Translations under genes and position numbers: made by a program | Source: Gammaproteobacteria bacterium | GTDB taxonomy: Bacteria > Pseudomonadota > Gammaproteobacteria > Ga0077536 | Direction: 5' to 3' | DNA length: 64,000 nt | Assembly (NCBI GenBank): GCA_963662545.2 | Contig: CAXXLL010000002.1 | Span: 32,001 to 96,000 of the forward strand | The notes under the pieces: model-generated | What the model was told of the DNA's origin: nothing | Database searches by the model: none | Seen by the model: only the letters and a program-made list of their open reading frames with translations | Shown here: positions 1-64,000 of the stretch, in pieces | Layout of the letters: each line of letters starts with the position of its first letter | How positions within the stretch are numbered: the first letter of the stretch is position 1

Positions 1-261
1 TGCTCAATCGCATCATCAGAGCCGGAATTATAGACATATACCCGGCTGATCAAGGCCGGCGACCGCAAGCTTGTGTAAATTGTAGGTAGCGACAGATAGC
101 GGCAGGAGCGCGGTGGACTGATGTGCCGGAGGTCGGAATGCATGCCCGCCGCGCCCATGCGCCCGGTGGACGGCGGTACGGGCGCGGGGTGTGAGCGCCA
201 TTCAGGTTCCCCGCGTTGTGCACGGCTAAAGTCTCCGCTCGGCGACACCGCCGCTTGAACG

Positions 262-385
262 TGTAAAAATTCTTGACAAGTTCGCGAGCACTAAGTGTTT
301 GTTTTATAATGGATTTGCGATCGGCTCACGCAAGTGTAAAATCTACTGACACCGGAATTCGGCGAATTTGTCAGAAAATTTTACA
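262..385 (+). promoter_or_regulatory. Three TGT-N11-ACA sites, putative upstream activator sites for a sigma-54 enhancer-binding protein (PrsR-like)
   Basis: TGTAAAAATTCTTGACA 262-278, TGTAAAATCTACTGACA 335-351, TGTCAGAAAATTTTACA 369-385, upstream of a -24/-12 box and a PEP-CTERM gene. Confidence 0.65.
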
Positions 386-424
386 AATGTCGCCGATCCA
401 TGACATCTGCGAAGGTCGCAAAAA

Positions 425-437
425 TATCAATCTATTG
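425..437 (+). promoter_or_regulatory. Putative IHF binding site
   Basis: TATCAATCTATTG matches WATCAANNNNTTR and lies between the activator sites and the sigma-54 box. Confidence 0.55.
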
Positions 438-460
438 ATTTAAAAGCGTTTTATATGATA

Positions 461-476
461 CGGCACGATACTTGCT
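461..476 (+). promoter_or_regulatory. Sigma-54 (-24/-12) promoter
   Basis: CGGCACGATACTTGCT: GG at 462-463 and GC at 474-475 with canonical spacing. Confidence 0.75.
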
Positions 477-520
477 TATTGAGTACCGCAACAGATTTCA
501 GTTTCGAGAGTCAGAAAATA

Positions 521-1408
521 ATGAACTTAAGAACATTGATCATCGCCGTCGCTGCATCGCTGCTTCTGGCATCGTCCGGCGCCCACGCCGTCGTCGTGTT
601 CATGCAGGATTTCGAAAGCGGAAGTCTGGGAGCGAACGAACGGACGTTTTCTGAATACGACACGGGCAGCTTAAATTTTTTGCCAACCAATAACTGGGGT
701 CTGCATGACAAAGACACCAACACTCCGATTAGAGCTGGCTTGACTGGCAACGTAATGGGTCATATCGGCAATGATAACGGCGGAACGGGAACTAATAATT
801 ACCGCCCCCTGGAGACATCTTACTACGAGATTACGGTCGATCTGTCGCTGTTTAACCTGGCGAATCGCCAGTTGATGTTCGACTACGATTCGTGGATCAG
901 CACGGTCTTTTTGGACGACGGCTTCAATGTCGTGGCCTACACGGGCGATTTTCTTACGGGAACGAGCACCGACCTCTGGCTCGAAGGGACGGTAGGCAAC
1001 AACCTGACCCTTCTGGCCCCGACGGGGGCTTCGGACATGCAGTATGACGCCGATTTGACCAGCGGCGGCGCTTTCACGCGACTGGATGACATCTCGGGTT
1101 TCGCCGACGATCCGGGTCAGGACGCGTTCACCGGTACCGGCTCTTCGCTTATGACGGGCGTCGCGATGTTTGATCTCTCGGGCTTCGACCACGACCAGTT
1201 CAACCTGCGGTTCTCATTCGGGTCGGGCACGGCCAGCACCGCCGAAGGCATCAACATCGACAACGTTAAGATCACGGGCGACTGCATCAACGGCGGCACC
1301 GATCCGACCTGCCAGCCCCCGGGCACTGGTGTACCGGAACCGGCTTCACTGGCCTTGGCCGCGCTCGGCTTGACCGTAATGTATCGCCGCCGCAGCAAAG
1401 CGAACTGA
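521..1408 (+). CDS. PEP-CTERM sorting-domain secreted protein
   Basis: Signal peptide MNLRTLIIAVAASLLLASSGAHA; C-terminal VPEP + hydrophobic helix + RRR. ATG 521 preferred over 455, which lies upstream of the promoter. Confidence 0.92.
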   Translation: MNLRTLIIAVAASLLLASSGAHAVVVFMQDFESGSLGANERTFSEYDTGSLNFLPTNNWGLHDKDTNTPIRAGLTGNVMGHIGNDNGGTGTNNYRPLETSYYEITVDLSLFNLANRQLMFDYDSWISTVFLDDGFNVVAYTGDFLTGTSTDLWLEGTVGNNLTLLAPTGASDMQYDADLTSGGAFTRLDDISGFADDPGQDAFTGTGSSLMTGVAMFDLSGFDHDQFNLRFSFGSGTASTAEGINIDNVKITGDCINGGTDPTCQPPGTGVPEPASLALAALGLTVMYRRRSKAN

Positions 1409-1430
1409 ACCAAACCTACAGTCCATCGAT

Positions 1431-1458
1431 AAAGCCCCGCTAGATGCGGGGCTTTTTT
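1431..1458 (+). terminator. Rho-independent terminator
   Basis: AAAGCCCCGC-TAGAT-GCGGGGCTTTTTT just after the stop codon. Confidence 0.85.
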
Positions 1459-1668
1459 ATGGCGGTGAGGGGGAAGCAGCTGCTGCCAGGAGGGATGCGT
1501 CGGGATCGTGTTCGAAGGCGTCTCCGCGCGTTTTAGAAACCAGCGCATTCACGCATCGGATCGCGGCCGAAGACCGGCAGGATAGTATACTTTTCGCCCG
1601 GACTCAGCCGAGCGATCGACCGATTATCATGGCGACACACGCCTCATCATGCACCTTCGACACGTCCT

Positions 1669-2820
1669 ATGGATAATTCCGTAGCCGTTGTTGCGGTATT
1701 CGGCACGCGACCCGAGATCATCAAGCTGGTACCGGTGTTTGAGGCGCTAGCCGACACGCCCGGCGTCCGGTTGATCACGTGTTCGACCGGGCAGCAGGCC
1801 GATCTGCTGCCCGCCTTCGTCGAGGCGTTTCACGTTAAAGTCGACCACGATCTGGACATCATGTTCGACGGGCAGTCCTTGAATCAGCTCCTCGCTCGGC
1901 TAATCGCGGACATCGAGCCCGTTCTTGCGCGTCATGTGCCCGCTGCCGTGCTGGTGCAGGGAGATACGACCTCGGCGCTCGCGGGTGCACTGGCTGCCCG
2001 ATACAGGGCGATACCAGTCATCCACGTCGAAGCCGGCTTGCGCACGGGTGAGCCGGACAACCCGTTTCCCGAGGAGACCAACCGCCGTTTGATATCGCAT
2101 ATCGCCTCGCTGCATTGCGCTGCAACCGTCGGGAACCGGCAGTCGCTCATGGACGAAGGGATTGCCGACGGGGCTATCCTCGTCACCGGTAATCCGATCG
2201 TCGATGCCCTGCAGAAGCTCGGTCAAGGAAACGGCGTGACGGCCGAGATCGATCGCATCCTCAATACCTTGGACGGCAGAAAGCCGGTGCTCCTGACCAT
2301 GCATCGACGTGAGAACTTCGGCGCGCGACTGACGGGCTACTTCGAAACCATACGCGGGTTTGTCGAGCGCAACGACGATGTCGAATTGGTCTTCCCGGTA
2401 CACCCGAACCCTGAGGTGCGGAATACGGCCAGGGAAATCTTCGAAGACGTCCCGCGCGTTAATCTGATCCAGCCACTCGCTTACCCCGAATTCATATGCC
2501 TGCTCAGGCAGGCATGGCTGGTACTGTCAGATTCGGGCAGTATCCAGGAAGAAGTGGCGGGCTTGGGCAAGCCCATGCTGATACTGCGCAGCGTCACCGA
2601 GCGCCCGGAGTTACTGGAAACCGGTCTCGCCCGCCTGGTTCGTTCGCCGGGGCAACTGGCCACCGAACTCGACGAAGTTTGCAAGCCTGACAGCTGGTGT
2701 ACCCGAATTACACCCGGGCCGAATCCGTTCGGCGACGGTCGCAGTGGACCCCGAATCGCAGCGGCCATCGCCACCTTCCTGCTCGAACATGCACATGTGG
2801 GCGACGGCTCGCTGCCATGA
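1669..2820 (+). CDS. wecB: UDP-N-acetylglucosamine 2-epimerase (non-hydrolysing)
   Basis: GTRPEIIK, VQGDTTS, HVEAGLRT, FPEE-NR, SDSG-IQEE and NPFGDG motifs. Confidence 0.93.
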   Translation: MDNSVAVVAVFGTRPEIIKLVPVFEALADTPGVRLITCSTGQQADLLPAFVEAFHVKVDHDLDIMFDGQSLNQLLARLIADIEPVLARHVPAAVLVQGDTTSALAGALAARYRAIPVIHVEAGLRTGEPDNPFPEETNRRLISHIASLHCAATVGNRQSLMDEGIADGAILVTGNPIVDALQKLGQGNGVTAEIDRILNTLDGRKPVLLTMHRRENFGARLTGYFETIRGFVERNDDVELVFPVHPNPEVRNTAREIFEDVPRVNLIQPLAYPEFICLLRQAWLVLSDSGSIQEEVAGLGKPMLILRSVTERPELLETGLARLVRSPGQLATELDEVCKPDSWCTRITPGPNPFGDGRSGPRIAAAIATFLLEHAHVGDGSLP

Positions 2821-4493
2821 ACGCGCGTGTTGCGGGCACTGCCCGAAAACATATTTTCACCATCAACGTCGAAGACTATTTTCAGGTCGGCGCCTTCAGT
2901 CAATTGATCCCGTATGCGCACTGGGAGCGGTTCGACGCGCGGATACAGCGCAATACAGAAACCACACTCGCGCTATTAGATGATACGGGCAACCGCGCAA
3001 CTTTTTTCGCGAGCGGCTGGATAGGAGAGAATTTCCCAAACATCCTAAGGTCGATCGTGGACCAAGGGCACGAAGTCGGCTGCCACGGGTATTACCAGCA
3101 ATCGATTCGAGAGATCGCGCCGGCCGCCTTCCGCGAGGATCTCGCGCGGTCCAAGCGGACCATCGAAGACGCAACCGGTCGGGCGGTACAGGGCTTTCGC
3201 GTGGGCCGGGGCTGGATCGGACCCGACGATTTGTGGGCCCTCGATGCATTGGTCGATCAGGGGTTTCGATTCGACTCCAGCGTCTGTCCGATCGGACGCC
3301 AGTTCGCAGATGATCACGATCGCTTTCTGCTGCACCCGCATCGGACCGCATCGAACATGCTGTGGGAGGTCCCGGTTTCTGCGACCCGTAAATTCGGTTG
3401 GGCGATTCCCTTCTCCGGCGGCAATTACGTCAGGCAACTACCACAATGGCCCGTGCGGGAAGCGGTGGCGCGCTGGGTCGAACGCCGACAGGCACCGCTA
3501 GTGATGTATTTCCACATTTGGGAACTCGATAGCGAACAGCCGAGCATTAGCGCGGCGAGTTGGCTGCAGCGCCTGCGCCACTACCGAAACCTGTCCGCAA
3601 TGCCGGCGCGCGTGCGCTATTTTCTCGAGCGGTACCCGTTTACGAGCATCAGTGATTATCTGAGTTTGGCCGACGAAGCGGCCACGAAACCCAGAGCTAC
3701 CGCCGCTAGCGTTGACGAGCGTGTTGCAAGCCCGAGCGAACCCGTCGAACGGGTCGATCTCACGGTCATCGTACCCTGTTACAACGAGGAAGCGTCCTTG
3801 GCCTACCTGCAGAAAACACTGTGGGCCTTCGGCGCGGCGAGCCGCGACTCGCTGGCTCTTCAATTCGTCTTCGTTGACGACGGCAGCGTGGATGCCACAT
3901 GGAATCGACTCGATGCGCTGTTCGGCCCCGAAAGCAACTGTAAATTGCTGCGGCATTCCGAAAATCGGGGGATCGCGGCCGCGATCCTGACAGGCGTCAA
4001 ACACAGCGAGACGAATCTCGTGGCGGTCCTCGACGCCGATTGCACTTTCGATCCGATGCAGCTCAGGGACATGGTGCCCATGATGAACGACGGGATCGCC
4101 GCCGTGAGCGCGTCACCGTTCCACGCGCGGGGCCGTGTCGCCAACGTGCCGGGATGGCGGCTTGGGCTCTCCAGGGGCGCCGCGTTTCTCTACCGTTGCG
4201 TTCTACATCACCAGTTTTCGAGTTACACGAGCTGTTTTCGAATCTATCGCCGCGCGGCCATCGCGGAGCTCAGCGTCTACAATCTCGGCTTCTGTGGTGT
4301 GGCTGAAATACTGGCGCGCCTTGATCTCGCCGGGTACCGGCTGGTGGAATGCCCGGCCGAGCTGCAGCTCCGGCTGCTCGGAGAATCGAAGATCAACCTC
4401 GCAAAAACCATCGTCGATCACGTGCAATTGATCGTCCGGCTGGCCGCTGCGCGCTGGCTGAAGATACCGCTGCCGACCGGATTCCGCCCGTAG
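2817..4493 (+). CDS. XrtA/PEP-CTERM-type polysaccharide deacetylase (DUF3473-like) fused to a GT2 glycosyltransferase
   Basis: N-half: VEDYFQV, GHEVGCHGY, GGNY, YFHIWE. C-half: IVPCYNEE, VDDGSVD, LDADC. ATGA overlap with wecB stop. Confidence 0.82.
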   Translation: MNARVAGTARKHIFTINVEDYFQVGAFSQLIPYAHWERFDARIQRNTETTLALLDDTGNRATFFASGWIGENFPNILRSIVDQGHEVGCHGYYQQSIREIAPAAFREDLARSKRTIEDATGRAVQGFRVGRGWIGPDDLWALDALVDQGFRFDSSVCPIGRQFADDHDRFLLHPHRTASNMLWEVPVSATRKFGWAIPFSGGNYVRQLPQWPVREAVARWVERRQAPLVMYFHIWELDSEQPSISAASWLQRLRHYRNLSAMPARVRYFLERYPFTSISDYLSLADEAATKPRATAASVDERVASPSEPVERVDLTVIVPCYNEEASLAYLQKTLWAFGAASRDSLALQFVFVDDGSVDATWNRLDALFGPESNCKLLRHSENRGIAAAILTGVKHSETNLVAVLDADCTFDPMQLRDMVPMMNDGIAAVSASPFHARGRVANVPGWRLGLSRGAAFLYRCVLHHQFSSYTSCFRIYRRAAIAELSVYNLGFCGVAEILARLDLAGYRLVECPAELQLRLLGESKINLAKTIVDHVQLIVRLAAARWLKIPLPTGFRP

Positions 4494-4496
4494 TCG

Positions 4497-5813
4497 ATGT
4501 CGCGTTCCGAGGAACGCCAAGAACGCTGGGCCGTCCTGGGCGGTGGCATGCTGGGTCTGAGCCTGGCGCTCAGGCTCGCCCAGCGCGGCAAACAAGTCAC
4601 CCTGATCGAAGCGGCGCCGACCATCGGCGGTTTGACGTCCTCGTGGCGGTACGGCGATATTTCTTGGGACCGGTTCTACCATGTCATCGAGGCATCGGAC
4701 CTGTCTTTGATCGAGCTGCTACGGGAGCTCGGCCTTGAAGACGAGATCGTCTGGGGCGTCACGAAGACCAATTTTTACGATGGCCAGGCACTCTACCCGC
4801 TGAACGACGTCTTCGATTACCTCAAACTGCCGGCCCTCGGCCTGATCGACAAGGCGCGTCTCGCGGCCAATATCCTATATGCCGCCTGGCTCAAGAATGG
4901 CGTCGTACTGGAAGCACAAAAAGCCGAAGACTGGCTGGTACGCTGGTCGGGGCGGCGCACCTTCGAAAAATTATGGCGGCCCTTGATGCGATCGAAATTG
5001 GGAGACAATTTCGAGAAGGCGTCGGCCGCCTACATCTGGTCGGTCATGCAGCGTTTCTACGGGGCGCGACAGGGCCGGCGCAAGACCGAATTATTCGGCT
5101 ACGTTAATGGCGGCTACGCGCACGTGGTTGCAACGATCCTGCAGCGGTTGGACGCACTTGGCGTCTGCATTGAAACGGGCGCGCCGGTCGAGCGCGTGAC
5201 GCAAGCCGGGGCGGGCGTTGAGGTTGCGACCGATGTGAATCTGCGTCGTTTCGACAAGGTGATCGCGACTTTTGCGTCGCCCATTGCGGCGCAGCTTTGC
5301 GAGGGTCTCGATACCGAGGAGCGCGCCCAGCACCAGCAAATCTTGTACCAAGGCGTAGTGTGCGCGTCGATGTTGTTGAAAAAACCGTTGGGGGGTGCTT
5401 ACCTGACCTACATCACAGACGATACGATCCCGTTTACTACCGTCATAGAAATGTCGTCCTTGACCGATCGCGATAAACTCGGCGGTTATCATCTGGTCTA
5501 CCTGCCGAAATATCTGCCGTCAGATGCACCGATGATGGAAGCCGATGACGCCGCGATCAAGGCGAATTTCATGGACGGACTCGCGGGAATGTTTCCCAAC
5601 ATCAGTGCATCGGACGTATTGGTCAGCTATGTCGCCCGGGCGCGATACGTTCTGGCGATCCCGACGTTGAACTACTCCGAAAAACTGCCGTCGATGGTGA
5701 CCGCGATCTCGAATCTGTATATTTGTAATTCGGCGCATATCGTCAATGCATCGCTGAGTGTGAACGAGTCGGTCGAACTGGCGAACCAGACGATCCGCCA
5801 ACTCCTGGATTGA
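4497..5813 (+). CDS. NAD(P)/FAD-dependent oxidoreductase (protoporphyrinogen oxidase/amine oxidase-like, glycan-cluster type)
   Basis: GGGMLG dinucleotide-binding motif, EA...IGG, DRFYHVI. Confidence 0.8.
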   Translation: MSRSEERQERWAVLGGGMLGLSLALRLAQRGKQVTLIEAAPTIGGLTSSWRYGDISWDRFYHVIEASDLSLIELLRELGLEDEIVWGVTKTNFYDGQALYPLNDVFDYLKLPALGLIDKARLAANILYAAWLKNGVVLEAQKAEDWLVRWSGRRTFEKLWRPLMRSKLGDNFEKASAAYIWSVMQRFYGARQGRRKTELFGYVNGGYAHVVATILQRLDALGVCIETGAPVERVTQAGAGVEVATDVNLRRFDKVIATFASPIAAQLCEGLDTEERAQHQQILYQGVVCASMLLKKPLGGAYLTYITDDTIPFTTVIEMSSLTDRDKLGGYHLVYLPKYLPSDAPMMEADDAAIKANFMDGLAGMFPNISASDVLVSYVARARYVLAIPTLNYSEKLPSMVTAISNLYICNSAHIVNASLSVNESVELANQTIRQLLD

Positions 5814-5816
5814 GCG

Positions 5817-6818
5817 GTGTCGGACATGGACAAACCGCCGGCGACGCTTTCCATCGACCTCGACGATCTGTGGTCCTACCTGCGGGCCCACGGTGACAGC
5901 GCCTGGGTCCAGTATCCGTCGTTTCTCGAACGGGCCGTGCCGCGTGTCTTCGAAGCTATCGACGACGATCTAGGTTTGACGTTCTTCATCGTGGGGCGCG
6001 ATGCCGAAAAAACTGAACTTCGCGGTCTATTCGCGGATGTTGGGGCGAGTCATCATGAAATTGGAAATCACTCCTACGATCATGCGTCGGATTTTCATCT
6101 CGCGTCCGCCGCGGCGGTGACCGAAGACATCGAACGTGCGGAAAGGTCGATTGAAGCAGCGACCGGCGTGCGCCCTCGAGGGTTCCGCGGACCTTCATTC
6201 CGATTGTCGAAAGCGATTCTCGAAGTGCTGATCAAACGCGGTTACGCTTACGACGCATCGATCTTTCCAACTTTCGTGGGACCGCTAGCGCGGACTTATC
6301 ACTTTGCGACCTCCAAGCTCGATCGTGCGGGGAAGGCTCGGCAGAAAGACCTTTTCGGATCGCTACGTGATGGTTTGCGGCCGCTGCGGCCGTTTCACTG
6401 GGACCTGGGTGCGGCGCGGTTGATCGAAATTCCCGTTACGACGATGCCGCTCTTGCGCATGCCCATACACATGACCTACGTCAACTTCATTGCGGATCTC
6501 TCGCCGCGACTTGCCGAAATCTGGTTTCGAGCCGGCCTCGCACTCTGCCACGCGCGCGGCATCGCGCCGTCGCTCTTATTGCACGCGACGGATTTCATCG
6601 GTGCCGGCGATGCGGGGCATCCGGCTTTCATGCCCGGAATGCGCCGTGCCAGTCGCGACAAGATCGCGTTGTTGAAGCGATTACTCGATGTGTTTCGCGA
6701 ACGGTTCAATGTCCTTTCGCTCGGCGAATTCGCCAAATTAGCGGAAAGCGGCAAACCCTTACCCATTATTCGACCGCGATTCGACGCTCGCGTGCATGCG
6801 CCAAGCCGTTACGACTAA
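5817..6818 (+). CDS. Polysaccharide deacetylase family protein
   Basis: SIDLDD, TFFIVG, HEIGNHSYDH, GFRGP, YDAS motifs. Confidence 0.85.
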   Translation: MSDMDKPPATLSIDLDDLWSYLRAHGDSAWVQYPSFLERAVPRVFEAIDDDLGLTFFIVGRDAEKTELRGLFADVGASHHEIGNHSYDHASDFHLASAAAVTEDIERAERSIEAATGVRPRGFRGPSFRLSKAILEVLIKRGYAYDASIFPTFVGPLARTYHFATSKLDRAGKARQKDLFGSLRDGLRPLRPFHWDLGAARLIEIPVTTMPLLRMPIHMTYVNFIADLSPRLAEIWFRAGLALCHARGIAPSLLLHATDFIGAGDAGHPAFMPGMRRASRDKIALLKRLLDVFRERFNVLSLGEFAKLAESGKPLPIIRPRFDARVHAPSRYD

Positions 6819-6836
6819 ATTTTCGCGGTGACGTGC

Positions 6837-8407
6837 TCAGTCGCTCCACGATTTCGGTTTGGCGCCCCACCAGGTGCCTTGATGATCGTTAAACAGCCCT
6901 GTGTAATGGGTCTCGATGAATTCGAGTACCCCACCGCCCCGCAGCTTCATCATGTCGAGGTTTCGTTTGTCAACGTAAATGTAAGGCGCACGTGCCGCTT
7001 CGAGTTGCTCAGGCAATTTGAACCATTGCGACTGTAGAAAATAGCCCCAGGGCCAGCCGATGATCGATAAGGCCGATTCGCGGCCGGACAAATAGTAATA
7101 GAGTGGGTCGCCGAAGACGTAGATCTTGCCGGGACGCGCTCCTTCATCGACCAGGAACCGGGTGCTCCGGAATATACGCGGTAAAACGTGCTGATCCCCT
7201 GGTGAAAATCCTGCACCGTGCCTGGCTTTTTGACGAAGACTTCTATATACGCATTGGCTTTCTGTCCGGCGGGAACGGCCAGTGCGGCGATGCCGGGAAA
7301 AACGATCATCGCCGAGACGAGGTACGCACTCCAGGCTCGTTCGCGCTTCACGTTCATGATGAAATCGCACGCGACGTCCGCACCACGGATGCCGAGTATG
7401 CCGGCCGGCGTGAACAGGATCAGGAAGTGATAAGGCCACCAAGAAAACCGTTGAATATAGATGATCACGATGCCGACGAGGAACCAGGCGACGAGCACGC
7501 TGGTCAAGGGATCGCGCTCGTGCCGCCACCAGTGTGCCACGGCGAACGCAATGAACAGGGCCCAAGGTGCGAAATAGGTGCCGATGAAGATGAGTGATTC
7601 GCCGAGTCTGTAGTAAGGCGCGGGCGTAGACATGGCCAGCGCCTGCGGCGGGTATACGAAGGCGGTCCAGTAGAGCTCAAAGAGCGCGCCGTCGAGCCAG
7701 AATTTGAGCACCACTGCACCGAGCACGGCGCCGACCCCGACGCTCACCGGCAGCCAGACCCGCGCGGCAATGCTAAACCACTCGAGGCGCTTCGAAGCGC
7801 GGAGATGCACGGTTACAACCAGCCAGAAAGCGACGAAAAGCAGGGCGAACACGAGCTTGAATACGACCGCGATGCCTGCGCACAATCCCGATGCCGTAAA
7901 GGCCAGAATGAATCTGCCTGCCGATTTCGGAAACCGCGTCGCGAACCACGCGGACAGGAACATCGGTAATGCGACCAGAATTTCGAGCTGCGTGAGCTGC
8001 TGGGTTTCGACGCTGACGTAATAAAGGCCCACGACCGTCAGCGGCGGCAGCGCCGACAGCCAGGGATAAGTGAAATAGGTGCGCAGGCTTAAGGCCAGGA
8101 TCACGGAGAACACCGTCATCCAAATCATGTCGAGAAGGTGGATTCCGAATTCCGTATAGCCGAACGATTCGCCCGCGAGGAGGTAAAACCAGTAGAGCCC
8201 CGGCATTTTGTTGTCCCAGAAGTCGACGTAGAGCGTGCCGCCCTGGGCAAGGGTTTTCGCGCCCATCATGGTTGCGATCTGATCGCTGACGAAGGGGAGT
8301 TGCAGGTTGAGCGCGCCGAATGCAAGCACCAGCACGAGCGCAATGGCGTACCAGGCCCATTCGCAGAGCCTGTTTCGTCCTCCGGCGAGCTGTTGGCTGG
8401 CTTTCAT
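6837..8407 (-). pseudogene. GT-C fold (ArnT/GT39-like) membrane glycosyltransferase, frameshifted near 7180
   Basis: Multi-TM protein with LYVDFWDNKMPG; the C-terminus (IYVFGDPLYYYLSGR...) continues in another frame to 6837. May be a sequencing indel. Confidence 0.7.
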
Positions 8408-8515
8408 CGAGTCTCCAAATTAGATGAAATGGCAGAGCGACGATCGGGTTTTATTAAGCCTCGGTTGCGTGAAGTTTGCAGTCCGAAAGCTTGGACGGAG
8501 TTTAAACCATGATGT

Positions 8516-8582
8516 GAAAAAGGGGACATTCTTCTTTTCCAACGTGCGAAACTTTTTCGCACGTTGGAAAAGAAGAATGTCC
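8516..8582. repeat. Long perfect palindrome (36-bp arms, 3-nt loop), right arm split by the IS4 element and completed at 9932-9939
   Basis: GAAAAAGGGGACATTCTTCTTTTCCAACGTGCGAAA-CTT-TTTCGCACGTTGGAAAAGAAGAATGTCC|CCTTTTTC. Confidence 0.85.
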
Positions 8583-9922
8583 CTGAGGGATCCCCACAAA
8601 TTCGACTAGCAAAATTCAAGTTGCACAATGGCGCGTGCCTGTAGATCCCGGAGCGCCTGTAATAAAGTTGAGCGCCGGATTTGAAGTTGCTTGGCAATGA
8701 GGCGAGCACCAACGAATACCACGGATAGGACGGGCTTACGTCTTTCGGTATTGGCCTGTAAACCTTTCACTAAACCTGTTTGGTAACCGACCAAGCCGAC
8801 CAACCATTGGGCCAGTGTGGCCAATGCGCACAGCAAGAGTAAGTTCGCCACTCTCTCGGGATCACGTCCCATGTTTTCTCTAAGTGCAAAGCCGTAACGG
8901 GGCGACTTCATGTCGCGGAAGCTCTCTTCAATCTGCATGCGGCGACGATACACGGCAACTACCCGATGCGCACTACGAAGGTTGTCCGGCAGATTGCTGG
9001 CCAATAACCACGGCTCACGCGCCGCTGCCGACGGTTTCTCGGTATTGCGAGCCCGCGCCGGTTTGCCGTAAGCCGTATAGCAGACACGCCCGCGTTTCTT
9101 ACCTTTGTAAACGAATAAATGGGTGTCCAGCGGATTACTTTTCGTGATCAAAAAACGACCCAGTGACTTCGGACGAGCATTGGCTTGGCCGTAGAGCACT
9201 TTGTTCGAATGCCATGCCGCCTCATCCATACCTCGCACGAGGTGACGATGACGGATGCGACCCACGTAATACCATCCCATTGAGGCCACAAGACTCAACC
9301 AGGGCGTCCGAAATCCTGCATCACTGACCAAGATCGGACAACAGCCCGCAGGCAGAATGGCCTTCAGTCGCTTCAGAAAGCGTTTCTCCGCTTTGACACT
9401 CGCGTAATGGTGTTCGACTTCTTCATACACGGGGATGGCTCGACCACCGACCGCTAAGGCCGCCCGCAATACATAGAGCTCTTGACGTTGATCCAGATTA
9501 GACCAATCCACCAACACCACCGGATGCGCACAGTCCGATACCAATAACCGAGCTATCCATTGATACCACTGCAAACGCTCACCACCGAGCTGACGATTAC
9601 CCAGCAAGCGATCGACGCGCTTAATCGCGTGTTTCTCGCTCGTGCCACTGTCTATGCTCCGACCGATATGCGTCAGCCACAAACGTCGGCCCCGAAGTAA
9701 ACCGCCGACCGCCGCCCAAACCGAGAGTCGACGACCCAAATGCACACCGTATAGCGCTTCGCTGCTCATTTCATGTAACAATTTCAATACCTGCATGGCT
9801 CACCTCGTCGTTCACAGATTGTCTTGCAACAACTGAGATCAACTCGAGCCATGCAGGTTCCACGAACCCACAAATCAATCTATCGCTTTGTATTTCGTTG
9901 GGGTTTTATGGGGATTCCTCAG
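8583..9922 (-). mobile_element. IS4 family (IS10-like) insertion sequence
   Basis: Terminal inverted repeats CTGAGGGATCCCCACAAA / CTGAGGAATCCCCATAAA; 9-bp target duplication AGAATGTCC at 8574-8582 and 9923-9931. Confidence 0.92.
8606..9796 (-). CDS. IS4 family transposase
   Basis: VDWS, SDAGF and YRRRMQIEESFRDMKS (YREK-type) motifs. Confidence 0.92.
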   Translation of the reverse strand: MQVLKLLHEMSSEALYGVHLGRRLSVWAAVGGLLRGRRLWLTHIGRSIDSGTSEKHAIKRVDRLLGNRQLGGERLQWYQWIARLLVSDCAHPVVLVDWSNLDQRQELYVLRAALAVGGRAIPVYEEVEHHYASVKAEKRFLKRLKAILPAGCCPILVSDAGFRTPWLSLVASMGWYYVGRIRHRHLVRGMDEAAWHSNKVLYGQANARPKSLGRFLITKSNPLDTHLFVYKGKKRGRVCYTAYGKPARARNTEKPSAAAREPWLLASNLPDNLRSAHRVVAVYRRRMQIEESFRDMKSPRYGFALRENMGRDPERVANLLLLCALATLAQWLVGLVGYQTGLVKGLQANTERRKPVLSVVFVGARLIAKQLQIRRSTLLQALRDLQARAIVQLEFC

Positions 9923-9954
9923 AGAATGTCCCCTTTTTCGCGCTTAGCAGGTTG

Positions 9955-11568
9955 TTAAAGCAGGATGTGGCGGATATCGCCCAGAACCGTTGTCAGGTAA
10001 CGCGCGAACTGCGCCGCCGCGACACCGTCGATGGCGCGATGATCGTATGACAGGGTGAAAGGCAGTATCAACCTCGGGACGAAACCGCCGTCCCGGTAGA
10101 CCGGTTTCATGACCGCGGGTGAGACGCCGAGGATCGCCACTTCGGGCGTGTTGATGATGGGGGTGAAGCTCGTGCCGCCGACGCCGCCCAGGCTCGAGAT
10201 CGTGAAGCACGCGCCCTGCATTTCAGCTGGGGTAATCTTGCGCGCGCGTGCTTTCTGGCCCAGCTCACGAACCTCACGGGCGAGCTCGTAGAGTCCCTTT
10301 TTATCGGCATCCCGGATCACCGGCACGACCAGCCCGTTGTCCGTGTTCACCGCCATGCCGACGTGGAAGTACTTTTTGTGAATGATTGATTCACCGTCGG
10401 GCGACAACGATGCGTTGAAATCCGGAAATTTCTTCAGACCGACGACGACGGCCTTGACCAGGAATGCGAGCAGCGTCAATTTCGCGCCCTTTTGCTCCGC
10501 TTCGTTGGCCTTGGATTTCCGGAAAGCTTCGAGCTCGGTGACGTCCGCTTCGTCCATCTGAAACACATGGGGCACGGTGATCCAGCTCCGGTGCAGGTTG
10601 CGCCCGGTGAGTTTTTTGATCTTGGTGAGCGGCGTGACTTCGATTTCGCCGAACTTGGTGAAATCAATCTCGGGCGGCGCCGGCAGACCGAAACCACCGC
10701 TTGGGGCGTGACCCCGCGTGCCGCGCATGACTTCCTTAACGTGCGCCTGGACGTCGGGCTTGAGGATACGCCCCTTGTTCCCGGAGCCCCAGACCAGCGA
10801 GATGTCGACGCCGAGCTCGCGCGCGAACTTGCGTACTGAAGGGCTGGCATGGGCCTTGGTGCTTGCGGCCTTCGTTGGCGGCTTATTCGATTTCGACGTT
10901 GGCGGCGGCGGTTTGGGTATAGAAGCCGGCACCGCTGGCCCGAGTGTCGGGGCGGTTGGCTCGGTCACTGCCGCCCTGAGCTTGAGCGCTACGATCAAAT
11001 CGCCTTCGGAAACCTTGTCGCCGACCTTCACCGTGATGTCCTCGACGGTGCCCGCCACCGGCGACGGGATGTCCATCGTGGCCTTGTCGCTTTCGAGGGT
11101 TATTAGCGGGTCTTCTACGTCGACCGCATCCCCGGGCGCGACGATGACGTCAATAACGTCGACGTCATCGAAATCACCGATATCCGGAACGCGTATTTCG
11201 AGGGTGTGCGCCGGGCCGGCGTCGCTCGCCGGCGGTGCCGCTGGAATGTCCGGCGCGGGCGTGAGATCGGGTGACGGCGGCGCGGCCTCGGGGACCGGCG
11301 CGGCCGCGGTTTCGGCGGCGCCGGTGGTTTTTAGGATCAGAATGAGCGCGCCTTCGGATACCTGGTCGCCGACCGAGACGAGAATTTCAGCGATTTCGCC
11401 GGTGCCCGGCGACGGGATGTCCATCGTCGCCTTTTCGCTTTCGAGTGTGATCAAGGGATCTTCCAGGCCCACGATGTCGCCGGGCTTGACGATGACGTCG
11501 ATGACGTCCACATCGTCAAAATCGCCGATGTCCGGCACGCGTACCTCAAGATCCGCGTCTGTGCTCAC
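9955..11568 (-). CDS. aceF: Pyruvate dehydrogenase E2, dihydrolipoyllysine acetyltransferase (two lipoyl domains)
   Basis: Two lipoyl domains (ESEKAT, ESDKAT), HASPSVRK subunit-binding domain, DHRAIDG catalytic motif. Confidence 0.96.
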
Positions 11569-11588
11569 GTTCGATTAGCCGATCCGTT

Positions 11589-14237
11589 TCATAGTTTCAT
11601 CGGGTTGGGCTTTTCCGGATCGATGCCGTAGCGTTCGATGGCTTCGGCGACTTTACCCGGATCGATTTCACCGTCGTCGGCCAGGGCCTTCAGCGCGGCG
11701 ACAACCACGTAGTGTCGGTTGACTTCGAAGAATTCGCGCAGCTTGGCGCGCGAATCGGAGCGCCCGAAACCGTCGGTACCCAGCACCTTGTAACGCCGCG
11801 GTACGTACGCTCTAATCTGCCCGGCGTAGGCCCGGACGTAGTCGGTCGCGGCGATGCAGGGCCCCTTGTACGGCCCGAGCTTGCAGGTGAGAAAACTGAC
11901 GCGCGGTTCTGCCGTCGGGTGAAGCATGTTCCAGCGCGAAGACTCGAGGCCGTCGCGGCGCAGTTCATTGAAGCTCGTTACGCTCCACACGTTGGTATCG
12001 ATGTCGAAGTCCTTTTTCAGCAGGTCGGCACCGGCGATCACTTCGCGCAGAATGGTGCCGCTGCCCATGAGCTGCACCGTCGCACCCTCGGTTTCCCGGA
12101 ACAGATACATGCCCTTCACGATGTCGTCTGCGACACCGTCGGGCAGTGGCGGATGGGTGTAGTTCTCATTCATGACCGTGATGTAGTAGAAAACGTTTTC
12201 CTGGCGCTCGAACATGCGCTTCATCCCGTGATGGATGATCACCGCCAGTTCGTAGCCGAAGGTCGGGTCGTAACTCACGCAATTAGGTATGGTGGAGGCG
12301 ATCATGTGGCTGTGACCGTCCTGGTGTTGCAAGCCTTCGCCGGCAAGTGTCGTGCGTCCCGCAGTGCCGCCGAGCAGGAAGCCACGGGCTTGCATGTCAC
12401 CCGCGGCCCACGCCAGATCACCCACCCGCTGAAATCCGAACATCGAATAAAAAATATAAAACGGGATCATCTGCAGGTCATGGCTGGAATAAGCCGTCGC
12501 CGCCGCGTTCCACGAACACATGGCACCGGCTTCGTTAATCCCTTCCTCCAGGATTTGTCCGCGGATATCCTCGCGGTAATACATCACCTGGTCATGGTCG
12601 ACCGGCTCGTAAAGCTGGCCGGTGGAGGAATAGATGCCGAGCTGGCGGAACATGCCCTCCATACCAAAGGTGCGCGCCTCGTCAGGTACGATCGGCACCA
12701 CGAGCTGCCCGATTTCCTTGTCGCGCACGAGCACGTTCAAAAGGCGCACAAAAGCCATCGTGGTCGAAATCTCGCGCTCGCCCGTGCCCTCCAAGACGTT
12801 CTTGAATACGCCGATGTCCGGTATCTTGAGCGCCGCTGATTCGGTTCGCCGCTGCGGAAGAAAGCCGCCCATGGCCGCAGTGCGATCGCGCAGGTATTGC
12901 ATTTCGGGACTGTCCTCAGGCGGCTTGTAGAAGGGTGCGTCGGCGATCTCGGCGTCCGATATGGGAATATTGAAACGGTCGCGGAAATGCTTGAGCGACT
13001 CCTCGCCCATCTTCTTCTGCTGGTGGGTGATGTTTTTGCCTTCGCCTGCTTCACCCATACCGTAACCCTTGACCGTCTTGCAGAGAATAACGGTGGGCTG
13101 CCCCGTGTGTTTGACAGCTGCCGCATAGGCCGCATACACCTTGTGCGGGTCGTGCCCGCCGCGGTTCAGCCGCCAGATATCGTCATCGCTCATGTTGGCG
13201 ACCATGGCCTTTAGTTCGGGATACTTGCCGAAGAACTCGGCTCGGACGAACGCGCCGTTGAAGGCCTTGTACGCCTGGTACTCGCCGTCGACCGCTTCCT
13301 CCATGCGTTGCAGCAGCAGGCCTTTGGTGTCGCGGGCAAGCAGGGCATCCCAGCCCGAACCCCAGACCACCTTGATGACGTTCCAGCCGCCACCGCGGAA
13401 ATCGGATTCCAGTTCCTGGATGATCTTGCCGTTGCCGCGCACCGGGCCGTCGAGCCGCTGCAGGTTGCAGTTGATGACGAAGATCAGATTGTCGAGCTTC
13501 TCGCGTGATGCGAGCCCGGCCGCGCCGAAGGCCTCGGGTTCGTCCATCTCGCCGTCACCCATAAAGGCCCAAACCTTGCGCCCCTGTGCTTTGATAAGGC
13601 CGCGGTTTTCGAGATAGCGCATGAAGCGCGCCTGATAGATCGCCATGATCGGACCGAGCCCCATGGAGACCGTTGGGAACTGCCAGAATCCTGGCATCAG
13701 CCACGGATGGGGATACGAGGACAGGCCCTTGCCGTCGACCTCCTGTCGGAAGTTGTCGAGCTGCTCCTCGTTCAACAGACCGAGCAAGAAGGCACGCGCG
13801 TAGATGCCCGGCGCGGAATGCCCCTGAAAGAAAATCAGATCGCCACCGTGATCTTCGCTCGGCGCATGCCAGAAATGGTTGTAGCCGATCTCATAGAGCG
13901 TCGCCGCACTGGCGTAGCTCGCGATGTGGCCGCCGAGTTCGCTGTTCTTGCGGTTGGCCTTGACCACCATGGCCATGGCGTTCCAGCGGTTGATGGATCT
14001 GATGCGCCACTCGAGAGCCGGATCGCCGGGCGTATATTCCTCCTTGTGAGTCGGGATGGTGTTGATGTAGGCCGTGTTCGCCGAATAGGGCAGGTTGACG
14101 CCCGAACGCCGCGCCTTGTCGATCAACTTTTCGAGCAGGTAGTGGCTGCGTTCGACGCCTTCGATATCGATCACGGCATCGAGCGCATCCAACCATTCCT
14201 GGGTTTCTTGTAAATCGTCGTCAGGTAGCGCGGCCAT
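11589..14237 (-). CDS. aceE: Pyruvate dehydrogenase E1 (homodimeric type)
   Basis: ETQEWLDAL, GGHIASYAS, YPHPWLMP, GDGEMDE, LGTDGFGRSD. Confidence 0.97.
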   Translation of the reverse strand: MAALPDDDLQETQEWLDALDAVIDIEGVERSHYLLEKLIDKARRSGVNLPYSANTAYINTIPTHKEEYTPGDPALEWRIRSINRWNAMAMVVKANRKNSELGGHIASYASAATLYEIGYNHFWHAPSEDHGGDLIFFQGHSAPGIYARAFLLGLLNEEQLDNFRQEVDGKGLSSYPHPWLMPGFWQFPTVSMGLGPIMAIYQARFMRYLENRGLIKAQGRKVWAFMGDGEMDEPEAFGAAGLASREKLDNLIFVINCNLQRLDGPVRGNGKIIQELESDFRGGGWNVIKVVWGSGWDALLARDTKGLLLQRMEEAVDGEYQAYKAFNGAFVRAEFFGKYPELKAMVANMSDDDIWRLNRGGHDPHKVYAAYAAAVKHTGQPTVILCKTVKGYGMGEAGEGKNITHQQKKMGEESLKHFRDRFNIPISDAEIADAPFYKPPEDSPEMQYLRDRTAAMGGFLPQRRTESAALKIPDIGVFKNVLEGTGEREISTTMAFVRLLNVLVRDKEIGQLVVPIVPDEARTFGMEGMFRQLGIYSSTGQLYEPVDHDQVMYYREDIRGQILEEGINEAGAMCSWNAAATAYSSHDLQMIPFYIFYSMFGFQRVGDLAWAAGDMQARGFLLGGTAGRTTLAGEGLQHQDGHSHMIASTIPNCVSYDPTFGYELAVIIHHGMKRMFERQENVFYYITVMNENYTHPPLPDGVADDIVKGMYLFRETEGATVQLMGSGTILREVIAGADLLKKDFDIDTNVWSVTSFNELRRDGLESSRWNMLHPTAEPRVSFLTCKLGPYKGPCIAATDYVRAYAGQIRAYVPRRYKVLGTDGFGRSDSRAKLREFFEVNRHYVVVAALKALADDGEIDPGKVAEAIERYGIDPEKPNPMKL

Positions 14238-14434
14238 ATCGATCTCGGAACCCTTTTAGCTGTGGGTTCTAGTGTAATGTAACTAAGTTATAGATGGGAT
14301 CGGCGGTGCTTTTGGCGCGGTCCCGTCCCCATGGGCTTCACGACGTGCTGCGCTTTGCATGGGTGGTTGATCTACGGGAACCACGGTTAAGAGAATCCTG
14401 GTTTATTCCTGCGCTATCCTCGCACTATGTCAGC

Positions 14435-14980
14435 TCACGGGCACGATGTTTCGCGCTCGCAGCGGATCCCATTGTCGTAAAGAAACTGAATGAATTCCGA
14501 TCCCGGCACGAAGCGATCTTCAATGCCTGCGCTCTGCGACCCACGGTCTATTTCGAGCAAGTAGCATTGCAGGATCGCCCCGGATTCGGCGCAGACGAAT
14601 TCTATCGGACGGACGACTTCCGAATTCGTGTACAGACGGTAACCCTCAGCGGTCTTTTCCCATGAACGCACGAAACGCATCCTGGCGCAGTCGCAGGCGA
14701 GGTAGCGATCGGCGAATTCGATCATCTTGCCGACGGTCATGCCCGGCGTGTCGGGATTCGCCCGAGGGTTGATGAGCTTCGCCATCAGGAGATCCCGCGG
14801 GGTGGCGGTGGCGTCGTCCGGCTCGTCCTTGCCGCCGAGGCTGGGGAGCTTAGGCATCGACATTTTCGGCATAGAAACCTTCGGCATGGAGACTTTTGCG
14901 CACCCTGGGAGCACGGCGATAGCCACGGCAGCGATGACGCAATAAACCGTCGAAAAAAGCAGGGTTGGACCCGAATTCAT
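14435..14980 (-). CDS. Hypothetical lipoprotein with SMPK repeats
   Basis: Hydrophobic N-terminus ending in lipobox-like LPGC; KVSMPKVSMPKMSMPK; several Cys; tight spacing to the upstream gene. Confidence 0.65.
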   Translation of the reverse strand: MNSGPTLLFSTVYCVIAAVAIAVLPGCAKVSMPKVSMPKMSMPKLPSLGGKDEPDDATATPRDLLMAKLINPRANPDTPGMTVGKMIEFADRYLACDCARMRFVRSWEKTAEGYRLYTNSEVVRPIEFVCAESGAILQCYLLEIDRGSQSAGIEDRFVPGSEFIQFLYDNGIRCERETSCP

Positions 14981-14986
14981 GGTCGA

Positions 14987-15865
14987 TTAGTCCTTCCCCA
15001 TGGTGGTCAGAAACTTTTGGCGTTCCCTTTCGAGGCTAATGCGCGCGATGATGAGGTCGAGGATCGTGTGCACGCGTTTTTCGAGCCGGTGGCCCGCACG
15101 GAAATCGGCGGGCGCATAGAAGTCGATGCGATTTGCGTCGACCAGGTTCCTACACACGGTGATTGACGCCCGATTTCTCGGTTTGTGTACGGCGACGGCG
15201 AAACCGCCATAATTCTTGACTACCGTCATACAGGGCACGTCCGTGAGGCCGTCGCCGAGGTACAACATGTGCTGAAACGGTATCGGGCGTTCACCCTCGG
15301 GCATGTATTCGTTGATGGTCTCCTGAGCGTCTTCGCGGCCCTTGTTGATCCGAAAAAGGTACTGGGTCTTGCCGGTATCATTGATGACGATGGTGGGGAA
15401 GCGCGCCGCTTCGTGATGATCAAAATAGTATTGCGACGCGTAGATGCGGGCGAAGTGATGCTTGATGCTGACGCCTTCGAGAATCTCGCTCAATCCTGCC
15501 GAAATGATGTAATGCCGGACCTGAACGTGACCGCCCGATTTATCACGGACGTAACTATTCAGCCGATCGAACCAGCTTTCGACGCCCGGGTAATACTTGA
15601 TGCCCGCCGCGAGTTCGCGTAGCGCATCGCGACTCAGGTGCGCCTTGTTTTGCTCGATTTTTTCAACCAGGAGGCGCATATACGTCAGGATGCTGTCGCC
15701 GCCCGTGCGCGCGACTTCCGCGTTGACTTCCTTCCAGAAGGCCTTGCCCGTAATGCCAAGCTCGGGCAGGACGGTGTATTCCTGCATCGGCTGCGGCGTC
15801 AGTGTCCCGTCGAAATCGTAGACGACTGCAAGCGTGTTGCGGGGGTTGTGCTGTTTGCGCGCCAT
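14987..15865 (-). CDS. HAD family hydrolase
   Basis: YDFDGTL motif I, IISAG motif II, GDGLTD motif IV. Confidence 0.85.
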   Translation of the reverse strand: MARKQHNPRNTLAVVYDFDGTLTPQPMQEYTVLPELGITGKAFWKEVNAEVARTGGDSILTYMRLLVEKIEQNKAHLSRDALRELAAGIKYYPGVESWFDRLNSYVRDKSGGHVQVRHYIISAGLSEILEGVSIKHHFARIYASQYYFDHHEAARFPTIVINDTGKTQYLFRINKGREDAQETINEYMPEGERPIPFQHMLYLGDGLTDVPCMTVVKNYGGFAVAVHKPRNRASITVCRNLVDANRIDFYAPADFRAGHRLEKRVHTILDLIIARISLERERQKFLTTMGKD

Positions 15866-15892
15866 GATGAGTAATTCGTATCCGATAATTTC

Positions 15893-16420
15893 CTAAGTCC
15901 GACAGGCTGCTAGATAGTAGGTCAGCACCTCTTCACTGAAACATGCGAAGACGATGGATTCCAATGTTTCCGACGCCGTTACTCCCTTGACGACTTCTTC
16001 CACGGCGATCGCCGTCGCGGCTTCCAGCGGGTAACCGTAGACGCCGCAACTGATCGCCGGAAACGCAATCGAGCGCATACCGCGTTCGTCGGCGATCGCG
16101 AAACAGTGGCGATAACAGCTGGCCAGCAGCGCCGGTTCCCCCTGGGTTCCGCCGTGCCAGACCGGACCGACCGTGTGAATAACGTGACCGGCGCGCAAAC
16201 GATAGCCGCGGGTCAATTTCGCCTTGCCGGTTTGGCAGCCGCCGAGTCTGCGGCATTCTTGCAGCAACTCAGGGCCGGCCGCACGGTGGATGGCGCCGTC
16301 CACGCCGCCGCCGCCAAGCAGGGTTTCATTTGCCGCGTTTACGATGGCGTCGACGTCGAGCGTCGTGATATCGATCCGGCGCGGGTCAATGATCGCGCGC
16401 ACTGATCGCATAGTGGCCAT
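15893..16420 (-). CDS. ymdB: Macro-domain O-acetyl-ADP-ribose deacetylase
   Basis: [39 protein letters not shown]. Confidence 0.88.
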
Positions 16421-16445
16421 CGCGGCTACCCCTGGCCCCCCGTTT

Positions 16446-17126
16446 TCAGTGAATACCGAGGAGGGTCACAACCACGCGCGCAGCACGCGTCGTCGTCGGC
16501 AGGACGTAATCCGCCAGCGCGGTGACTTCAGGCGAGGGTTGATGCAGGTCAGGTACCATGATGGTCAGCATATGCGCACCGGATGCCGACCTTATGCCGG
16601 CTTCGGAGTCTTCCAGCGCGACGCATCGCGTCGGATGAATGCCGATCGCCGCGGCCGCGTGCAGGAATATTTCCGGCGCCGGTTTGCCCTTGTCAACCTC
16701 GTTCCCGGCGATGAGGCAGTCGATATTGGACCACAGACCGGCCATCTCGAGCGAGCGCTCAGCCTGATCGCGCTGCGTGGACGTCGCGACGGCGAACGGA
16801 ATACCACGGGCTCTCAGCGTCGTTAGCAGCGTGTTCATGCCGGGCTGTGCGGGTACGCCGTGCTGCTCGGTGTGCTCCGTCCAGATTTCGCGAAAACGAT
16901 CGCGGAATTGCCGCATCGGAAAATCGGGTCCCATGGTCTTGATCACCGAAGCTTCGACCGCGGACGGCGGCAGGCCCATCCACATGACGTAGACCTCGTC
17001 GGTCACTAAGTGTCCGAGATCGCTCGCTGCTTGCTGGGCCGCCATGCGATAAAGCGGTTCGGAATCAACGAGAATACCGTCCATGTCGAACACGACGCCT
17101 GTGTAGCGCTCGTGCACGGCGTTCAT
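16446..17126 (-). CDS. HAD family phosphatase (subfamily IA)
   Basis: [21 protein letters not shown]. Start at ATG 17126 overlaps the LOG gene stop (ATGA). Confidence 0.87.
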
Positions 17127-17671
17127 GGGCCACTCGATTCCATGACAGCGTCGAGCAGTGAGGAGGGGTGCGGCCGCACGATGATATGCGCCAACTCTTC
17201 CTCGCTCACAAAACCTTCTTTGGCGAGGTGAGCGAGCAGTTCGAACCAACGATCGAAAAAGCCAGCGACGTTGAGCAGGCCGATCGTCTGTCGCAGTTGC
17301 CGCAGTTGGCGCCACGCGATGACTTCGAGAATTTCGTCCAGGGTCCCGATACCGCCCGGCAGTGCCACGAATGCATCGGAGCGCTCGATCATCAGCGACT
17401 TCCGTTCGAACAGGTCGTCCACTACGAGACACTCGCTCAGACTCTCATGGGCGACTTCGCGCTCGCGCAGAAACTCCGGAATAACGCCGACCACGTAACC
17501 TCCCGCGGCAAGTGTGGCGTTTGCAACTGCGCCCATCAGCCCGACACGACCCCCGCCGTAGACGAGCGCAATGTTCCGCAGCGCCAGCTCACGACCGAAC
17601 GCCTCGGCCGCCAACAGGTAATCTTCGCGGGCACCTGTCCGTGAGCCGCAGAAAACACAAATCGAAAACAA
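17123..17671 (-). CDS. LOG family nucleotide monophosphate nucleosidase (TIGR00730-like)
   Basis: ICVFCGS, YGGGRVGLMG, PGGIGTLDE. Confidence 0.9.
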   Translation of the reverse strand: MFSICVFCGSRTGAREDYLLAAEAFGRELALRNIALVYGGGRVGLMGAVANATLAAGGYVVGVIPEFLREREVAHESLSECLVVDDLFERKSLMIERSDAFVALPGGIGTLDEILEVIAWRQLRQLRQTIGLLNVAGFFDRWFELLAHLAKEGFVSEEELAHIIVRPHPSSLLDAVMESSGP

Positions 17672-17704
17672 AGGACTGAATACTCGCAGGTGACCCCGAT
17701 AGGC

Positions 17705-18328
17705 CTATTCTGTCATCCATACCAACGCGCCGCCCTGTACGCGCCATGCGCCGTCTGCCCGTTCGAGGTGTACCAGTCGCCCGGCGCCACACTCGGCGCC
17801 GCACTGATGTTCGATATAGACCAGGGCGTGCGACAGCGAATCGTCGAATCCGGCGCGCGACAGGCGCAGAATGCCCGGCGCGCCCGGATATCGTTTGAAA
17901 AACTGTAGCCAGCCTTGCTGCGGTTCGACGTTATTGAACAATTCGAACAAGCTACGCTCGCTCAGGAGGTGATAGGACACCTCGAGGTTTAGTGGCTGGT
18001 CAATCAGACGGGGCAGCGTGTTCCGGAGCGACCAGTTGTCGAGGGCTGCACGCGGGATATCCAGTTGGGTCACGATCGCCGCTGCCGTTTCGGCATCGAC
18101 GACGACCGCGGCCGGATCTCCGGTCGTATGGTCGGCAATGATGACGATAGGCGTATCCGAAGCTACACCGTGGTTGATCAAGGCCGCGATAACCTCCAGT
18201 TCGCGCTCTGCAAAAGCCCTGGATTCGTCGGCGCGCACCGCGGTTGAAAACGACACCAACAGCACAAGCGTAATGGGTACACAGACGAACATCGATAGCG
18301 TTTTCACGGTGATTTGATTCTCTGGCAA
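17705..18328 (-). CDS. Hypothetical exported protein
   Basis: Signal-peptide-like N-terminus; C-terminal LSRAGF...CGAECGAG; co-oriented and tightly spaced with neighbours. Confidence 0.7.
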   Translation of the reverse strand: MPENQITVKTLSMFVCVPITLVLLVSFSTAVRADESRAFAERELEVIAALINHGVASDTPIVIIADHTTGDPAAVVVDAETAAAIVTQLDIPRAALDNWSLRNTLPRLIDQPLNLEVSYHLLSERSLFELFNNVEPQQGWLQFFKRYPGAPGILRLSRAGFDDSLSHALVYIEHQCGAECGAGRLVHLERADGAWRVQGGALVWMTE

Positions 18329-18333
18329 GAGTG

Positions 18334-19746
18334 TTAAACGACTTGTTTATGCGGAGCGGATTCGACGGCGGTCAGCGCTGCGGCCAGTTCCTGAAGGTCG
18401 GGTGCGGATTCCAGACACAGCACGATATCCGCCAGGCGCTCCGCTGCCGATGGGTTCAACGCGAGACGCGTATTGTCGAAGTATTTGTCGAGAATGTCAG
18501 ATTCGCGCAGGGGATTGGCATCGGCACCCCGGTTGACGGCTTCACGATGTTCGAGTCGACGCCCGTCGTGCGTGTTCACGACGAGGCTGCCGGAATAGTA
18601 TTTCGGATAGGCTGATTCGGGATCCTCGGCATAGTCGATGCGCGCGGCAAGTGCCACGATGGCGGGATCTTCGAGCGCCTCGGGTTCGAGTTCGGCCAGG
18701 GTGAATCGTCCGCGCACGATGCTTGCTGCGATCATGTACGGCACGCTGAACTGCGCTTCGTAATGATTTGTCGGACGGCGCTTCTCGGCCAGGGGTTCGC
18801 ACACGACGGCAGCCTGGTCGGCATGAATTAAAGCCGTCGCTGACTCGATATCATTTGCCTCGATGCCGTGTTCTTTTTTGAGCGCGATGGCACAATCGGC
18901 AAACGCGTGATTGAAATGGCAGGCCGGGTAGGGTTTGAACGCGATCCCGGTGGTACGCCAGTCGCGGCCCAGGTCGTTGCCGATTTGCTCGACATCGATG
19001 CCGTGACCGGGACCGAGCAGCGTGTTGTAAAGGCCGAAACGCCCTTCAAAGGGCCTTTGTGGACCCTTGAACGCGTGGCCGGCGAGGGTCGCCGCGGTGA
19101 GCCCTGCCACCGCGGCCCAGCCGGGATGCATGCGCTTGGTCCAGGCGCCGTCGGCGAGGAATTCCATCGAACCCGAGGCCATGCTCAAGGTGATGCCGAG
19201 CGCATCGCAAAATGCCGATTGCGTGAGCGCCTTGAGCCACGCCGCCGCACCAGCACAGCCGAAAGCACCGACGATTCCGGTCGGGTGTAAGCCACGCTTC
19301 TGCAGGCTGCCGCGGGCCGGTTCGCCAATGCGAGCGTCGATTTCGACTGCAAGCACATAGGCCGCGATTGCGTCGGCGCCCGATGCCCGGACGTTCAAAC
19401 CCAGGTTGAACGCAAGCGGTATGGCGCTTGCGGAGCAATGCACGACGCTGGCGCCGTGCGTATCGTCGAAATCGAGCCCGTGAATGAGCGTGCCGTTGGC
19501 GAGCAAGGCATCGCGTAGCGAAAGCCGCGCATGCTGCCCGATGACGGGCGATTGACCGTTGCCACCCAACTCGGTTGTGGCTGCCACGATCGAATCGGCA
19601 AAATCGTAGCGGGTGGAAGCAAGACCTATCCCGAAGCTGTCGAGCATACAGAGCTTCGCGTGGTGGACGACTTCGCGCGGCAGGCGGGACGGATTCAGTT
19701 GCGCGGCAAATGCGGCGAATTTCTGTGAGATCGTGGGCCTGGACAT
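18334..19746 (-). CDS. MmgE/PrpD family protein
   Basis: ANGTLIHGLDFDDTH, KRMHPG, FKPYPACH. Confidence 0.9.
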   Translation of the reverse strand: MSRPTISQKFAAFAAQLNPSRLPREVVHHAKLCMLDSFGIGLASTRYDFADSIVAATTELGGNGQSPVIGQHARLSLRDALLANGTLIHGLDFDDTHGASVVHCSASAIPLAFNLGLNVRASGADAIAAYVLAVEIDARIGEPARGSLQKRGLHPTGIVGAFGCAGAAAWLKALTQSAFCDALGITLSMASGSMEFLADGAWTKRMHPGWAAVAGLTAATLAGHAFKGPQRPFEGRFGLYNTLLGPGHGIDVEQIGNDLGRDWRTTGIAFKPYPACHFNHAFADCAIALKKEHGIEANDIESATALIHADQAAVVCEPLAEKRRPTNHYEAQFSVPYMIAASIVRGRFTLAELEPEALEDPAIVALAARIDYAEDPESAYPKYYSGSLVVNTHDGRRLEHREAVNRGADANPLRESDILDKYFDNTRLALNPSAAERLADIVLCLESAPDLQELAAALTAVESAPHKQVV

Positions 19747-19954
19747 CGATAAGTGACTCGTGGTCAGTTTAAGACGGCTGCAATTGCGTGCATGATCGCA
19801 GACGGCGTATCGTTCGATCAACGTGTGTCGCGCGGTGGTCTGCGGCCACGGGGGTCGCGTTAATACACGGGGCCTGCGGGCGAACGCGCTTTAACAAGCC
19901 GTTGAAGACCTGCGTATTTCGACTCCCTTTTAAGAGGAGCAATCCTGCAAGGAC

Positions 19955-20836
19955 ATGGACCGACGGTGCAACATTCCAACCAGGCGGCTCGCCTTGGTCT
20001 GGTGCGTGATCGCTGTATGGACGAGCGCCGCGCATGCTGATGCGGAAAACTGGGCCGAGATCATCATCGGGGAAACGGCTAAGGGCGCGTCGATGCCGGT
20101 CTTGTCGGCCTACGGCGCCGGACTCGACGTCGCGACCGCCTATGAAATTCAGCGCATAGTGGTCGAAGACGCGCTCGAAACCCGTCAGATCGGCGGCTAC
20201 AAGGCGGGCTTTACCAGCGCCGCCGCCCGCGCCCGGTTCCAGCTCGAAAAACCATTGGCCGGCGTGCTCTTCGCCGATGGGCGGTTCGACGACGGGGCCG
20301 AGATCCGCCGTGATGCTTTCAAGCGCTTGATGGTCGAAGTCGAGATCGGCTATGTCCTCCGTTCACCCATCACGCGGCGGATTCGATCGACGGCGGATCT
20401 GAAGACCTATGTGCTCCATGCCGTGCCGGCCGTTGAACTACCCGACCTGGATTACGACGACTTGAGCCAATTGAATGGACTGGACATCGTCGCAACGAAC
20501 ATGGCCGCCGCCGCTTACCTGGTGGGCAAGCCATTCCGCTTTACCGATCTAGAGGAAGTCAACGCGCTCGAGGTTGCGCTCTATCGCGACGGCGAGTTAG
20601 TCGACGACGGCCATGCGGCGAATGCGCTCGGTGATCAATTACGCGCCCTGCTGTGGCTGGTCAACGATCGGCAGGCACGCGGCTGGCCTCTTCGTGCCGG
20701 GCAGCTGCTCTTGACCGGTACGCTCGGCAAGATCAATCCCGGGATGACCGGGAATTACACTGTGAATTACGGGCGCGGCGAGCTGCGTTTTCGAATCGTC
20801 GAGGGCGCTCCCCGTGCCACTGCTCAAGGCAGATAA
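19955..20836 (+). CDS. 2-keto-4-pentenoate hydratase-like (FAH superfamily) protein with apparent signal peptide
   Basis: AYEIQ, GYKAG, EVEIG, PAVELPD, LLLTGT; N-terminal LALVWCVIAVWTSAAHA. Confidence 0.78.
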   Translation: MDRRCNIPTRRLALVWCVIAVWTSAAHADAENWAEIIIGETAKGASMPVLSAYGAGLDVATAYEIQRIVVEDALETRQIGGYKAGFTSAAARARFQLEKPLAGVLFADGRFDDGAEIRRDAFKRLMVEVEIGYVLRSPITRRIRSTADLKTYVLHAVPAVELPDLDYDDLSQLNGLDIVATNMAAAAYLVGKPFRFTDLEEVNALEVALYRDGELVDDGHAANALGDQLRALLWLVNDRQARGWPLRAGQLLLTGTLGKINPGMTGNYTVNYGRGELRFRIVEGAPRATAQGR

Positions 20837-21059
20837 ACGCGATCGTAGACAGTGAGCAACAGGCTGCCGAACGCGAGGCCGACCAGCATGTAGCGAAAGT
20901 TCCAGCGCAGGAATTGGGTCGACGGGATCCCAAAACGGCCCTGCAGCGCCAGCGTCGCACCCGAGAACGGGGACGCGCCGAGCGCGACCGACCAGGCCAT
21001 GAGCGCCATCATAGCGATCAGATCCGGATGCGAGACCACGGGCGGAAACAGGCTAGCTA

Positions 21060-22756
21060 GTGTGCATCCCTAAACGCGATGCGGTTGAAATAAAAAGGAA
21101 AATTTGTCGCTTAAGGGATCGAAACCTCCGGTGGGTCGTGATCTAATGGAACTTCAAACCTCTGATTTTCCACACAATCATCGACACCACAGGAGGGGGA
21201 ATGCGTCAGAAACGCACGGCCCAAGCGAGTATATACGAGCTGTTTGCTGACCATGACCTGGGGCGAGAGCTGCAGGGCATGTCCGAGTGGCTCGATGCTC
21301 ACCCCAAGGTCCTCACGCCGGTCATGAACGATCTGTGTCGGCGGGGTTTGAAGCCCACCGGTCGACGCGGACTGTCGGCGGAGTCGGTGCTGCGCTGCGC
21401 GGTGCTCAAGCAGCACCGGCAATTGAGTTACGAGGAGCTGGCCTTTCACCTGCAGGACTCGGCGAGCTTTCAGGCCTTCGCCCGGTTGCCGGGTAATGAA
21501 CGTCCGAAGAAGTCTGCCTTACAGCGGGTGGTCTCGGCGATCCAGGTATCGACGTGGGAGTCTATTCATCGCGCCCTGCTGGCGACGGCGAAAGAGACGC
21601 GCATTGAGCCGGCACAGCGTGTACGGATTGATAGCACGGTAACGGACAGTGCCATCCACGCGCCGAGCGACAGTCATCTGCTGTGGGATGGCGTGCGTGT
21701 TGTGGTTCGTCTGCTCGCACAGGCGCGCGAGTTGCCTGGCGCGCCGGAGTTGTGCTTCGTGAACCACACTCGATTGGCGAAGAAGCGTGCGCGGGCGCTG
21801 TGGTATGCGCGTGGTGCGAAGCAACGCCAACGTCTGTATCGCGATTTGATTGGGGCGACGCGTTCAACCTTGGAAGCGGTAGCGAGGGTACGTGAGCAGC
21901 TGCTGAGCCCGGGCGTCACCGGCGTTGAACTGCCGGACTGGCTAGCGCAGGTAGCGCACTACGAAACACTTGTTCTGCAGGTGATTTCGCAAACTGAGCG
22001 GCGGGTGTTCGGCGGTGAGAAGGTCCCCGCGAGCGAGAAGTGCGTGAGCTTGTTCGAGCCGCATACCGACATCATCATAAAGGGTGCGCGCGACGTTCAG
22101 TACGGACACAAAATCAATCTGGCTTCGGGGCGCAGTGGCCTCATCCTCGACGTGGTCATCGAGCGAGGCAATCCGGTCGATAGTCAGCGCTTCATGCCGA
22201 TGCTCGAACGGCATCGAACACACTACGGGACGATGCCACGACAGGTCGCCGCCGATGGCGGCTATGCGAGCCTCGACAATCTCCGGGCGGCGAAAGCAGA
22301 AGGCATCGAAGACGTTGCCTTCCACAAGAAGCGCGGGCTCGCGATCGCCGACATGGTCAAGAGTCAGTGGGTCTATCGACGCTTGCGCAACTTCCGCGCC
22401 GGCATCGAGGCCGGTATCTCCTGCCTGAAGCGTGCATACGGATTGGCACGTTGCACCTGGAAGAGCCTGCCGCACTTCGAAGCCTACGTGTGGTCTTCTG
22501 TGGTCGCCTACAACCTCAGCCTGCTCGCGCGCTATCAACTCGAATAGCGACGTTCACTCGCACTAACTGACCTCCTCGATATCGTCGAACGGGCGACTTT
22601 GGGTTGCAGCGCTCTGCGGCCGGCGAACGTACTCACAATTACGCTCGAAGAGCCCTTCGACCCCCACCGAACCGCCGCTACCGCTCCAACAACCTACTTT
22701 CAACACCTCGATTTCTCCGTGCCCATCGAAGAAAATGCCTGTTTATGGACGGACAC
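21060..22756 (+). mobile_element. ISNCY-like insertion sequence, copy 1 (1697 bp)
   Basis: Ends GTGTGCATCCCTAAAC / GTGTCCGTCCATAAAC; 6-bp target duplication TAGCTA at 21054-21059 and 22757-22762; second copy at 59519-61215. Confidence 0.9.
21201..22547 (+). CDS. DDE transposase (ISNCY/IS5-like)
   Basis: RIDSTV, AADGGY, RAGIEAGISCLKR. Confidence 0.9.
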   Translation: MRQKRTAQASIYELFADHDLGRELQGMSEWLDAHPKVLTPVMNDLCRRGLKPTGRRGLSAESVLRCAVLKQHRQLSYEELAFHLQDSASFQAFARLPGNERPKKSALQRVVSAIQVSTWESIHRALLATAKETRIEPAQRVRIDSTVTDSAIHAPSDSHLLWDGVRVVVRLLAQARELPGAPELCFVNHTRLAKKRARALWYARGAKQRQRLYRDLIGATRSTLEAVARVREQLLSPGVTGVELPDWLAQVAHYETLVLQVISQTERRVFGGEKVPASEKCVSLFEPHTDIIIKGARDVQYGHKINLASGRSGLILDVVIERGNPVDSQRFMPMLERHRTHYGTMPRQVAADGGYASLDNLRAAKAEGIEDVAFHKKRGLAIADMVKSQWVYRRLRNFRAGIEAGISCLKRAYGLARCTWKSLPHFEAYVWSSVVAYNLSLLARYQLE

Positions 22757-23892
22757 TAGCTAAGCTTGCAATGCTGACCACCGGATGCACACCGACCAGG
22801 GACAGGCCGGCCAGTACGCACATCAGACCGATGGCTTCAGCCGCGTTTGAGGGGTCGACGACGAAGGCGAAATCCATCACGCGCACGGTGGCCGCGATCC
22901 CGGCCGACAACATCGCAGCGCCTAGAAATAGCGCGAATTCAGCGCCCATGCCGGACAGTTCGAAGGTCAGATGATGGCGCAGGAGATCCCGTGTCTGGCC
23001 GGGAGGTTCGCGCACACGCATCAGAAAAAAGCAGCCCGCGGCAGCGATCACGATGATCGTGAGAATGGACAACGAGGCCGGGATTGCGTGCAGCGCGAAT
23101 ACCAGCACAGCCAGCAACAGGGGCACGGTCAGCGCTTCGGCGTGGATCGGAAAGCCGACGAATTCATCGATCCCGGCGTCGGCTTTGAGGTCCCAGGCGC
23201 TGTAGGCGATCAGAAAGGCGGCGAGTAAGAAGTTATGGCTGGCGACCGCGAAGACGTCCACATTCGGTACGTACAGCACCACCACGCCCATCGACGCAAA
23301 AAATGGCGACCAACAGGCGCCGGCGACGAACGCACGGCTGACGACTTTGGCCTGTAAGGGCGTCAGAGAGCCGTCGCGCGAGATGCGTTGGCCGACGATG
23401 TAAGTCGCAGAGATATTGATAACAGCGCCGAGCAGATGCGTGGCCAGCAGCGTTTGCCCGATAGCGCCTGTACCGCGAGGCAACGATTCCCCAACGTGTG
23501 CGCCGGTGCGGGTAACGAGGCGCAGAAACGTAACCATCGCGAGCATTGCCAGGATCGCCTGGTTGCCTTCGATCAATTGCGGCCACCAGCCGAAATCCCC
23601 CGAGGTACTGGCCAAGAGGATTCCGGCGAGACCGGCCAGACACATGATCGCGACCTGGATCCGCTGGAAGTTGACCACGCCCGCGAACAAAAGGGCGCCG
23701 ACTGCCCAAGCCAGAAGACCAGCCGGCCAGGCGGGAAAGGCATCGCCTGCGATGCCGTGTATGACAGACAGCGCGATCATCAGGCAGATGAGCGCACCTG
23801 CGAGGCGCGCCCGCGGGCGCGCCGTTAACGGTGTGCTCACCGAACCGAACGATCTTGGCTGATGCGCGCCGTCCATGGAGCACTGCTGATGT

Positions 23893-24714
23893 TCAATGCA
23901 GCTTCATGTCGCGTCCAATGGTGGCCGCGATTTCTTCGATGGAGACGGTCGTGGTGTCGATGTACTGAATATTCTGGGCTTCGAAAAGGGCTTCGGCCCT
24001 GGCGACCTCCGAGCGGCATTGCGCGAGCATCGCGTAATTCCCGTGCGGCCGGCGTTCACGCCGAATACGGCTCAACTGTTCCGGAACAATGGTCAATCCG
24101 TAGAGCTTGTCGCGGCAGGGCTGCAGGGTTTTCGGCAGCGAATCGTCCTTCAACTCGTCGTCCGTGAGCGGATAGTTGGCGGCCTTCAGTGAATAATGCA
24201 TGGCGAGATATAAACAGGTGGGTGTCTTACCCGAGCGAGACACGCCGACCACTATGATGTCCGCGTCATGCAGATCCCGCGGGCTCAATCCGTCGTCATG
24301 ATTCAAGGTGAAGTTCAGGGCCTTGACGCGGCGTTCATAAGTACGGGAGTCGCCAATGCCGTGCATGCGGCCGGCCGTATGGGATGACTGCCGGCCGAGG
24401 ATTTCCTCAAGCGGTTCGATGAAAGTGCCGAATAAATCGAATACGCATTCACTGCTTTCGGCTATGATTTTCTGAATGGTCGGATCGGTAAGCGTACTGA
24501 AGACCAGCGGGGGCGTTTCGTCCTCGGCCGCTGCACTGTGGATCGTCGCCGCTGCGTTTCGGGCGACCAGTTCATTGGTGATGAACGGGATATTTGTGCG
24601 CATGAATTCGAAATCCGGAAACTGCGTAAGCAGGCTTTCGCCAAGCATTTCCGCAGTGATTCCCGTGCGATCTGATACGAAGAAAACGCGGCGTTTCATC
24701 AGTTCCGGGGACAT
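23893..24714 (-). CDS. ppsR: PEP synthase regulatory protein (kinase/pyrophosphorylase)
   Basis: VSDRTGITAE, HDDG, GVSRSGKTPTCLYLA; divergent from ppsA. Start codon uncertain. Confidence 0.92.
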   Translation of the reverse strand: MSPELMKRRVFFVSDRTGITAEMLGESLLTQFPDFEFMRTNIPFITNELVARNAAATIHSAAAEDETPPLVFSTLTDPTIQKIIAESSECVFDLFGTFIEPLEEILGRQSSHTAGRMHGIGDSRTYERRVKALNFTLNHDDGLSPRDLHDADIIVVGVSRSGKTPTCLYLAMHYSLKAANYPLTDDELKDDSLPKTLQPCRDKLYGLTIVPEQLSRIRRERRPHGNYAMLAQCRSEVARAEALFEAQNIQYIDTTTVSIEEIAATIGRDMKLH

Positions 24715-24980
24715 GCGTGACTCGGGTACAATTGCCAACTTGTTGCTGGTGGTCAAACCAGCCGACCTTATGTCACAACACCGTGTGCCAAGTTAAGGAA
24801 CCTCTGAATAAGTCATGGCACATCTGCCTTGCGCCTGAAATCGCGGAGCCTTACGTTACGAATCTTAGCCCTAGTTCCCGCTATGGCCGGCGCTTCGTGC
24901 CTTGATCTGCACCATTGCGTGAACCATTCAGACGCACCAGGACTTATTCGAAAGTTCCATAAGGTCGAACGAATACCGTA

Positions 24981-27347
24981 ATGAGCGATTATATCGTGTC
25001 TCTGGAAGACGTGGGCATGGCCGACGTCGAAAAAGTCGGCGGTAAAAATGCGTCCCTCGGTGAAATGATTAAGAACCTCACCGACGCCGGCGTGCGCGTG
25101 CCCCCAGGATTTGCAACGACCGCACAAGCTTTTCGCGACTTTTTAAATCACAAGGGCCTGGACCAGCGCATTAAAGAGCGCCTCGCTAGTTTCGAAATGA
25201 ACGACATTGCCGAACTTTCGAAAGCAGGTAGGGAGATTCGCGAATGGGTATCCGATACACCGTTCTCCACGCGGCTGCAATCGGAGATTGAACAAGCCTA
25301 CGACACGCTCGTCAATGGTGTGGGCGGAGAATTATCCGTCGCGGTTCGCTCGTCGGCAACCGCCGAAGACCTACCTCAGGCGTCTTTCGCCGGGCAGCAG
25401 GAAACTTTTCTAAACGTCTCTGGAATCGAGCAGGTGACGCTGCGTATCAAGGACGTCTTTGCGTCGTTGTTTAACGACCGTGCCATCTCCTATCGCGTAC
25501 ACCACGGATTCGATCATCACAAGGTGGCGTTGTCCGCGGGCGTGCAGCAGATGGTTCGCAGCGATCTCGGCGCCAGCGGCGTTATGTTCACGCTCGATAC
25601 CGAGACCGGCTTCCGCGATGTCGTATTTATTACGGCGAGTTATGGTCTCGGCGAAACGATCGTGCAGGGAGCCGTCAACCCCGACGAGTTTTACGTCTAC
25701 AAACCGGCCTTGCTGCAAGGGCGTAAGGGGATTCTGAGACGCAATCTCGGTAGCAAACACCTGCAGATGGTCTATGCCGAGCGGGCGGGAAAGGACGGTC
25801 AGAGTGTGCTGACGCGCGCGGTCGACGAGGCTCACAGCCGGCGCTTTTGTCTGCGCGACGACGACGTCGAGAGACTTGCGAGGTTGGCTATCGAGATCGA
25901 GTTGCACTACGGGGGACCGATGGATATCGAGTGGGCCAAGGACGGTAATGACGGTGAATTCTATATCGTCCAGGCGCGGCCAGAGACGGTGCAGAGCCGC
26001 GGCGGCCAAACTATCGAGCGCTTTGAGCTGAAGGCGACCAGCACAGTCCTGGCTGAGGGTCGCAGTATTGGCCAGAAGATCGGCGTCGGTACCGCCAAGA
26101 TGATCGCCAGCGTCGAACAGATGGACACGCTTCGCGACGGCGAGGTGCTGGTGACAGATATGACCGATCCCGATTGGGAGCCCATCATGCAGCGGGCATC
26201 AGCCATCGTCACCAACCGCGGCGGGCGCACCTGCCACGCCGCCATCATCGCGCGTGAACTCGGCGTGCCAGCCATCGTTGGCTGCGGAAACGCAACCGAA
26301 AGCATTAGTGATGGGCAGGAAGTAACGGTGTCGTGCTCGAGTGGTGATACGGGTTACGTCTACGAGGGCGCGCTTGAATTCGAGCGCCAGGAAGTCGAAC
26401 TCGACGCCATGCCGGAAGTCGGTGTCAAGATCATGATGAACGTCGGCAATCCCGATCGCGCGTTCGCGTTTGCATCCCTGCCGCACAGGGGCGTGGGACT
26501 TGCGCGGCTCGAGTTCATCATCAATCGTATGATCGGGATCCATCCCCGCGCCCTGCTGGAATTCAACAGCCTGCCCGACGATCTGCGAGCAACCATTGCC
26601 CCGCTCATTTCCGCTTACGATAGTCCGCGCGATTTCTTCGTCAAGCGGCTGGTCGAAGGTGTGGCCACGATCGCGGCTGCATTTGCGCCTGAACCCGTGA
26701 TCGTGCGCCTGTCCGATTTCAAATCAAACGAATACGCAAATCTCGTCGGCGGTCGGCGTTACGAACCGGACGAAGAAAATCCCATGCTGGGATTGCGCGG
26801 CGCGTCACGCTACGTCTCGGATTCCTTTAGGGCCTGTTTCGAAATGGAATGCGAAGCGCTGCGCTTTGTACGTAACGAGATAGGTTTGACCAACGTGCAA
26901 TTGATGGTGCCCTTTGTCCGAACTACGCAAGAAGCGGCGGCAGTCGTCGAACTACTCGCGGCAAATGGCCTTGGGCGCGGCGAGAACGGTTTGACTGTCG
27001 TGATGATGTGCGAGTTACCATCAAACGCGGTCCTGGCCCGGGAATTCTTAAAGTACTTCGACGGATTTTCAATCGGATCCAACGATCTCACGCAGTTGAC
27101 GCTTGGCCTTGACCGCGATTCGGGCCTGGTGGCCGATCGATTCGATGAGCGTGACGCCGCCGTCAAGGCGTTGATGCACGCGGCGATTGTGGCCTGCCGG
27201 GATGCGGGGAAATATGTCGGGATCTGCGGACAGGGACCCAGTGATCACGAAGACCTTGCCGAATGGCTGCTGGACGAGGGCATTGATAGCATTTCTCTCA
27301 ATCCCGACACGGTCGTGCAGACCTGGTTGAAACTCGCCAATCGTTGA
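24981..27347 (+). CDS. ppsA: Phosphoenolpyruvate synthase
   Basis: [46 protein letters not shown]. Confidence 0.97.
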
Positions 27348-27387
27348 AACCGGCGCTGGAGAAGGGATCAGTTCGCGCTTAAATCGA

Positions 27388-28101
27388 TCAAATAAAATCC
27401 TCTAGCATCTGTCTCTCGTCTTCGGAAATTTCAGTGTTTTGCAAGCGATTCCGAATCATCAAGTCGTCGATCTTGCCCGCATCAATAAGATAGCGTTTTT
27501 CGTCTGGCAGCAGGTTATCCAAGAAAAACAGGTTGCCGGGCGGTACGACTTCCTCATCGACGATCATGTGGATTTCGTCAATCATCATGCGCAGATCGCC
27601 GATGGGACTCTCCACGCGAGCCGTTGCGAACGCTTCCGTGGCGATTCCACCTGCGTAAACCGAGTGGACCTCCATTTTGTAACTGATCAGCAGTGACGGG
27701 TCTGCATCATCGCTCAGCGCTTTTTCGATGTTTTCGAGCCGTGGCACCATCAATTCACGCAGCGTCGCGAGAATATCCGGGTCTTCGAGATACTCGGAGT
27801 AGATGTCGACGACGTTGTCGATGTCGAGCTGCTTGTAGGCGTCAGTGGAGAACAGTTCATTGCGCCTGTACGACAGGAGTTTGTATGACGTAAAGCCGAT
27901 CACCGACAAGATGTCCGTCAGTTCGCGAATGTTTTTGTTGAATCCGAGGGCGCATACGAGCTGTGAGTGGTTGAGATCGAGCTGCGCGGCAGCGTGATTG
28001 ATCTTCTTGATGAAATCGCTGTCGCTGCTCGGTTTCAGCCGATAAAAATGCTTGACAAGATCTGCGTCGGAAGCCGTGAGAATATCGCGAAATGAAGGCA
28101 T
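27388..28101 (-). CDS. Hypothetical protein, paralog of 28132-28863
   Basis: 237-aa ORF collinear with its neighbour (ILTAS, QLVCAxGFN, IGFxSY, FF.D..LP.EKR, ER..LED). Confidence 0.8.
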   Translation of the reverse strand: MPSFRDILTASDADLVKHFYRLKPSSDSDFIKKINHAAAQLDLNHSQLVCALGFNKNIRELTDILSVIGFTSYKLLSYRRNELFSTDAYKQLDIDNVVDIYSEYLEDPDILATLRELMVPRLENIEKALSDDADPSLLISYKMEVHSVYAGGIATEAFATARVESPIGDLRMMIDEIHMIVDEEVVPPGNLFFLDNLLPDEKRYLIDAGKIDDLMIRNRLQNTEISEDERQMLEDFI

Positions 28102-28131
28102 TGTTAACTCTGTGTTGTTGGTTTTTATCGG

Positions 28132-28863
28132 CTACGTATCGAGCAGCTTTATTTGATCTTCCAGCACGGCGCGTTCCTGCTCGGAGACGGTAGGGTCGTC
28201 GAGCCTGGACAGCACCAGTTCGCGCGGGATCAGTCCGCGTATCATGAGCCTTCGCTTTTCCTCCGGCAAGATAGAGTCTCGGAAGAAAATGTCACCCACC
28301 GGAATCATCCGGCTCTCGACGATCAAGGCAACTTCGTTGAGGAGCGCGCGAAAGCCGCTGTGGGTCTTGCTCAGTCGCTCTTCGGCGAAATCGATCTGCG
28401 CAACGCCATCATTATAAATCGCACGCATTTCCTTTTTGTAGCGGTCAATCACCATGGAATTGACCGTCGCCTCTATTCGTTTCTCTAGCCGATCGAGTCG
28501 CCGGGTCAGCAGGTGCTGGATGATTTCCAGCAGCGGTAGGTGGTTGGCCACGTGAACGTAGATTGCGAGTACGTCCCTGATACCGAGCTGCTGATAAATA
28601 TCGGTAGTGAACGCCTGATTGCGCTCACGTGCCAGCGCTTCGTAGGAATCAAAGCCTATAACAGCAAGCACGTCGGACAATCCCTGAATTTGTGCATTGA
28701 AACCGACTGCGCAGACGAGTTGCGGATAAGTCAGACCGAGGTTTTTGGCGGTTTTCTTGGCGCGGCTGGAGTCAGCGCTTTCGTCCTGAGTGGACGATGA
28801 CTTGTACAGCGTTTTCAGTAGATCCTCACTGCTCGCGGTTAGGATCTCCTCGAATCGGCTCAT
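28132..28863 (-). CDS. Hypothetical protein, paralog of 27388-28101
   Basis: 243-aa ORF with the same conserved blocks as its neighbour. Confidence 0.8.
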   Translation of the reverse strand: MSRFEEILTASSEDLLKTLYKSSSTQDESADSSRAKKTAKNLGLTYPQLVCAVGFNAQIQGLSDVLAVIGFDSYEALARERNQAFTTDIYQQLGIRDVLAIYVHVANHLPLLEIIQHLLTRRLDRLEKRIEATVNSMVIDRYKKEMRAIYNDGVAQIDFAEERLSKTHSGFRALLNEVALIVESRMIPVGDIFFRDSILPEEKRRLMIRGLIPRELVLSRLDDPTVSEQERAVLEDQIKLLDT

Positions 28864-28909
28864 CTCCGTCGCACAAACTCATTGGGGGTGCGGGGATGAT
28901 AGCACCCTA

Positions 28910-30054
28910 AATAGGTGTTCCAAAAACTCGATCAAATAAAAAGAACTCAGGTGACATTCAGAGATCAGAGGTTGTATCGAGCAATCTACGTTCCCGAAAG
29001 AGGTCACCTGAGTATGGATAGTTTAGTGTCATTGACGCGCTCACAGAAACGTCGCTTTAAGCGGTTGATTCAACGCAGCGATAACGGGCGGGTGGTTCGC
29101 CGCGCTCAAGTCCTGTTGCAGTTAGTTTCAGGCGTCTCACCGACGGCCGTGTCACGCAGTTTGTCGGTCGCGCGTTCAACGGTTTATCGATGGGTCACGC
29201 AATTCCAGACCGCGGGTGAAGCCTTTCTCGAGGCGTGCGGCTCGGGCCGGCGGGCGTATACGGTGGATGACACCCTGTTGGAGACGCTCGCCGAGTTAGT
29301 TGAGCAGCCGCCCAGTGATTATGGCTACCTGCGCAGTACGTGGACGAGCGAGATGCTGGCCGAGACGCTGAATTCGTTGCTGTCACGGCCCATTCACGCC
29401 TCTACGGTACGTCGCTGGCTAGTTAATTTGGGATTCGGCTGGCGTCGTGCTCGTCCGACCTTACATCTGCGCGACCCACGGGCAGCCACGCGCCTGAAAG
29501 CCATTCATCGTGCGTTGTCTCGAGCCCCATCGGGGCATGAAGTGTTTTACGCCGATGAGGTCGATATCGACCTCAATCCCAAAATCGGTTTCCTTTGGTC
29601 TACTCAAGGTTGTCAACGTGCCATCCCCACGCCTGGGCAAAACCGGAAACGCTATCTGGCGGGCGCGCTGCACGCACGAACCGGTCGCGTTGCGTATGTC
29701 GAGGGCACACGGAAAAACAGCGACCTATTCCTTTGCCTGCTCGACCACCTGCGGCAAACTTACCGCGCCGCGCGTCGAATTATCTTGATCGTGGATAACT
29801 ACATCATCCACAAATGTCGCTTGGCACACGTCTGGCTAAAGCACAATCCGAAATTCCGATTGCTGTTCCAGCCGGCCTATCAGCCCTGGGTCAATGACAT
29901 TGAGAAACTCTGGAAACAGTTGCACGACAATGTCACCCGGAATCATCGTTACTCGACCATCGACCGTCTGATGGACGCAGTACGTGCCTTCATGCGTGCG
30001 GCAAGTCCATTCCCGGGAAACTGCCCGAGTGTCGCAAGATTTGGATCACCTATT
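28910..30054 (+). mobile_element. IS630 family insertion sequence
   Basis: Inverted ends AATAGGTGTTCCAAA / AATAGGTGATCCAAA flanked by duplicated TA (28908-28909, 30055-30056) within a CTAG site. Confidence 0.88.
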
Positions 30055-30057
30055 TAG
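29014..30057 (+). CDS. IS630 family transposase
   Basis: N-terminal HTH; YADE, IVDNY..H, P.Y.P..N.IE.LW DDE motifs; the stop codon uses the target TAG. Confidence 0.9.
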   Translation: MDSLVSLTRSQKRRFKRLIQRSDNGRVVRRAQVLLQLVSGVSPTAVSRSLSVARSTVYRWVTQFQTAGEAFLEACGSGRRAYTVDDTLLETLAELVEQPPSDYGYLRSTWTSEMLAETLNSLLSRPIHASTVRRWLVNLGFGWRRARPTLHLRDPRAATRLKAIHRALSRAPSGHEVFYADEVDIDLNPKIGFLWSTQGCQRAIPTPGQNRKRYLAGALHARTGRVAYVEGTRKNSDLFLCLLDHLRQTYRAARRIILIVDNYIIHKCRLAHVWLKHNPKFRLLFQPAYQPWVNDIEKLWKQLHDNVTRNHRYSTIDRLMDAVRAFMRAASPFPGNCPSVARFGSPI

Positions 30058-30234
30058 CAGCCTGTCGGACTTAGGAAGAATTGACTTGGGCGTTTCGATA
30101 ACGGTCCAGATGTGTCGTGGATCTGCGCAGCGTATTCCTGCGCTTCATCCATCCAGCACTTACGTCCTTGCTGGTTACCGAGACATCGCTGTACCGGCAA
30201 CAGTTTGCCGAAAACGGAAATCTGCAACATCAAA

Positions 30235-31377
30235 CTATTCCTCGACGTTCGGATCGGGCTCGACCCTTTTTTTTCTTCCAGAGCGTTCCGACCGCCGCAG
30301 CTCGCGTTGCAGCGTTCCGAAATGGCGGACCCAGGGCCTATTCACCATTATTGCGGGCGGGAGATCGGCGAGTCTGCGTTCAGCCGCAGCAGAATCCTCG
30401 TAAGATCCGACGACCGCACTGAACGGTTCGCGCGCGCGCGGGCGATGCAGAAAATAGGCCGAATCTTCGCCGCGCGCGTGCTGGCGCAACAGCAGTTTCA
30501 AGGCGACGGCGCTGCGGCTCGCGGCGACCTGCAGTGTGAAGTGGGCGTGCGGTTGTGCCTTGACCCACTCGACGCCGTGGATTGCGCCTGGGGACGATTC
30601 GGGCTCCGCTCGCTTTACGCCTGCGACGATGCTAGCGGTCGATACGGACGGTGCAGACGCCCGGGCGGGCAGGGATTCGAGCGCGCGCAAAGCCGGTTCG
30701 AAAGTAACGGCCGCGGCTTCGAACCAGGTTCGCGCGAGATCGGTTCGTTGCTTTTCGAGGTGCCATCGCGCCAGGTTGTATTGTGCCGGCGCGTATCCCT
30801 GCCGGGCTGCGCAATTAAGGTGGCGTTCGGCGCGCGCGGCCTGCTGTTCGCGTGCCGCATACCAGGTTCCCGCGGCAAAACATGCCAGAACGTGATCCGC
30901 TTCGGCCGCGCGGTCGAGCCATTCGAGCCCATCGGCGGTGTTCTGTCCCCTCTGGAGCAGGACTAGCCCCAGATTGTACTGTGCGTCGACGGCGCCTAAT
31001 TCGGCCGCCTTGCGCCACCAATTCAACGCCGCGGCCGAATCGGCTGTCACAGCGCGACCTTCGAAATACGCGTTTCCCAACGCCAGTGCCGCTTCCGCAC
31101 GGCCATCGCCGGCAGCTGCCTTCAGGCTCGTTACCGCCTGCTCAAGGTCGGCATTGTTGCGGCCTTCCAGGGTCAAGATTGCGAGGGCCAGTGCCGCTTC
31201 GATATCACCATTGCCGGCGGCCGACCGTAGTCGCGGCACGAGTTCGTCGAGAACGGGTGTCAGCGCGGTCCCGTGCCCTTCGTCCGCAGTGGATTGCGGC
31301 ACCTGCGCGAATCCGACGGGCGCCAGCGCCGCAGCTGCCAGCATCAAACAGAACGCGATCGCGTGCTTACGCGCCAT
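30235..31377 (-). CDS. Exported Sel1-repeat protein with C-terminal SPOR-like domain
   Basis: Signal peptide; repeated AAxxG...AQYNL units; C-terminal FTLQV...GSY...A...PWVR. Confidence 0.75.
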   Translation of the reverse strand: MARKHAIAFCLMLAAAALAPVGFAQVPQSTADEGHGTALTPVLDELVPRLRSAAGNGDIEAALALAILTLEGRNNADLEQAVTSLKAAAGDGRAEAALALGNAYFEGRAVTADSAAALNWWRKAAELGAVDAQYNLGLVLLQRGQNTADGLEWLDRAAEADHVLACFAAGTWYAAREQQAARAERHLNCAARQGYAPAQYNLARWHLEKQRTDLARTWFEAAAVTFEPALRALESLPARASAPSVSTASIVAGVKRAEPESSPGAIHGVEWVKAQPHAHFTLQVAASRSAVALKLLLRQHARGEDSAYFLHRPRAREPFSAVVGSYEDSAAAERRLADLPPAIMVNRPWVRHFGTLQRELRRSERSGRKKRVEPDPNVEE

Positions 31378-32032
31378 CGGCCTCGATACATTCGATGGAG
31401 TCATTTCGCGGAGAATTCACTCTCTTGCTTACAGGATGCAGATCAAAACTCGAATCGGGCGCCGGTTTGAGTACCGCGGCCAGCACCGACGGCTCCGCGG
31501 CGGCGTCGAGCCACAGATTATAATCGTCTCGCCGAACGACCACCGGCATGCGGTTGTGGACCTCGCTCAAGCGGCGGTTAGCGTCGCAGGTCAAAAGCGT
31601 GCAGCTTTCGATCACCTGGTCATCGCGCTGCCAGCGCTCCCACAAGCCCGCTATACCGAAACATCCGCCCGCCGCAGCATAGATGAAATAAGGCTGCTTG
31701 CCGCCTGGCCTGGCCTGCCATTCGTAGTAGCCGCCCGCCGGTACCAGGCAGCGCCGGCGGCGAAATGCCGCTCGAAAGGCAGGCTTCTCGGCTACCGTTT
31801 CGGAGCGGGCGTTGATCAAGCGGTTGCCTATCTTGGGATTCCGGCTCCACGAAGGGATGAGTCCCCATCTGACTTCGGCGGCAGTGCGCCCATGCTCCTC
31901 GTCACGAATGATCAGGACCGGTTGACTGGGCGCAATGTTATAGCGTGGCTGGACTCCAGCCACCGGCTCGATCTCGAATTCGGCGACAATCTCCGCGGCG
32001 TCGCTGTTCAGCATGAAGCGGCCGCACATCAT
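31367..32032 (-). CDS. SOS response-associated peptidase (SRAP/YedK family)
   Basis: MCGRF, YNIAPSQ, WGLIPSW, INARSET, YYEW, HNRMPV. Confidence 0.93.
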   Translation of the reverse strand: MMCGRFMLNSDAAEIVAEFEIEPVAGVQPRYNIAPSQPVLIIRDEEHGRTAAEVRWGLIPSWSRNPKIGNRLINARSETVAEKPAFRAAFRRRRCLVPAGGYYEWQARPGGKQPYFIYAAAGGCFGIAGLWERWQRDDQVIESCTLLTCDANRRLSEVHNRMPVVVRRDDYNLWLDAAAEPSVLAAVLKPAPDSSFDLHPVSKRVNSPRNDSIECIEADGA

Positions 32033-32041
32033 CGAAGGCGC

Positions 32042-32908
32042 TCAGCGCCTCATCACCATGGCTTTCGCCAGTTCGAAAATCTCGGGCGCGTCGAGCACGG
32101 CGTCGTTGGTCTCGAACAGCCGCTCGATGCAGGCCTGGTGAACTTCGAGTTTGAATGAACCGAATCCAATGGCGCCATAGCAGAGCTTGCCGTGATGCTC
32201 GTGCGCGCGGTTCTTCATGTCAACGCCCTGAATTCCGAGCGGCGGCGTCGCGTTGGCGTCCATCAGGATCTCGAGCTCTGGCAGGTCCTTCCATTCGTCT
32301 TCATGGAGCAACTCGACACCCGCCGCACCAGTCGCGAGGATGATGTTGGCGCCCTCTAGGACGCGGCCGATGCTCGTGCGATCGTCCGCGGCCGCTGCGA
32401 GCAGGGTCACGCCGAAACGGCTGCGCATCGCCTCGCAGGCAGTCTCCGCTCGATCGACGTGGCGCGAGGTCAGGATCACTTCGGCGCCTTCCTGGGCAAA
32501 CATCATGCCCGCGCGCTGCCCGACCGGGCCGGTCCCGGCGAGCACGACCACGCGCTTACCCGTGAGATTCGTATGCAGGCCTATCGTCGCGACCGCCGCG
32601 GCTGCGGTGGTGTTGCTGCCGTTGCTGTCGAGCATGACGGACACGCGGAAATCGTCGAAAAAATGATTACGCACTGAGGCAAGCACGGCTTCGCCGTCTG
32701 CTATGTTGCTGCCCGACACGAACAGCGCCGTGTTTTTCTTCATTTTCGGCGGGCGCGTAAAAATCGCGCCATCGACTATGGTTCCAACCGTACTCGGCTT
32801 TATGTTGCCGTAGGACAAGACATGGTCAGCACCGCCGTCGTAAGCGACGACGGTGTCGAAGATATTCGGAGTGGGATCGGTATCCAGTTGAAACAAGAGC
32901 TTTTTCAA
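32042..32908 (-). CDS. mtdA: NADP-dependent methylene-H4MPT/H4F dehydrogenase
   Basis: KKLLFQLDTD..P..FD.VVAYDGGAD, GAIFTR, VSVMLDSNGSNTTAAAAV, LAGTGPVG. Confidence 0.85.
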   Translation of the reverse strand: MKKLLFQLDTDPTPNIFDTVVAYDGGADHVLSYGNIKPSTVGTIVDGAIFTRPPKMKKNTALFVSGSNIADGEAVLASVRNHFFDDFRVSVMLDSNGSNTTAAAAVATIGLHTNLTGKRVVVLAGTGPVGQRAGMMFAQEGAEVILTSRHVDRAETACEAMRSRFGVTLLAAAADDRTSIGRVLEGANIILATGAAGVELLHEDEWKDLPELEILMDANATPPLGIQGVDMKNRAHEHHGKLCYGAIGFGSFKLEVHQACIERLFETNDAVLDAPEIFELAKAMVMRR

Positions 32909-33019
32909 TGTTGTTGCCTGATGTCACACCGCGTTTCGCAGCCTAACGCGTCCAGGCTTCTACAGCAAAACGGCGTCCCGGAAAGGACATGGTAATCGCT
33001 GTCGATTGGGATCGGTCGT

Positions 33020-33886
33020 TCAGCGTTTTTCGATACGCATCGAGAAATCGATGGCGCGCACGTGCTTGGTCAAGGCGCCGATCGAAACGTAATCGGCGCC
33101 GGTATCTTCGATGTCGGCCAGGTTCGCCAGGTCGACATTGCCCGAGATTTCGATCACGGCGCGGCCGTCGACGAATGCGGTCGCGTCACGGATGGCCCCG
33201 GTTGGAAAATTGTCGAGCATGATCATCTCCGCGCCGGCGTCGACCGCTTGCTCAAGCTCGCTCATGTTTTCGACTTCGACCTCGATCTTGATGTCCGGAT
33301 GTGTGCGGCGCACAGTGGCGAGGGCGGCTGCGATCGAACCGGCTGCCGCGATATGATTCTCCTTGATCAAAACCGCATCGGACAGACCCATGCGGTGATT
33401 GACGCCACCACCGCAACGCACCGCGTACTTTTGCGCCGTGCGCAATCCCGGCAGAGTCTTGCGCGTGTCCAGCACGCGCGTAGCTGAACCCGACAATGCC
33501 GCCACGTAATGGCGCGTGACGGTCGCGGTTCCGGACATAGTCTGCAGGAAATTGAGGGCGGTGCGCTCACCGGTGACGATCCCGCGCGTCGGTCCCGAGA
33601 TCCGGCAGACGACGGCAGCGGGAAGCATTTCGTCGCCGTCGCTGTACGACCACTGTAAGACGATGGCGGGATCGAGCGTTGTGAAGACCCGATCGAACCA
33701 CGGCTGCCCCGCGAGCACTGCGGTTTCGTTGCAGACGACGTCCGCCATGCAAGTGTGTCGGGCGGGAATGAGTTCGGCCGTGATGTCGCCACTGCCGACG
33801 TCTTCGGCCAACGCGGCCGTGACTACGGCGTCAAGGTCGTCGGGCACAACAATGGGTTGCTCTCGTTGACTAAGCACGTTTGTCAA
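33020..33886 (-). CDS. nadC: Quinolinate phosphoribosyltransferase
   Basis: ALAEDVG.GDIT, ERTALNFLQ, LDTRKT.PG, HRMGL.D.VLIKENH, IMLDN. Confidence 0.95.
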   Translation of the reverse strand: MTNVLSQREQPIVVPDDLDAVVTAALAEDVGSGDITAELIPARHTCMADVVCNETAVLAGQPWFDRVFTTLDPAIVLQWSYSDGDEMLPAAVVCRISGPTRGIVTGERTALNFLQTMSGTATVTRHYVAALSGSATRVLDTRKTLPGLRTAQKYAVRCGGGVNHRMGLSDAVLIKENHIAAAGSIAAALATVRRTHPDIKIEVEVENMSELEQAVDAGAEMIMLDNFPTGAIRDATAFVDGRAVIEISGNVDLANLADIEDTGADYVSIGALTKHVRAIDFSMRIEKR

Positions 33887-35258
33887 AATCTGTTTGTGCT
33901 TGGTCCGACCCGGACAAAGCGTCCCGCGTCATCTTGAAAATCACGGGACTCAGGAGCAGCAGGGCGATGAGGTTGGGCAGCGCCATCAGGCCGTTAAACA
34001 CGTCGGCCAGCGCCCATACGAGGTCGAGCTTGACCACGGCGCCGATCATGATGGCGATGATCCAGGCGACGCGGTAGCCCGCGATCACCTGTACGCCGAA
34101 TAGATACTCGGCGCAGCGTTCCCCGTAGTAGCTCCAACCGACGGTGGTGGTGAAAGCGAAGACCGCGAGTCCCAATCCGACGACGGTCGCGCCTGCCGGC
34201 CCGATCCCTGATGCGAACGCGGCGGCAGACATCGATGCACCTCGTTCGCCGAGCGTCCAGGCATCCGTAACCAAGATCACCAGTGCGGTCATCGTGCAGA
34301 CGCACAGCGTATCGATGAAGGTGCCGAGCATCGCGATCATGCCCTGTTCGACTGGTTTGTTGGTGCGCGCGGCGGCGTGGGCGATGGCGGCGCTGCCGAG
34401 CCCCGCCTCGTTCGAGAAGATCCCGCGCGCGAATCCCCAGCGCAGCGCCATCCACACGGTGGCGCCGGCGAATCCCCCGGTGCCGGCTGTTTGAGTGAAG
34501 GCGCTCTCGAAGATCAACACGAGAGCGCTGGGGACAGCTTCGATCCTGATCACGAGAATGATCAGGGCGATGCCGACGTAGAGCAGCGCCATAACGGGCA
34601 CCACCGCCTCCGCCACGCGTGCGATGCGCCGTACTCCACCAATGATCACCATTCCCGTAAGCGCCGCTGCTACGGCGCCCGTGATCCAGACTGATACGCC
34701 AAATGTCGAGTTCATGACGTCGGCGACCGAATTGGACTGCACGACGTTGCCGATCCCGAAAGCCGCCAGCATGCCGAACAGCGCAAAGCAGGTGCCGAGC
34801 CAGGCCCAGCCGCGGCCGAGGCCGTTGCGGATGTAATACATCGGCCCGCCGACGTAATGGCCGAGACTATCGACTTCGCGGTAACGCACCGCCAGTACCG
34901 CTTCGCCGTACTTGGTCGCCATGCCGAACAGGGCGATCATCCACATCCAGAACACCGCGCCCGGTCCGCCGAAATAAATCGCGGTAGCGACGCCGGCGAT
35001 ATTGCCGGTGCCGACCGTCGCTGAAAGCGCGGTCATCAGCGCCTGAAAGGGAGAAATTTCGCCGCTCGCGCTGCCGCGGGCGCGGCCGCGCCAGAGCAGC
35101 GCGAACGCGTGCGGAATGCAGATCCAAGTCATGCCGCGCAGGCCGGCGGTGAGGTAGAGGCCGACGCCCGCCAGCAGGGGAATCAGCAGGTATTCGCTCC
35201 AGATGAACCCGCTGAACGCGTTCAGCAGGTCGTGGGCACCGGCCAGTGCGCCAGTCAA
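33870..35258 (-). CDS. Sodium:alanine/glycine symporter (AGCS family)
   Basis: ALSATVGTGNIAGVA, GGPGA.FWMW, GGPMYY, FSNEAGLGS. Confidence 0.92.
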   Translation of the reverse strand: MTGALAGAHDLLNAFSGFIWSEYLLIPLLAGVGLYLTAGLRGMTWICIPHAFALLWRGRARGSASGEISPFQALMTALSATVGTGNIAGVATAIYFGGPGAVFWMWMIALFGMATKYGEAVLAVRYREVDSLGHYVGGPMYYIRNGLGRGWAWLGTCFALFGMLAAFGIGNVVQSNSVADVMNSTFGVSVWITGAVAAALTGMVIIGGVRRIARVAEAVVPVMALLYVGIALIILVIRIEAVPSALVLIFESAFTQTAGTGGFAGATVWMALRWGFARGIFSNEAGLGSAAIAHAAARTNKPVEQGMIAMLGTFIDTLCVCTMTALVILVTDAWTLGERGASMSAAAFASGIGPAGATVVGLGLAVFAFTTTVGWSYYGERCAEYLFGVQVIAGYRVAWIIAIMIGAVVKLDLVWALADVFNGLMALPNLIALLLLSPVIFKMTRDALSGSDQAQTDFDKRA

Positions 35259-35788
35259 AGCGCCGGCGCTCCGTACGCTGCACGCCGTGATTTCAAGACC
35301 AGGGTTTCACCGCTCTGGGAGAAATCGAGTCGCTTGAGGAAGCTCATACCCAGCAGCACCTGTGGGTCATCGAGATTGGGTACGATGCTCGCCCTGACGT
35401 CGTATTCGACGATGTCCCCCAGCCTGAGCGACTCGATGACCGTCGCATAGGCAATGGTTGAGCCATTGGCCGTCGACACGGGATAGGCCGGTCCTTTCGC
35501 GAGCCCGGCCATGGCTGCGACGGCCTCGGAGACGGCCACGTCCGTCGCCCCGGTGTCGAGCATGAGTTCAGTGGTGATGCCGTTTATCTCGCCATTGGCG
35601 ACGTAATGGCCGTAGCGGTTGCGGTGCAGAACGATGGTGGCTGCGCCACCTGGCGCGCTCAGGCTTTCAACCGTGCGATTGGGGTTTCTGTAGTCTTCGA
35701 TCCGCTCGGAAAACAATAGGGTCAGAATCGCAATTAATCCGATAATTGCGATGATAGTCATCGTCGAGCCGATCTTTTTCGTGGACAT
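35255..35788 (-). CDS. Clan AA (retropepsin-like) aspartic protease, TIGR02281-like
   Basis: GHY, LDTGAT, TANG, LLGMSFL; N-terminal TM segment. Confidence 0.88.
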   Translation of the reverse strand: MSTKKIGSTMTIIAIIGLIAILTLLFSERIEDYRNPNRTVESLSAPGGAATIVLHRNRYGHYVANGEINGITTELMLDTGATDVAVSEAVAAMAGLAKGPAYPVSTANGSTIAYATVIESLRLGDIVEYDVRASIVPNLDDPQVLLGMSFLKRLDFSQSGETLVLKSRRAAYGAPAL

Positions 35789-35901
35789 CGCGTGGAGCGA
35801 ACTGAGATGTTCGCCGTATATCTTGGTTGTCGCGAATGTTAATCTTTGTGTCTGGATACAAAGATCTCGCCGGCCGGCGAGTATCGCACAAGGATTCATT
35901 C

Positions 35902-36891
35902 GTGAACACCGCCATCACAACCACCATCGAATGTCAGACCATCCAGCCGACGCGGTTGGTTTCGACCCTCTCCGAAGACGTCGTCAACGGTCTGTTCGGC
36001 GAGCCTCGGAGCCTGCCGCCGAAGTATTTCTACGACGAGCGGGGATCGGATTTGTTCGATCGGATCTGCGATGCGCCGGAATACTATCCGACCCGCACGG
36101 AAAGCGCGCTGCTCGAGAAGATTGCCGGCGAGGTGATCGAATCCGCGCGCCCCGAGTGCATCGTCGAACTCGGCAGCGGCACGTCGCGCAAGACGCGCCA
36201 CCTGCTGAATGCCTGTGACGAACAAGCCTACTATCCCGTCTATGCACCGTTCGATGTCTGCGACGAAGTATTGGTGAGCAGCGGTAAAGCGCTGCACGCG
36301 GAATACGATTGGCTCGAAGTGCAGCCCATCGTTGGCGATTATACAGCGGGTCTCGGCAATCTGCCGCGCCGGGCGGAGCGCACGCTCATCGTTTTTCTGG
36401 GCGGTACCATCGGCAATTTCACACAGGCGGAACGTTTGGATTTTCTCGCGGAGGTGCGCGGTGTCATGGGCCGCAACGATAAGCTGTTATTGGGTGCCGA
36501 CCGGGTCAAGGAGCCGGACGTGCTGCACGCCGCGTACAACGACAACGCGGGCATAACCGCCGAATTCAACCTCAACATACTGCGCGTTTTGAACCGGGAA
36601 CTCGGCGCGGACTTCGACCTGGGTAGTTTCGAACATTACGCCCATTTCAACCTGCTCGAATCGCGCATCGAGATGCATCTGATTTCAATGCGTAAACAGA
36701 CCGTGCATTTCGAGGGCATGGACAGGCGGCTCGAGTTCAAGGAGGGCGACCACATCCTGACCGAGATCAGTACCAAGTTCACGCGCACTGAACTCGAAGC
36801 GATGTTCGCCGAAACGGGGTTCGAAATCGTCAGGCATTACGAATCGAATGCCACCAAGTTTTCATTGCTGCTTGCGCAACCCTTACGCTAG
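35902..36891 (+). CDS. egtD: L-histidine N-alpha-methyltransferase
   Basis: LPPKYFYDERGS.LF, PEYYPTRTE, ELGSG, AYND..G.TA.FN.N, TEIS.KF. Start codon uncertain. Confidence 0.9.
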   Translation: MNTAITTTIECQTIQPTRLVSTLSEDVVNGLFGEPRSLPPKYFYDERGSDLFDRICDAPEYYPTRTESALLEKIAGEVIESARPECIVELGSGTSRKTRHLLNACDEQAYYPVYAPFDVCDEVLVSSGKALHAEYDWLEVQPIVGDYTAGLGNLPRRAERTLIVFLGGTIGNFTQAERLDFLAEVRGVMGRNDKLLLGADRVKEPDVLHAAYNDNAGITAEFNLNILRVLNRELGADFDLGSFEHYAHFNLLESRIEMHLISMRKQTVHFEGMDRRLEFKEGDHILTEISTKFTRTELEAMFAETGFEIVRHYESNATKFSLLLAQPLR

Positions 36892-36908
36892 CGGGTATCC
36901 GTGATCGG

Positions 36909-37469
36909 GTGAGCCGGCACGCGCCTGACATCGACAGCGGCTGGATCGAGACCGCCGCCCGGGTCGATTCGCCGAACTGCGACCCGCGGCCGCCCACGGT
37001 GGTGGTCGATCTCATCGTCATCCATGCCATCAGTCTGCCGCCAGGCGAATTCGGCGGCCCCTACATCCATCAACTCTTCACCAACCGGCTCGACACCGCG
37101 GCGCACGAATATTTTCTCGAGATCGACGAACTGCCCGTATCGGCCCATTTTCTGATCGATCGAGAGGGCGCGCTGACCCAGTTCGTCAACATCCGCGATC
37201 GCGCCTGGCATGCGGGCCAGTCGTGCTGGGAGGGCCGCAGTGCGTGTAATGATTTTTCGCTCGGCATCGAGCTCGAAGGCTGCGACGAGGCGGCGTTCAC
37301 CGATGCGCAGTATCATGTCCTTATCGATCTGATCGGAGTATTGATGGCGTACTTCCCCGGGATTACGCGCGAGCGCATCGTCGGACATTGCCACATCGCG
37401 CCGGAGCGCAAGACTGATCCGGGGCCACAATTCGACTGGACGCGTCTGCACAGCCGTTTGAATGCATGA
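36909..37469 (+). CDS. ampD: 1,6-anhydro-N-acetylmuramyl-L-alanine amidase
   Basis: SPNCD.RP, IHAISLPPGEFGG, VSAHFLI, RAWHAG, GIELEG, RKTDPG. Confidence 0.95.
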   Translation: MSRHAPDIDSGWIETAARVDSPNCDPRPPTVVVDLIVIHAISLPPGEFGGPYIHQLFTNRLDTAAHEYFLEIDELPVSAHFLIDREGALTQFVNIRDRAWHAGQSCWEGRSACNDFSLGIELEGCDEAAFTDAQYHVLIDLIGVLMAYFPGITRERIVGHCHIAPERKTDPGPQFDWTRLHSRLNA

Positions 37470-38347
37470 ACTTTCTGCTCATATTGATCGCAGCCATCGT
37501 CGAGTTCACCGTCGCGAGCTTCGAGGGCATGCGCTCAAAGCGCTGGAGCCGGGACTGGGCGATTTGGATCAACCAGGTAGCCGGTGCTTATGGCTGGTGG
37601 CCCGGGCTGTTGGGGGCGGTCATCACGGTTGCAGTTCCCGTCGTGATCGTAGCGGTGCTGTTCGGCTTGCTCTACGCCGCATCGGCGTTTCTCGGCCACC
37701 TCGCGGCCCTCTTCGTCCTGTTGCTGATGCTGGGGCCGACGGATCTCAACCGGGAGATCGATCGCCACAAACGCAACATCGATCTCGCGCTCGGTGGGAC
37801 ATCGAGCGTTGCGGAGCCTGAATTCCTGGCGCGCGGCGAGACGCTGGATCTAGAGGATGTCAGCGGGGAGGAGGCTTTTGACCCGCACCGCGGCGAACTG
37901 GCCGAGCTCGCGCTCGCCGCGGATACCGCGTGGTTCCAGCCACTCTTCTGGTTTTTCGTGCTGGGGCCGGTGGGCGCCGTGCTATACCGCTTGTGCGCCA
38001 ACCTGCGGGCGTTCGCTGCTATCGAGCCTGGCGTCGCAAAGCTGATCGGAGAGTTACGCGAAGCCATGGAGTGGCTGCCCGGCCGCCTCACGGTATTCGC
38101 CATGGGCGTTGCCGGAACCCTCGTGCCGGTGCTGGAAACCGCGCGTGACTTCGGCGTATTTCGCTGGTCCGTGACCGCTGATCTCGTCGCACGCGCGTCA
38201 CTCGCTGCCATCGACCACGGTCGGGTTCAGGAAGTGATCACACTCGATCCACGGGTCTACCGCATCAATCTCATGCATGCCCTTATCAAGCGAACGCTCA
38301 ACGTATGGCTGGTGATCATCGCGGGGGGCGCGTTGCTTTTTTCCTGA
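37466..38347 (+). CDS. AmpE/CobD-like membrane protein
   Basis: Overlaps the ampD stop; multi-TM; F.PLFWF.VLGP.GA.LYR and W.P.RL motifs. Confidence 0.75.
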   Translation: MNFLLILIAAIVEFTVASFEGMRSKRWSRDWAIWINQVAGAYGWWPGLLGAVITVAVPVVIVAVLFGLLYAASAFLGHLAALFVLLLMLGPTDLNREIDRHKRNIDLALGGTSSVAEPEFLARGETLDLEDVSGEEAFDPHRGELAELALAADTAWFQPLFWFFVLGPVGAVLYRLCANLRAFAAIEPGVAKLIGELREAMEWLPGRLTVFAMGVAGTLVPVLETARDFGVFRWSVTADLVARASLAAIDHGRVQEVITLDPRVYRINLMHALIKRTLNVWLVIIAGGALLFS

Positions 38348-38348
38348 G

Positions 38349-38584
38349 TTCCCTGGCCGCCCGCTTGCGGACTCCTACTTCTATCAAATACTCCGTGCCT
38401 GCCATCCATGGCGGTACGTTACGGGCTTTGTTTGAACCCAGGCTGGAGTAGTAGCGAATGTTGGTGCCTGCCATCCCTGGCGCTACGCAACCGTCTTCGT
38501 TCGACTCCAGCCCGGCCATTCATGGCCGGGCGCTCGCCGGGCGAAAGCCACGTTAAGTGGCTTTCTCCTTACTCCGGCTCACCC
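38349..38584. repeat. REP/MITE-like cluster of short palindromes between convergent genes
   Basis: GTGCCTGCCATCC(A/C)TGGCG at 38395 and 38464; CCCGGCCATTCATGGCCGGG at 38511; hairpin GAAAGCCAC...GTGGCTTTC at 38543. Confidence 0.6.
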
Positions 38585-39310
38585 AAGAAACTCGCTGACC
38601 CGCAACGCTCGCGGCCCGTCGCCGTCACAGAGCAATACGCTGTCCTGCTCGTACCAGTCGCCGAGTACGATGCGACGGCAAGCGCGGCCCTCGACGTCGA
38701 GGTCGTGAATCGCGGGGCGGTGGGTGTGTCCGTGGATGAGCAGGGTCACGCCGTGTGCCGCCATGACGTTCGTCACCGTCTCCTCGTCGACATCCATGAT
38801 GTCATCCGGCTTGGCGCGCATCGATGCCTTGGTGCCCGACTGCGTTTTTAAAGCGATGCGCCGACGCAGGCTCAACGGCGTGCCGAGAAACGCAGAGCGG
38901 ACGATGGGGTTTCTCACGAACTTGCGGAATTTCTGGTATTTGACGTCTTTGGTGCAGAGCAAGTCGCCGTGGGTCAGGAGGGTGCGCTGGCCGTATAGAT
39001 CGATGACCTCATAGTCCGCCATGAGCCGCGCGCCCGTGGCTCGTTCGAAGCGGCGCCCGAACAGAAAATCGCGATTGCCGTGCCCTACCGAAAGCTCGAC
39101 GCCTGCATCGCTTACACGCTTGAGTGCTTCGATGACCTGCGGGTGCGGCGGCGTATCGTCGTCGTCGCCGAGCCAGACTTCGAAAAGATCACCCAAGATA
39201 TACAGCGCCCGTACGGTCGAGCATGCTTGCTCGGCGAAGGCGAGGAACAGGTCCCGTTGATCCGGGCGCTCACCGCTCAGGTGCAGGTCGGAGACGAACA
39301 GCGTTGCCAT
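38579..39310 (-). CDS. lpxH: UDP-2,3-diacylglucosamine diphosphatase
   Basis: SDLHL, LGDLFE.W.GDD, GNRDF, HGD.LCT.D, IHGHTHRP, LGDW; follows ppiB. Confidence 0.95.
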   Translation of the reverse strand: MATLFVSDLHLSGERPDQRDLFLAFAEQACSTVRALYILGDLFEVWLGDDDDTPPHPQVIEALKRVSDAGVELSVGHGNRDFLFGRRFERATGARLMADYEVIDLYGQRTLLTHGDLLCTKDVKYQKFRKFVRNPIVRSAFLGTPLSLRRRIALKTQSGTKASMRAKPDDIMDVDEETVTNVMAAHGVTLLIHGHTHRPAIHDLDVEGRACRRIVLGDWYEQDSVLLCDGDGPRALRVSEFLG

Positions 39311-39328
39311 CGCGCGACCCCAAAAAGA

Positions 39329-39832
39329 TCAGTCCGTGATCACCGTTACGCTCTCGATCTCGATCGGTTCCGCGGGAACGTCCCCGTGCCCCCCATGGGA
39401 AGCAGTCGCGACGCCCTTGATCTGATTGACCGTATCCATGCCGTCGATGACCTTGCCGAATACGCAATAACCCCAACCCTGCTGCGTCTCGCCGGAGTGG
39501 TTCAGGAATTCGTTGTCACCGACGTTGATGAAGAACTGCGCGGAGGCGGAATGGGGATCGCCGGTTCGCGCCATGGCGACGGTGCCTATGTCATTGCTCA
39601 GACCGTTGTTTGCCTCATTCTTAATGGCGTCGCGGGCAGTCTTCTGATTCATGTCGCGGTCCATGCCGCCACCCTGGATCATGAAGCCGTCGATGACGCG
39701 ATGGAAGATGGTACCGTCATAAAAGCCGTCCTCGACATAGGTAATGAAATTTTTCGCCGTGATCGGTGCGGCCTCCTCGTCGATTTCGAGCGTGACTTCG
39801 CCCATCGATGTTACGAGTTTTACATTGGTCAT
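39329..39832 (-). CDS. ppiB: Peptidyl-prolyl cis-trans isomerase (cyclophilin)
   Basis: FHRVIDGFMIQGGG, AMART.DPHSA.AQFFIN, GYCVFGKV. Confidence 0.93.
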   Translation of the reverse strand: MTNVKLVTSMGEVTLEIDEEAAPITAKNFITYVEDGFYDGTIFHRVIDGFMIQGGGMDRDMNQKTARDAIKNEANNGLSNDIGTVAMARTGDPHSASAQFFINVGDNEFLNHSGETQQGWGYCVFGKVIDGMDTVNQIKGVATASHGGHGDVPAEPIEIESVTVITD

Positions 39833-40140
39833 GGGTTCCCCCGCTTGCTTGCAGTGTCGTTCGCTCGGACTCGTAGATGACGGTGGCCGTAATGTGGCAC
39901 TACGACCCGCAAAGGCGATGCTGTTCATCTGGAAACAGTCGATGCTGTTATTCGAAGCCCACCGTCATGGTGCCGGTCCGATCGCCGGATCGCAAGCTGC
40001 GAACGGCGTTGATGTTACCTCGTGCGCACCGTCGTAATGCCTTATTGCATCGACAATTTCCACACCCACCGTACGCCATTGACGCTTCCATGAGGCGTGC
40101 GTATCATCGGCGTCCCGTCGGTAGGCAAGGCGTACGATGC

Positions 40141-40217
<77 letters not shown>

Positions 40218-40320
40218 TAATCGTGAAAAGTCGTAGGCGAGAAGCTATAACTAAACGTAATGCCGCCGTTTGCAAACTCGAACGATTGGCGCAGAGCTTG
40301 TAACGTATAGCGCACCGTGT

Positions 40321-40397
40321 GCGCCTGTAGCTCATTTGGATAGAGCATCGGCCTTCTAAGCCGGCGGTAGCAGGTTCGAATCCTGCCAGGCGCGCCA
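40321..40397 (+). tRNA. tRNA-Arg(TCT)
   Basis: Anticodon loop CTTCTAA; GGTTCGAAT; CCA end. Confidence 0.95.
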
Positions 40398-40497
40398 ATT
40401 TAGGCAAGCGGAAAGCGAAGGGATCGGACCCCTGTTTCGATCGGCCACAAATCGAAGTGAGTCCGAGTGAACCCGACAATTTTCTACTTGCGTCAGT

Positions 40498-40574
40498 GGT
40501 GGGCGTAGCTCAGTTGGTAGAGCACAGGATTGTGGCTCCTGAGGCCGCGGGTTCGATCCCCGTCGCTCACCCCA
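40498..40574 (+). tRNA. tRNA-His(GTG)
   Basis: G-1 extended acceptor stem; CAGGA-TTGTGGC-TCCTG; CCA end. Confidence 0.95.
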
Positions 40575-40581
40575 TTTATTC

Positions 40582-40657
<76 letters not shown>

Positions 40658-40770
40658 CTTACCTTTCCCAAGAAGTCCAGCGTTGTCCAGAGACTTCTTT
40701 ATAACGGCTTAATAACAGAAAGTTAGTGACCTATTAAGTCCCAACCTCTCCATTGACAGCCACTATTTCC

Positions 40771-40831
40771 TGACGGTAACTTTGACGTTAACACTATCAC
40801 TCGCCGCCAAAACGGCAGGGAGTTACCGTCA
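40771..40831. promoter_or_regulatory. Putative integrase arm-type binding repeats
   Basis: TGACGGTAAC (40771), TGACGTTAAC (40783) and inverted GTTACCGTCA (40822) touching the integrase start codon. Confidence 0.5.
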
Positions 40832-42055
40832 TGTTAGGGAAACTCACCGACACCGGAATTAAAAACGCCAAGCCGAGAGCCAAGCCCTATAAGCTGGCTG
40901 ACGGCGGGGGCATGTATTTACTCGTCACGACGAAGGGCCAGAAGTGGTGGCGGCTGGACTACCGACTCCACGGCAAGCGCAAGACTTTAAGCCTAGGCGT
41001 TTACCCTGACGTGAAGTTGAAGAAAGCCCGCAAGCGGCGGGAAGCCGCACGCGAAAGCATAGACGACGGCTTGGACCCCTCAGACATACGCAAAGAAGAA
41101 AAAGCCGCCCGCGAGGGCGCGGACACCTTCAAGGCCGTAGCCGAAGAATGGTTAGCCAAGTGGAAGCCCGACAAAGCTCCTCACTACACGGATGAAGGTG
41201 CAAGGGCGGCTCAGGAATGACGTGTACCCGTGGCTGGGCGATTCCACCATTAACGACATACAGCCAAAGGACGTGCTGCGCGTCTTGCGGCGAGTAGAGG
41301 ACCGGGGTGCAGCCGAGGCAGGCCACCGCATTCGTCAGCATTGCAGCGCCGTCTTTCGCTATGCCGTGGCGTCCGGGTACGCCGACCGTGACCCGACTCA
41401 GGACTTGCGGGGGGCCTTGCTACCAACAAAGCCGAAGCATTACGCCAGCATTACGGACGCGAAGAAAATTGGCGAGCTTCTACGCGCCATCGACGCCTAC
41501 AAAGGGCAGTTGGTGACTCGCTGCGCCCTCACCCTTACCGCGTTAACTTTCGTCCGTCCCGGCGAATTGAGAAAAGCTGAATGGGCCGAATTCGACTTAG
41601 AAAATGCAGAGTGGCGCATACCGGCCGAGAAAATGAAAATGGACAGGCCACACATTGTCCCCTTCTCTGAGCAAGCCCTAGACGTGCTGAAAGAAATACA
41701 GCCGCTCACGAGTGACGGACGCTTCGTGTTTCCTGGCATTCGCAGCCAACAGCGTCCCATGTCCGAAAATACGGTAACGGCGGCACTGCGTGGCATGGGT
41801 TATACGGGCGACGAAATCACAGCGCATGGCTTCCGCAGCATGGCGTCTACCCGTCTGAACGAAATGGGCTGGAATAGAGACGCAATTGAAAGACAACTAG
41901 CCCACATTGAAGGTAACGCAGTGCGGGCCGCGTACAACTACGCCGAGCACCTGGAAGAAAGGCGGCGCATGATGCAAGCGTGGGCCGACTATTTGGACGG
42001 TCTGCGAAACGACGCTGACGTAACACCCATTCGCGGAAAAGGAAAAGCCGCCTAA
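40831..42055 (+). pseudogene. P4-type tyrosine integrase, frameshifted near 41190
   Basis: Arm-binding N-terminus (KPYKLADGGG, WRLDYR, LSLGVYP) in 40831-41220; catalytic part (VRPGELR, HGFR, QLAH, AYNY) in 41192-42055; one extra G. Confidence 0.85.
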
Positions 42056-42154
42056 CGTAAACTTCTCAATACAGCCCTAGTCCAGCGGGACGAAAAGGCG
42101 GCACCTTCCCGCCTTGGGCTGTCATCACTAGAAGGACGCCGAAAGGAGCGTGTT

Positions 42155-42559
42155 ATGGGACAGCCAGCTGAAGACGAAATGGAGAGAAGCCCCCGCGTTG
42201 CCGCGAAGCACTTGGAGGATGTTGTTCTTCATGGGAAGAGTATGAAGGCCCCAGGCACATATACGAACACCGTGGCAACGGCTTATTACCAGCATTTCAT
42301 GAAATGGCTGAAAGATATGAGAGAGGGACAAAAACAAGCCACGAAGGCGAGCGCGGAGGCGCGCAAGTGCAAGAAGGTCGCTCGGGAGAAGTTATGGCGG
42401 GAAATGACCGAAGTTCAACTGAAAGAACACTTTGAATGGGACACTAAGGACATAGTGAAATATATTCAAAATCAAGGGGACGATAAAAAGTCCCAGACTA
42501 TCGCTCGCATCGTCGCACCACTTGTCAAAAAGCATAGAAAAGACCAATTAAACGCCTAA
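42155..42559 (+). CDS. Hypothetical protein between integrase and AlpA
   Basis: 134-aa ORF with AGGAG RBS, in the position where satellite-like islands often carry a small gene. Confidence 0.6.
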   Translation: MGQPAEDEMERSPRVAAKHLEDVVLHGKSMKAPGTYTNTVATAYYQHFMKWLKDMREGQKQATKASAEARKCKKVAREKLWREMTEVQLKEHFEWDTKDIVKYIQNQGDDKKSQTIARIVAPLVKKHRKDQLNA

Positions 42560-42658
42560 CTTTGCGGTGCTGCCTACGCTGCACCGCAAAAGCACTCCAT
42601 GTCTGCGCCTTCATGTGTTTCTAATGGCAATTCATTAGAAACCAAGAAGGCCATTAAG

Positions 42659-42874
42659 ATGCAAAAAGCAACCAGCAGACTGCCGGAGCCCGGCTACTCC
42701 CGCATTCGTGACATCCTGCACGTTATTCCCGTCAGCCGCAGTCGGTGGTATGCCGCCGTATCCGACGGCCGCATAAAGCCCCCGACAAAACTTGGCGAGC
42801 GCACCGCCGCGTGGCCAAATGAGTACCTTAACGAATTACTCACACGCCTCGAGGCGGGCGAGCGCATTCTCTAG
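42659..42874 (+). CDS. AlpA-family regulator / recombination directionality factor
   Basis: IPVSRSRWYAAVSDGRIKPPTKLGERTAAW resembles the AlpA HTH pattern. Confidence 0.8.
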   Translation: MQKATSRLPEPGYSRIRDILHVIPVSRSRWYAAVSDGRIKPPTKLGERTAAWPNEYLNELLTRLEAGERIL

Positions 42875-42933
42875 AGTGGCTCCGAATGGAAGCACTAATG
42901 CGCGGAACCGACTGGCCCGCGCGCGGCTAAGCA

Positions 42934-43061
42934 GCCGCCGCTCTTAGTGGTCGCAGCACTGAACGCTATTGAGTGACCGCTTCCGAGGGGATTGCAGACG
43001 TAATTCTAACTTGTGATGCACTACCGCGATTAGGCCGCTGACGACCCATAGGAGATATTCG
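42934..43061 (+). repeat. Composite intergenic repeat, copy A
   Basis: GCCGCCG at 42934; GACCGCTT-N8-ATTGCAGAC at 42975; TGCACT.CCGCGAT.AGGC; GACCC at 43043; ungapped match to copies B and C. Confidence 0.8.
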
Positions 43062-43129
43062 GAACTGCGCTATCCTCGACGTATTTATTCATTAGAGCCG
43101 ATTATGGGTGCTACAAAAGGAGTGAATTA

Positions 43130-43987
43130 ATGAACCGTTGGCTAATCGCGTGTGTGCTGCTGTGCTCTTGGATCAGCGTCCCGGCTGAGGAAACGAACGA
43201 ACCGGTGCTCGATGCACCCGAGAATGCCTACTGGCACGCCGGTTCGCAGTCCTGGTTCGTCTCCAGCCTAGGCGGTGGCTTGTCGCTTGAGGTGGATGGT
43301 TATGGCTGGGTTTCCCGTTTCGATGCCGCAGGCAAAATCGTTGAACCGCGATGGGTTGAAAACCTCGATGCGCCAACTGGAATGGGGGCAATGGGCGACC
43401 GGCTCTACGTTGCCGACCGCGGGCGCGTGCACGTCATCGACATCCCGTCGGCGCAAGTTGTCGCGACCATCCCGCTCCCCGGCGCGGAGTTTGTCAATGA
43501 TGTCGCCGTGGGTCCTGATGGCGCAGTCTATGTTTCGGATACCGCGACCAACCGGATTTATCGCATCGTCAACGGCGCTGCGTCGATATGGCTCGAATCG
43601 GAAGAACTGCAGAGCCCGAATGGGTTATGGCTGGACGGTGACACCTTGGTGGTCGCCGCGTGGGGACCGATGACTGACATCGAGACGTTCGCGACGAAGC
43701 ATCTGGGCACGCTGTTGCGGGTGGATTTAGACTCGAAGGCCGTGCAGCCGGTCGGAGTGGGAGCGCCTATCGCCAATTTCGATGGCGTGGTCACGGTAGG
43801 CAATTATTACTACGCCACCGATTGGACAGGGGGACGCCTGCTACGAATCGACCGCGAGGGTCGCGTCACCGTCGTTATGTCAGGCTTCAATCAGCTTGCT
43901 GACCTTGGCTATGACCCCGTGCGGGGGATCCTCGGCCTGCCCGTTATGAGTGATAACCGCTTCATCCTGCTGTTCCTTGATCGATGA
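43130..43987 (+). CDS. Exported SMP-30/gluconolactonase-like beta-propeller protein
   Basis: Signal peptide; LDAPE, LDAPTGM, FVNDVAV, YVSDT, SPNGL, NFDGV; RBS AAAGGAG. Confidence 0.82.
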   Translation: MNRWLIACVLLCSWISVPAEETNEPVLDAPENAYWHAGSQSWFVSSLGGGLSLEVDGYGWVSRFDAAGKIVEPRWVENLDAPTGMGAMGDRLYVADRGRVHVIDIPSAQVVATIPLPGAEFVNDVAVGPDGAVYVSDTATNRIYRIVNGAASIWLESEELQSPNGLWLDGDTLVVAAWGPMTDIETFATKHLGTLLRVDLDSKAVQPVGVGAPIANFDGVVTVGNYYYATDWTGGRLLRIDREGRVTVVMSGFNQLADLGYDPVRGILGLPVMSDNRFILLFLDR

Positions 43988-44070
43988 GGGCAACGTCTGA
44001 AGAAGAGTCAGGACATTCGGAAACACGCAACGGTATTTTGAGTACTCAAACGTTCGCTTTTTGGCCGACT

Positions 44071-44358
44071 GCCGCCGCCCTCCCTCAGTACTGCTTTGGA
44101 AGCAGCGGGAGGACCGCTTACGAGCGCATTGCAGACGTAATGCTTAGTAGTGCTGCACTGTCGCGATCAGGCCGTTGACGACCTATTCTGTTGAAAAAGT
44201 CCGATTCGCCGTCGGTCGCGACGTGTGCAGAAAAACCGACCGCGTAGGATCGCCTGTAAACGACGATCGGCACTCCGGGAACGGTTTAGCGACCCCCAAA
44301 TATATCGAAATCGCATGCGGTACGACTTTTTCAACACAATAGACCCTTTGCGGTCGCT
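44071..44358 (+). repeat. Composite intergenic repeat, copy B (interrupted by a MITE)
   Basis: GCCGCCG at 44071; GACCGCTT-N8-ATTGCAGAC at 44112; GACC at 44180. Confidence 0.8.
44184..44341. mobile_element. 158-bp MITE (type A), copy 1
   Basis: Inverted ends TATTCTGTTGAAAAAGTC / TATTGTGTTGAAAAAGTC (17/18 match); 4-bp duplication GACC. Confidence 0.85.
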
Positions 44359-44504
44359 CGAAGTAATTCGCGATGGGCGTGGGAATTACCACATCGCCGT
44401 CTCAGTCCTGTCCCTACACTGACTTCCAAGAATCACATGGAACCCCCAATGCGGGCCGCGAAACGACCGTCGAGCGCCCCGGCAATGACTTGAAAGAGAG
44501 GACC

Positions 44505-44618
44505 ATGAGCACATTCAACGACCGGATCTCTGCCGCCACCACCACGCTCACAACGATAGCCCTCATCGCCCTTATAAGCTTCGGGGTAAGCGCGAGTCTG
44601 ACGCCGCTTGTCATCTGA
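44505..44618 (+). CDS. Small (37-aa) single-TM protein
   Basis: RBS GAGAGGA; MSTFNDRISAATTTLTTIALIALISFGVSASLTPLVI; downstream hairpin CCAAGGCA...TGCCTTGG at 44647-44668. Confidence 0.5.
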   Translation: MSTFNDRISAATTTLTTIALIALISFGVSASLTPLVI

Positions 44619-44696
44619 ACACAAGCTCCGCAACGAATATTTAGGGCCAAGGCAAAAACTTGCCTTGGTCACGTTCACGTCTGCTTCTCGCCGAGA

Positions 44697-44986
44697 GCCG
44701 CCGCTCATCGCGGTCGCACCGCATAGCGCAACTCGACGACCGCTTATGAGTGTATTGCAGACCTACCGCTTAACAGTGCTGCACTGCCGCGATGAGGCTG
44801 CTACCGACCTATTCTGTTGAAAAAGTCCGATTCGCCGTCGGTCGCGACGTGTGCAGAAAAACCGACCGCGTAGGATCGCCTGTAAGCGACGATCGGCACT
44901 CCGGGAATGGTTTAGCGACCCCCAAATATATCGAAATCGTATGCGGTACGACTTTTTCAACACAATAGACCCTTTGCGGACATTCG
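44697..44986 (+). repeat. Composite intergenic repeat, copy C (interrupted by a MITE)
   Basis: GCCGCCG at 44697; GACCGCTT-N8-ATTGCAGAC at 44738; GACC at 44806. Confidence 0.8.
44810..44967. mobile_element. 158-bp MITE (type A), copy 2
   Basis: Near-identical to 44184-44341 (3 substitutions seen by eye); GACC duplication. Confidence 0.85.
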
Positions 44987-45027
44987 CAATAACCGACCGC
45001 GCCTTGAAAACATCACTGCGTCCTGCT

Positions 45028-45300
45028 TTAAAGAAATTGAGCAACACGTTTGATATGCCCATCTGCGCCAAGCTCCTCGAAGAGCCGGTGAGCCTCACGC
45101 ATTTCGTCGTCGGCCGTCCACTCGCAATCGTAAGCCTCGGCGAAGGCCGCGCGGCATTCGTGCAGGAAGGGTTGATAAACGATCGCACCGGTCTCGTTTA
45201 TGATTGCTCCGTTTCGTCGAGCACCTCGCGCGCACCCTTGTGATCGATGTCTCCGATTCGCACGCGCGCGAGCGCCAACCAGGGTTGCAGCGTCCATTTC
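45028..45300 (-). pseudogene. Degraded C-terminal remnant of a TPR/ATPase-cyclase-type protein
   Basis: ...INETGAIVYQPFLHECRAAFAEA...EMREAHRLFEELGADGHIKRV* resembles C-termini of such proteins; upstream frame is broken. Confidence 0.35.
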
Positions 45301-45449
45301 AAGCCGCGCGGGCGGGAAAACGCCACCGCGTCTTCGGCGCACCGCCGCGCCTCACCGCCTTTCCCGCATGCCAGGTTCGCGGTTGCCAGGAACCCGAGCG
45401 CTGCGCCCCGGAACCAGCCACTTGCCCGAGTTTCGTCCGCGACGCGCAG

Positions 45450-45780
45450 GCACTCGCAGATGCCATTTCTAACCTACAGCAAGAAACTCGTCGTCAAGCG
45501 GTGACGATCACGCCAGTTCAACTGGCTGGCAACGAAATCTATGAGATCCTCAAGAAACGCCTCATCGATGAGATGCCTGACGAGCGGGTGCTCTCCGATG
45601 TAGCTCGAGAGTATGTCCAGCAGATCAAAAAAGCCGAAGATGGTGGCTACATCACGGCAACCGGCATTGAGCAAATCGCTGCGCAGGTTCGAGAAACTTA
45701 CCCGTTCCATCCGTCCTTCAAACACCTAGTGGCACTTTTCAAGGAAAGCAAAGGATTTAGGCAGACGGGCGGATTGATGC
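45450..45780 (+). pseudogene. Internal fragment of a DUF499-type ATPase gene
   Basis: QETRRQAVTITPVQLAGNEIYEILKKRL...TYPFHPSFKHLVALFKE..GFRQT.GLM; no credible start or end. Confidence 0.6.
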
Positions 45781-45984
45781 ATCGTAGACGCCTTCGTTTC
45801 GATGTCGTCTAAGTATCCGCGCTTTTTGAATTGGCTTGAAGTTCTTGAGTATTGGAAAGAGAGATCTGGTGACCGAGCAGGGGGCAGAAAACAGAAAGAC
45901 AGTAAAAGGACGGAAGAGGTGACGGAGGGAACAATTTTAATCCCGCCGTCGCCCTTAATAATGCCTGCTCGCAGCCTGCTATTT

Positions 45985-46368
45985 TCAGGATGACGGGCTA
46001 TATCGATCTCCATTGATGATGGCGATTTTGCGGACGTTCTCCTGCATCTCAAAGGTTCCGGTAAATCCTTTTTTCAGCACCAGTGCCTGGCCCGGGTAAA
46101 ACTCCTCGAGATTTCCGTGCTCATCGGTAATCAAAATCTTGCCGCTCAGCAGATACATAAATTCATCGTGTGGATAATCTTCGAGCGCGAGCTTTGCCGG
46201 TTCCGCCTGGTAGGCGCCGACGAAGAGTTCATCGTGGGTAAATTGCCAACGTTGATGTTCGGACTTGCCTGACAGCACCACTTCGTCGGGGTAGGGGGCA
46301 AGCTCGTTTAAACCCAGACCGGCCAGTTTTTCCGGGTCCAGTCGGATCAGATTGTTGTTGGTTTTCAT
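45985..46368 (-). CDS. Cupin domain protein (DUF861/EutQ-like)
   Basis: DEFMYLLSGKILITD, PG..LVL.KGF.GT; RBS AAGGAG. Confidence 0.82.
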   Translation of the reverse strand: MKTNNNLIRLDPEKLAGLGLNELAPYPDEVVLSGKSEHQRWQFTHDELFVGAYQAEPAKLALEDYPHDEFMYLLSGKILITDEHGNLEEFYPGQALVLKKGFTGTFEMQENVRKIAIINGDRYSPSS

Positions 46369-46394
46369 TGTGTTGCTCCTTTCGCCCGTTTCCG

Positions 46395-47027
46395 TTATGA
46401 CGATGCGACTTTGACTGCAAACGTTCGTCCACCCTCATTGGGAAGTCGCTCGATCATGGTTTCCACGATGCGGGTGCCCCGTGCTTTTGAATAACCTTCG
46501 GGATTCAGCAATGCCGCTATGCAGACGCCGTCCAGGACCGCGAACACCAAATCCAGAACATCGTCCGACGACTTGTCGACAAGGATTTCACCGTCATTGA
46601 TCGCGTCATGAAGATAAGACTTCAGCAGTCGGCGATATTCGTTTCTCTTTTTCTTATAGTCCGTTGCCAGTAGCGGATCGCTATTATTGCGAATGCCGAA
46701 ACACATCGACACGAATGCGACACTTTCGGGTCGTTTCTTGTCGGGAATGAGCGCTACGAGCGCGTTTCTAAGTCGCGTCAAGCCCGATGAAACAGCTTCA
46801 TTTGATTGCAGTATCCGGTCATTGGCATGCTGATATGCGAGATTGAATGCATATCTGAGAACGCTGTCTTTATCGCGGAAGTAGTGGGCGAACACACCGG
46901 TGGTGAACCCTACCTCGTCGGCAATATCCCGTAATCGAAGACGCTCGATCCCGACATCCTGTACTGCCGCCCACGTTGCCTGCGCGATCTCCGTTCGTCG
47001 CGCGTCGTGATCTACCAATTTCGGCAT
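46395..47027 (-). CDS. TetR/BetI-family transcriptional regulator
   Basis: MPKLVDHDARR..I, LRDIA.E.G.TTG...HYF.DK. Confidence 0.9.
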   Translation of the reverse strand: MPKLVDHDARRTEIAQATWAAVQDVGIERLRLRDIADEVGFTTGVFAHYFRDKDSVLRYAFNLAYQHANDRILQSNEAVSSGLTRLRNALVALIPDKKRPESVAFVSMCFGIRNNSDPLLATDYKKKRNEYRRLLKSYLHDAINDGEILVDKSSDDVLDLVFAVLDGVCIAALLNPEGYSKARGTRIVETMIERLPNEGGRTFAVKVASS

Positions 47028-47081
47028 ATTTCACTGCTCATCGAAGACAATGTTCGTCGGTATCCAATCTATCGGTTCTTG

Positions 47082-47111
47082 TTTTATTATAATCATGATT
47101 ACATAATAAAA
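47082..47111. promoter_or_regulatory. Putative TetR operator palindrome
   Basis: TTTTATTAT-AATCATGATT-AC-ATAATAAAA in the divergent promoter region. Confidence 0.45.
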
Positions 47112-47113
47112 GA

Positions 47114-48498
47114 GGGTCTACGCGGAAACGTGTGGGTTGATATTGGCATTTCTGGGTAGTGGCGGAAGAAATGCCGCAATGATTTTCAGTTTGAGGAATT
47201 CCTCATCACGATAGCCATAGGCGCGTCGTTGCAGGACCCGGATTTTGTTGTTGACCCCTTCGACCAATCCAAGACTGACTTTATTCTTAGCATCACAATA
47301 GGAAGCAATGCCATCCCAATGGGATTCAATCAGCTCAGCAAACTTGCGATACGGCGCCAATCGCTGCCATTTCAGACTGTCCTTCCAGCGCTCGAAAAAG
47401 GCACGCGCGCCGCGCTCGGTACGGTAGTCCCAGAGTTGGCCGAAGGTTTCCTTGAGGACGTAGGCGGTGTTCAGACGCCGGTTGGCCTGGAGCAGTTTTT
47501 TCAGGGCTCGTCTGCCATCCAGATTCAGGTTCTCGCGTCGCGAGAGCAAGGTATATCGCTGGCCTTTGATGTAACTCCTGTCCTTGCCGCGGAGACGTTT
47601 GTATTCACGGCGCCGGACTTCATCGAGAGCCTTTGAGAGGTGGCGCATGATATGGAACTTGTCATAGATGATCCGCGCCTGCGGTGCGTTGTTCATGACC
47701 GAGTTACGGAACGGCTTCCACATGTCCATCGCCGCCAGTTCGATGCGAGCGCTCTTGTTCTCGCCCAATGCCTGGAAAAACAGGTCGATGTCAGCCTCTT
47801 TGCGACCTTCACCACCGACCCAGATAGGACGCCCCCGATCCAGGTCACTGACGATGACCCGGTAGTTATGTCCTTTGCGGATGGAGATCTCATCAATACC
47901 GATGGCCCGGGGTGCTGGCATGCCCGCCAGCTCAACCTGCTTTTGCATGTACAGCTTATCGAGGTCTTTCACCGTGCTGTGGTGCAGGCGTTCCCTCTCG
48001 GCGACAGCCTGGTTCGGCATGTCCCGGCACAGCTTGCCCACCTGCATGGCAAAGCGCTGCGTATAGCGAGGGTTCTTTGCCAGCCAGTCAAGATGTTCTA
48101 CCTGCACGCCGCCGCACCTCCGGCAACTGACACGCCAGCGTTCGAACTCCAGGTAGATTCGCCATCCGGCAACTGACAGGTCTCGTACTCGCAGCACCTT
48201 CTTGTCGTAACGCCCGCGGCACCGGTGAGCACAGTGAGAACAGATCGCTGTTTTTTTCGCCTCTTGAGTTGGATCACACGGGCATACCGATCACCAAACA
48301 TGCCCACCAATTTCGATGCGGCGGTAAAACCAGGGAACGCAAACAGCGCTCGGATCGACTTGGGATTCTTCATGGCCTTAGCCTACCCACAAAATGAAAC
48401 CACTTTCACCCCATACGAAATCTCTGAATGTCTACATGATTTCAATGGTTTACACTTGGTCTAATTCAGAATTTACCCACATGAATCCGCGTAGACCC
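47114..48498 (-). mobile_element. ISL3 family insertion sequence
   Basis: Ends GGGTCTACGCGGA....TGTGGGT on both sides; 8-bp duplication ATAAAAGA at 47106-47113 and 48499-48506. Confidence 0.92.
47118..48373 (-). CDS. ISL3 transposase, two ORFs joined by a probable -1 frameshift at A7C (48250-48257)
   Basis: IGIDE, MDMWKPF, DKFH, EGVNNKI motifs; the frameshift restores a CxxC...CxxC zinc finger. Confidence 0.85.
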
Positions 48499-48575
48499 AT
48501 AAAAGAAAAGATGATGTCGACACGATGAGCTTCATCGTCGAGGTCAAAACTCATGAAACGCGAGCCGCCCACTAG

Positions 48576-49874
48576 ATGACTATGAAAACAACGCCGCTGT
48601 GGTGGGAAGACAGCCTGCCGGTGCCGCTGGCCGACACCGAGCTGCCACAGCGCGTCGATGTCGCGGTGATCGGTGGCGGGTTCGCCGGCCTCAGTGCCGC
48701 GCTTGAACTGCAGCGGGCCGGAACACAGGTCGCCCTGATCGACAAACAATGGCCCGGCTATGGCGCATGCTCCAGAAACATGGGATTGGTAGTTGAGCGC
48801 GTCGATGGCAAAACGACCGGAGAACTGGACGCTGACCTACATGGTGTGCCGCGACACGAGTTGATTGCCGAAGGACAGCGCGCTTACGATTTTGTGCTGC
48901 ACCTCATAGACCGTGAACAAATCAGCTGCGGGTTAAGAGATCGCGGCAAGCTCGTACTGGCGACCACAAAATCTGCCTATGACAAGATGGCCCGGTATCT
49001 CGATCGTCACGAGAAAGTTTTTGGTGCCAACGACGCCTACATGATCCCCAGGGCCGACTTGCAAAAAGAAATTGGCGGCGAAGCGAGTCGCTATTATTAC
49101 GGCGGCAAGGTTCTCCCGAATCATCACGATCTGAATCCGGGTCAACTGACAGCCGGACTCGTTCAGGCGTTAACGAACACGGGCGCTTCCATCTGCACTG
49201 CCACTGAGTGTCTCGCGATGGAACGTCTACCGGATCATAAATTCCGGCTTAAGACCAACAAGGGCGAGACGGTCGCGGAACAAGTCGTTGTCACGACGCA
49301 GGGCTATTCCGGTGTTGGATCCGGCTCTCTGCGCCGTCAGATTTTTCCTTTTTTGGCTCACGTCGTTGCAACTGAACCACTCGACGCGGACCTGCTGAAT
49401 GAGTTGCTTCCGACCTTGCGTGGTGTTGTCGACACTAGACAGATGTTCTACAACTTCAGGCCTTGTGATCGAGAACAGCGGTTGCTGCTTGCTTCCAATT
49501 ACCTGCGAACGGATAGCGACGACGCTCAGGCGAGGAGAATACTTAAATCCTACAAGCGGCTGTTTCCACAACTGGAACACATCGATGCTGAGTATTGCTG
49601 GCACGGCAACCTCGCATTAACGGCTGATAGTCTCCCGCATATCGGTGCCGATAACGGCATCCATTATTGCGCGACGGGCAGCTTTTCGATGGCGCTTTAT
49701 CTGGGTTCCAAAATCGCGGATAGAATTCTTAATTATGATGATGCGCAAAGCGTACTCGACCGTATTCCACTACCCAATTTCCCTCTTTATAACGGCAACC
49801 CTGGATTGCTCTACGTCCTGTTGAGGCTCGTTTTCAACACCCTTGATGTCGCGAAGGTCGCCGCGCCGAAATAG
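48576..49874 (+). CDS. FAD-dependent oxidoreductase (DAO/PuuB-like)
   Basis: VDVAVIGGGFAGLSAA, GACSRN.G, ATEPL, W.G....T.D.LPHIG. Confidence 0.85.
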   Translation: MTMKTTPLWWEDSLPVPLADTELPQRVDVAVIGGGFAGLSAALELQRAGTQVALIDKQWPGYGACSRNMGLVVERVDGKTTGELDADLHGVPRHELIAEGQRAYDFVLHLIDREQISCGLRDRGKLVLATTKSAYDKMARYLDRHEKVFGANDAYMIPRADLQKEIGGEASRYYYGGKVLPNHHDLNPGQLTAGLVQALTNTGASICTATECLAMERLPDHKFRLKTNKGETVAEQVVVTTQGYSGVGSGSLRRQIFPFLAHVVATEPLDADLLNELLPTLRGVVDTRQMFYNFRPCDREQRLLLASNYLRTDSDDAQARRILKSYKRLFPQLEHIDAEYCWHGNLALTADSLPHIGADNGIHYCATGSFSMALYLGSKIADRILNYDDAQSVLDRIPLPNFPLYNGNPGLLYVLLRLVFNTLDVAKVAAPK

Positions 49875-49918
49875 CGGAAACTTCTCGCTGTTATTTAACT
49901 TTCCGGGAGCACGCTTGA

Positions 49919-51766
49919 ATGTTGTTACCACCCTATGACCCCCGTTTGATCATTGATCCATTAAGCGACGAGGAAATCGCAGGCGTCCCGGGCGCTGTTG
50001 ATCGCGGCCGCGAGGACATCGACCCGGTGGTGTTCTCGGTCGTTTACGCCCGGCTCGACGGCATCTTGAGCGAGATGACCGAGACTATCCTTACCACCGC
50101 GCGCAATCCCATCCTCTACGGCGCCAAGGATTTCACCTGCACGGTGATGAGTCCGCGCGCCGAGGTGCTATCCATGCACGACTGCCTTCCGATTCATGTC
50201 GGTACCATGGACCCTCCCCTTCGATTCCTCATCCGGGTGTTCGGCGAGGACATCCGCGAAGGCGATGTGTTCGTGAACAATGCTGCTTATGCGGGCAATG
50301 CACACGTCGGTGACTGGACCATGTTCGCACCTATTTTTCACGACGGCACGTTGGTGGCGTGGGCGGCCAACAAATGTCATTTGATTGATCTCGGGGCGCA
50401 CATACCGGGCAGTGTCGACGCCAGTGCCAGGGATGTTTACGAGGAAGCCATGCATTTCCCCGGCGTGCGCGTGTGCCGGGACCACAAGCCAATTGAGGAT
50501 CTGGTGCGATTTCTTGGCTACAACATTCGCTACCCGCAACACTGGTACGGTGATTTTCTGGCGCAGCTCGGCTCGTTGTGGACGGCGGAGAAGCGCATCA
50601 AGAGTCTCTGTGATCGCTTTGGCATCGATGTGGTGAAAGGCTGTTTTTCCGAAGCACTCAACTATGGCGAGCGCCGCATGATCGATGTAATCGGGAAGCT
50701 CCCTGTGGCCGATATCGAGGTCAGCATGATCGGGGAGATCTTCGAGGGGTTCTTTCCCGAAGGGGTCCCGCTCAAGCTCAAACTCAAGGTGATGCCTGAC
50801 GAAGGACGTATCGAGTTCGACTACACCGAGATGCCGGATCAACAGGCGTTCGGCTACAACCTGACCTATGCCACCGCGCGTTGTTCAGCGCTGCAGGGCA
50901 CGTTGCCGGTGCTCGACCCTGACATACCGACTAACGACGGTGCCTTGAAACGCATCAACGTGAAGCAACGCGAAGGGGCGCTCGCCGGGATCCCGCGCTG
51001 GCCGGTCGGTACGTCGCTGGCGACGATTGCGCTCTGTGACGAAGTCACCAATCTTGTGCTCAAGGCGTGGTCGCAGATCTTGCCGGAGCGAGCTATGGCC
51101 GGGATGGGTGAGTACTGCGCGGCGAACTTCATTGGTTCGGGGCGCAGCGCCGCGGGAGAGGATTACGCACACGCCTTTTATCTCGCCGCGAGCGGTGGCG
51201 GTGCGACCGGAAATCACGATGGTCTGCCCCACATGTTCGGCGCGTGCATCATGGGCAACATGGGCTACGAGTCGATCGAACAGCTGGAAATGGCGCGACC
51301 GTTCTACGTGCGAGAAGTCAGCGCGATCGCGGATTCCGGCGGCGTCGGCAAGTTCCGTGGTGCGGTCGGTGTACGTCAGCAGATCCAGCCGCGCGATCAC
51401 GTGATGAACATTAACTACGGTGGCTCGGGTCATACCTGTCCTGCGTTTGGCATCGGCAACGGGTCGCCCGGAGCGCTCGCCGATCACTGGGTGGAAGACG
51501 CGCTGAGCGGCGAGACGCTTACCGCACTCAGAAATTCAGGCAGCACCAATATTGAAGCCTCTGAGGTGTGGGTTGCCGACACCGGCGGCGGCGGAGGGCA
51601 CGGCGATCCGAGATCGCGCGATCCGCAAGCGGTGCTGGACGATGTGTGTGACGGTTTCGTCACGCTTGAAGCGGCAGAGCGTATTTACGGCGTGGTGCTG
51701 GTACCTGCTGACAACGGCTATCAGCTTGACGAAGCGGCGACCAAAACGCTGCGAGGTTCAGACTGA
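49919..51766 (+). CDS. Hydantoinase B/oxoprolinase family protein
   Basis: EM......TA.NP, DF, GDVF..N....G..H..D, DSGG.G.FRG, GGGG.GDP. Confidence 0.9.
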   Translation: MLLPPYDPRLIIDPLSDEEIAGVPGAVDRGREDIDPVVFSVVYARLDGILSEMTETILTTARNPILYGAKDFTCTVMSPRAEVLSMHDCLPIHVGTMDPPLRFLIRVFGEDIREGDVFVNNAAYAGNAHVGDWTMFAPIFHDGTLVAWAANKCHLIDLGAHIPGSVDASARDVYEEAMHFPGVRVCRDHKPIEDLVRFLGYNIRYPQHWYGDFLAQLGSLWTAEKRIKSLCDRFGIDVVKGCFSEALNYGERRMIDVIGKLPVADIEVSMIGEIFEGFFPEGVPLKLKLKVMPDEGRIEFDYTEMPDQQAFGYNLTYATARCSALQGTLPVLDPDIPTNDGALKRINVKQREGALAGIPRWPVGTSLATIALCDEVTNLVLKAWSQILPERAMAGMGEYCAANFIGSGRSAAGEDYAHAFYLAASGGGATGNHDGLPHMFGACIMGNMGYESIEQLEMARPFYVREVSAIADSGGVGKFRGAVGVRQQIQPRDHVMNINYGGSGHTCPAFGIGNGSPGALADHWVEDALSGETLTALRNSGSTNIEASEVWVADTGGGGGHGDPRSRDPQAVLDDVCDGFVTLEAAERIYGVVLVPADNGYQLDEAATKTLRGSD

Positions 51767-53823
51767 TGGGTTATCGCATCGGTACCGATATCGGCGGCAC
51801 TTTCACTGATTTGTCGATCGCACGCGACGACGTGCTTGTCGGCCGCTTTAAATCTCCCAGCACGCCCGGCCGGCTATCCGAAGGGGTCATGGCCTGTGTT
51901 CAACTCGCGGCGGACTCGCTGGCGCTCACCGTCGAAGATCTGTTGGGCGACACCGAGGTGTTCGTCCACGGCTCTACCGTCGCGACCAATGCCGTACTTG
52001 AAGGCAAGGTCGCCAAGACCGGCGTGTTGTGTACCCGTGGTACGAAATACACCTTGTGGCGCGGTGAAGGCCGCCGCAAGGACATCTTCGATTTTACGAA
52101 GCCGCCACGCGAGCCGCTGATCGCGCCGCGCTACTGCGTCGAACTCGACGAGCGCGTCAATGCCGACGGCGAGATCGTTGCTGAGATCAAAGACGACGAC
52201 GTACTGCACGCCATAGACACACTCAAGCGTGCCGGTTGCGAGGCGGTTGCTGTTGCGCTGCTTTGGTCAATTCGCAACGGCGCGCACGAACGGCGAATCG
52301 GAGCGCTGCTTAAACAACACTGGCCGGAGGCGGTGGTCAGTTTGTCGTCCGAAGTGCAGCCGGTATTGCGCGAGTACACGCGGACCTCCTGCACCGTACT
52401 GAACGTCATGCTGAAACCGATGGTGGCCGCCTATCTGAATGAGCTCGAGGCGGCACTGAAGGAGAAACAGCTCGGCGGCGAGTTGCTGGTGGTGTCTTCC
52501 GACGGCGGCGTCCAGCCAGTCAGTGAGATCCTCCAGCGTCCTGTCTATATGCTGTTCTCCGGGCCTTCGACGGGCCCGGCTGCGGCGCGCCAGTTCGCCC
52601 ATGAGGAAGGTACGCGCGACGCCTTGCTGATCGACATGGGCGGTACGAGTTTCGATGTCAGCACGGTGATTGATGGACAGATCACGGTGACGCGCGACGG
52701 CCGCATCAACGATTACCCAACCGGCATCGCCGCCGTCGAGATCCTGAGCCTTGGTGCCGGCGGCGGCAGCATCGCCCGCGTCGATAGTGGCGGATTGTTG
52801 CAGGTCGGTCCGGAATCCGCCGGTGCTGAACCAGGCCCCGCGTGTTACCACCGCGGCGGTACGCGCCCGACAGTCACCGACGCTTATATCGCCTTGGGCT
52901 ACCTGGTTCCGGAGCACTTTCTCGGTGGCCGCATGCAGCTTTCAAGAGATGCCGCTGTTGCCGCGATTACGGAACATGTCGCGAGCCCCTTGGGCCTTGA
53001 CCTAGAAGCTGCGGCACTCGGGATCCTGCGCGTCGTTAATGAACGCATGATCAATGGCATTCTTGAGATGACTGTGCGTCGTGGCATTGATCCCAGGGGA
53101 CTCACACTCGTCACCGGTGGCGGGGCTACTGGCGTTGCCGCAATTGAACTCGCGCGCGAACTTGGCATCCCCAAGATCATCGTGCCGCGTGAAACATCGG
53201 TGTTGTGCGCGCTGGGCGCGCTGAATGCGGATCTCAAATGGTCTAACGTCGTCAGTCTGCCTTCTACGATTCGCACCTTTGCAGCCGACGAGGTCAATGG
53301 CGGGCTTGCCACGTTGCGCGCAAGCGGCGAGGAATTTCTCGATCGTCTCCGCGTTGAAGCGTCGCGCCGCCGCTACGAATTGTTTGCGTCGGCACGATAC
53401 CCGCTACAGGTGACCGAACTTGACGTCGCCTGCCCGGATACTCAGATCAGTGAGCAGGACCTCGCCGCCATTGCTGCAAGGTTTCACGATAGCTATCGCG
53501 ATCGCTACAGCATTGCGGAACCGGAGAATGATGTTGAACTCGTGATGTGGCGTCTAGTCGCTGCCGGCGTAGTCGAAGCACCACGACGTCCCAGTCCATC
53601 GACCGATGCGGACGAAAGCAGCATCGGCAACACGCGCTTTTTCGATGCTGTCACTCAATCGTGGGAGCAGGCGACGATGACCGATCCGGATCGCATGAGC
53701 GAGGACGAGGTCGTCAGTGGTCCGGCCTTGCTGGTTGCCGTGGATACGACCGTCGTCGTGCCGAGCGGCTACTCGGCAAGAATGACGACTGGCGGTTACG
53801 TCGTGATTGAACTCGATCACTGA
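51766..53823 (+). CDS. Hydantoinase A/oxoprolinase family protein
   Basis: DIGGTFTD, HGSTVATNA, DMGGTSFD, GAGGGSIA, GP.SAGA.PGPACY. Confidence 0.92.
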   Translation: MGYRIGTDIGGTFTDLSIARDDVLVGRFKSPSTPGRLSEGVMACVQLAADSLALTVEDLLGDTEVFVHGSTVATNAVLEGKVAKTGVLCTRGTKYTLWRGEGRRKDIFDFTKPPREPLIAPRYCVELDERVNADGEIVAEIKDDDVLHAIDTLKRAGCEAVAVALLWSIRNGAHERRIGALLKQHWPEAVVSLSSEVQPVLREYTRTSCTVLNVMLKPMVAAYLNELEAALKEKQLGGELLVVSSDGGVQPVSEILQRPVYMLFSGPSTGPAAARQFAHEEGTRDALLIDMGGTSFDVSTVIDGQITVTRDGRINDYPTGIAAVEILSLGAGGGSIARVDSGGLLQVGPESAGAEPGPACYHRGGTRPTVTDAYIALGYLVPEHFLGGRMQLSRDAAVAAITEHVASPLGLDLEAAALGILRVVNERMINGILEMTVRRGIDPRGLTLVTGGGATGVAAIELARELGIPKIIVPRETSVLCALGALNADLKWSNVVSLPSTIRTFAADEVNGGLATLRASGEEFLDRLRVEASRRRYELFASARYPLQVTELDVACPDTQISEQDLAAIAARFHDSYRDRYSIAEPENDVELVMWRLVAAGVVEAPRRPSPSTDADESSIGNTRFFDAVTQSWEQATMTDPDRMSEDEVVSGPALLVAVDTTVVVPSGYSARMTTGGYVVIELDH

Positions 53824-53854
53824 TCCCTGGAGTGCGCGCCATGTCCGCTTTGGG

Positions 53855-55085
53855 CTGCGGATTCAACCAGTCGATGCAACATCTAATCTCTAGTCATCGA
53901 GAGGAGGATGTTGAACATGAAGTACAGACAGAGGACTTACTACAGCGAAACTGACAAGGCTCTAATGTGGGATCGCTGGCAGAAAGGCGAGTCTCTGCAG
54001 ACCATCGCTCAGCTTTTTAATCGAAATCATTCATCGATAGCTGGCGTGTTGTCGAGAACTGGGGGCATCCGTCCTCCTCAGCGAACCCGTTCAAGATCCG
54101 CACTAAGCTTGGCGGAGCGCGAGGACATCTCGCGGGGTGTTGTCACCGGCCATTCTGTTCGTTCGATCGCAGCAACGCTCGAGCGGTCGCCTTCTACGGT
54201 GAGCCGAGAGATCGCCCGTAACGGTGGCCGACAATGTTACCGCGCGAGCGAAGCTGACTTAGCCGCCTGGGATCGGGCGCCTCGTGCCAAGACCTGTAAA
54301 CTGGTACAGAACCGCGACCTGGCCCGCATCGTGGCGAGCAAACTCAAGAAGTTCTGGTCACCCGCGCAGATTGCTGGCTGGTTGAAGCAAACGTATCCGC
54401 ACGATGAGAACATGCAGGTGTCGCACGAGACCCTCTATCGCAGTCTATTCATTCAAGCCCGTGGCGCCTTGAAGAAAACGCTGCTACAGCACCTCAGGCG
54501 AACACGTGCGATGCGTCGTTCGCGCCATCACACACAGAAGACCGATGATCACGGCAGGATTAGTAACGCAATCTCGATCAGCGAGCGTCCGCCATCGGTG
54601 GAAGACCGGGCCGTGCCAGGGCATTGGGAAGGTGATCTGATCTTCGGTTCGAACAACAGCCAGATCGCGACCTTGGTCGAGCGCCATACGCGTTACGTCA
54701 TGATGGCAAAGGTCAACGGCAAGGACACTGAGACGGTGATAAACGCGCTAATCAAACACGCACACAAGTTACCAAACGAACTCTACAAATCACTCACCTG
54801 GGATCGTGGCAAGGAAATGGCTGATCACGAGCGCTTTACGTTAGCGACCGATATCAAGGTGTACTTCTGTGATCCTCAAAACCCTTGGCAACGAGGCTCA
54901 AACGAAAACACGAACGGTCTTCTCAGGCAGTCCTTCCCGAAGGGAACGGACCTGTCGGTTCATTCGCAAGCCAAGCTCAATACGGTCGCACGGCAACTCA
55001 ACGAACGACCTAGAAAAACGCTAGACTTTGAAACACCGGCGCAACGTTTTAGCCAATGTGTTGCATCGACTGGTTGAATCCGCAG
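53855..55085 (+). mobile_element. IS30 family insertion sequence
   Basis: Perfect 27-bp inverted ends CTGCGGATTCAACCAGTCGATGCAACA; apparent 2-bp GG duplication. Confidence 0.9.
53908..55077 (+). CDS. IS30 family transposase
   Basis: GHWEGDL, TLVER, TWDRGKEM, PWQRGSNENTNGLLRQ, RPRKTL. Confidence 0.93.
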   Translation: MLNMKYRQRTYYSETDKALMWDRWQKGESLQTIAQLFNRNHSSIAGVLSRTGGIRPPQRTRSRSALSLAEREDISRGVVTGHSVRSIAATLERSPSTVSREIARNGGRQCYRASEADLAAWDRAPRAKTCKLVQNRDLARIVASKLKKFWSPAQIAGWLKQTYPHDENMQVSHETLYRSLFIQARGALKKTLLQHLRRTRAMRRSRHHTQKTDDHGRISNAISISERPPSVEDRAVPGHWEGDLIFGSNNSQIATLVERHTRYVMMAKVNGKDTETVINALIKHAHKLPNELYKSLTWDRGKEMADHERFTLATDIKVYFCDPQNPWQRGSNENTNGLLRQSFPKGTDLSVHSQAKLNTVARQLNERPRKTLDFETPAQRFSQCVASTG

Positions 55086-55118
55086 GGCTAAACGGACGTG
55101 GGCTTAATCGACAGCTTC

Positions 55119-55472
55119 TTATTCCTCTTCCCCACCCTCCGGCCATAGTGCCCTACCAAATATTGCCTTCGTCACAGCATTCCCGATCAGCACAAACAAG
55201 AACATCGTCGTTGCTTCTATCGGCACTGCTTCGGACCCTCTTGCACATATCCAATAGCTGAGTGTAATTCCGTACAGGTTTCCGATAGCTACGCAGGCGC
55301 ACAGATACGAATTGAAGCGCACATCCATTAAGATTGCCCCTACGGCTGTCAGAATGAACGGTACCGCGCTTCCTATATGGTGGTGCGCTAGTGGGACCAT
55401 CGTGACGGGTCGCGTGGGCGTGGCCGTGATTTCAGTGTTCGTGATTGATGGCCGTATTGACGAATCGAACAT
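55119..55472 (-). CDS. Possible small membrane protein or remnant
   Basis: About three hydrophobic segments; no recognised motif. Confidence 0.3.
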   Translation of the reverse strand: MFDSSIRPSITNTEITATPTRPVTMVPLAHHHIGSAVPFILTAVGAILMDVRFNSYLCACVAIGNLYGITLSYWICARGSEAVPIEATTMFLFVLIGNAVTKAIFGRALWPEGGEEE

Positions 55473-55580
55473 GCGACAACTACCAGAGAATCCTACCCCA
55501 AAAAATGAACGTAAATGTTCTCTTCCTATAACACCACGGTCATTCGTTATCAGAGTAGTAGACGGATAAGTTGACCTCTT

Positions 55581-56852
55581 ATGTCGAAAGACTGCCCGCC
55601 AAAAGTTGTTATTGTTGGCGCCGGCTTCGGCGGATTGTTTGCTGCCAAAGCATTATCAAGGGTTCCGGCCGATGTCATCTTGGTTGATCGCCATAACTAT
55701 CATCTGTTTCAACCCTTGCTTTATCAGGTTGCGACGGCCGGCTTGGCGCCTTCTGATATTGCCTGGCCGATCAGATCTATTTTGACCCGACAGCGCAATG
55801 TATCGGTCCTATTAGGCGACGTGCAAAGTGTGGATATGGACAAGCGACTGGTGAACTTCAAGGACGAGCGCATCGAATTTGATTACCTTGTCCTGGCGAC
55901 GGGAGCCCGGCATTCATATTTTGGCAATGATGAGTGGAGTCACTCTGCCCCAGGCTTAAAGAGTATTAATGATGCAACTGCCATTCGCCGCCGCCTGCTG
56001 CTGGCATTTGAGCAAGCGGAATCATGCAACGACCTGAGTGAACGTGAGCGTTTGCTGCGATTCTTAATCGTCGGTGCCGGTCCCACGGGAGTTGAGCTCG
56101 CAGGGGCAATAGCGGAACTGGCACACTTTACTTTAGCCGCGGACTTCCGGCGCATTGACCCACGCAGCGCCAAGGTCCTTCTCGTGGAAGCCGGATCGCG
56201 AGTATTACCGACCTTTGATGAATCTAGTTCGAAGTATGCAAAAAAGGCCTTGGAACGACTGCACGTAGAAGTTCGGCTCAATTCACCCGTTACTCATTGC
56301 GACGCTAGTGGGGTCGTGATTGGCGATGAAAAAGTCGATGCGGCAACAACACTCTGGGCCGCTGGCGTAGCAGCTTCTCCAGTCGGCGACTGGCTAGGTG
56401 CGGAGACCGACCGAGCTGGGCGAGTAATAGTAAAACCAGACCTGTCCATCGAAGACGCGCCTAATGTTTTTGTGATTGGCGATGCTGCAGCCGTCACGGA
56501 TTCACGGGGTGTCCAGGTGCCAGGGATCGCACCAGCTGCAAAGCAACAGGGCCGGTACGTTGCCAGAATTATTGGCTCACGAATCAATGGGGGGGGCAAA
56601 CCGCCGCCGTTCCGCTATCGGCATTCCGGAAACCTGGCAACAATCGGCCGTAAATCCGCCGTAATTGAGTTTCCTTTGTTGCACCTCAAAGGCTTCCTGG
56701 CCTGGTGGATCTGGGGAGTCGCGCACATCTACTTTTTAATAGGCCTGCCGAGCCCTCTAATGGTTTCATTCCGCTGGCTCTGGGAATACATCACCTACAG
56801 CCGCGGTGCCCGGCTAATCACGGGTAAAGACCAGAATGCTGGTCATGGATGA
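55581..56852 (+). CDS. ndh: Type II NADH dehydrogenase family oxidoreductase
   Basis: GAGFGG, HLFQPLLYQVAT, GAGPTGVELAG, FVIGD, APAAKQQG. Confidence 0.88.
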   Translation: MSKDCPPKVVIVGAGFGGLFAAKALSRVPADVILVDRHNYHLFQPLLYQVATAGLAPSDIAWPIRSILTRQRNVSVLLGDVQSVDMDKRLVNFKDERIEFDYLVLATGARHSYFGNDEWSHSAPGLKSINDATAIRRRLLLAFEQAESCNDLSERERLLRFLIVGAGPTGVELAGAIAELAHFTLAADFRRIDPRSAKVLLVEAGSRVLPTFDESSSKYAKKALERLHVEVRLNSPVTHCDASGVVIGDEKVDAATTLWAAGVAASPVGDWLGAETDRAGRVIVKPDLSIEDAPNVFVIGDAAAVTDSRGVQVPGIAPAAKQQGRYVARIIGSRINGGGKPPPFRYRHSGNLATIGRKSAVIEFPLLHLKGFLAWWIWGVAHIYFLIGLPSPLMVSFRWLWEYITYSRGARLITGKDQNAGHG

Positions 56853-57328
56853 ATTTGAGACGCCGACCGCAACAGAAGTAATTCAGCGGTTGAACTCCAC
56901 AATGCTGCGAGTATTCTCGAGTTTGAGAGTTTTGGCTTTGAGTGATTCGACCTTCCCGGCAACTTGAAGCCGACCGAACTTTCCCGAAAACAGTTATCGG
57001 AGCCCCACGTTCCACGCGCCGGCAGGCCGCATAATTACTAAAACGTCAAATCAGAACTTTCCCGAAAAGGGGTATTTTCGAGATGACCGCTTAGCACCCG
57101 AAAGCGACCGTGACCGACGATGCAAATACCTCGGTCATAAACGGATGTCCTCGGATACTCGGCGACGCCCGAAAGTTTAATAATTTGGGCGGTGTATCCG
57201 GGAACCAAGGGAGTGAAATTCCTGGTTTTTAAACTGGCGTTTAGCTCCCCTAAGTTCCGTTCAGGTTTCGCGATCGTCTGCGACCGAAATCCGTTTTAAT
57301 TTCGCGGCTGTTAATCGTTTGGGCAGGT

Positions 57329-59056
57329 CTATTTCATTAGCGCCTTAAAGTAATTTTTCGATACTTCAATTTCTTTTAGCAACGCCGCGCGGTTTTTCCG
57401 CAAAATTTCCTCAGGCACCGCATCCATGGTCGGGTTCTCAAGTTTCGCGGCCAGAAAGTCAAGATTGTCTTCCGCGAGGACGCGCTCGAGGTCGTTCAAT
57501 CTCGCTATAAATGCTTGGGCGACGATCCTGGTGCGTGCGCTTTTCTCTATTCCGGGGCGATTCTTGATTGAGACATACACGGGTGCGGAATGGAATGTGC
57601 TGTTCGGCGCGAAGGTGCCAAAGATAATCGGTGTGGCGAACGGGACTTCATCGATTCGAGCGCCGTAGCCTCTCATGGCAAGCCAGGAACCATTCTCGAT
57701 CCGGCGCTTTACCGAGAATTCGATTGTTGCGGCGTTGCCGACGCGCGAGATGCGCTCGACGACGTTGCCGTTATGAATGAGTTCAACGAAGCTGACGTCG
57801 TCTCGTGTCGGGTCAAAGGCGACGCTGCCGGAAATTTCCACGTCGGATGGCGTGTCGAGCTCTATGGTGCTGCCAATATCGCCACCATTCACGCGAAATT
57901 CTACGAGCGGACCCGTCGTTACGAATGTGCGACCTTGACGCACGCCTTCCAGCCATTTTGCGTAGGTCAACGGTCCGTCGACTTTGGTGTAAAACCGTTC
58001 GTGCCCCGGAATGACCTGCCCGCCACAGGGGTAGTCGGTACCGGCGGTCGGTGTAATGCGCAGGCCAAGTGCAAGCAGGTCGTACCAGACGTCATAACCA
58101 CTACGATCGAACTGCAACACCTCGAGAAAATGAAGCAAACCGTGCGGTACGACGACCGCCATGCCGTCGTGAGGGGCGATAAATGAAGCATAGGGAAATA
58201 CCGCGTGCGCGAATCCGTTAAGTGCGCCTTCCTTAACAGTCTGTTCCCAAATAAGGCGGTAGATCAGGTACTGGTCCTCATTGAAGTGCGTCTTTTCCGC
58301 ACCCAATGTGATGGTGTGGCCGAGGAAGTGTGTTCGCGGGTTTTCCTGACCGGCGGCCAAAATGTAGTGTCCCTCTTGATAATGACTGTCTGGTCCGTGC
58401 GCGTATTGGTGCGCAATGCCGAAGTCGCCGACTTTCCCCATCTGAAGCAGATTGGCGACGTGAACGTCTTCGGCCTGCATCATTTTTGATACGTCGTGAT
58501 TGTGCGCAGCGCTTGGTCGCTGAATATGCAGGTGATCGTCGCCGCTGTACCAGCCCTTTTGTGGCATGTTGATCCAGCGGGTCAAACTGATTTCCAGATC
58601 AACGTTGTCGGCTTTAGAAATCTCGACGTTTGCCTCCGCGACCTTGTATTCGGGGCCTTTGAATACACGAACGTTTGCCGATCCGGCTGGCAGCCTGAGG
58701 GTTGACGTTCCCGCACTATAGAACTGCGTAGACTTGGTGTAGGGATTTTCTATGCCAACACGGCCGGAGTAAGCGGGGACCGACGCAGCATCATCCAGCA
58801 GTCCGGCGCCCGGTTTGCTCATCGTGCAATCACCGCTGTAGGCGAGCGCATTGTCGGCGACGAAGTACTCTCCGTTGGCGCCCTGGACTTCCAAACGCGC
58901 CGGCACGATGGCGCCGGATTCGGCGTCTTTGAGCGTCAGGCGTAGTGTCCCCATACCCTCCTGCGCATGAAGTGTGTGAGAACCCGTCGCAATGACGATG
59001 GACAGGATCAGCGCACGTTCAAAGTCGCGGTTAGTCAGACGCCACAATGGAATCAT
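57329..59056 (-). CDS. CehA/McbA-like exported metallohydrolase (PHP-like)
   Basis: GWYSGDDHLH, FAH, TAGTD, G.RQGRTFVTTGP; signal-peptide-like N-terminus. Confidence 0.75.
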   Translation of the reverse strand: MIPLWRLTNRDFERALILSIVIATGSHTLHAQEGMGTLRLTLKDAESGAIVPARLEVQGANGEYFVADNALAYSGDCTMSKPGAGLLDDAASVPAYSGRVGIENPYTKSTQFYSAGTSTLRLPAGSANVRVFKGPEYKVAEANVEISKADNVDLEISLTRWINMPQKGWYSGDDHLHIQRPSAAHNHDVSKMMQAEDVHVANLLQMGKVGDFGIAHQYAHGPDSHYQEGHYILAAGQENPRTHFLGHTITLGAEKTHFNEDQYLIYRLIWEQTVKEGALNGFAHAVFPYASFIAPHDGMAVVVPHGLLHFLEVLQFDRSGYDVWYDLLALGLRITPTAGTDYPCGGQVIPGHERFYTKVDGPLTYAKWLEGVRQGRTFVTTGPLVEFRVNGGDIGSTIELDTPSDVEISGSVAFDPTRDDVSFVELIHNGNVVERISRVGNAATIEFSVKRRIENGSWLAMRGYGARIDEVPFATPIIFGTFAPNSTFHSAPVYVSIKNRPGIEKSARTRIVAQAFIARLNDLERVLAEDNLDFLAAKLENPTMDAVPEEILRKNRAALLKEIEVSKNYFKALMK

Positions 59057-59260
59057 CGATTCGCTCCCTTATCCGATTCGAGTTCGCCTAGCGTAAGGCA
59101 TGTACGCGTCATTGTAGAGCGCCTAACTGAGAACAGACTGACGCGATAACTATCTGCGCCGTGTAGTGGAGCTAAGCAATCCTCGAGTACCGCGAGCTAT
59201 TAGCACTCGCGCAAAGTAGCGGGCGGGATGATTAGTGCACCGATACGTCCGTTTCGGGTC

Positions 59261-59419
59261 CAGGCTGTCCGAAAACTAATTTCGATTTTGGAAAGTGGGG
59301 TATGCGTTATCCAATTTGATCAATTTGCGCAGTGTGGTCCCTAATTTATCTGCTATGGGGACAACAAGTGGGGAAACTTTTCGTCGCGTAACGATTTTTC
59401 GGAGTTTTCGGACAGCCTG
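59261..59419. mobile_element. 159-bp MITE (type B)
   Basis: Perfect 17-bp inverted ends CAGGCTGTCCGAAAACT; 4-bp duplication GGTC at 59257-59260 and 59420-59423. Confidence 0.8.
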
Positions 59420-59518
59420 GGTCGTCAGCGTGGTAGTACGGTGCCAGATATTACGGGGACAAATTACTTAATCATGCCAAGCCGGTCCGTTCGGTATGAG
59501 CCGCGTGGCAATTAGTTA

Positions 59519-61215
59519 GTGTCCGTCCATAAACAGGCATTTTCTTCGATGGGCACGGAGAAATCGAGGTGTTGAAAGTAGGTTGTTGGAGCGGTAGCGG
59601 CGGTTCGGTGGGGGTCGAAGGGCTCTTCGAGCGTAATTGTGAGTACGTTCGCCGGCCGCAGAGCGCTGCAACCCAAAGTCGCCCGTTCGACGATATCGAG
59701 GAGGTCAGTTAGTGCGAGTGAACGTCGCTATTCGAGTTGATAGCGCGCGAGCAGGCTGAGGTTGTAGGCGACCACAGAAGACCACACGTAGGCTTCGAAG
59801 TGCGGCAGGCTCTTCCAGGTGCAACGTGCCAATCCGTATGCACGCTTCAGGCAGGAGATACCGGCCTCGATGCCGGCGCGGAAGTTGCGCAAGCGTCGAT
59901 AGACCCACTGACTCTTGACCATGTCGGCGATCGCGAGCCCGCGCTTCTTGTGGAAGGCAACGTCTTCGATGCCTTCTGCTTTCGCCGCCCGGAGATTGTC
60001 GAGGCTCGCATAGCCGCCATCGGCGGCGACCTGTCGTGGCATCGTCCCGTAGTGTGTTCGATGCCGTTCGAGCATCGGCATGAAGCGCTGACTATCGACC
60101 GGATTGCCTCGCTCGATGACCACGTCGAGGATGAGGCCACTGCGCCCCGAAGCCAGATTGATTTTGTGTCCGTACTGAACGTCGCGCGCACCCTTTATGA
60201 TGATGTCGGTATGCGGCTCGAACAAGCTCACGCACTTCTCGCTCGCGGGGACCTTCTCACCGCCGAACACCCGCCGCTCAGTTTGCGAAATCACCTGCAG
60301 AACAAGTGTTTCGTAGTGCGCTACCTGCGCTAGCCAGTCCGGCAGTTCAACGCCGGTGACGCCCGGGCTCAGCAGCTGCTCACGTACCCTCGCTACCGCT
60401 TCCAAGGTTGAACGCGTCGCCCCAATCAAATCGCGATACAGACGTTGGCGTTGCTTCGCACCACGCGCATACCACAGCGCCCGCGCACGCTTCTTCGCCA
60501 ATCGAGTGTGGTTCACGAAGCACAACTCCGGCGCGCCAGGCAACTCGCGCGCCTGTGCGAGCAGACGAACCACAACACGCACGCCATCCCACAGCAGATG
60601 ACTGTCGCTCGGCGCGTGGATGGCACTGTCCGTTACCGTGCTATCAATCCGTACACGCTGTGCCGGCTCAATGCGCGTCTCTTTCGCCGTCGCCAGCAGG
60701 GCGCGATGAATAGACTCCCACGTCGATACCTGGATCGCCGAGACCACCCGCTGTAAGGCAGACTTCTTCGGACGTTCATTACCCGGCAACCGGGCGAAGG
60801 CCTGAAAGCTCGCCGAGTCCTGCAGGTGAAAGGCCAGCTCCTCGTAACTCAATTGCCGGTGCTGCTTGAGCACCGCGCAGCGCAGCACCGACTCCGCCGA
60901 CAGTCCGCGTCGACCGGTGGGCTTCAAACCCCGCCGACACAGATCGTTCATGACCGGCGTGAGGACCTTGGGGTGAGCATCGAGCCACTCGGACATGCCC
61001 TGCAGCTCTCGCCCCAGGTCATGGTCAGCAAACAGCTCGTATATACTCGCTTGGGCCGTGCGTTTCTGACGCATTCCCCCTCCTGTGGTGTCGATGATTG
61101 TGTGGAAAATCAGAGGTTTGAAGTTCCATTAGATCACGACCCACCGGAGGTTTCGATCCCTTAAGCGACAAATTTTCCTTTTTATTTCAACCGCATCGCG
61201 TTTAGGGATGCACAC
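59519..61215 (-). mobile_element. ISNCY-like insertion sequence, copy 2 (no target duplication)
   Basis: Reverse complement of 21060-22756, same length; flanks TAGTTA / TAGCAA differ. Confidence 0.9.
59728..61074 (-). CDS. DDE transposase (ISNCY/IS5-like)
   Basis: Translation identical to 21201-22547. Confidence 0.9.
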   Translation of the reverse strand: MRQKRTAQASIYELFADHDLGRELQGMSEWLDAHPKVLTPVMNDLCRRGLKPTGRRGLSAESVLRCAVLKQHRQLSYEELAFHLQDSASFQAFARLPGNERPKKSALQRVVSAIQVSTWESIHRALLATAKETRIEPAQRVRIDSTVTDSAIHAPSDSHLLWDGVRVVVRLLAQARELPGAPELCFVNHTRLAKKRARALWYARGAKQRQRLYRDLIGATRSTLEAVARVREQLLSPGVTGVELPDWLAQVAHYETLVLQVISQTERRVFGGEKVPASEKCVSLFEPHTDIIIKGARDVQYGHKINLASGRSGLILDVVIERGNPVDSQRFMPMLERHRTHYGTMPRQVAADGGYASLDNLRAAKAEGIEDVAFHKKRGLAIADMVKSQWVYRRLRNFRAGIEAGISCLKRAYGLARCTWKSLPHFEAYVWSSVVAYNLSLLARYQLE

Positions 61216-61501
61216 TAGCAAGGGAATCGAAGGCAAACGTGATGAACTCGTGCACAGCGCACGCGAGAAGATCACCAAAGACGAGGCCCGCACCGTAATC
61301 ATCGCGCGTCTGCGGCTACTTCTAACGGACACCTACGTCGCTTATTTACGTGCCGACCAACGAAAATGCGTAAAGTGCATCGAAAATCTGTGGGATAAGT
61401 ACGCAGTGACCGCAACTAGCATCGAAGCAGAACGGGACGCTGCATCAGAGCGGTTACAGACCTTCTTGGTAGATTTGGGCTACGACGTTGCCCAATCATG
61501 A
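61216..61501 (+). pseudogene. hsdM: 3' remnant of type I R-M methyltransferase gene
   Basis: ENLWDKYAV....IE.ERD....L..FL..LGY resembles the C-terminus of long HsdM proteins; overlaps the hsdS start; 5' part replaced by the IS. Confidence 0.7.
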
Positions 61502-62763
61502 GGGAAGCAAACGAGTGGTTAGAAGAAAACATAGGTGAAAATCTAGCGCTCCTAAGCGGTTTTCCCTTTCCATCGAATAAGTTTTCCAATGAAGAGGGAT
61601 TCCCGCTAATCCGGATTAGGGATGTCGTCGAATCAAGCGTCGAAACCTACTACCAAGGCGCTGTACCTCCAATGTTCATTGTAAAACGCGGAGATGTTTT
61701 GGTTGGTATGGACGGCGATTTTAATTTGGCGAAATGGAATAACCGCGATGCTCTGCTCAACCAGCGGGTATTGAAGGTGGACGTTCTTGACGCAGAAAAG
61801 CTCGATATTAATTTCGTATTTTATTGGCTTCATTCATACATAAAAAAAGTCAACGACATAACAGCGGCAACTACAGTTAAGCACCTATCGACGAGGGATA
61901 TAAGAAAGGCTAAGGCGAGAATACCGAGCTTGCGCGTTCAAAAAAGAATCGGGTTGATATTGCAAACCATCGAAAAAGCCGAAGCGCTGATCGAAAAATA
62001 CCAGCAAATCAAAGCGGGACTGGTGCACGACCTCTTTACCCGAGGCATCGACGCCGACGGCAAACTGCGCCCGCCCCGCGAACAAGCCCCGGAGCTGTAT
62101 CAGCAAACCCCGCTTGGGTGGATTCCGAAGGATTGGGAAGTAAAAGGGCTTAAAGATGTGTACAAAAATCCTATACGAGATTTTGGGAGCTTCTCATCAA
62201 CTAGTTTGATCACCTTTCTAGAGGAGGGCGTACCGTTCATAAAGTCGGAAATGGTAAAGGAGGAAGAAATTGATTGGACTAGCGTTAGCTTTATTTCAAC
62301 TTCGGTGCATAGGCTTCTTTCTAAATCGCATGTGCAAGAAGGTCAAATACTATTCAGCAAAATTGGGTCGGCGCTCGGCAAGGCTGTTTTGTACGACGGG
62401 GAAAGAGGAGAGTGCAATAGCAACGCGGCTGTTGCCAAGATTGAGGTAAATGAAAGCATAATTGAGCCGCAATTTGCAGAAATATTTCTCAATAGTAATT
62501 TCGCGAGAAGGCAATTCGAGTTGATGATAATAAGCCTTCTTCCGAGGATAAATTTGGGAGACATCAATAAAGTGTTGGTCCCATTGCCGAAAATCGCGGA
62601 ACAGGAGTTGATTTGCACACGGTATAACTCGATAAGAGCGAAACTGCGGTCGGAAAAAAGCACGTTAGCGAAACTGCAATGCCGAAAATCCGGTTTATTG
62701 CACGATCTGCTTACTGGTCGAGTGCAGGTCAGCGCAGAGCAGCCCGAGGCGGCCCTTGTCTGA
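61498..62763 (+). CDS. hsdS: Type I R-M specificity subunit
   Basis: Two low-GC TRDs separated by conserved KAGL.HDLFTRG...GWIP..W; ends KSGLLHDLLTGRV. Confidence 0.92.
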   Translation: MREANEWLEENIGENLALLSGFPFPSNKFSNEEGFPLIRIRDVVESSVETYYQGAVPPMFIVKRGDVLVGMDGDFNLAKWNNRDALLNQRVLKVDVLDAEKLDINFVFYWLHSYIKKVNDITAATTVKHLSTRDIRKAKARIPSLRVQKRIGLILQTIEKAEALIEKYQQIKAGLVHDLFTRGIDADGKLRPPREQAPELYQQTPLGWIPKDWEVKGLKDVYKNPIRDFGSFSSTSLITFLEEGVPFIKSEMVKEEEIDWTSVSFISTSVHRLLSKSHVQEGQILFSKIGSALGKAVLYDGERGECNSNAAVAKIEVNESIIEPQFAEIFLNSNFARRQFELMIISLLPRINLGDINKVLVPLPKIAEQELICTRYNSIRAKLRSEKSTLAKLQCRKSGLLHDLLTGRVQVSAEQPEAALV

Positions 62764-64000
62764 ATACACGGAAGTAGAACAGCCCTTCCTGCATCAGATG
62801 AAGGTGCTGAATTGGCAGACTATCGATCAAGGGCCGGACATCCCCTCCGATCCGACCAGAAGTAAACGACTAAATTTCCGCCAATGGCTGCTGCCAGAAG
62901 TTTTCGCACAATCGGTTGCCGCACTGAATACCACCGCAGATGGCGAGCCATGGCTGACAGCTAAGCAGTTGCAGGATTTACAAGACCAAATCCTGCGCCA
63001 GCCCAACCGCACCCTCCTGGAAGCCAACGAGGCCATCCAGAAGTTGTTTTTCAAGGCGCAGGTGGATGTGAACGAGGTCACTGGCGAGCAAGACCCGGTG
63101 GTCAAGCTAATCGACTTCGCGAATCCCAAGAACAATCACTTCCTGGCTATCAATCAGTTCCGCATTGATACGCCGGGCTGCGTGAAGCAGTTCATCATTC
63201 CCGACATCGTACTGTTTGTGAACGGCATCCCGCTGGCGGTAGTGGAGTGTAAAAAGGGTGGGCCAACGTGCGCCAACCCGATGGCGGAAGCGTTTGAACA
63301 ATTGCACCGCTATATGAACCAGCGCCCATCGACGAAACAACAGGGTCTTAAAGAGGGCGAAGCGCGCCTTTTTCACTGCAACATGCTGCTAATCCGCACC
63401 AGCGGCGTGGAAGCTGATTACGGCACCATCACGTCCGGCGAGGAACATTTCTACCCCTGGAAAACGCAGTGGCCGGAGCCGGACAGTGTGGCCGAGGGCA
63501 GGAACCAGCAGCAGCAACTAATCAACGGCATGCTCAATAAACTCAACTTCCTTAGCGTGCTGCGGACATCATCGGTGTTTATGGATACCGACGGCGGGCC
63601 GCGCATCAAGGTGGTGTGCCGCTACCAACAGTTCCGTGCCGCGAACAAGATTGTCGAGCGACTGCGCGACGGTAAAACCGTCGAAGAGAAAAGCGGCGTG
63701 GTCTGGCATACCCAGGGTTCGGGTAAGAGCCTGACAATGGTGTTCGTGGCCCGCATGCTGCGTACCTCTAACGATCTGAACGATTACAAGATTCTGCTGA
63801 TCAACGATCGGGTTGATCTGGAAGACCAGCTCGCCCAAACCGCGACCCTGATAGGTGGCCGCGTGAATATCATCAATACCCGCAAGGCGCTGCGTGAGCA
63901 GTTATCGACCGACAGTTCTGACGTGAACATGGTGATGGTGCATAAGTTCATGCTGCGCGACCAAAGCCTGCCGCTGAAGGTGGCGGAGGCGTTGGGCACC
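62756..64000 (+). CDS. hsdR: Type I R-M restriction subunit, 5' part (runs off window)
   Basis: TTG start (SEYTEVEQPF); PDIVLFVNGIPL.V.ECK; RYQQ; HTQGSGKS, all in one frame. Confidence 0.92.
   Translation, partial: MSEYTEVEQPFLHQMKVLNWQTIDQGPDIPSDPTRSKRLNFRQWLLPEVFAQSVAALNTTADGEPWLTAKQLQDLQDQILRQPNRTLLEANEAIQKLFFKAQVDVNEVTGEQDPVVKLIDFANPKNNHFLAINQFRIDTPGCVKQFIIPDIVLFVNGIPLAVVECKKGGPTCANPMAEAFEQLHRYMNQRPSTKQQGLKEGEARLFHCNMLLIRTSGVEADYGTITSGEEHFYPWKTQWPEPDSVAEGRNQQQQLINGMLNKLNFLSVLRTSSVFMDTDGGPRIKVVCRYQQFRAANKIVERLRDGKTVEEKSGVVWHTQGSGKSLTMVFVARMLRTSNDLNDYKILLINDRVDLEDQLAQTATLIGGRVNIINTRKALREQLSTDSSDVNMVMVHKFMLRDQSLPLKVAEALGT

Follow-up and report, generated by a model that had tools for sequence, protein, structure and literature searches.

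A family of repeats, nine copies of about 150–155 nt in four genomes with one array or locus per genome, stands in fixed orientation between single, unrelated genes, and the evidence supports a cassette-like arrangement of a kind other than an integron. Three of the copies (A, B and C) lie in the window, the whole 64-kb stretch of DNA analyzed here, and the others in three further genomes, denoted L009, L041 and L038. The reading we prefer, to which we give somewhat less than an even chance, is that the repeats are composite recombination sites of a res-like kind, that each module between them holds a single gene, and that a recombinase acts on them in trans; the sample behind it is small, at nine copies.

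The three window copies all fall within 1.9 kb. By repeat search and alignment they share one gapless register, as the first-pass annotation had claimed, with 70–72% identity over 117 nt, far above chance. Their strict cores occupy 42933–43049 (A), 44070–44186 (B, 70% identical to A) and 44696–44812 (C, 72% identical to A), giving start-to-start distances of 1137 nt from A to B and 626 nt from B to C. The motif positions and spacings given earlier were exact on re-reading: GCCGCCG of copy A begins at 42934, GACCGCTT-N8-ATTGCAGAC begins at 42975, 44112 and 44738, and GACC begins at 43043, 44180 and 44806 in A, B and C, respectively. The TGCACT, CGCGAT and AGGC blocks show no variation in the alignment of the window copies. 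Of the original description, a repeat of ~125 bp, the core is real but the unit is longer; in the family alignment and HMM, conservation runs about 20 nt further at the left end, as a GTCCGC..GGCCGA block, and about 15 nt beyond GACC at the right end, and the repeat unit is ~150–155 nt long. Searched against the 64-kb window with nhmmer, the nine-member family HMM recovered copies A–C at E = 6e-37 to 3e-38 and gave no match beyond them. All three are on the + strand. Copy A is uninterrupted (42914..43068; nhmmer 42918–43071, E=5.6e-37), whereas copies B and C are split by MITEs: the left part of B, ending in GACC, spans 44050..44183 (nhmmer 44039–44185, E=2.8e-38) and that of C spans 44677..44809 (nhmmer 44666–44811, E=7.1e-38), and the remainders to the right of the MITEs extend, from reading of the junctions, to about 44360 and about 44987 on the same strand.

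The interrupting sequences are 158 bp long, lie at the same position of the repeat (44184..44341 in B and 44810..44967 in C, both +) and are flanked by duplicated GACC (44180–44183 and 44342–44345 in B; 44806–44809 and 44968–44971 in C). They end in 18-nt inverted repeats that occur within the window only at these two inserts. Related ends are found in L071 and L072, where the target duplication is GGCC, and in L072 the same ends flank an annotated IS1182-family transposase gene. On these sequence features, the inserts are IS1182-type MITEs, and those of B and C struck an identical 4-bp target independently. The two are identical at 155 of 158 positions (98.1%), and the B and C repeat cores at 58 of 72 (80.6%). 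These values bear directly on the possibility that a single intergenic segment of the island was simply duplicated in place. B and C do have 245–265 nt in common at 90–93% identity, as such a duplication predicts, but most of that stretch is the two MITEs and the cores are far more diverged; moreover, the DNA past copy C is unrelated to that past copy B, and three further genomes carry the family at different loci, next to different genes. We regard local duplication as scarcely credible.

Each interval between copies encloses one gene. Between A and B lies a gene for a 285-aa SGL/SMP-30-like beta-propeller protein with a hydrophobic N-terminus (43130..43987, +; Pfam SGL, E=5.9e-6), which also shows NHL/PQQ_2 traces in Pfam; between B and C lies a 37-codon ORF whose product has a hydrophobic C-terminal half and no Pfam match (44505..44618, +; from sequence). 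Across three arrays, the five intervals (1137, 626, 1456, 1001 and about 865 nt) hold one gene each, and no gene family is repeated among them. The array genes of L009 encode an alpha/beta hydrolase, a pilin-domain protein and an FAD monooxygenase, and that of L041 encodes a YbaK/tRNA_edit protein. The earlier observation of one unrelated gene per interval was therefore confirmed in the window and found again in L009 and L041. Of the six genes that lie between copies or follow them, five are on the + strand. The pilin-domain gene of L009 is on the opposite strand and L041b stands between convergent genes, yet the copies of each array stay co-oriented; a fixed copy orientation despite a reversed gene fits a boundary marker better than a 5' or 3' UTR element.

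The family was found with a single 17-base pattern, which seven of the nine copies match. A scan of genome contigs with this pattern returned 70 loci, about as many as a string of 17 fixed bases is estimated to hit by chance (~70); the other 64 loci were set aside, many of them being orthologous coding sequences. Pattern scan and nhmmer together define three co-oriented copies in L009 (L009a–c; 4933–5097, 6389–6553 and 7384–7547), two co-oriented copies in L041 (L041a and L041b; 1091–1256 and 1956–2123) and a single copy in L038 (179–346), with no further copies in the scanned contigs of these assemblies. Every multi-copy array consists of direct repeats throughout. Core identity between genomes (85% for L009a and L041b, 83% for L009a and window copy B, 82% for L038 and L041b) equals or exceeds that inside arrays (66–87%), and the DNA flanking the copies differs between genomes without any relation, which argues against recent local duplication. 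On this basis, the copies are either old paralogues under constraint or horizontally exchanged.

Searches beyond these genomes delimit the family further. A near-consensus copy had no match at E<=1 in the plasmid collection, and the phage collection held no family copy, only three 28-nt chance matches in a Bordetella phage tail gene. The open frame over L009c, queried against a set of 5.8 billion proteins to pick up ORFs wrongly called over further copies, had no match in the length range searched, and tblastn found no recombinase or other protein common to the four loci. The window and L041 have a 235-nt coding stretch in common (76%), and L041 and L038 have one gene in common (67% amino-acid identity), so the four carrier genomes may be relatives of one another, a point that weighs against the preferred reading. 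At all three MAG loci a contig end lies no more than about 1.7 kb from the array, as expected of a region that varies within populations. Keyword searches of the literature on cassette systems in tRNA islands, on tycheposons, and on REP/BIME elements and IS targeting, covering titles and full text and not based on sequence, found no description of this repeat. None of the findings that the first-pass annotation had named as refuting was seen: the copies are unscattered, match no known IS end, REP or ncRNA, and have flanking genes that differ between genomes.

Two other repeats contain the same pattern and were set aside, since they show only slight likeness beyond it and nhmmer gives either no match or the pattern region alone. 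One is a hairpin repeat of 29 nt that is densely set between ordinary genes of a gammaproteobacterial MAG rich in AT. The other, in a Gallionellaceae MAG, is a 115-nt element with near-identical, dispersed copies; one copy of this element lies upstream of a gene for a 204-aa tyrosine recombinase. The latter repeat counts in favour of a rival reading, in which the family is itself a MITE-like or hairpin-ended element, transposable but non-autonomous, that makes local hops within islands and leaves the genes between its copies as bystanders. A length of ~150 nt is typical for such elements, the copies are intergenic in an IS-rich window, and the left block of the repeat has loose inverted similarity to its right end. 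However, no clear terminal inverted repeats or target-site duplication were found at the seven uninterrupted copies; the copies are old rather than recent, given their 65–87% identity; they are co-oriented, with exactly one per boundary; and homology of the Gallionellaceae element to the family was not borne out by nhmmer at E<=1. A transposable element is thus an unlikely explanation.

The internal architecture of the repeat was then compared among copies. Each copy parses into three loosely palindromic units of 24–25 nt at fixed spacing, of the form GNCCGC-N12/13-GCNGAC, with other motifs at invariant spacing, and the repeat holds a perfect 13-bp palindrome. Eight of the nine copies have exactly CGACCC at the centre of their last unit, and conservation falls directly to its right; the 7–8-nt centre of the middle unit varies between neighbouring copies. 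The ~25-bp imperfect hairpin subunits proposed at first survive only in part: three units of that size can be drawn, but their arms are weak, with only 1–5 of 6 arm positions complementary per unit, and comparison with dinucleotide shuffles shows no added fold stability in the 5' part or in the core (mean fold z of -0.45 for + strand RNA and about 0 to +0.4 otherwise). The conserved feature of the repeat is its sequence, not its structure. A coding remnant was also considered and rejected: the frames over B and C differ relative to the repeat, L009b carries 1-nt insertions, and most frames contain stops.

A transcribed RNA element along a long island transcript, such as a processing site, an sRNA or a regulatory leader, would agree with the strand bias of the enclosed and following genes. 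RNAalifold likewise favours the + strand, on which it draws an imperfect hairpin with unpaired bases, 118 of 144 cells being Watson–Crick, 19 G–T and one A–C. Nine of the 19 G–T cells, however, come from one invariant column pair, and compensatory change is seen in none of the 16 predicted pairs. The near-zero mean fold z also speaks against this reading, as does Rfam, which gave no match on the nine copies at E<=10 (window) or E<=1 (L009, L038 and L041). No single transcript model fits both L009c, which lies between divergent genes, and L041b, which lies between convergent genes, and a scan of 42500–45500 in the window found no sigma-70-like promoter site. We consider an RNA element distinctly improbable.

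The main rival to recombination sites is a low-copy, BIME-like intergenic mosaic of REP-type units that has structural or transcript roles and captures no genes, a reading we hold to be possible but doubtful. In its detailed form, to which we attach the same reserve, the mosaic would serve to end transcription, to stabilise mRNA, or to bind gyrase or nucleoid proteins, and would travel with horizontally acquired DNA. BIMEs are generally described as short palindromic units joined by fixed linker motifs. The repeat can be parsed in a like manner, into 24–25-nt units plus fixed motifs (for BIMEs, see PMC3333891). A solitary unit of like form occurs outside the array at L041:127–150, palindromes of the same form are present in an Azotobacter plasmid and a betaproteobacterial MAG, and terminator-like hairpins precede some copies. 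The insertion point of the IS-derived MITEs is the exact centre of a repeat unit, and targeting of REPs by IS elements is documented (PMC1525189). The repeat resembles BIMEs, REPs and ERICs in being intergenic and IS-targeted, and in a possible parse into short units with fixed linkers. It differs from them in abundance and fold: in the 64-kb window and the scanned contigs there are 1–3 copies per genome at one locus rather than dispersed copies, single units are not enriched elsewhere in the window, and the units are poor hairpins whose fold is no better than that of shuffled sequence. Furthermore, RAYT/Y1 transposase is absent among the 62 window ORFs scanned, and the orientation of copies is independent of the direction of adjacent genes.

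The array in the window belongs to an island anchored at tRNA-Lys(CTT) (40582..40657, +; ARAGORN; Rfam tRNA, 73 bits), the last gene of a Pro-Arg-His-Lys tRNA cluster. It is followed by a tyrosine integrase gene (40831..42055, +), the int-alpA RNA motif RF02996 (42070..42135, +; Rfam score 45.8 bits, gathering threshold 35.8, E=3e-7), a 134-aa ORF without Pfam or NCBIfam match between integrase and AlpA (42155..42559, +), and a divergent AlpA-like small DNA-binding protein (42659..42874, +). The earlier assignment of the integrase to the P4 type agrees with its Pfam domains, but the gene is broken into two overlapping frames, 40831–41220 with Arm-DNA-bind_3 and 41192–42055 with Phage_int_M (from profile position 23) and Phage_integrase. 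The AlpA assignment is itself weak (Phage_AlpA, PF05930, E=0.012 and 15.9 bits, under the cut-off of 21) and is backed by the int-alpA RNA upstream of the ORF. Past copy C lies the gene debris noted earlier (44990..45812, no strand assigned; Pfam and ORF list), including a DUF499 fragment at 45204–45812 that corresponds to profile positions 160–245 of 1024 in Pfam. The window is also rich in IS elements (IS4, two ISNCY, IS630, ISL3 and IS30).

The link that had been drawn between the repeats and the integrase–AlpA module gained no support, because an integrase is present at only one of the four loci and is frameshifted there, and because the repeat is unlike the tRNA-Lys 3' end, the expected target of a P4-type integrase, with which the window repeats have no 11-mer in common. 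A search at k=11 found no second copy of the tRNA-Lys 3' end that could mark the island end (attR). Two of the four arrays stand just 3' of a tRNA gene and are oriented alike with respect to it: the window array follows tRNA-Lys and the L009 array follows tRNA-SeC. The other two adjoin a STAND/TPR gene and not a tRNA.

Among known systems, integrons are one of the closest. Integron attC sites carry RYYYAAC ... GTTRRRY ends, and clusters of attC sites without integrase, termed CALINs, need no IntI. As in integrons and CALINs, co-oriented sites of ~60–150 bp bound mostly single, unrelated and mostly co-oriented genes, sites within an array are as diverged as those between genomes, an array may stand without an adjacent integrase, and the sites are targeted by other mobile elements, here an IS1182-type MITE. 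The differences are as follows: primary sequence is conserved over a long stretch here, whereas attC sites conserve structure with free sequence; no single-strand hairpin of the repeat is predicted to be more stable than shuffled sequence; and the intergenic spacers are longer than those of typical cassettes. attC sites were rejected, in agreement with the first-pass view that this is not an integron. RYYYAAC/GTTRRRY (R''/R') box pairs 40–130 nt apart number zero on both strands of all four arrays (shuffle means 0.06–0.35), and Pfam and/or NCBIfam found no IntI among the 62 window ORFs.

Arrays of the tycheposon or accretion type consist of tandem tRNA-anchored elements bounded by partial tRNA repeats. 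Points in common with them are the position of two of the four loci 3' of a tRNA, the tyrosine integrase at one of them and the small cargo between direct repeats, but the cargo units here have no integrase of their own. Repeats derived from tRNA att sites were rejected, as neither ARAGORN nor the Rfam tRNA model detects any tRNA-like sequence in the copies. pdif sites, which are used by Xer in Acinetobacter plasmids, are 28 bp long and alternate in inverted orientation around modules. They too bound single accessory genes and rely on a recombinase encoded elsewhere; the present sites, by comparison, are ~150 nt long and all direct.

The architecture, compared without regard to sequence, is comparable to that of the res site of Tn3. 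Three subsites, each for one dimer, are held at fixed spacing within the 114 bp of res, and recombination is efficient only if the two sites are direct repeats in cis (10.1101/2021.12.07.471667). Both kinds of site are ~114–150 bp long, and the repeat can be parsed into several dimer-sized, loosely palindromic subsites, so the fixed spacing and direct repetition seen here have a precedent in res. The repeats differ in standing several in a row with genes between, as opposed to one per transposon, and a search of the window and of the L009, L038 and L041 flanks gave no resolvase and no Tn3-family transposase or ends.

If the repeats are recombination sites of this kind, each ~150-bp copy would be a composite protein-binding DNA site with several subsites at fixed spacing. 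The recombinase, provided in trans and probably different from the P4-type integrase nearby, would act on two direct copies, and the product would be a circle with one gene and one site that could be released or inserted; genes could in this way be gained, lost or exchanged singly. The likeliest crossover point would be the invariant CGACC(C) in the middle of the last unit, at which the likeness of the copies breaks off abruptly. Two features of the units speak against this reading: their palindromic character is weak, and the centre of the middle unit differs between neighbours, which would hamper a homology-dependent tyrosine recombinase at that unit. No intact recombinase was found beside any array, in the window or in the available flanks of L009, L041 and L038, and the L038 flank holds only IS3 and IS4-type transposases. 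The capture of genes proposed by the first-pass annotation gained no support, in that the available data contain no gene in two contexts, no empty site, no excised circle or circle junction, and no co-occurring recombinase. More tentatively still, the arrays might belong to a cassette system distinct from integrons, in which single genes, each bounded by a sequence-conserved multi-subsite site of ~150 bp, would be inserted and excised one by one by a dedicated recombinase encoded elsewhere in the genome, and arrays would build up at hot spots, tRNA-linked or otherwise, in a group of environmental Proteobacteria; we view this wider proposal as possible but rather unlikely.

To our knowledge, integrons are the sole system understood in depth in which single genes without promoters are built into arrays; a second example, plasmid-borne, is that of the pdif modules. 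Were the repeats a BIME-like mosaic confined to islands, they would still usefully mark DNA that was acquired recently and would offer an IS1182-type element a natural target. Should they prove to be recombination sites, they would represent a third kind of site-bounded single-gene module, with long sequence-conserved sites and no IntI, implying that cassette-style accretion evolved more than once; they would point to an undiscovered recombinase–site pair, and the repeat would provide a handle for finding flexible genes in metagenomes.

The ~150-nt repeat is represented in the window by copies A (42933–43049), B (44070–44186) and C (44696–44812), which a repeat search and alignment A1 place in register without gaps. 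B and C are 70% and 72% identical to A, and successive copies are spaced by 1137 nt (A–B) and 626 nt (B–C). The three diverged in-register copies described in the first-pass annotation are real, and all positions it quoted are correct; conservation extends past the limits described there by ~20 nt on the left and ~15 nt on the right, giving a full unit of ~150–155 nt. With an HMM of nine family members, E-values for A, B and C ranged from 6e-37 to 3e-38, and no further copy was detected in the 64-kb window.

Independent arrays in other genomes strengthen this observation. A scan of 185,579 species-representative genomes for GACCGCTT-N8-ATTGCAGAC, a pattern with 17 fixed bases, returned 70 loci, about the chance expectation by our estimate and many of them coding orthologues; among these, profile searches identified true family members in three further assemblies. 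On a single contig of a Pseudomonadota MAG (L006/L009), tRNA-SeC (4104–4199) and a small ORF precede copy a; an alpha/beta hydrolase gene separates copy a from copy b, a pilin-domain gene on the other strand separates b from c, and an FAD monooxygenase gene follows c before the contig ends. Upstream of this tRNA-SeC by ~550 nt lies an 86%-identical partial copy of its 5' part (L009 3551–3614 vs 4100–4163), which together with a 39-nt local duplication (4413–4451 and 4548–4586) is a sign of past rearrangement at tRNA-SeC. A 3.9-kb contig binned as Chloroflexota (L041) has a YbaK/tRNA_edit gene between copy a, whose left part is shortened, and copy b, which in turn faces the 3' end of a STAND/TPR gene convergent to it. 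In a Gammaproteobacteria MAG (L038), one copy 187 nt from the contig start is followed by IS3- and IS4-type elements and a truncated homologue (67% identical) of the L041 STAND/TPR gene. This large regulator-like gene (L041 2129–3856; L038 3458–4738, minus strand) converges on the last repeat copy in both MAGs, and its L038 version is truncated by the IS4-type insertion.

In total, the family comprises nine copies in four genomes, with one array per genome and all copies within an array in direct orientation; the sample was found through one exact pattern, which seven of the nine match. Each of the five intervals holds one gene, and no protein family common to two loci was found among the four compared. 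Over a 235-nt coding stretch the window (55085–55319) matches L041 (194–427) at 76% identity, indicating that at least some carriers are relatives; in the window it falls within a 117-aa ORF without a family, adjoining an IS30 transposase, and its substitutions look coding. The three loci outside the window are short MAG fragments with a contig end no more than about 1.7 kb from the array, which fits population variability but is also a plain effect of repeat assembly. Searches of plasmid and phage collections revealed no repeat copies. A coding sequence was rejected for the repeat, and a search of a large protein set for spuriously called ORFs across it returned none in the length range covered.

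Alignment A2 resolves the repeat, from left to right, into a moderately conserved left block, a ~30-nt variable stretch and a ~95-nt core with 36 invariant columns. Its right edge is sharp, falling directly past an invariant CGACC(C) that is identical in eight of nine copies. The repeat parses into three 24–25-nt units of the form GNCCGC-N12/13-GCNGAC, the arms of which are only loosely complementary (1–5 of 6 positions). The perfect 13-nt palindrome CAGTGCTGCACTG is present in four of nine copies and is not above chance elsewhere in the window. As to an RNA element, a lesser rival, RNAalifold over the core yielded an imperfect plus-strand hairpin with compensated pairs at 0/16 and G–T vs A–C cells at 19 to 1, nine of the G–T cells stemming from a single invariant column pair; neither the left part nor the core could be told from dinucleotide shuffles by fold energy, on either strand and with RNA or DNA parameters, and an Rfam family was rejected, none matching the copies. 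Conservation lies in the primary sequence; this favors recognition of the DNA duplex by a protein over a folded single strand.

Copies B and C each harbor a 158-bp insert (44184–44341 and 44810–44967) with 18-nt inverted ends and a 4-bp GACC duplication on both sides. The inserts are identical at 155 of 158 positions, whereas the host cores of B and C agree at only 58 of 72, so the two insertions at this shared position of B and C were independent. On an Azotobacter chroococcum plasmid the same ends delimit a MITE-sized element (L071, about 2952–3115), and on a Pseudomonas aeruginosa plasmid they delimit an annotated IS1182-family IS (L072, about 3516–5124) inserted between intI1 and the integron end; in both, a 4-bp GGCC duplication is centred in a loosely palindromic GTCCGC...GCGGAC-type or related sequence. 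The insertions in B and C and those in the two plasmids, four independent events, share a 4-bp GRCC duplication and a loosely palindromic GTCCGC...GCGGAC-type target, and the 158-bp inserts are a target-specific IS1182-type MITE derived from the IS. Their presence accounts for the 90–93% "long repeat" common to B and C, so local duplication, another lesser rival, is not needed; a recent event of this kind was rejected, as core identity between genomes (82–85%) equals or exceeds that inside arrays (66–87%). That the repeat is itself a MITE-like element is likewise a lesser rival.

The strongest competing reading is a low-copy BIME-like mosaic restricted to acquired DNA. It draws on a solitary unit at L041:127–150, on similar palindromes in other Proteobacteria and on service as an IS target, a REP-like behavior (PMC1525189). 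A dispersed REP-type family was rejected as far as visible, no scattered copies appearing in the window or the pattern scan. Two other families surfaced in that scan. In an AT-rich gammaproteobacterial MAG (L027 4225–8178; L053 3847–5750, minus strand), GC-rich 29-nt hairpin repeats with an 11-bp stem and a 7-nt loop recur densely and in one orientation, every 0.4–1.8 kb between ordinary genes, also on either side of two glyoxalase-family genes. A Gallionellaceae MAG has three near-identical dispersed copies of a 115-nt element without an Rfam match (L069, about 4950–5065; L056 and L068, about 4960–5075, minus strand), and ~160 nt downstream of the L069 copy begins a complete 204-aa tyrosine recombinase gene (L069:5222–5836) that adjoins a STAND-like gene.

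The window array sits behind tRNA-Lys (40582–40657), the final gene of a tRNA cluster. Downstream follow a P4-type integrase broken into two overlapping frames (40831–41220 and 41192–42055), an int-alpA RNA motif (42070–42135; Rfam, 45.8 bits), a 134-aa ORF of no known family and a divergent AlpA-like ORF (PF05930, E = 0.012, under cut-off), with copy A starting 40 nt past the stop codon of the last. A single SGL/SMP-30-like gene occupies the A–B interval and a 37-codon ORF the B–C interval; beyond copy C, gene debris with a DUF499 fragment gives way to cupin, TetR and ISL3 transposase genes. A repeat of the tRNA-Lys 3' end marking the island end was not found in the window. Two 1.71-kb ISNCY-family copies (21053–22763 and 59512–61222), 99.9% identical and inverted, enclose 36.7 kb including the tRNA cluster and island, a potential inversion or composite unit. 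Upstream of the cluster, a 147-aa ORF without a family has at its start two 52-nt direct repeats (38395–38446 and 38464–38515) that are 77% identical and spaced by 69 nt. The proposed tie to integrase-AlpA is unproven, and the integrase is an unlikely agent, being broken, absent from the sequence available at the other three loci and expected to use a tRNA-derived site unrelated to the repeat. A tRNA-derived repeat was rejected, with nothing tRNA-like in the copies and no match to the tRNA-Lys 3' end. The label of a non-integron cassette-like array holds: attC sites were rejected, RYYYAAC/GTTRRRY pairs being absent from all four arrays and IntI from the window ORFs, and independent arrays exist.

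Across genomes, a copy marks each gene boundary, clustering is strict, the genes differ, and copy orientation is fixed regardless of neighboring gene direction (the reversed pilin-domain gene in L009; convergent genes at L041b), a logic of module boundaries. In size, multi-unit build and fixed spacing the repeat resembles complex recombination sites such as Tn3 res, which 10.1101/2021.12.07.471667 describes as 114 bp long, with three sites for dimer binding, and as efficient only when the two copies are direct repeats in cis. On this pattern and likeness, we favor composite recombination sites, between which single genes would leave and enter as circles, with exchange expected at the invariant center of the last unit. 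The recombinase would be encoded elsewhere in the genome; no recombinase for the repeat, junction or mobile instance was observed at the four loci. The capture mechanism is unproven, and we regard the array as a variant of site-bounded gene modules, a known kind.
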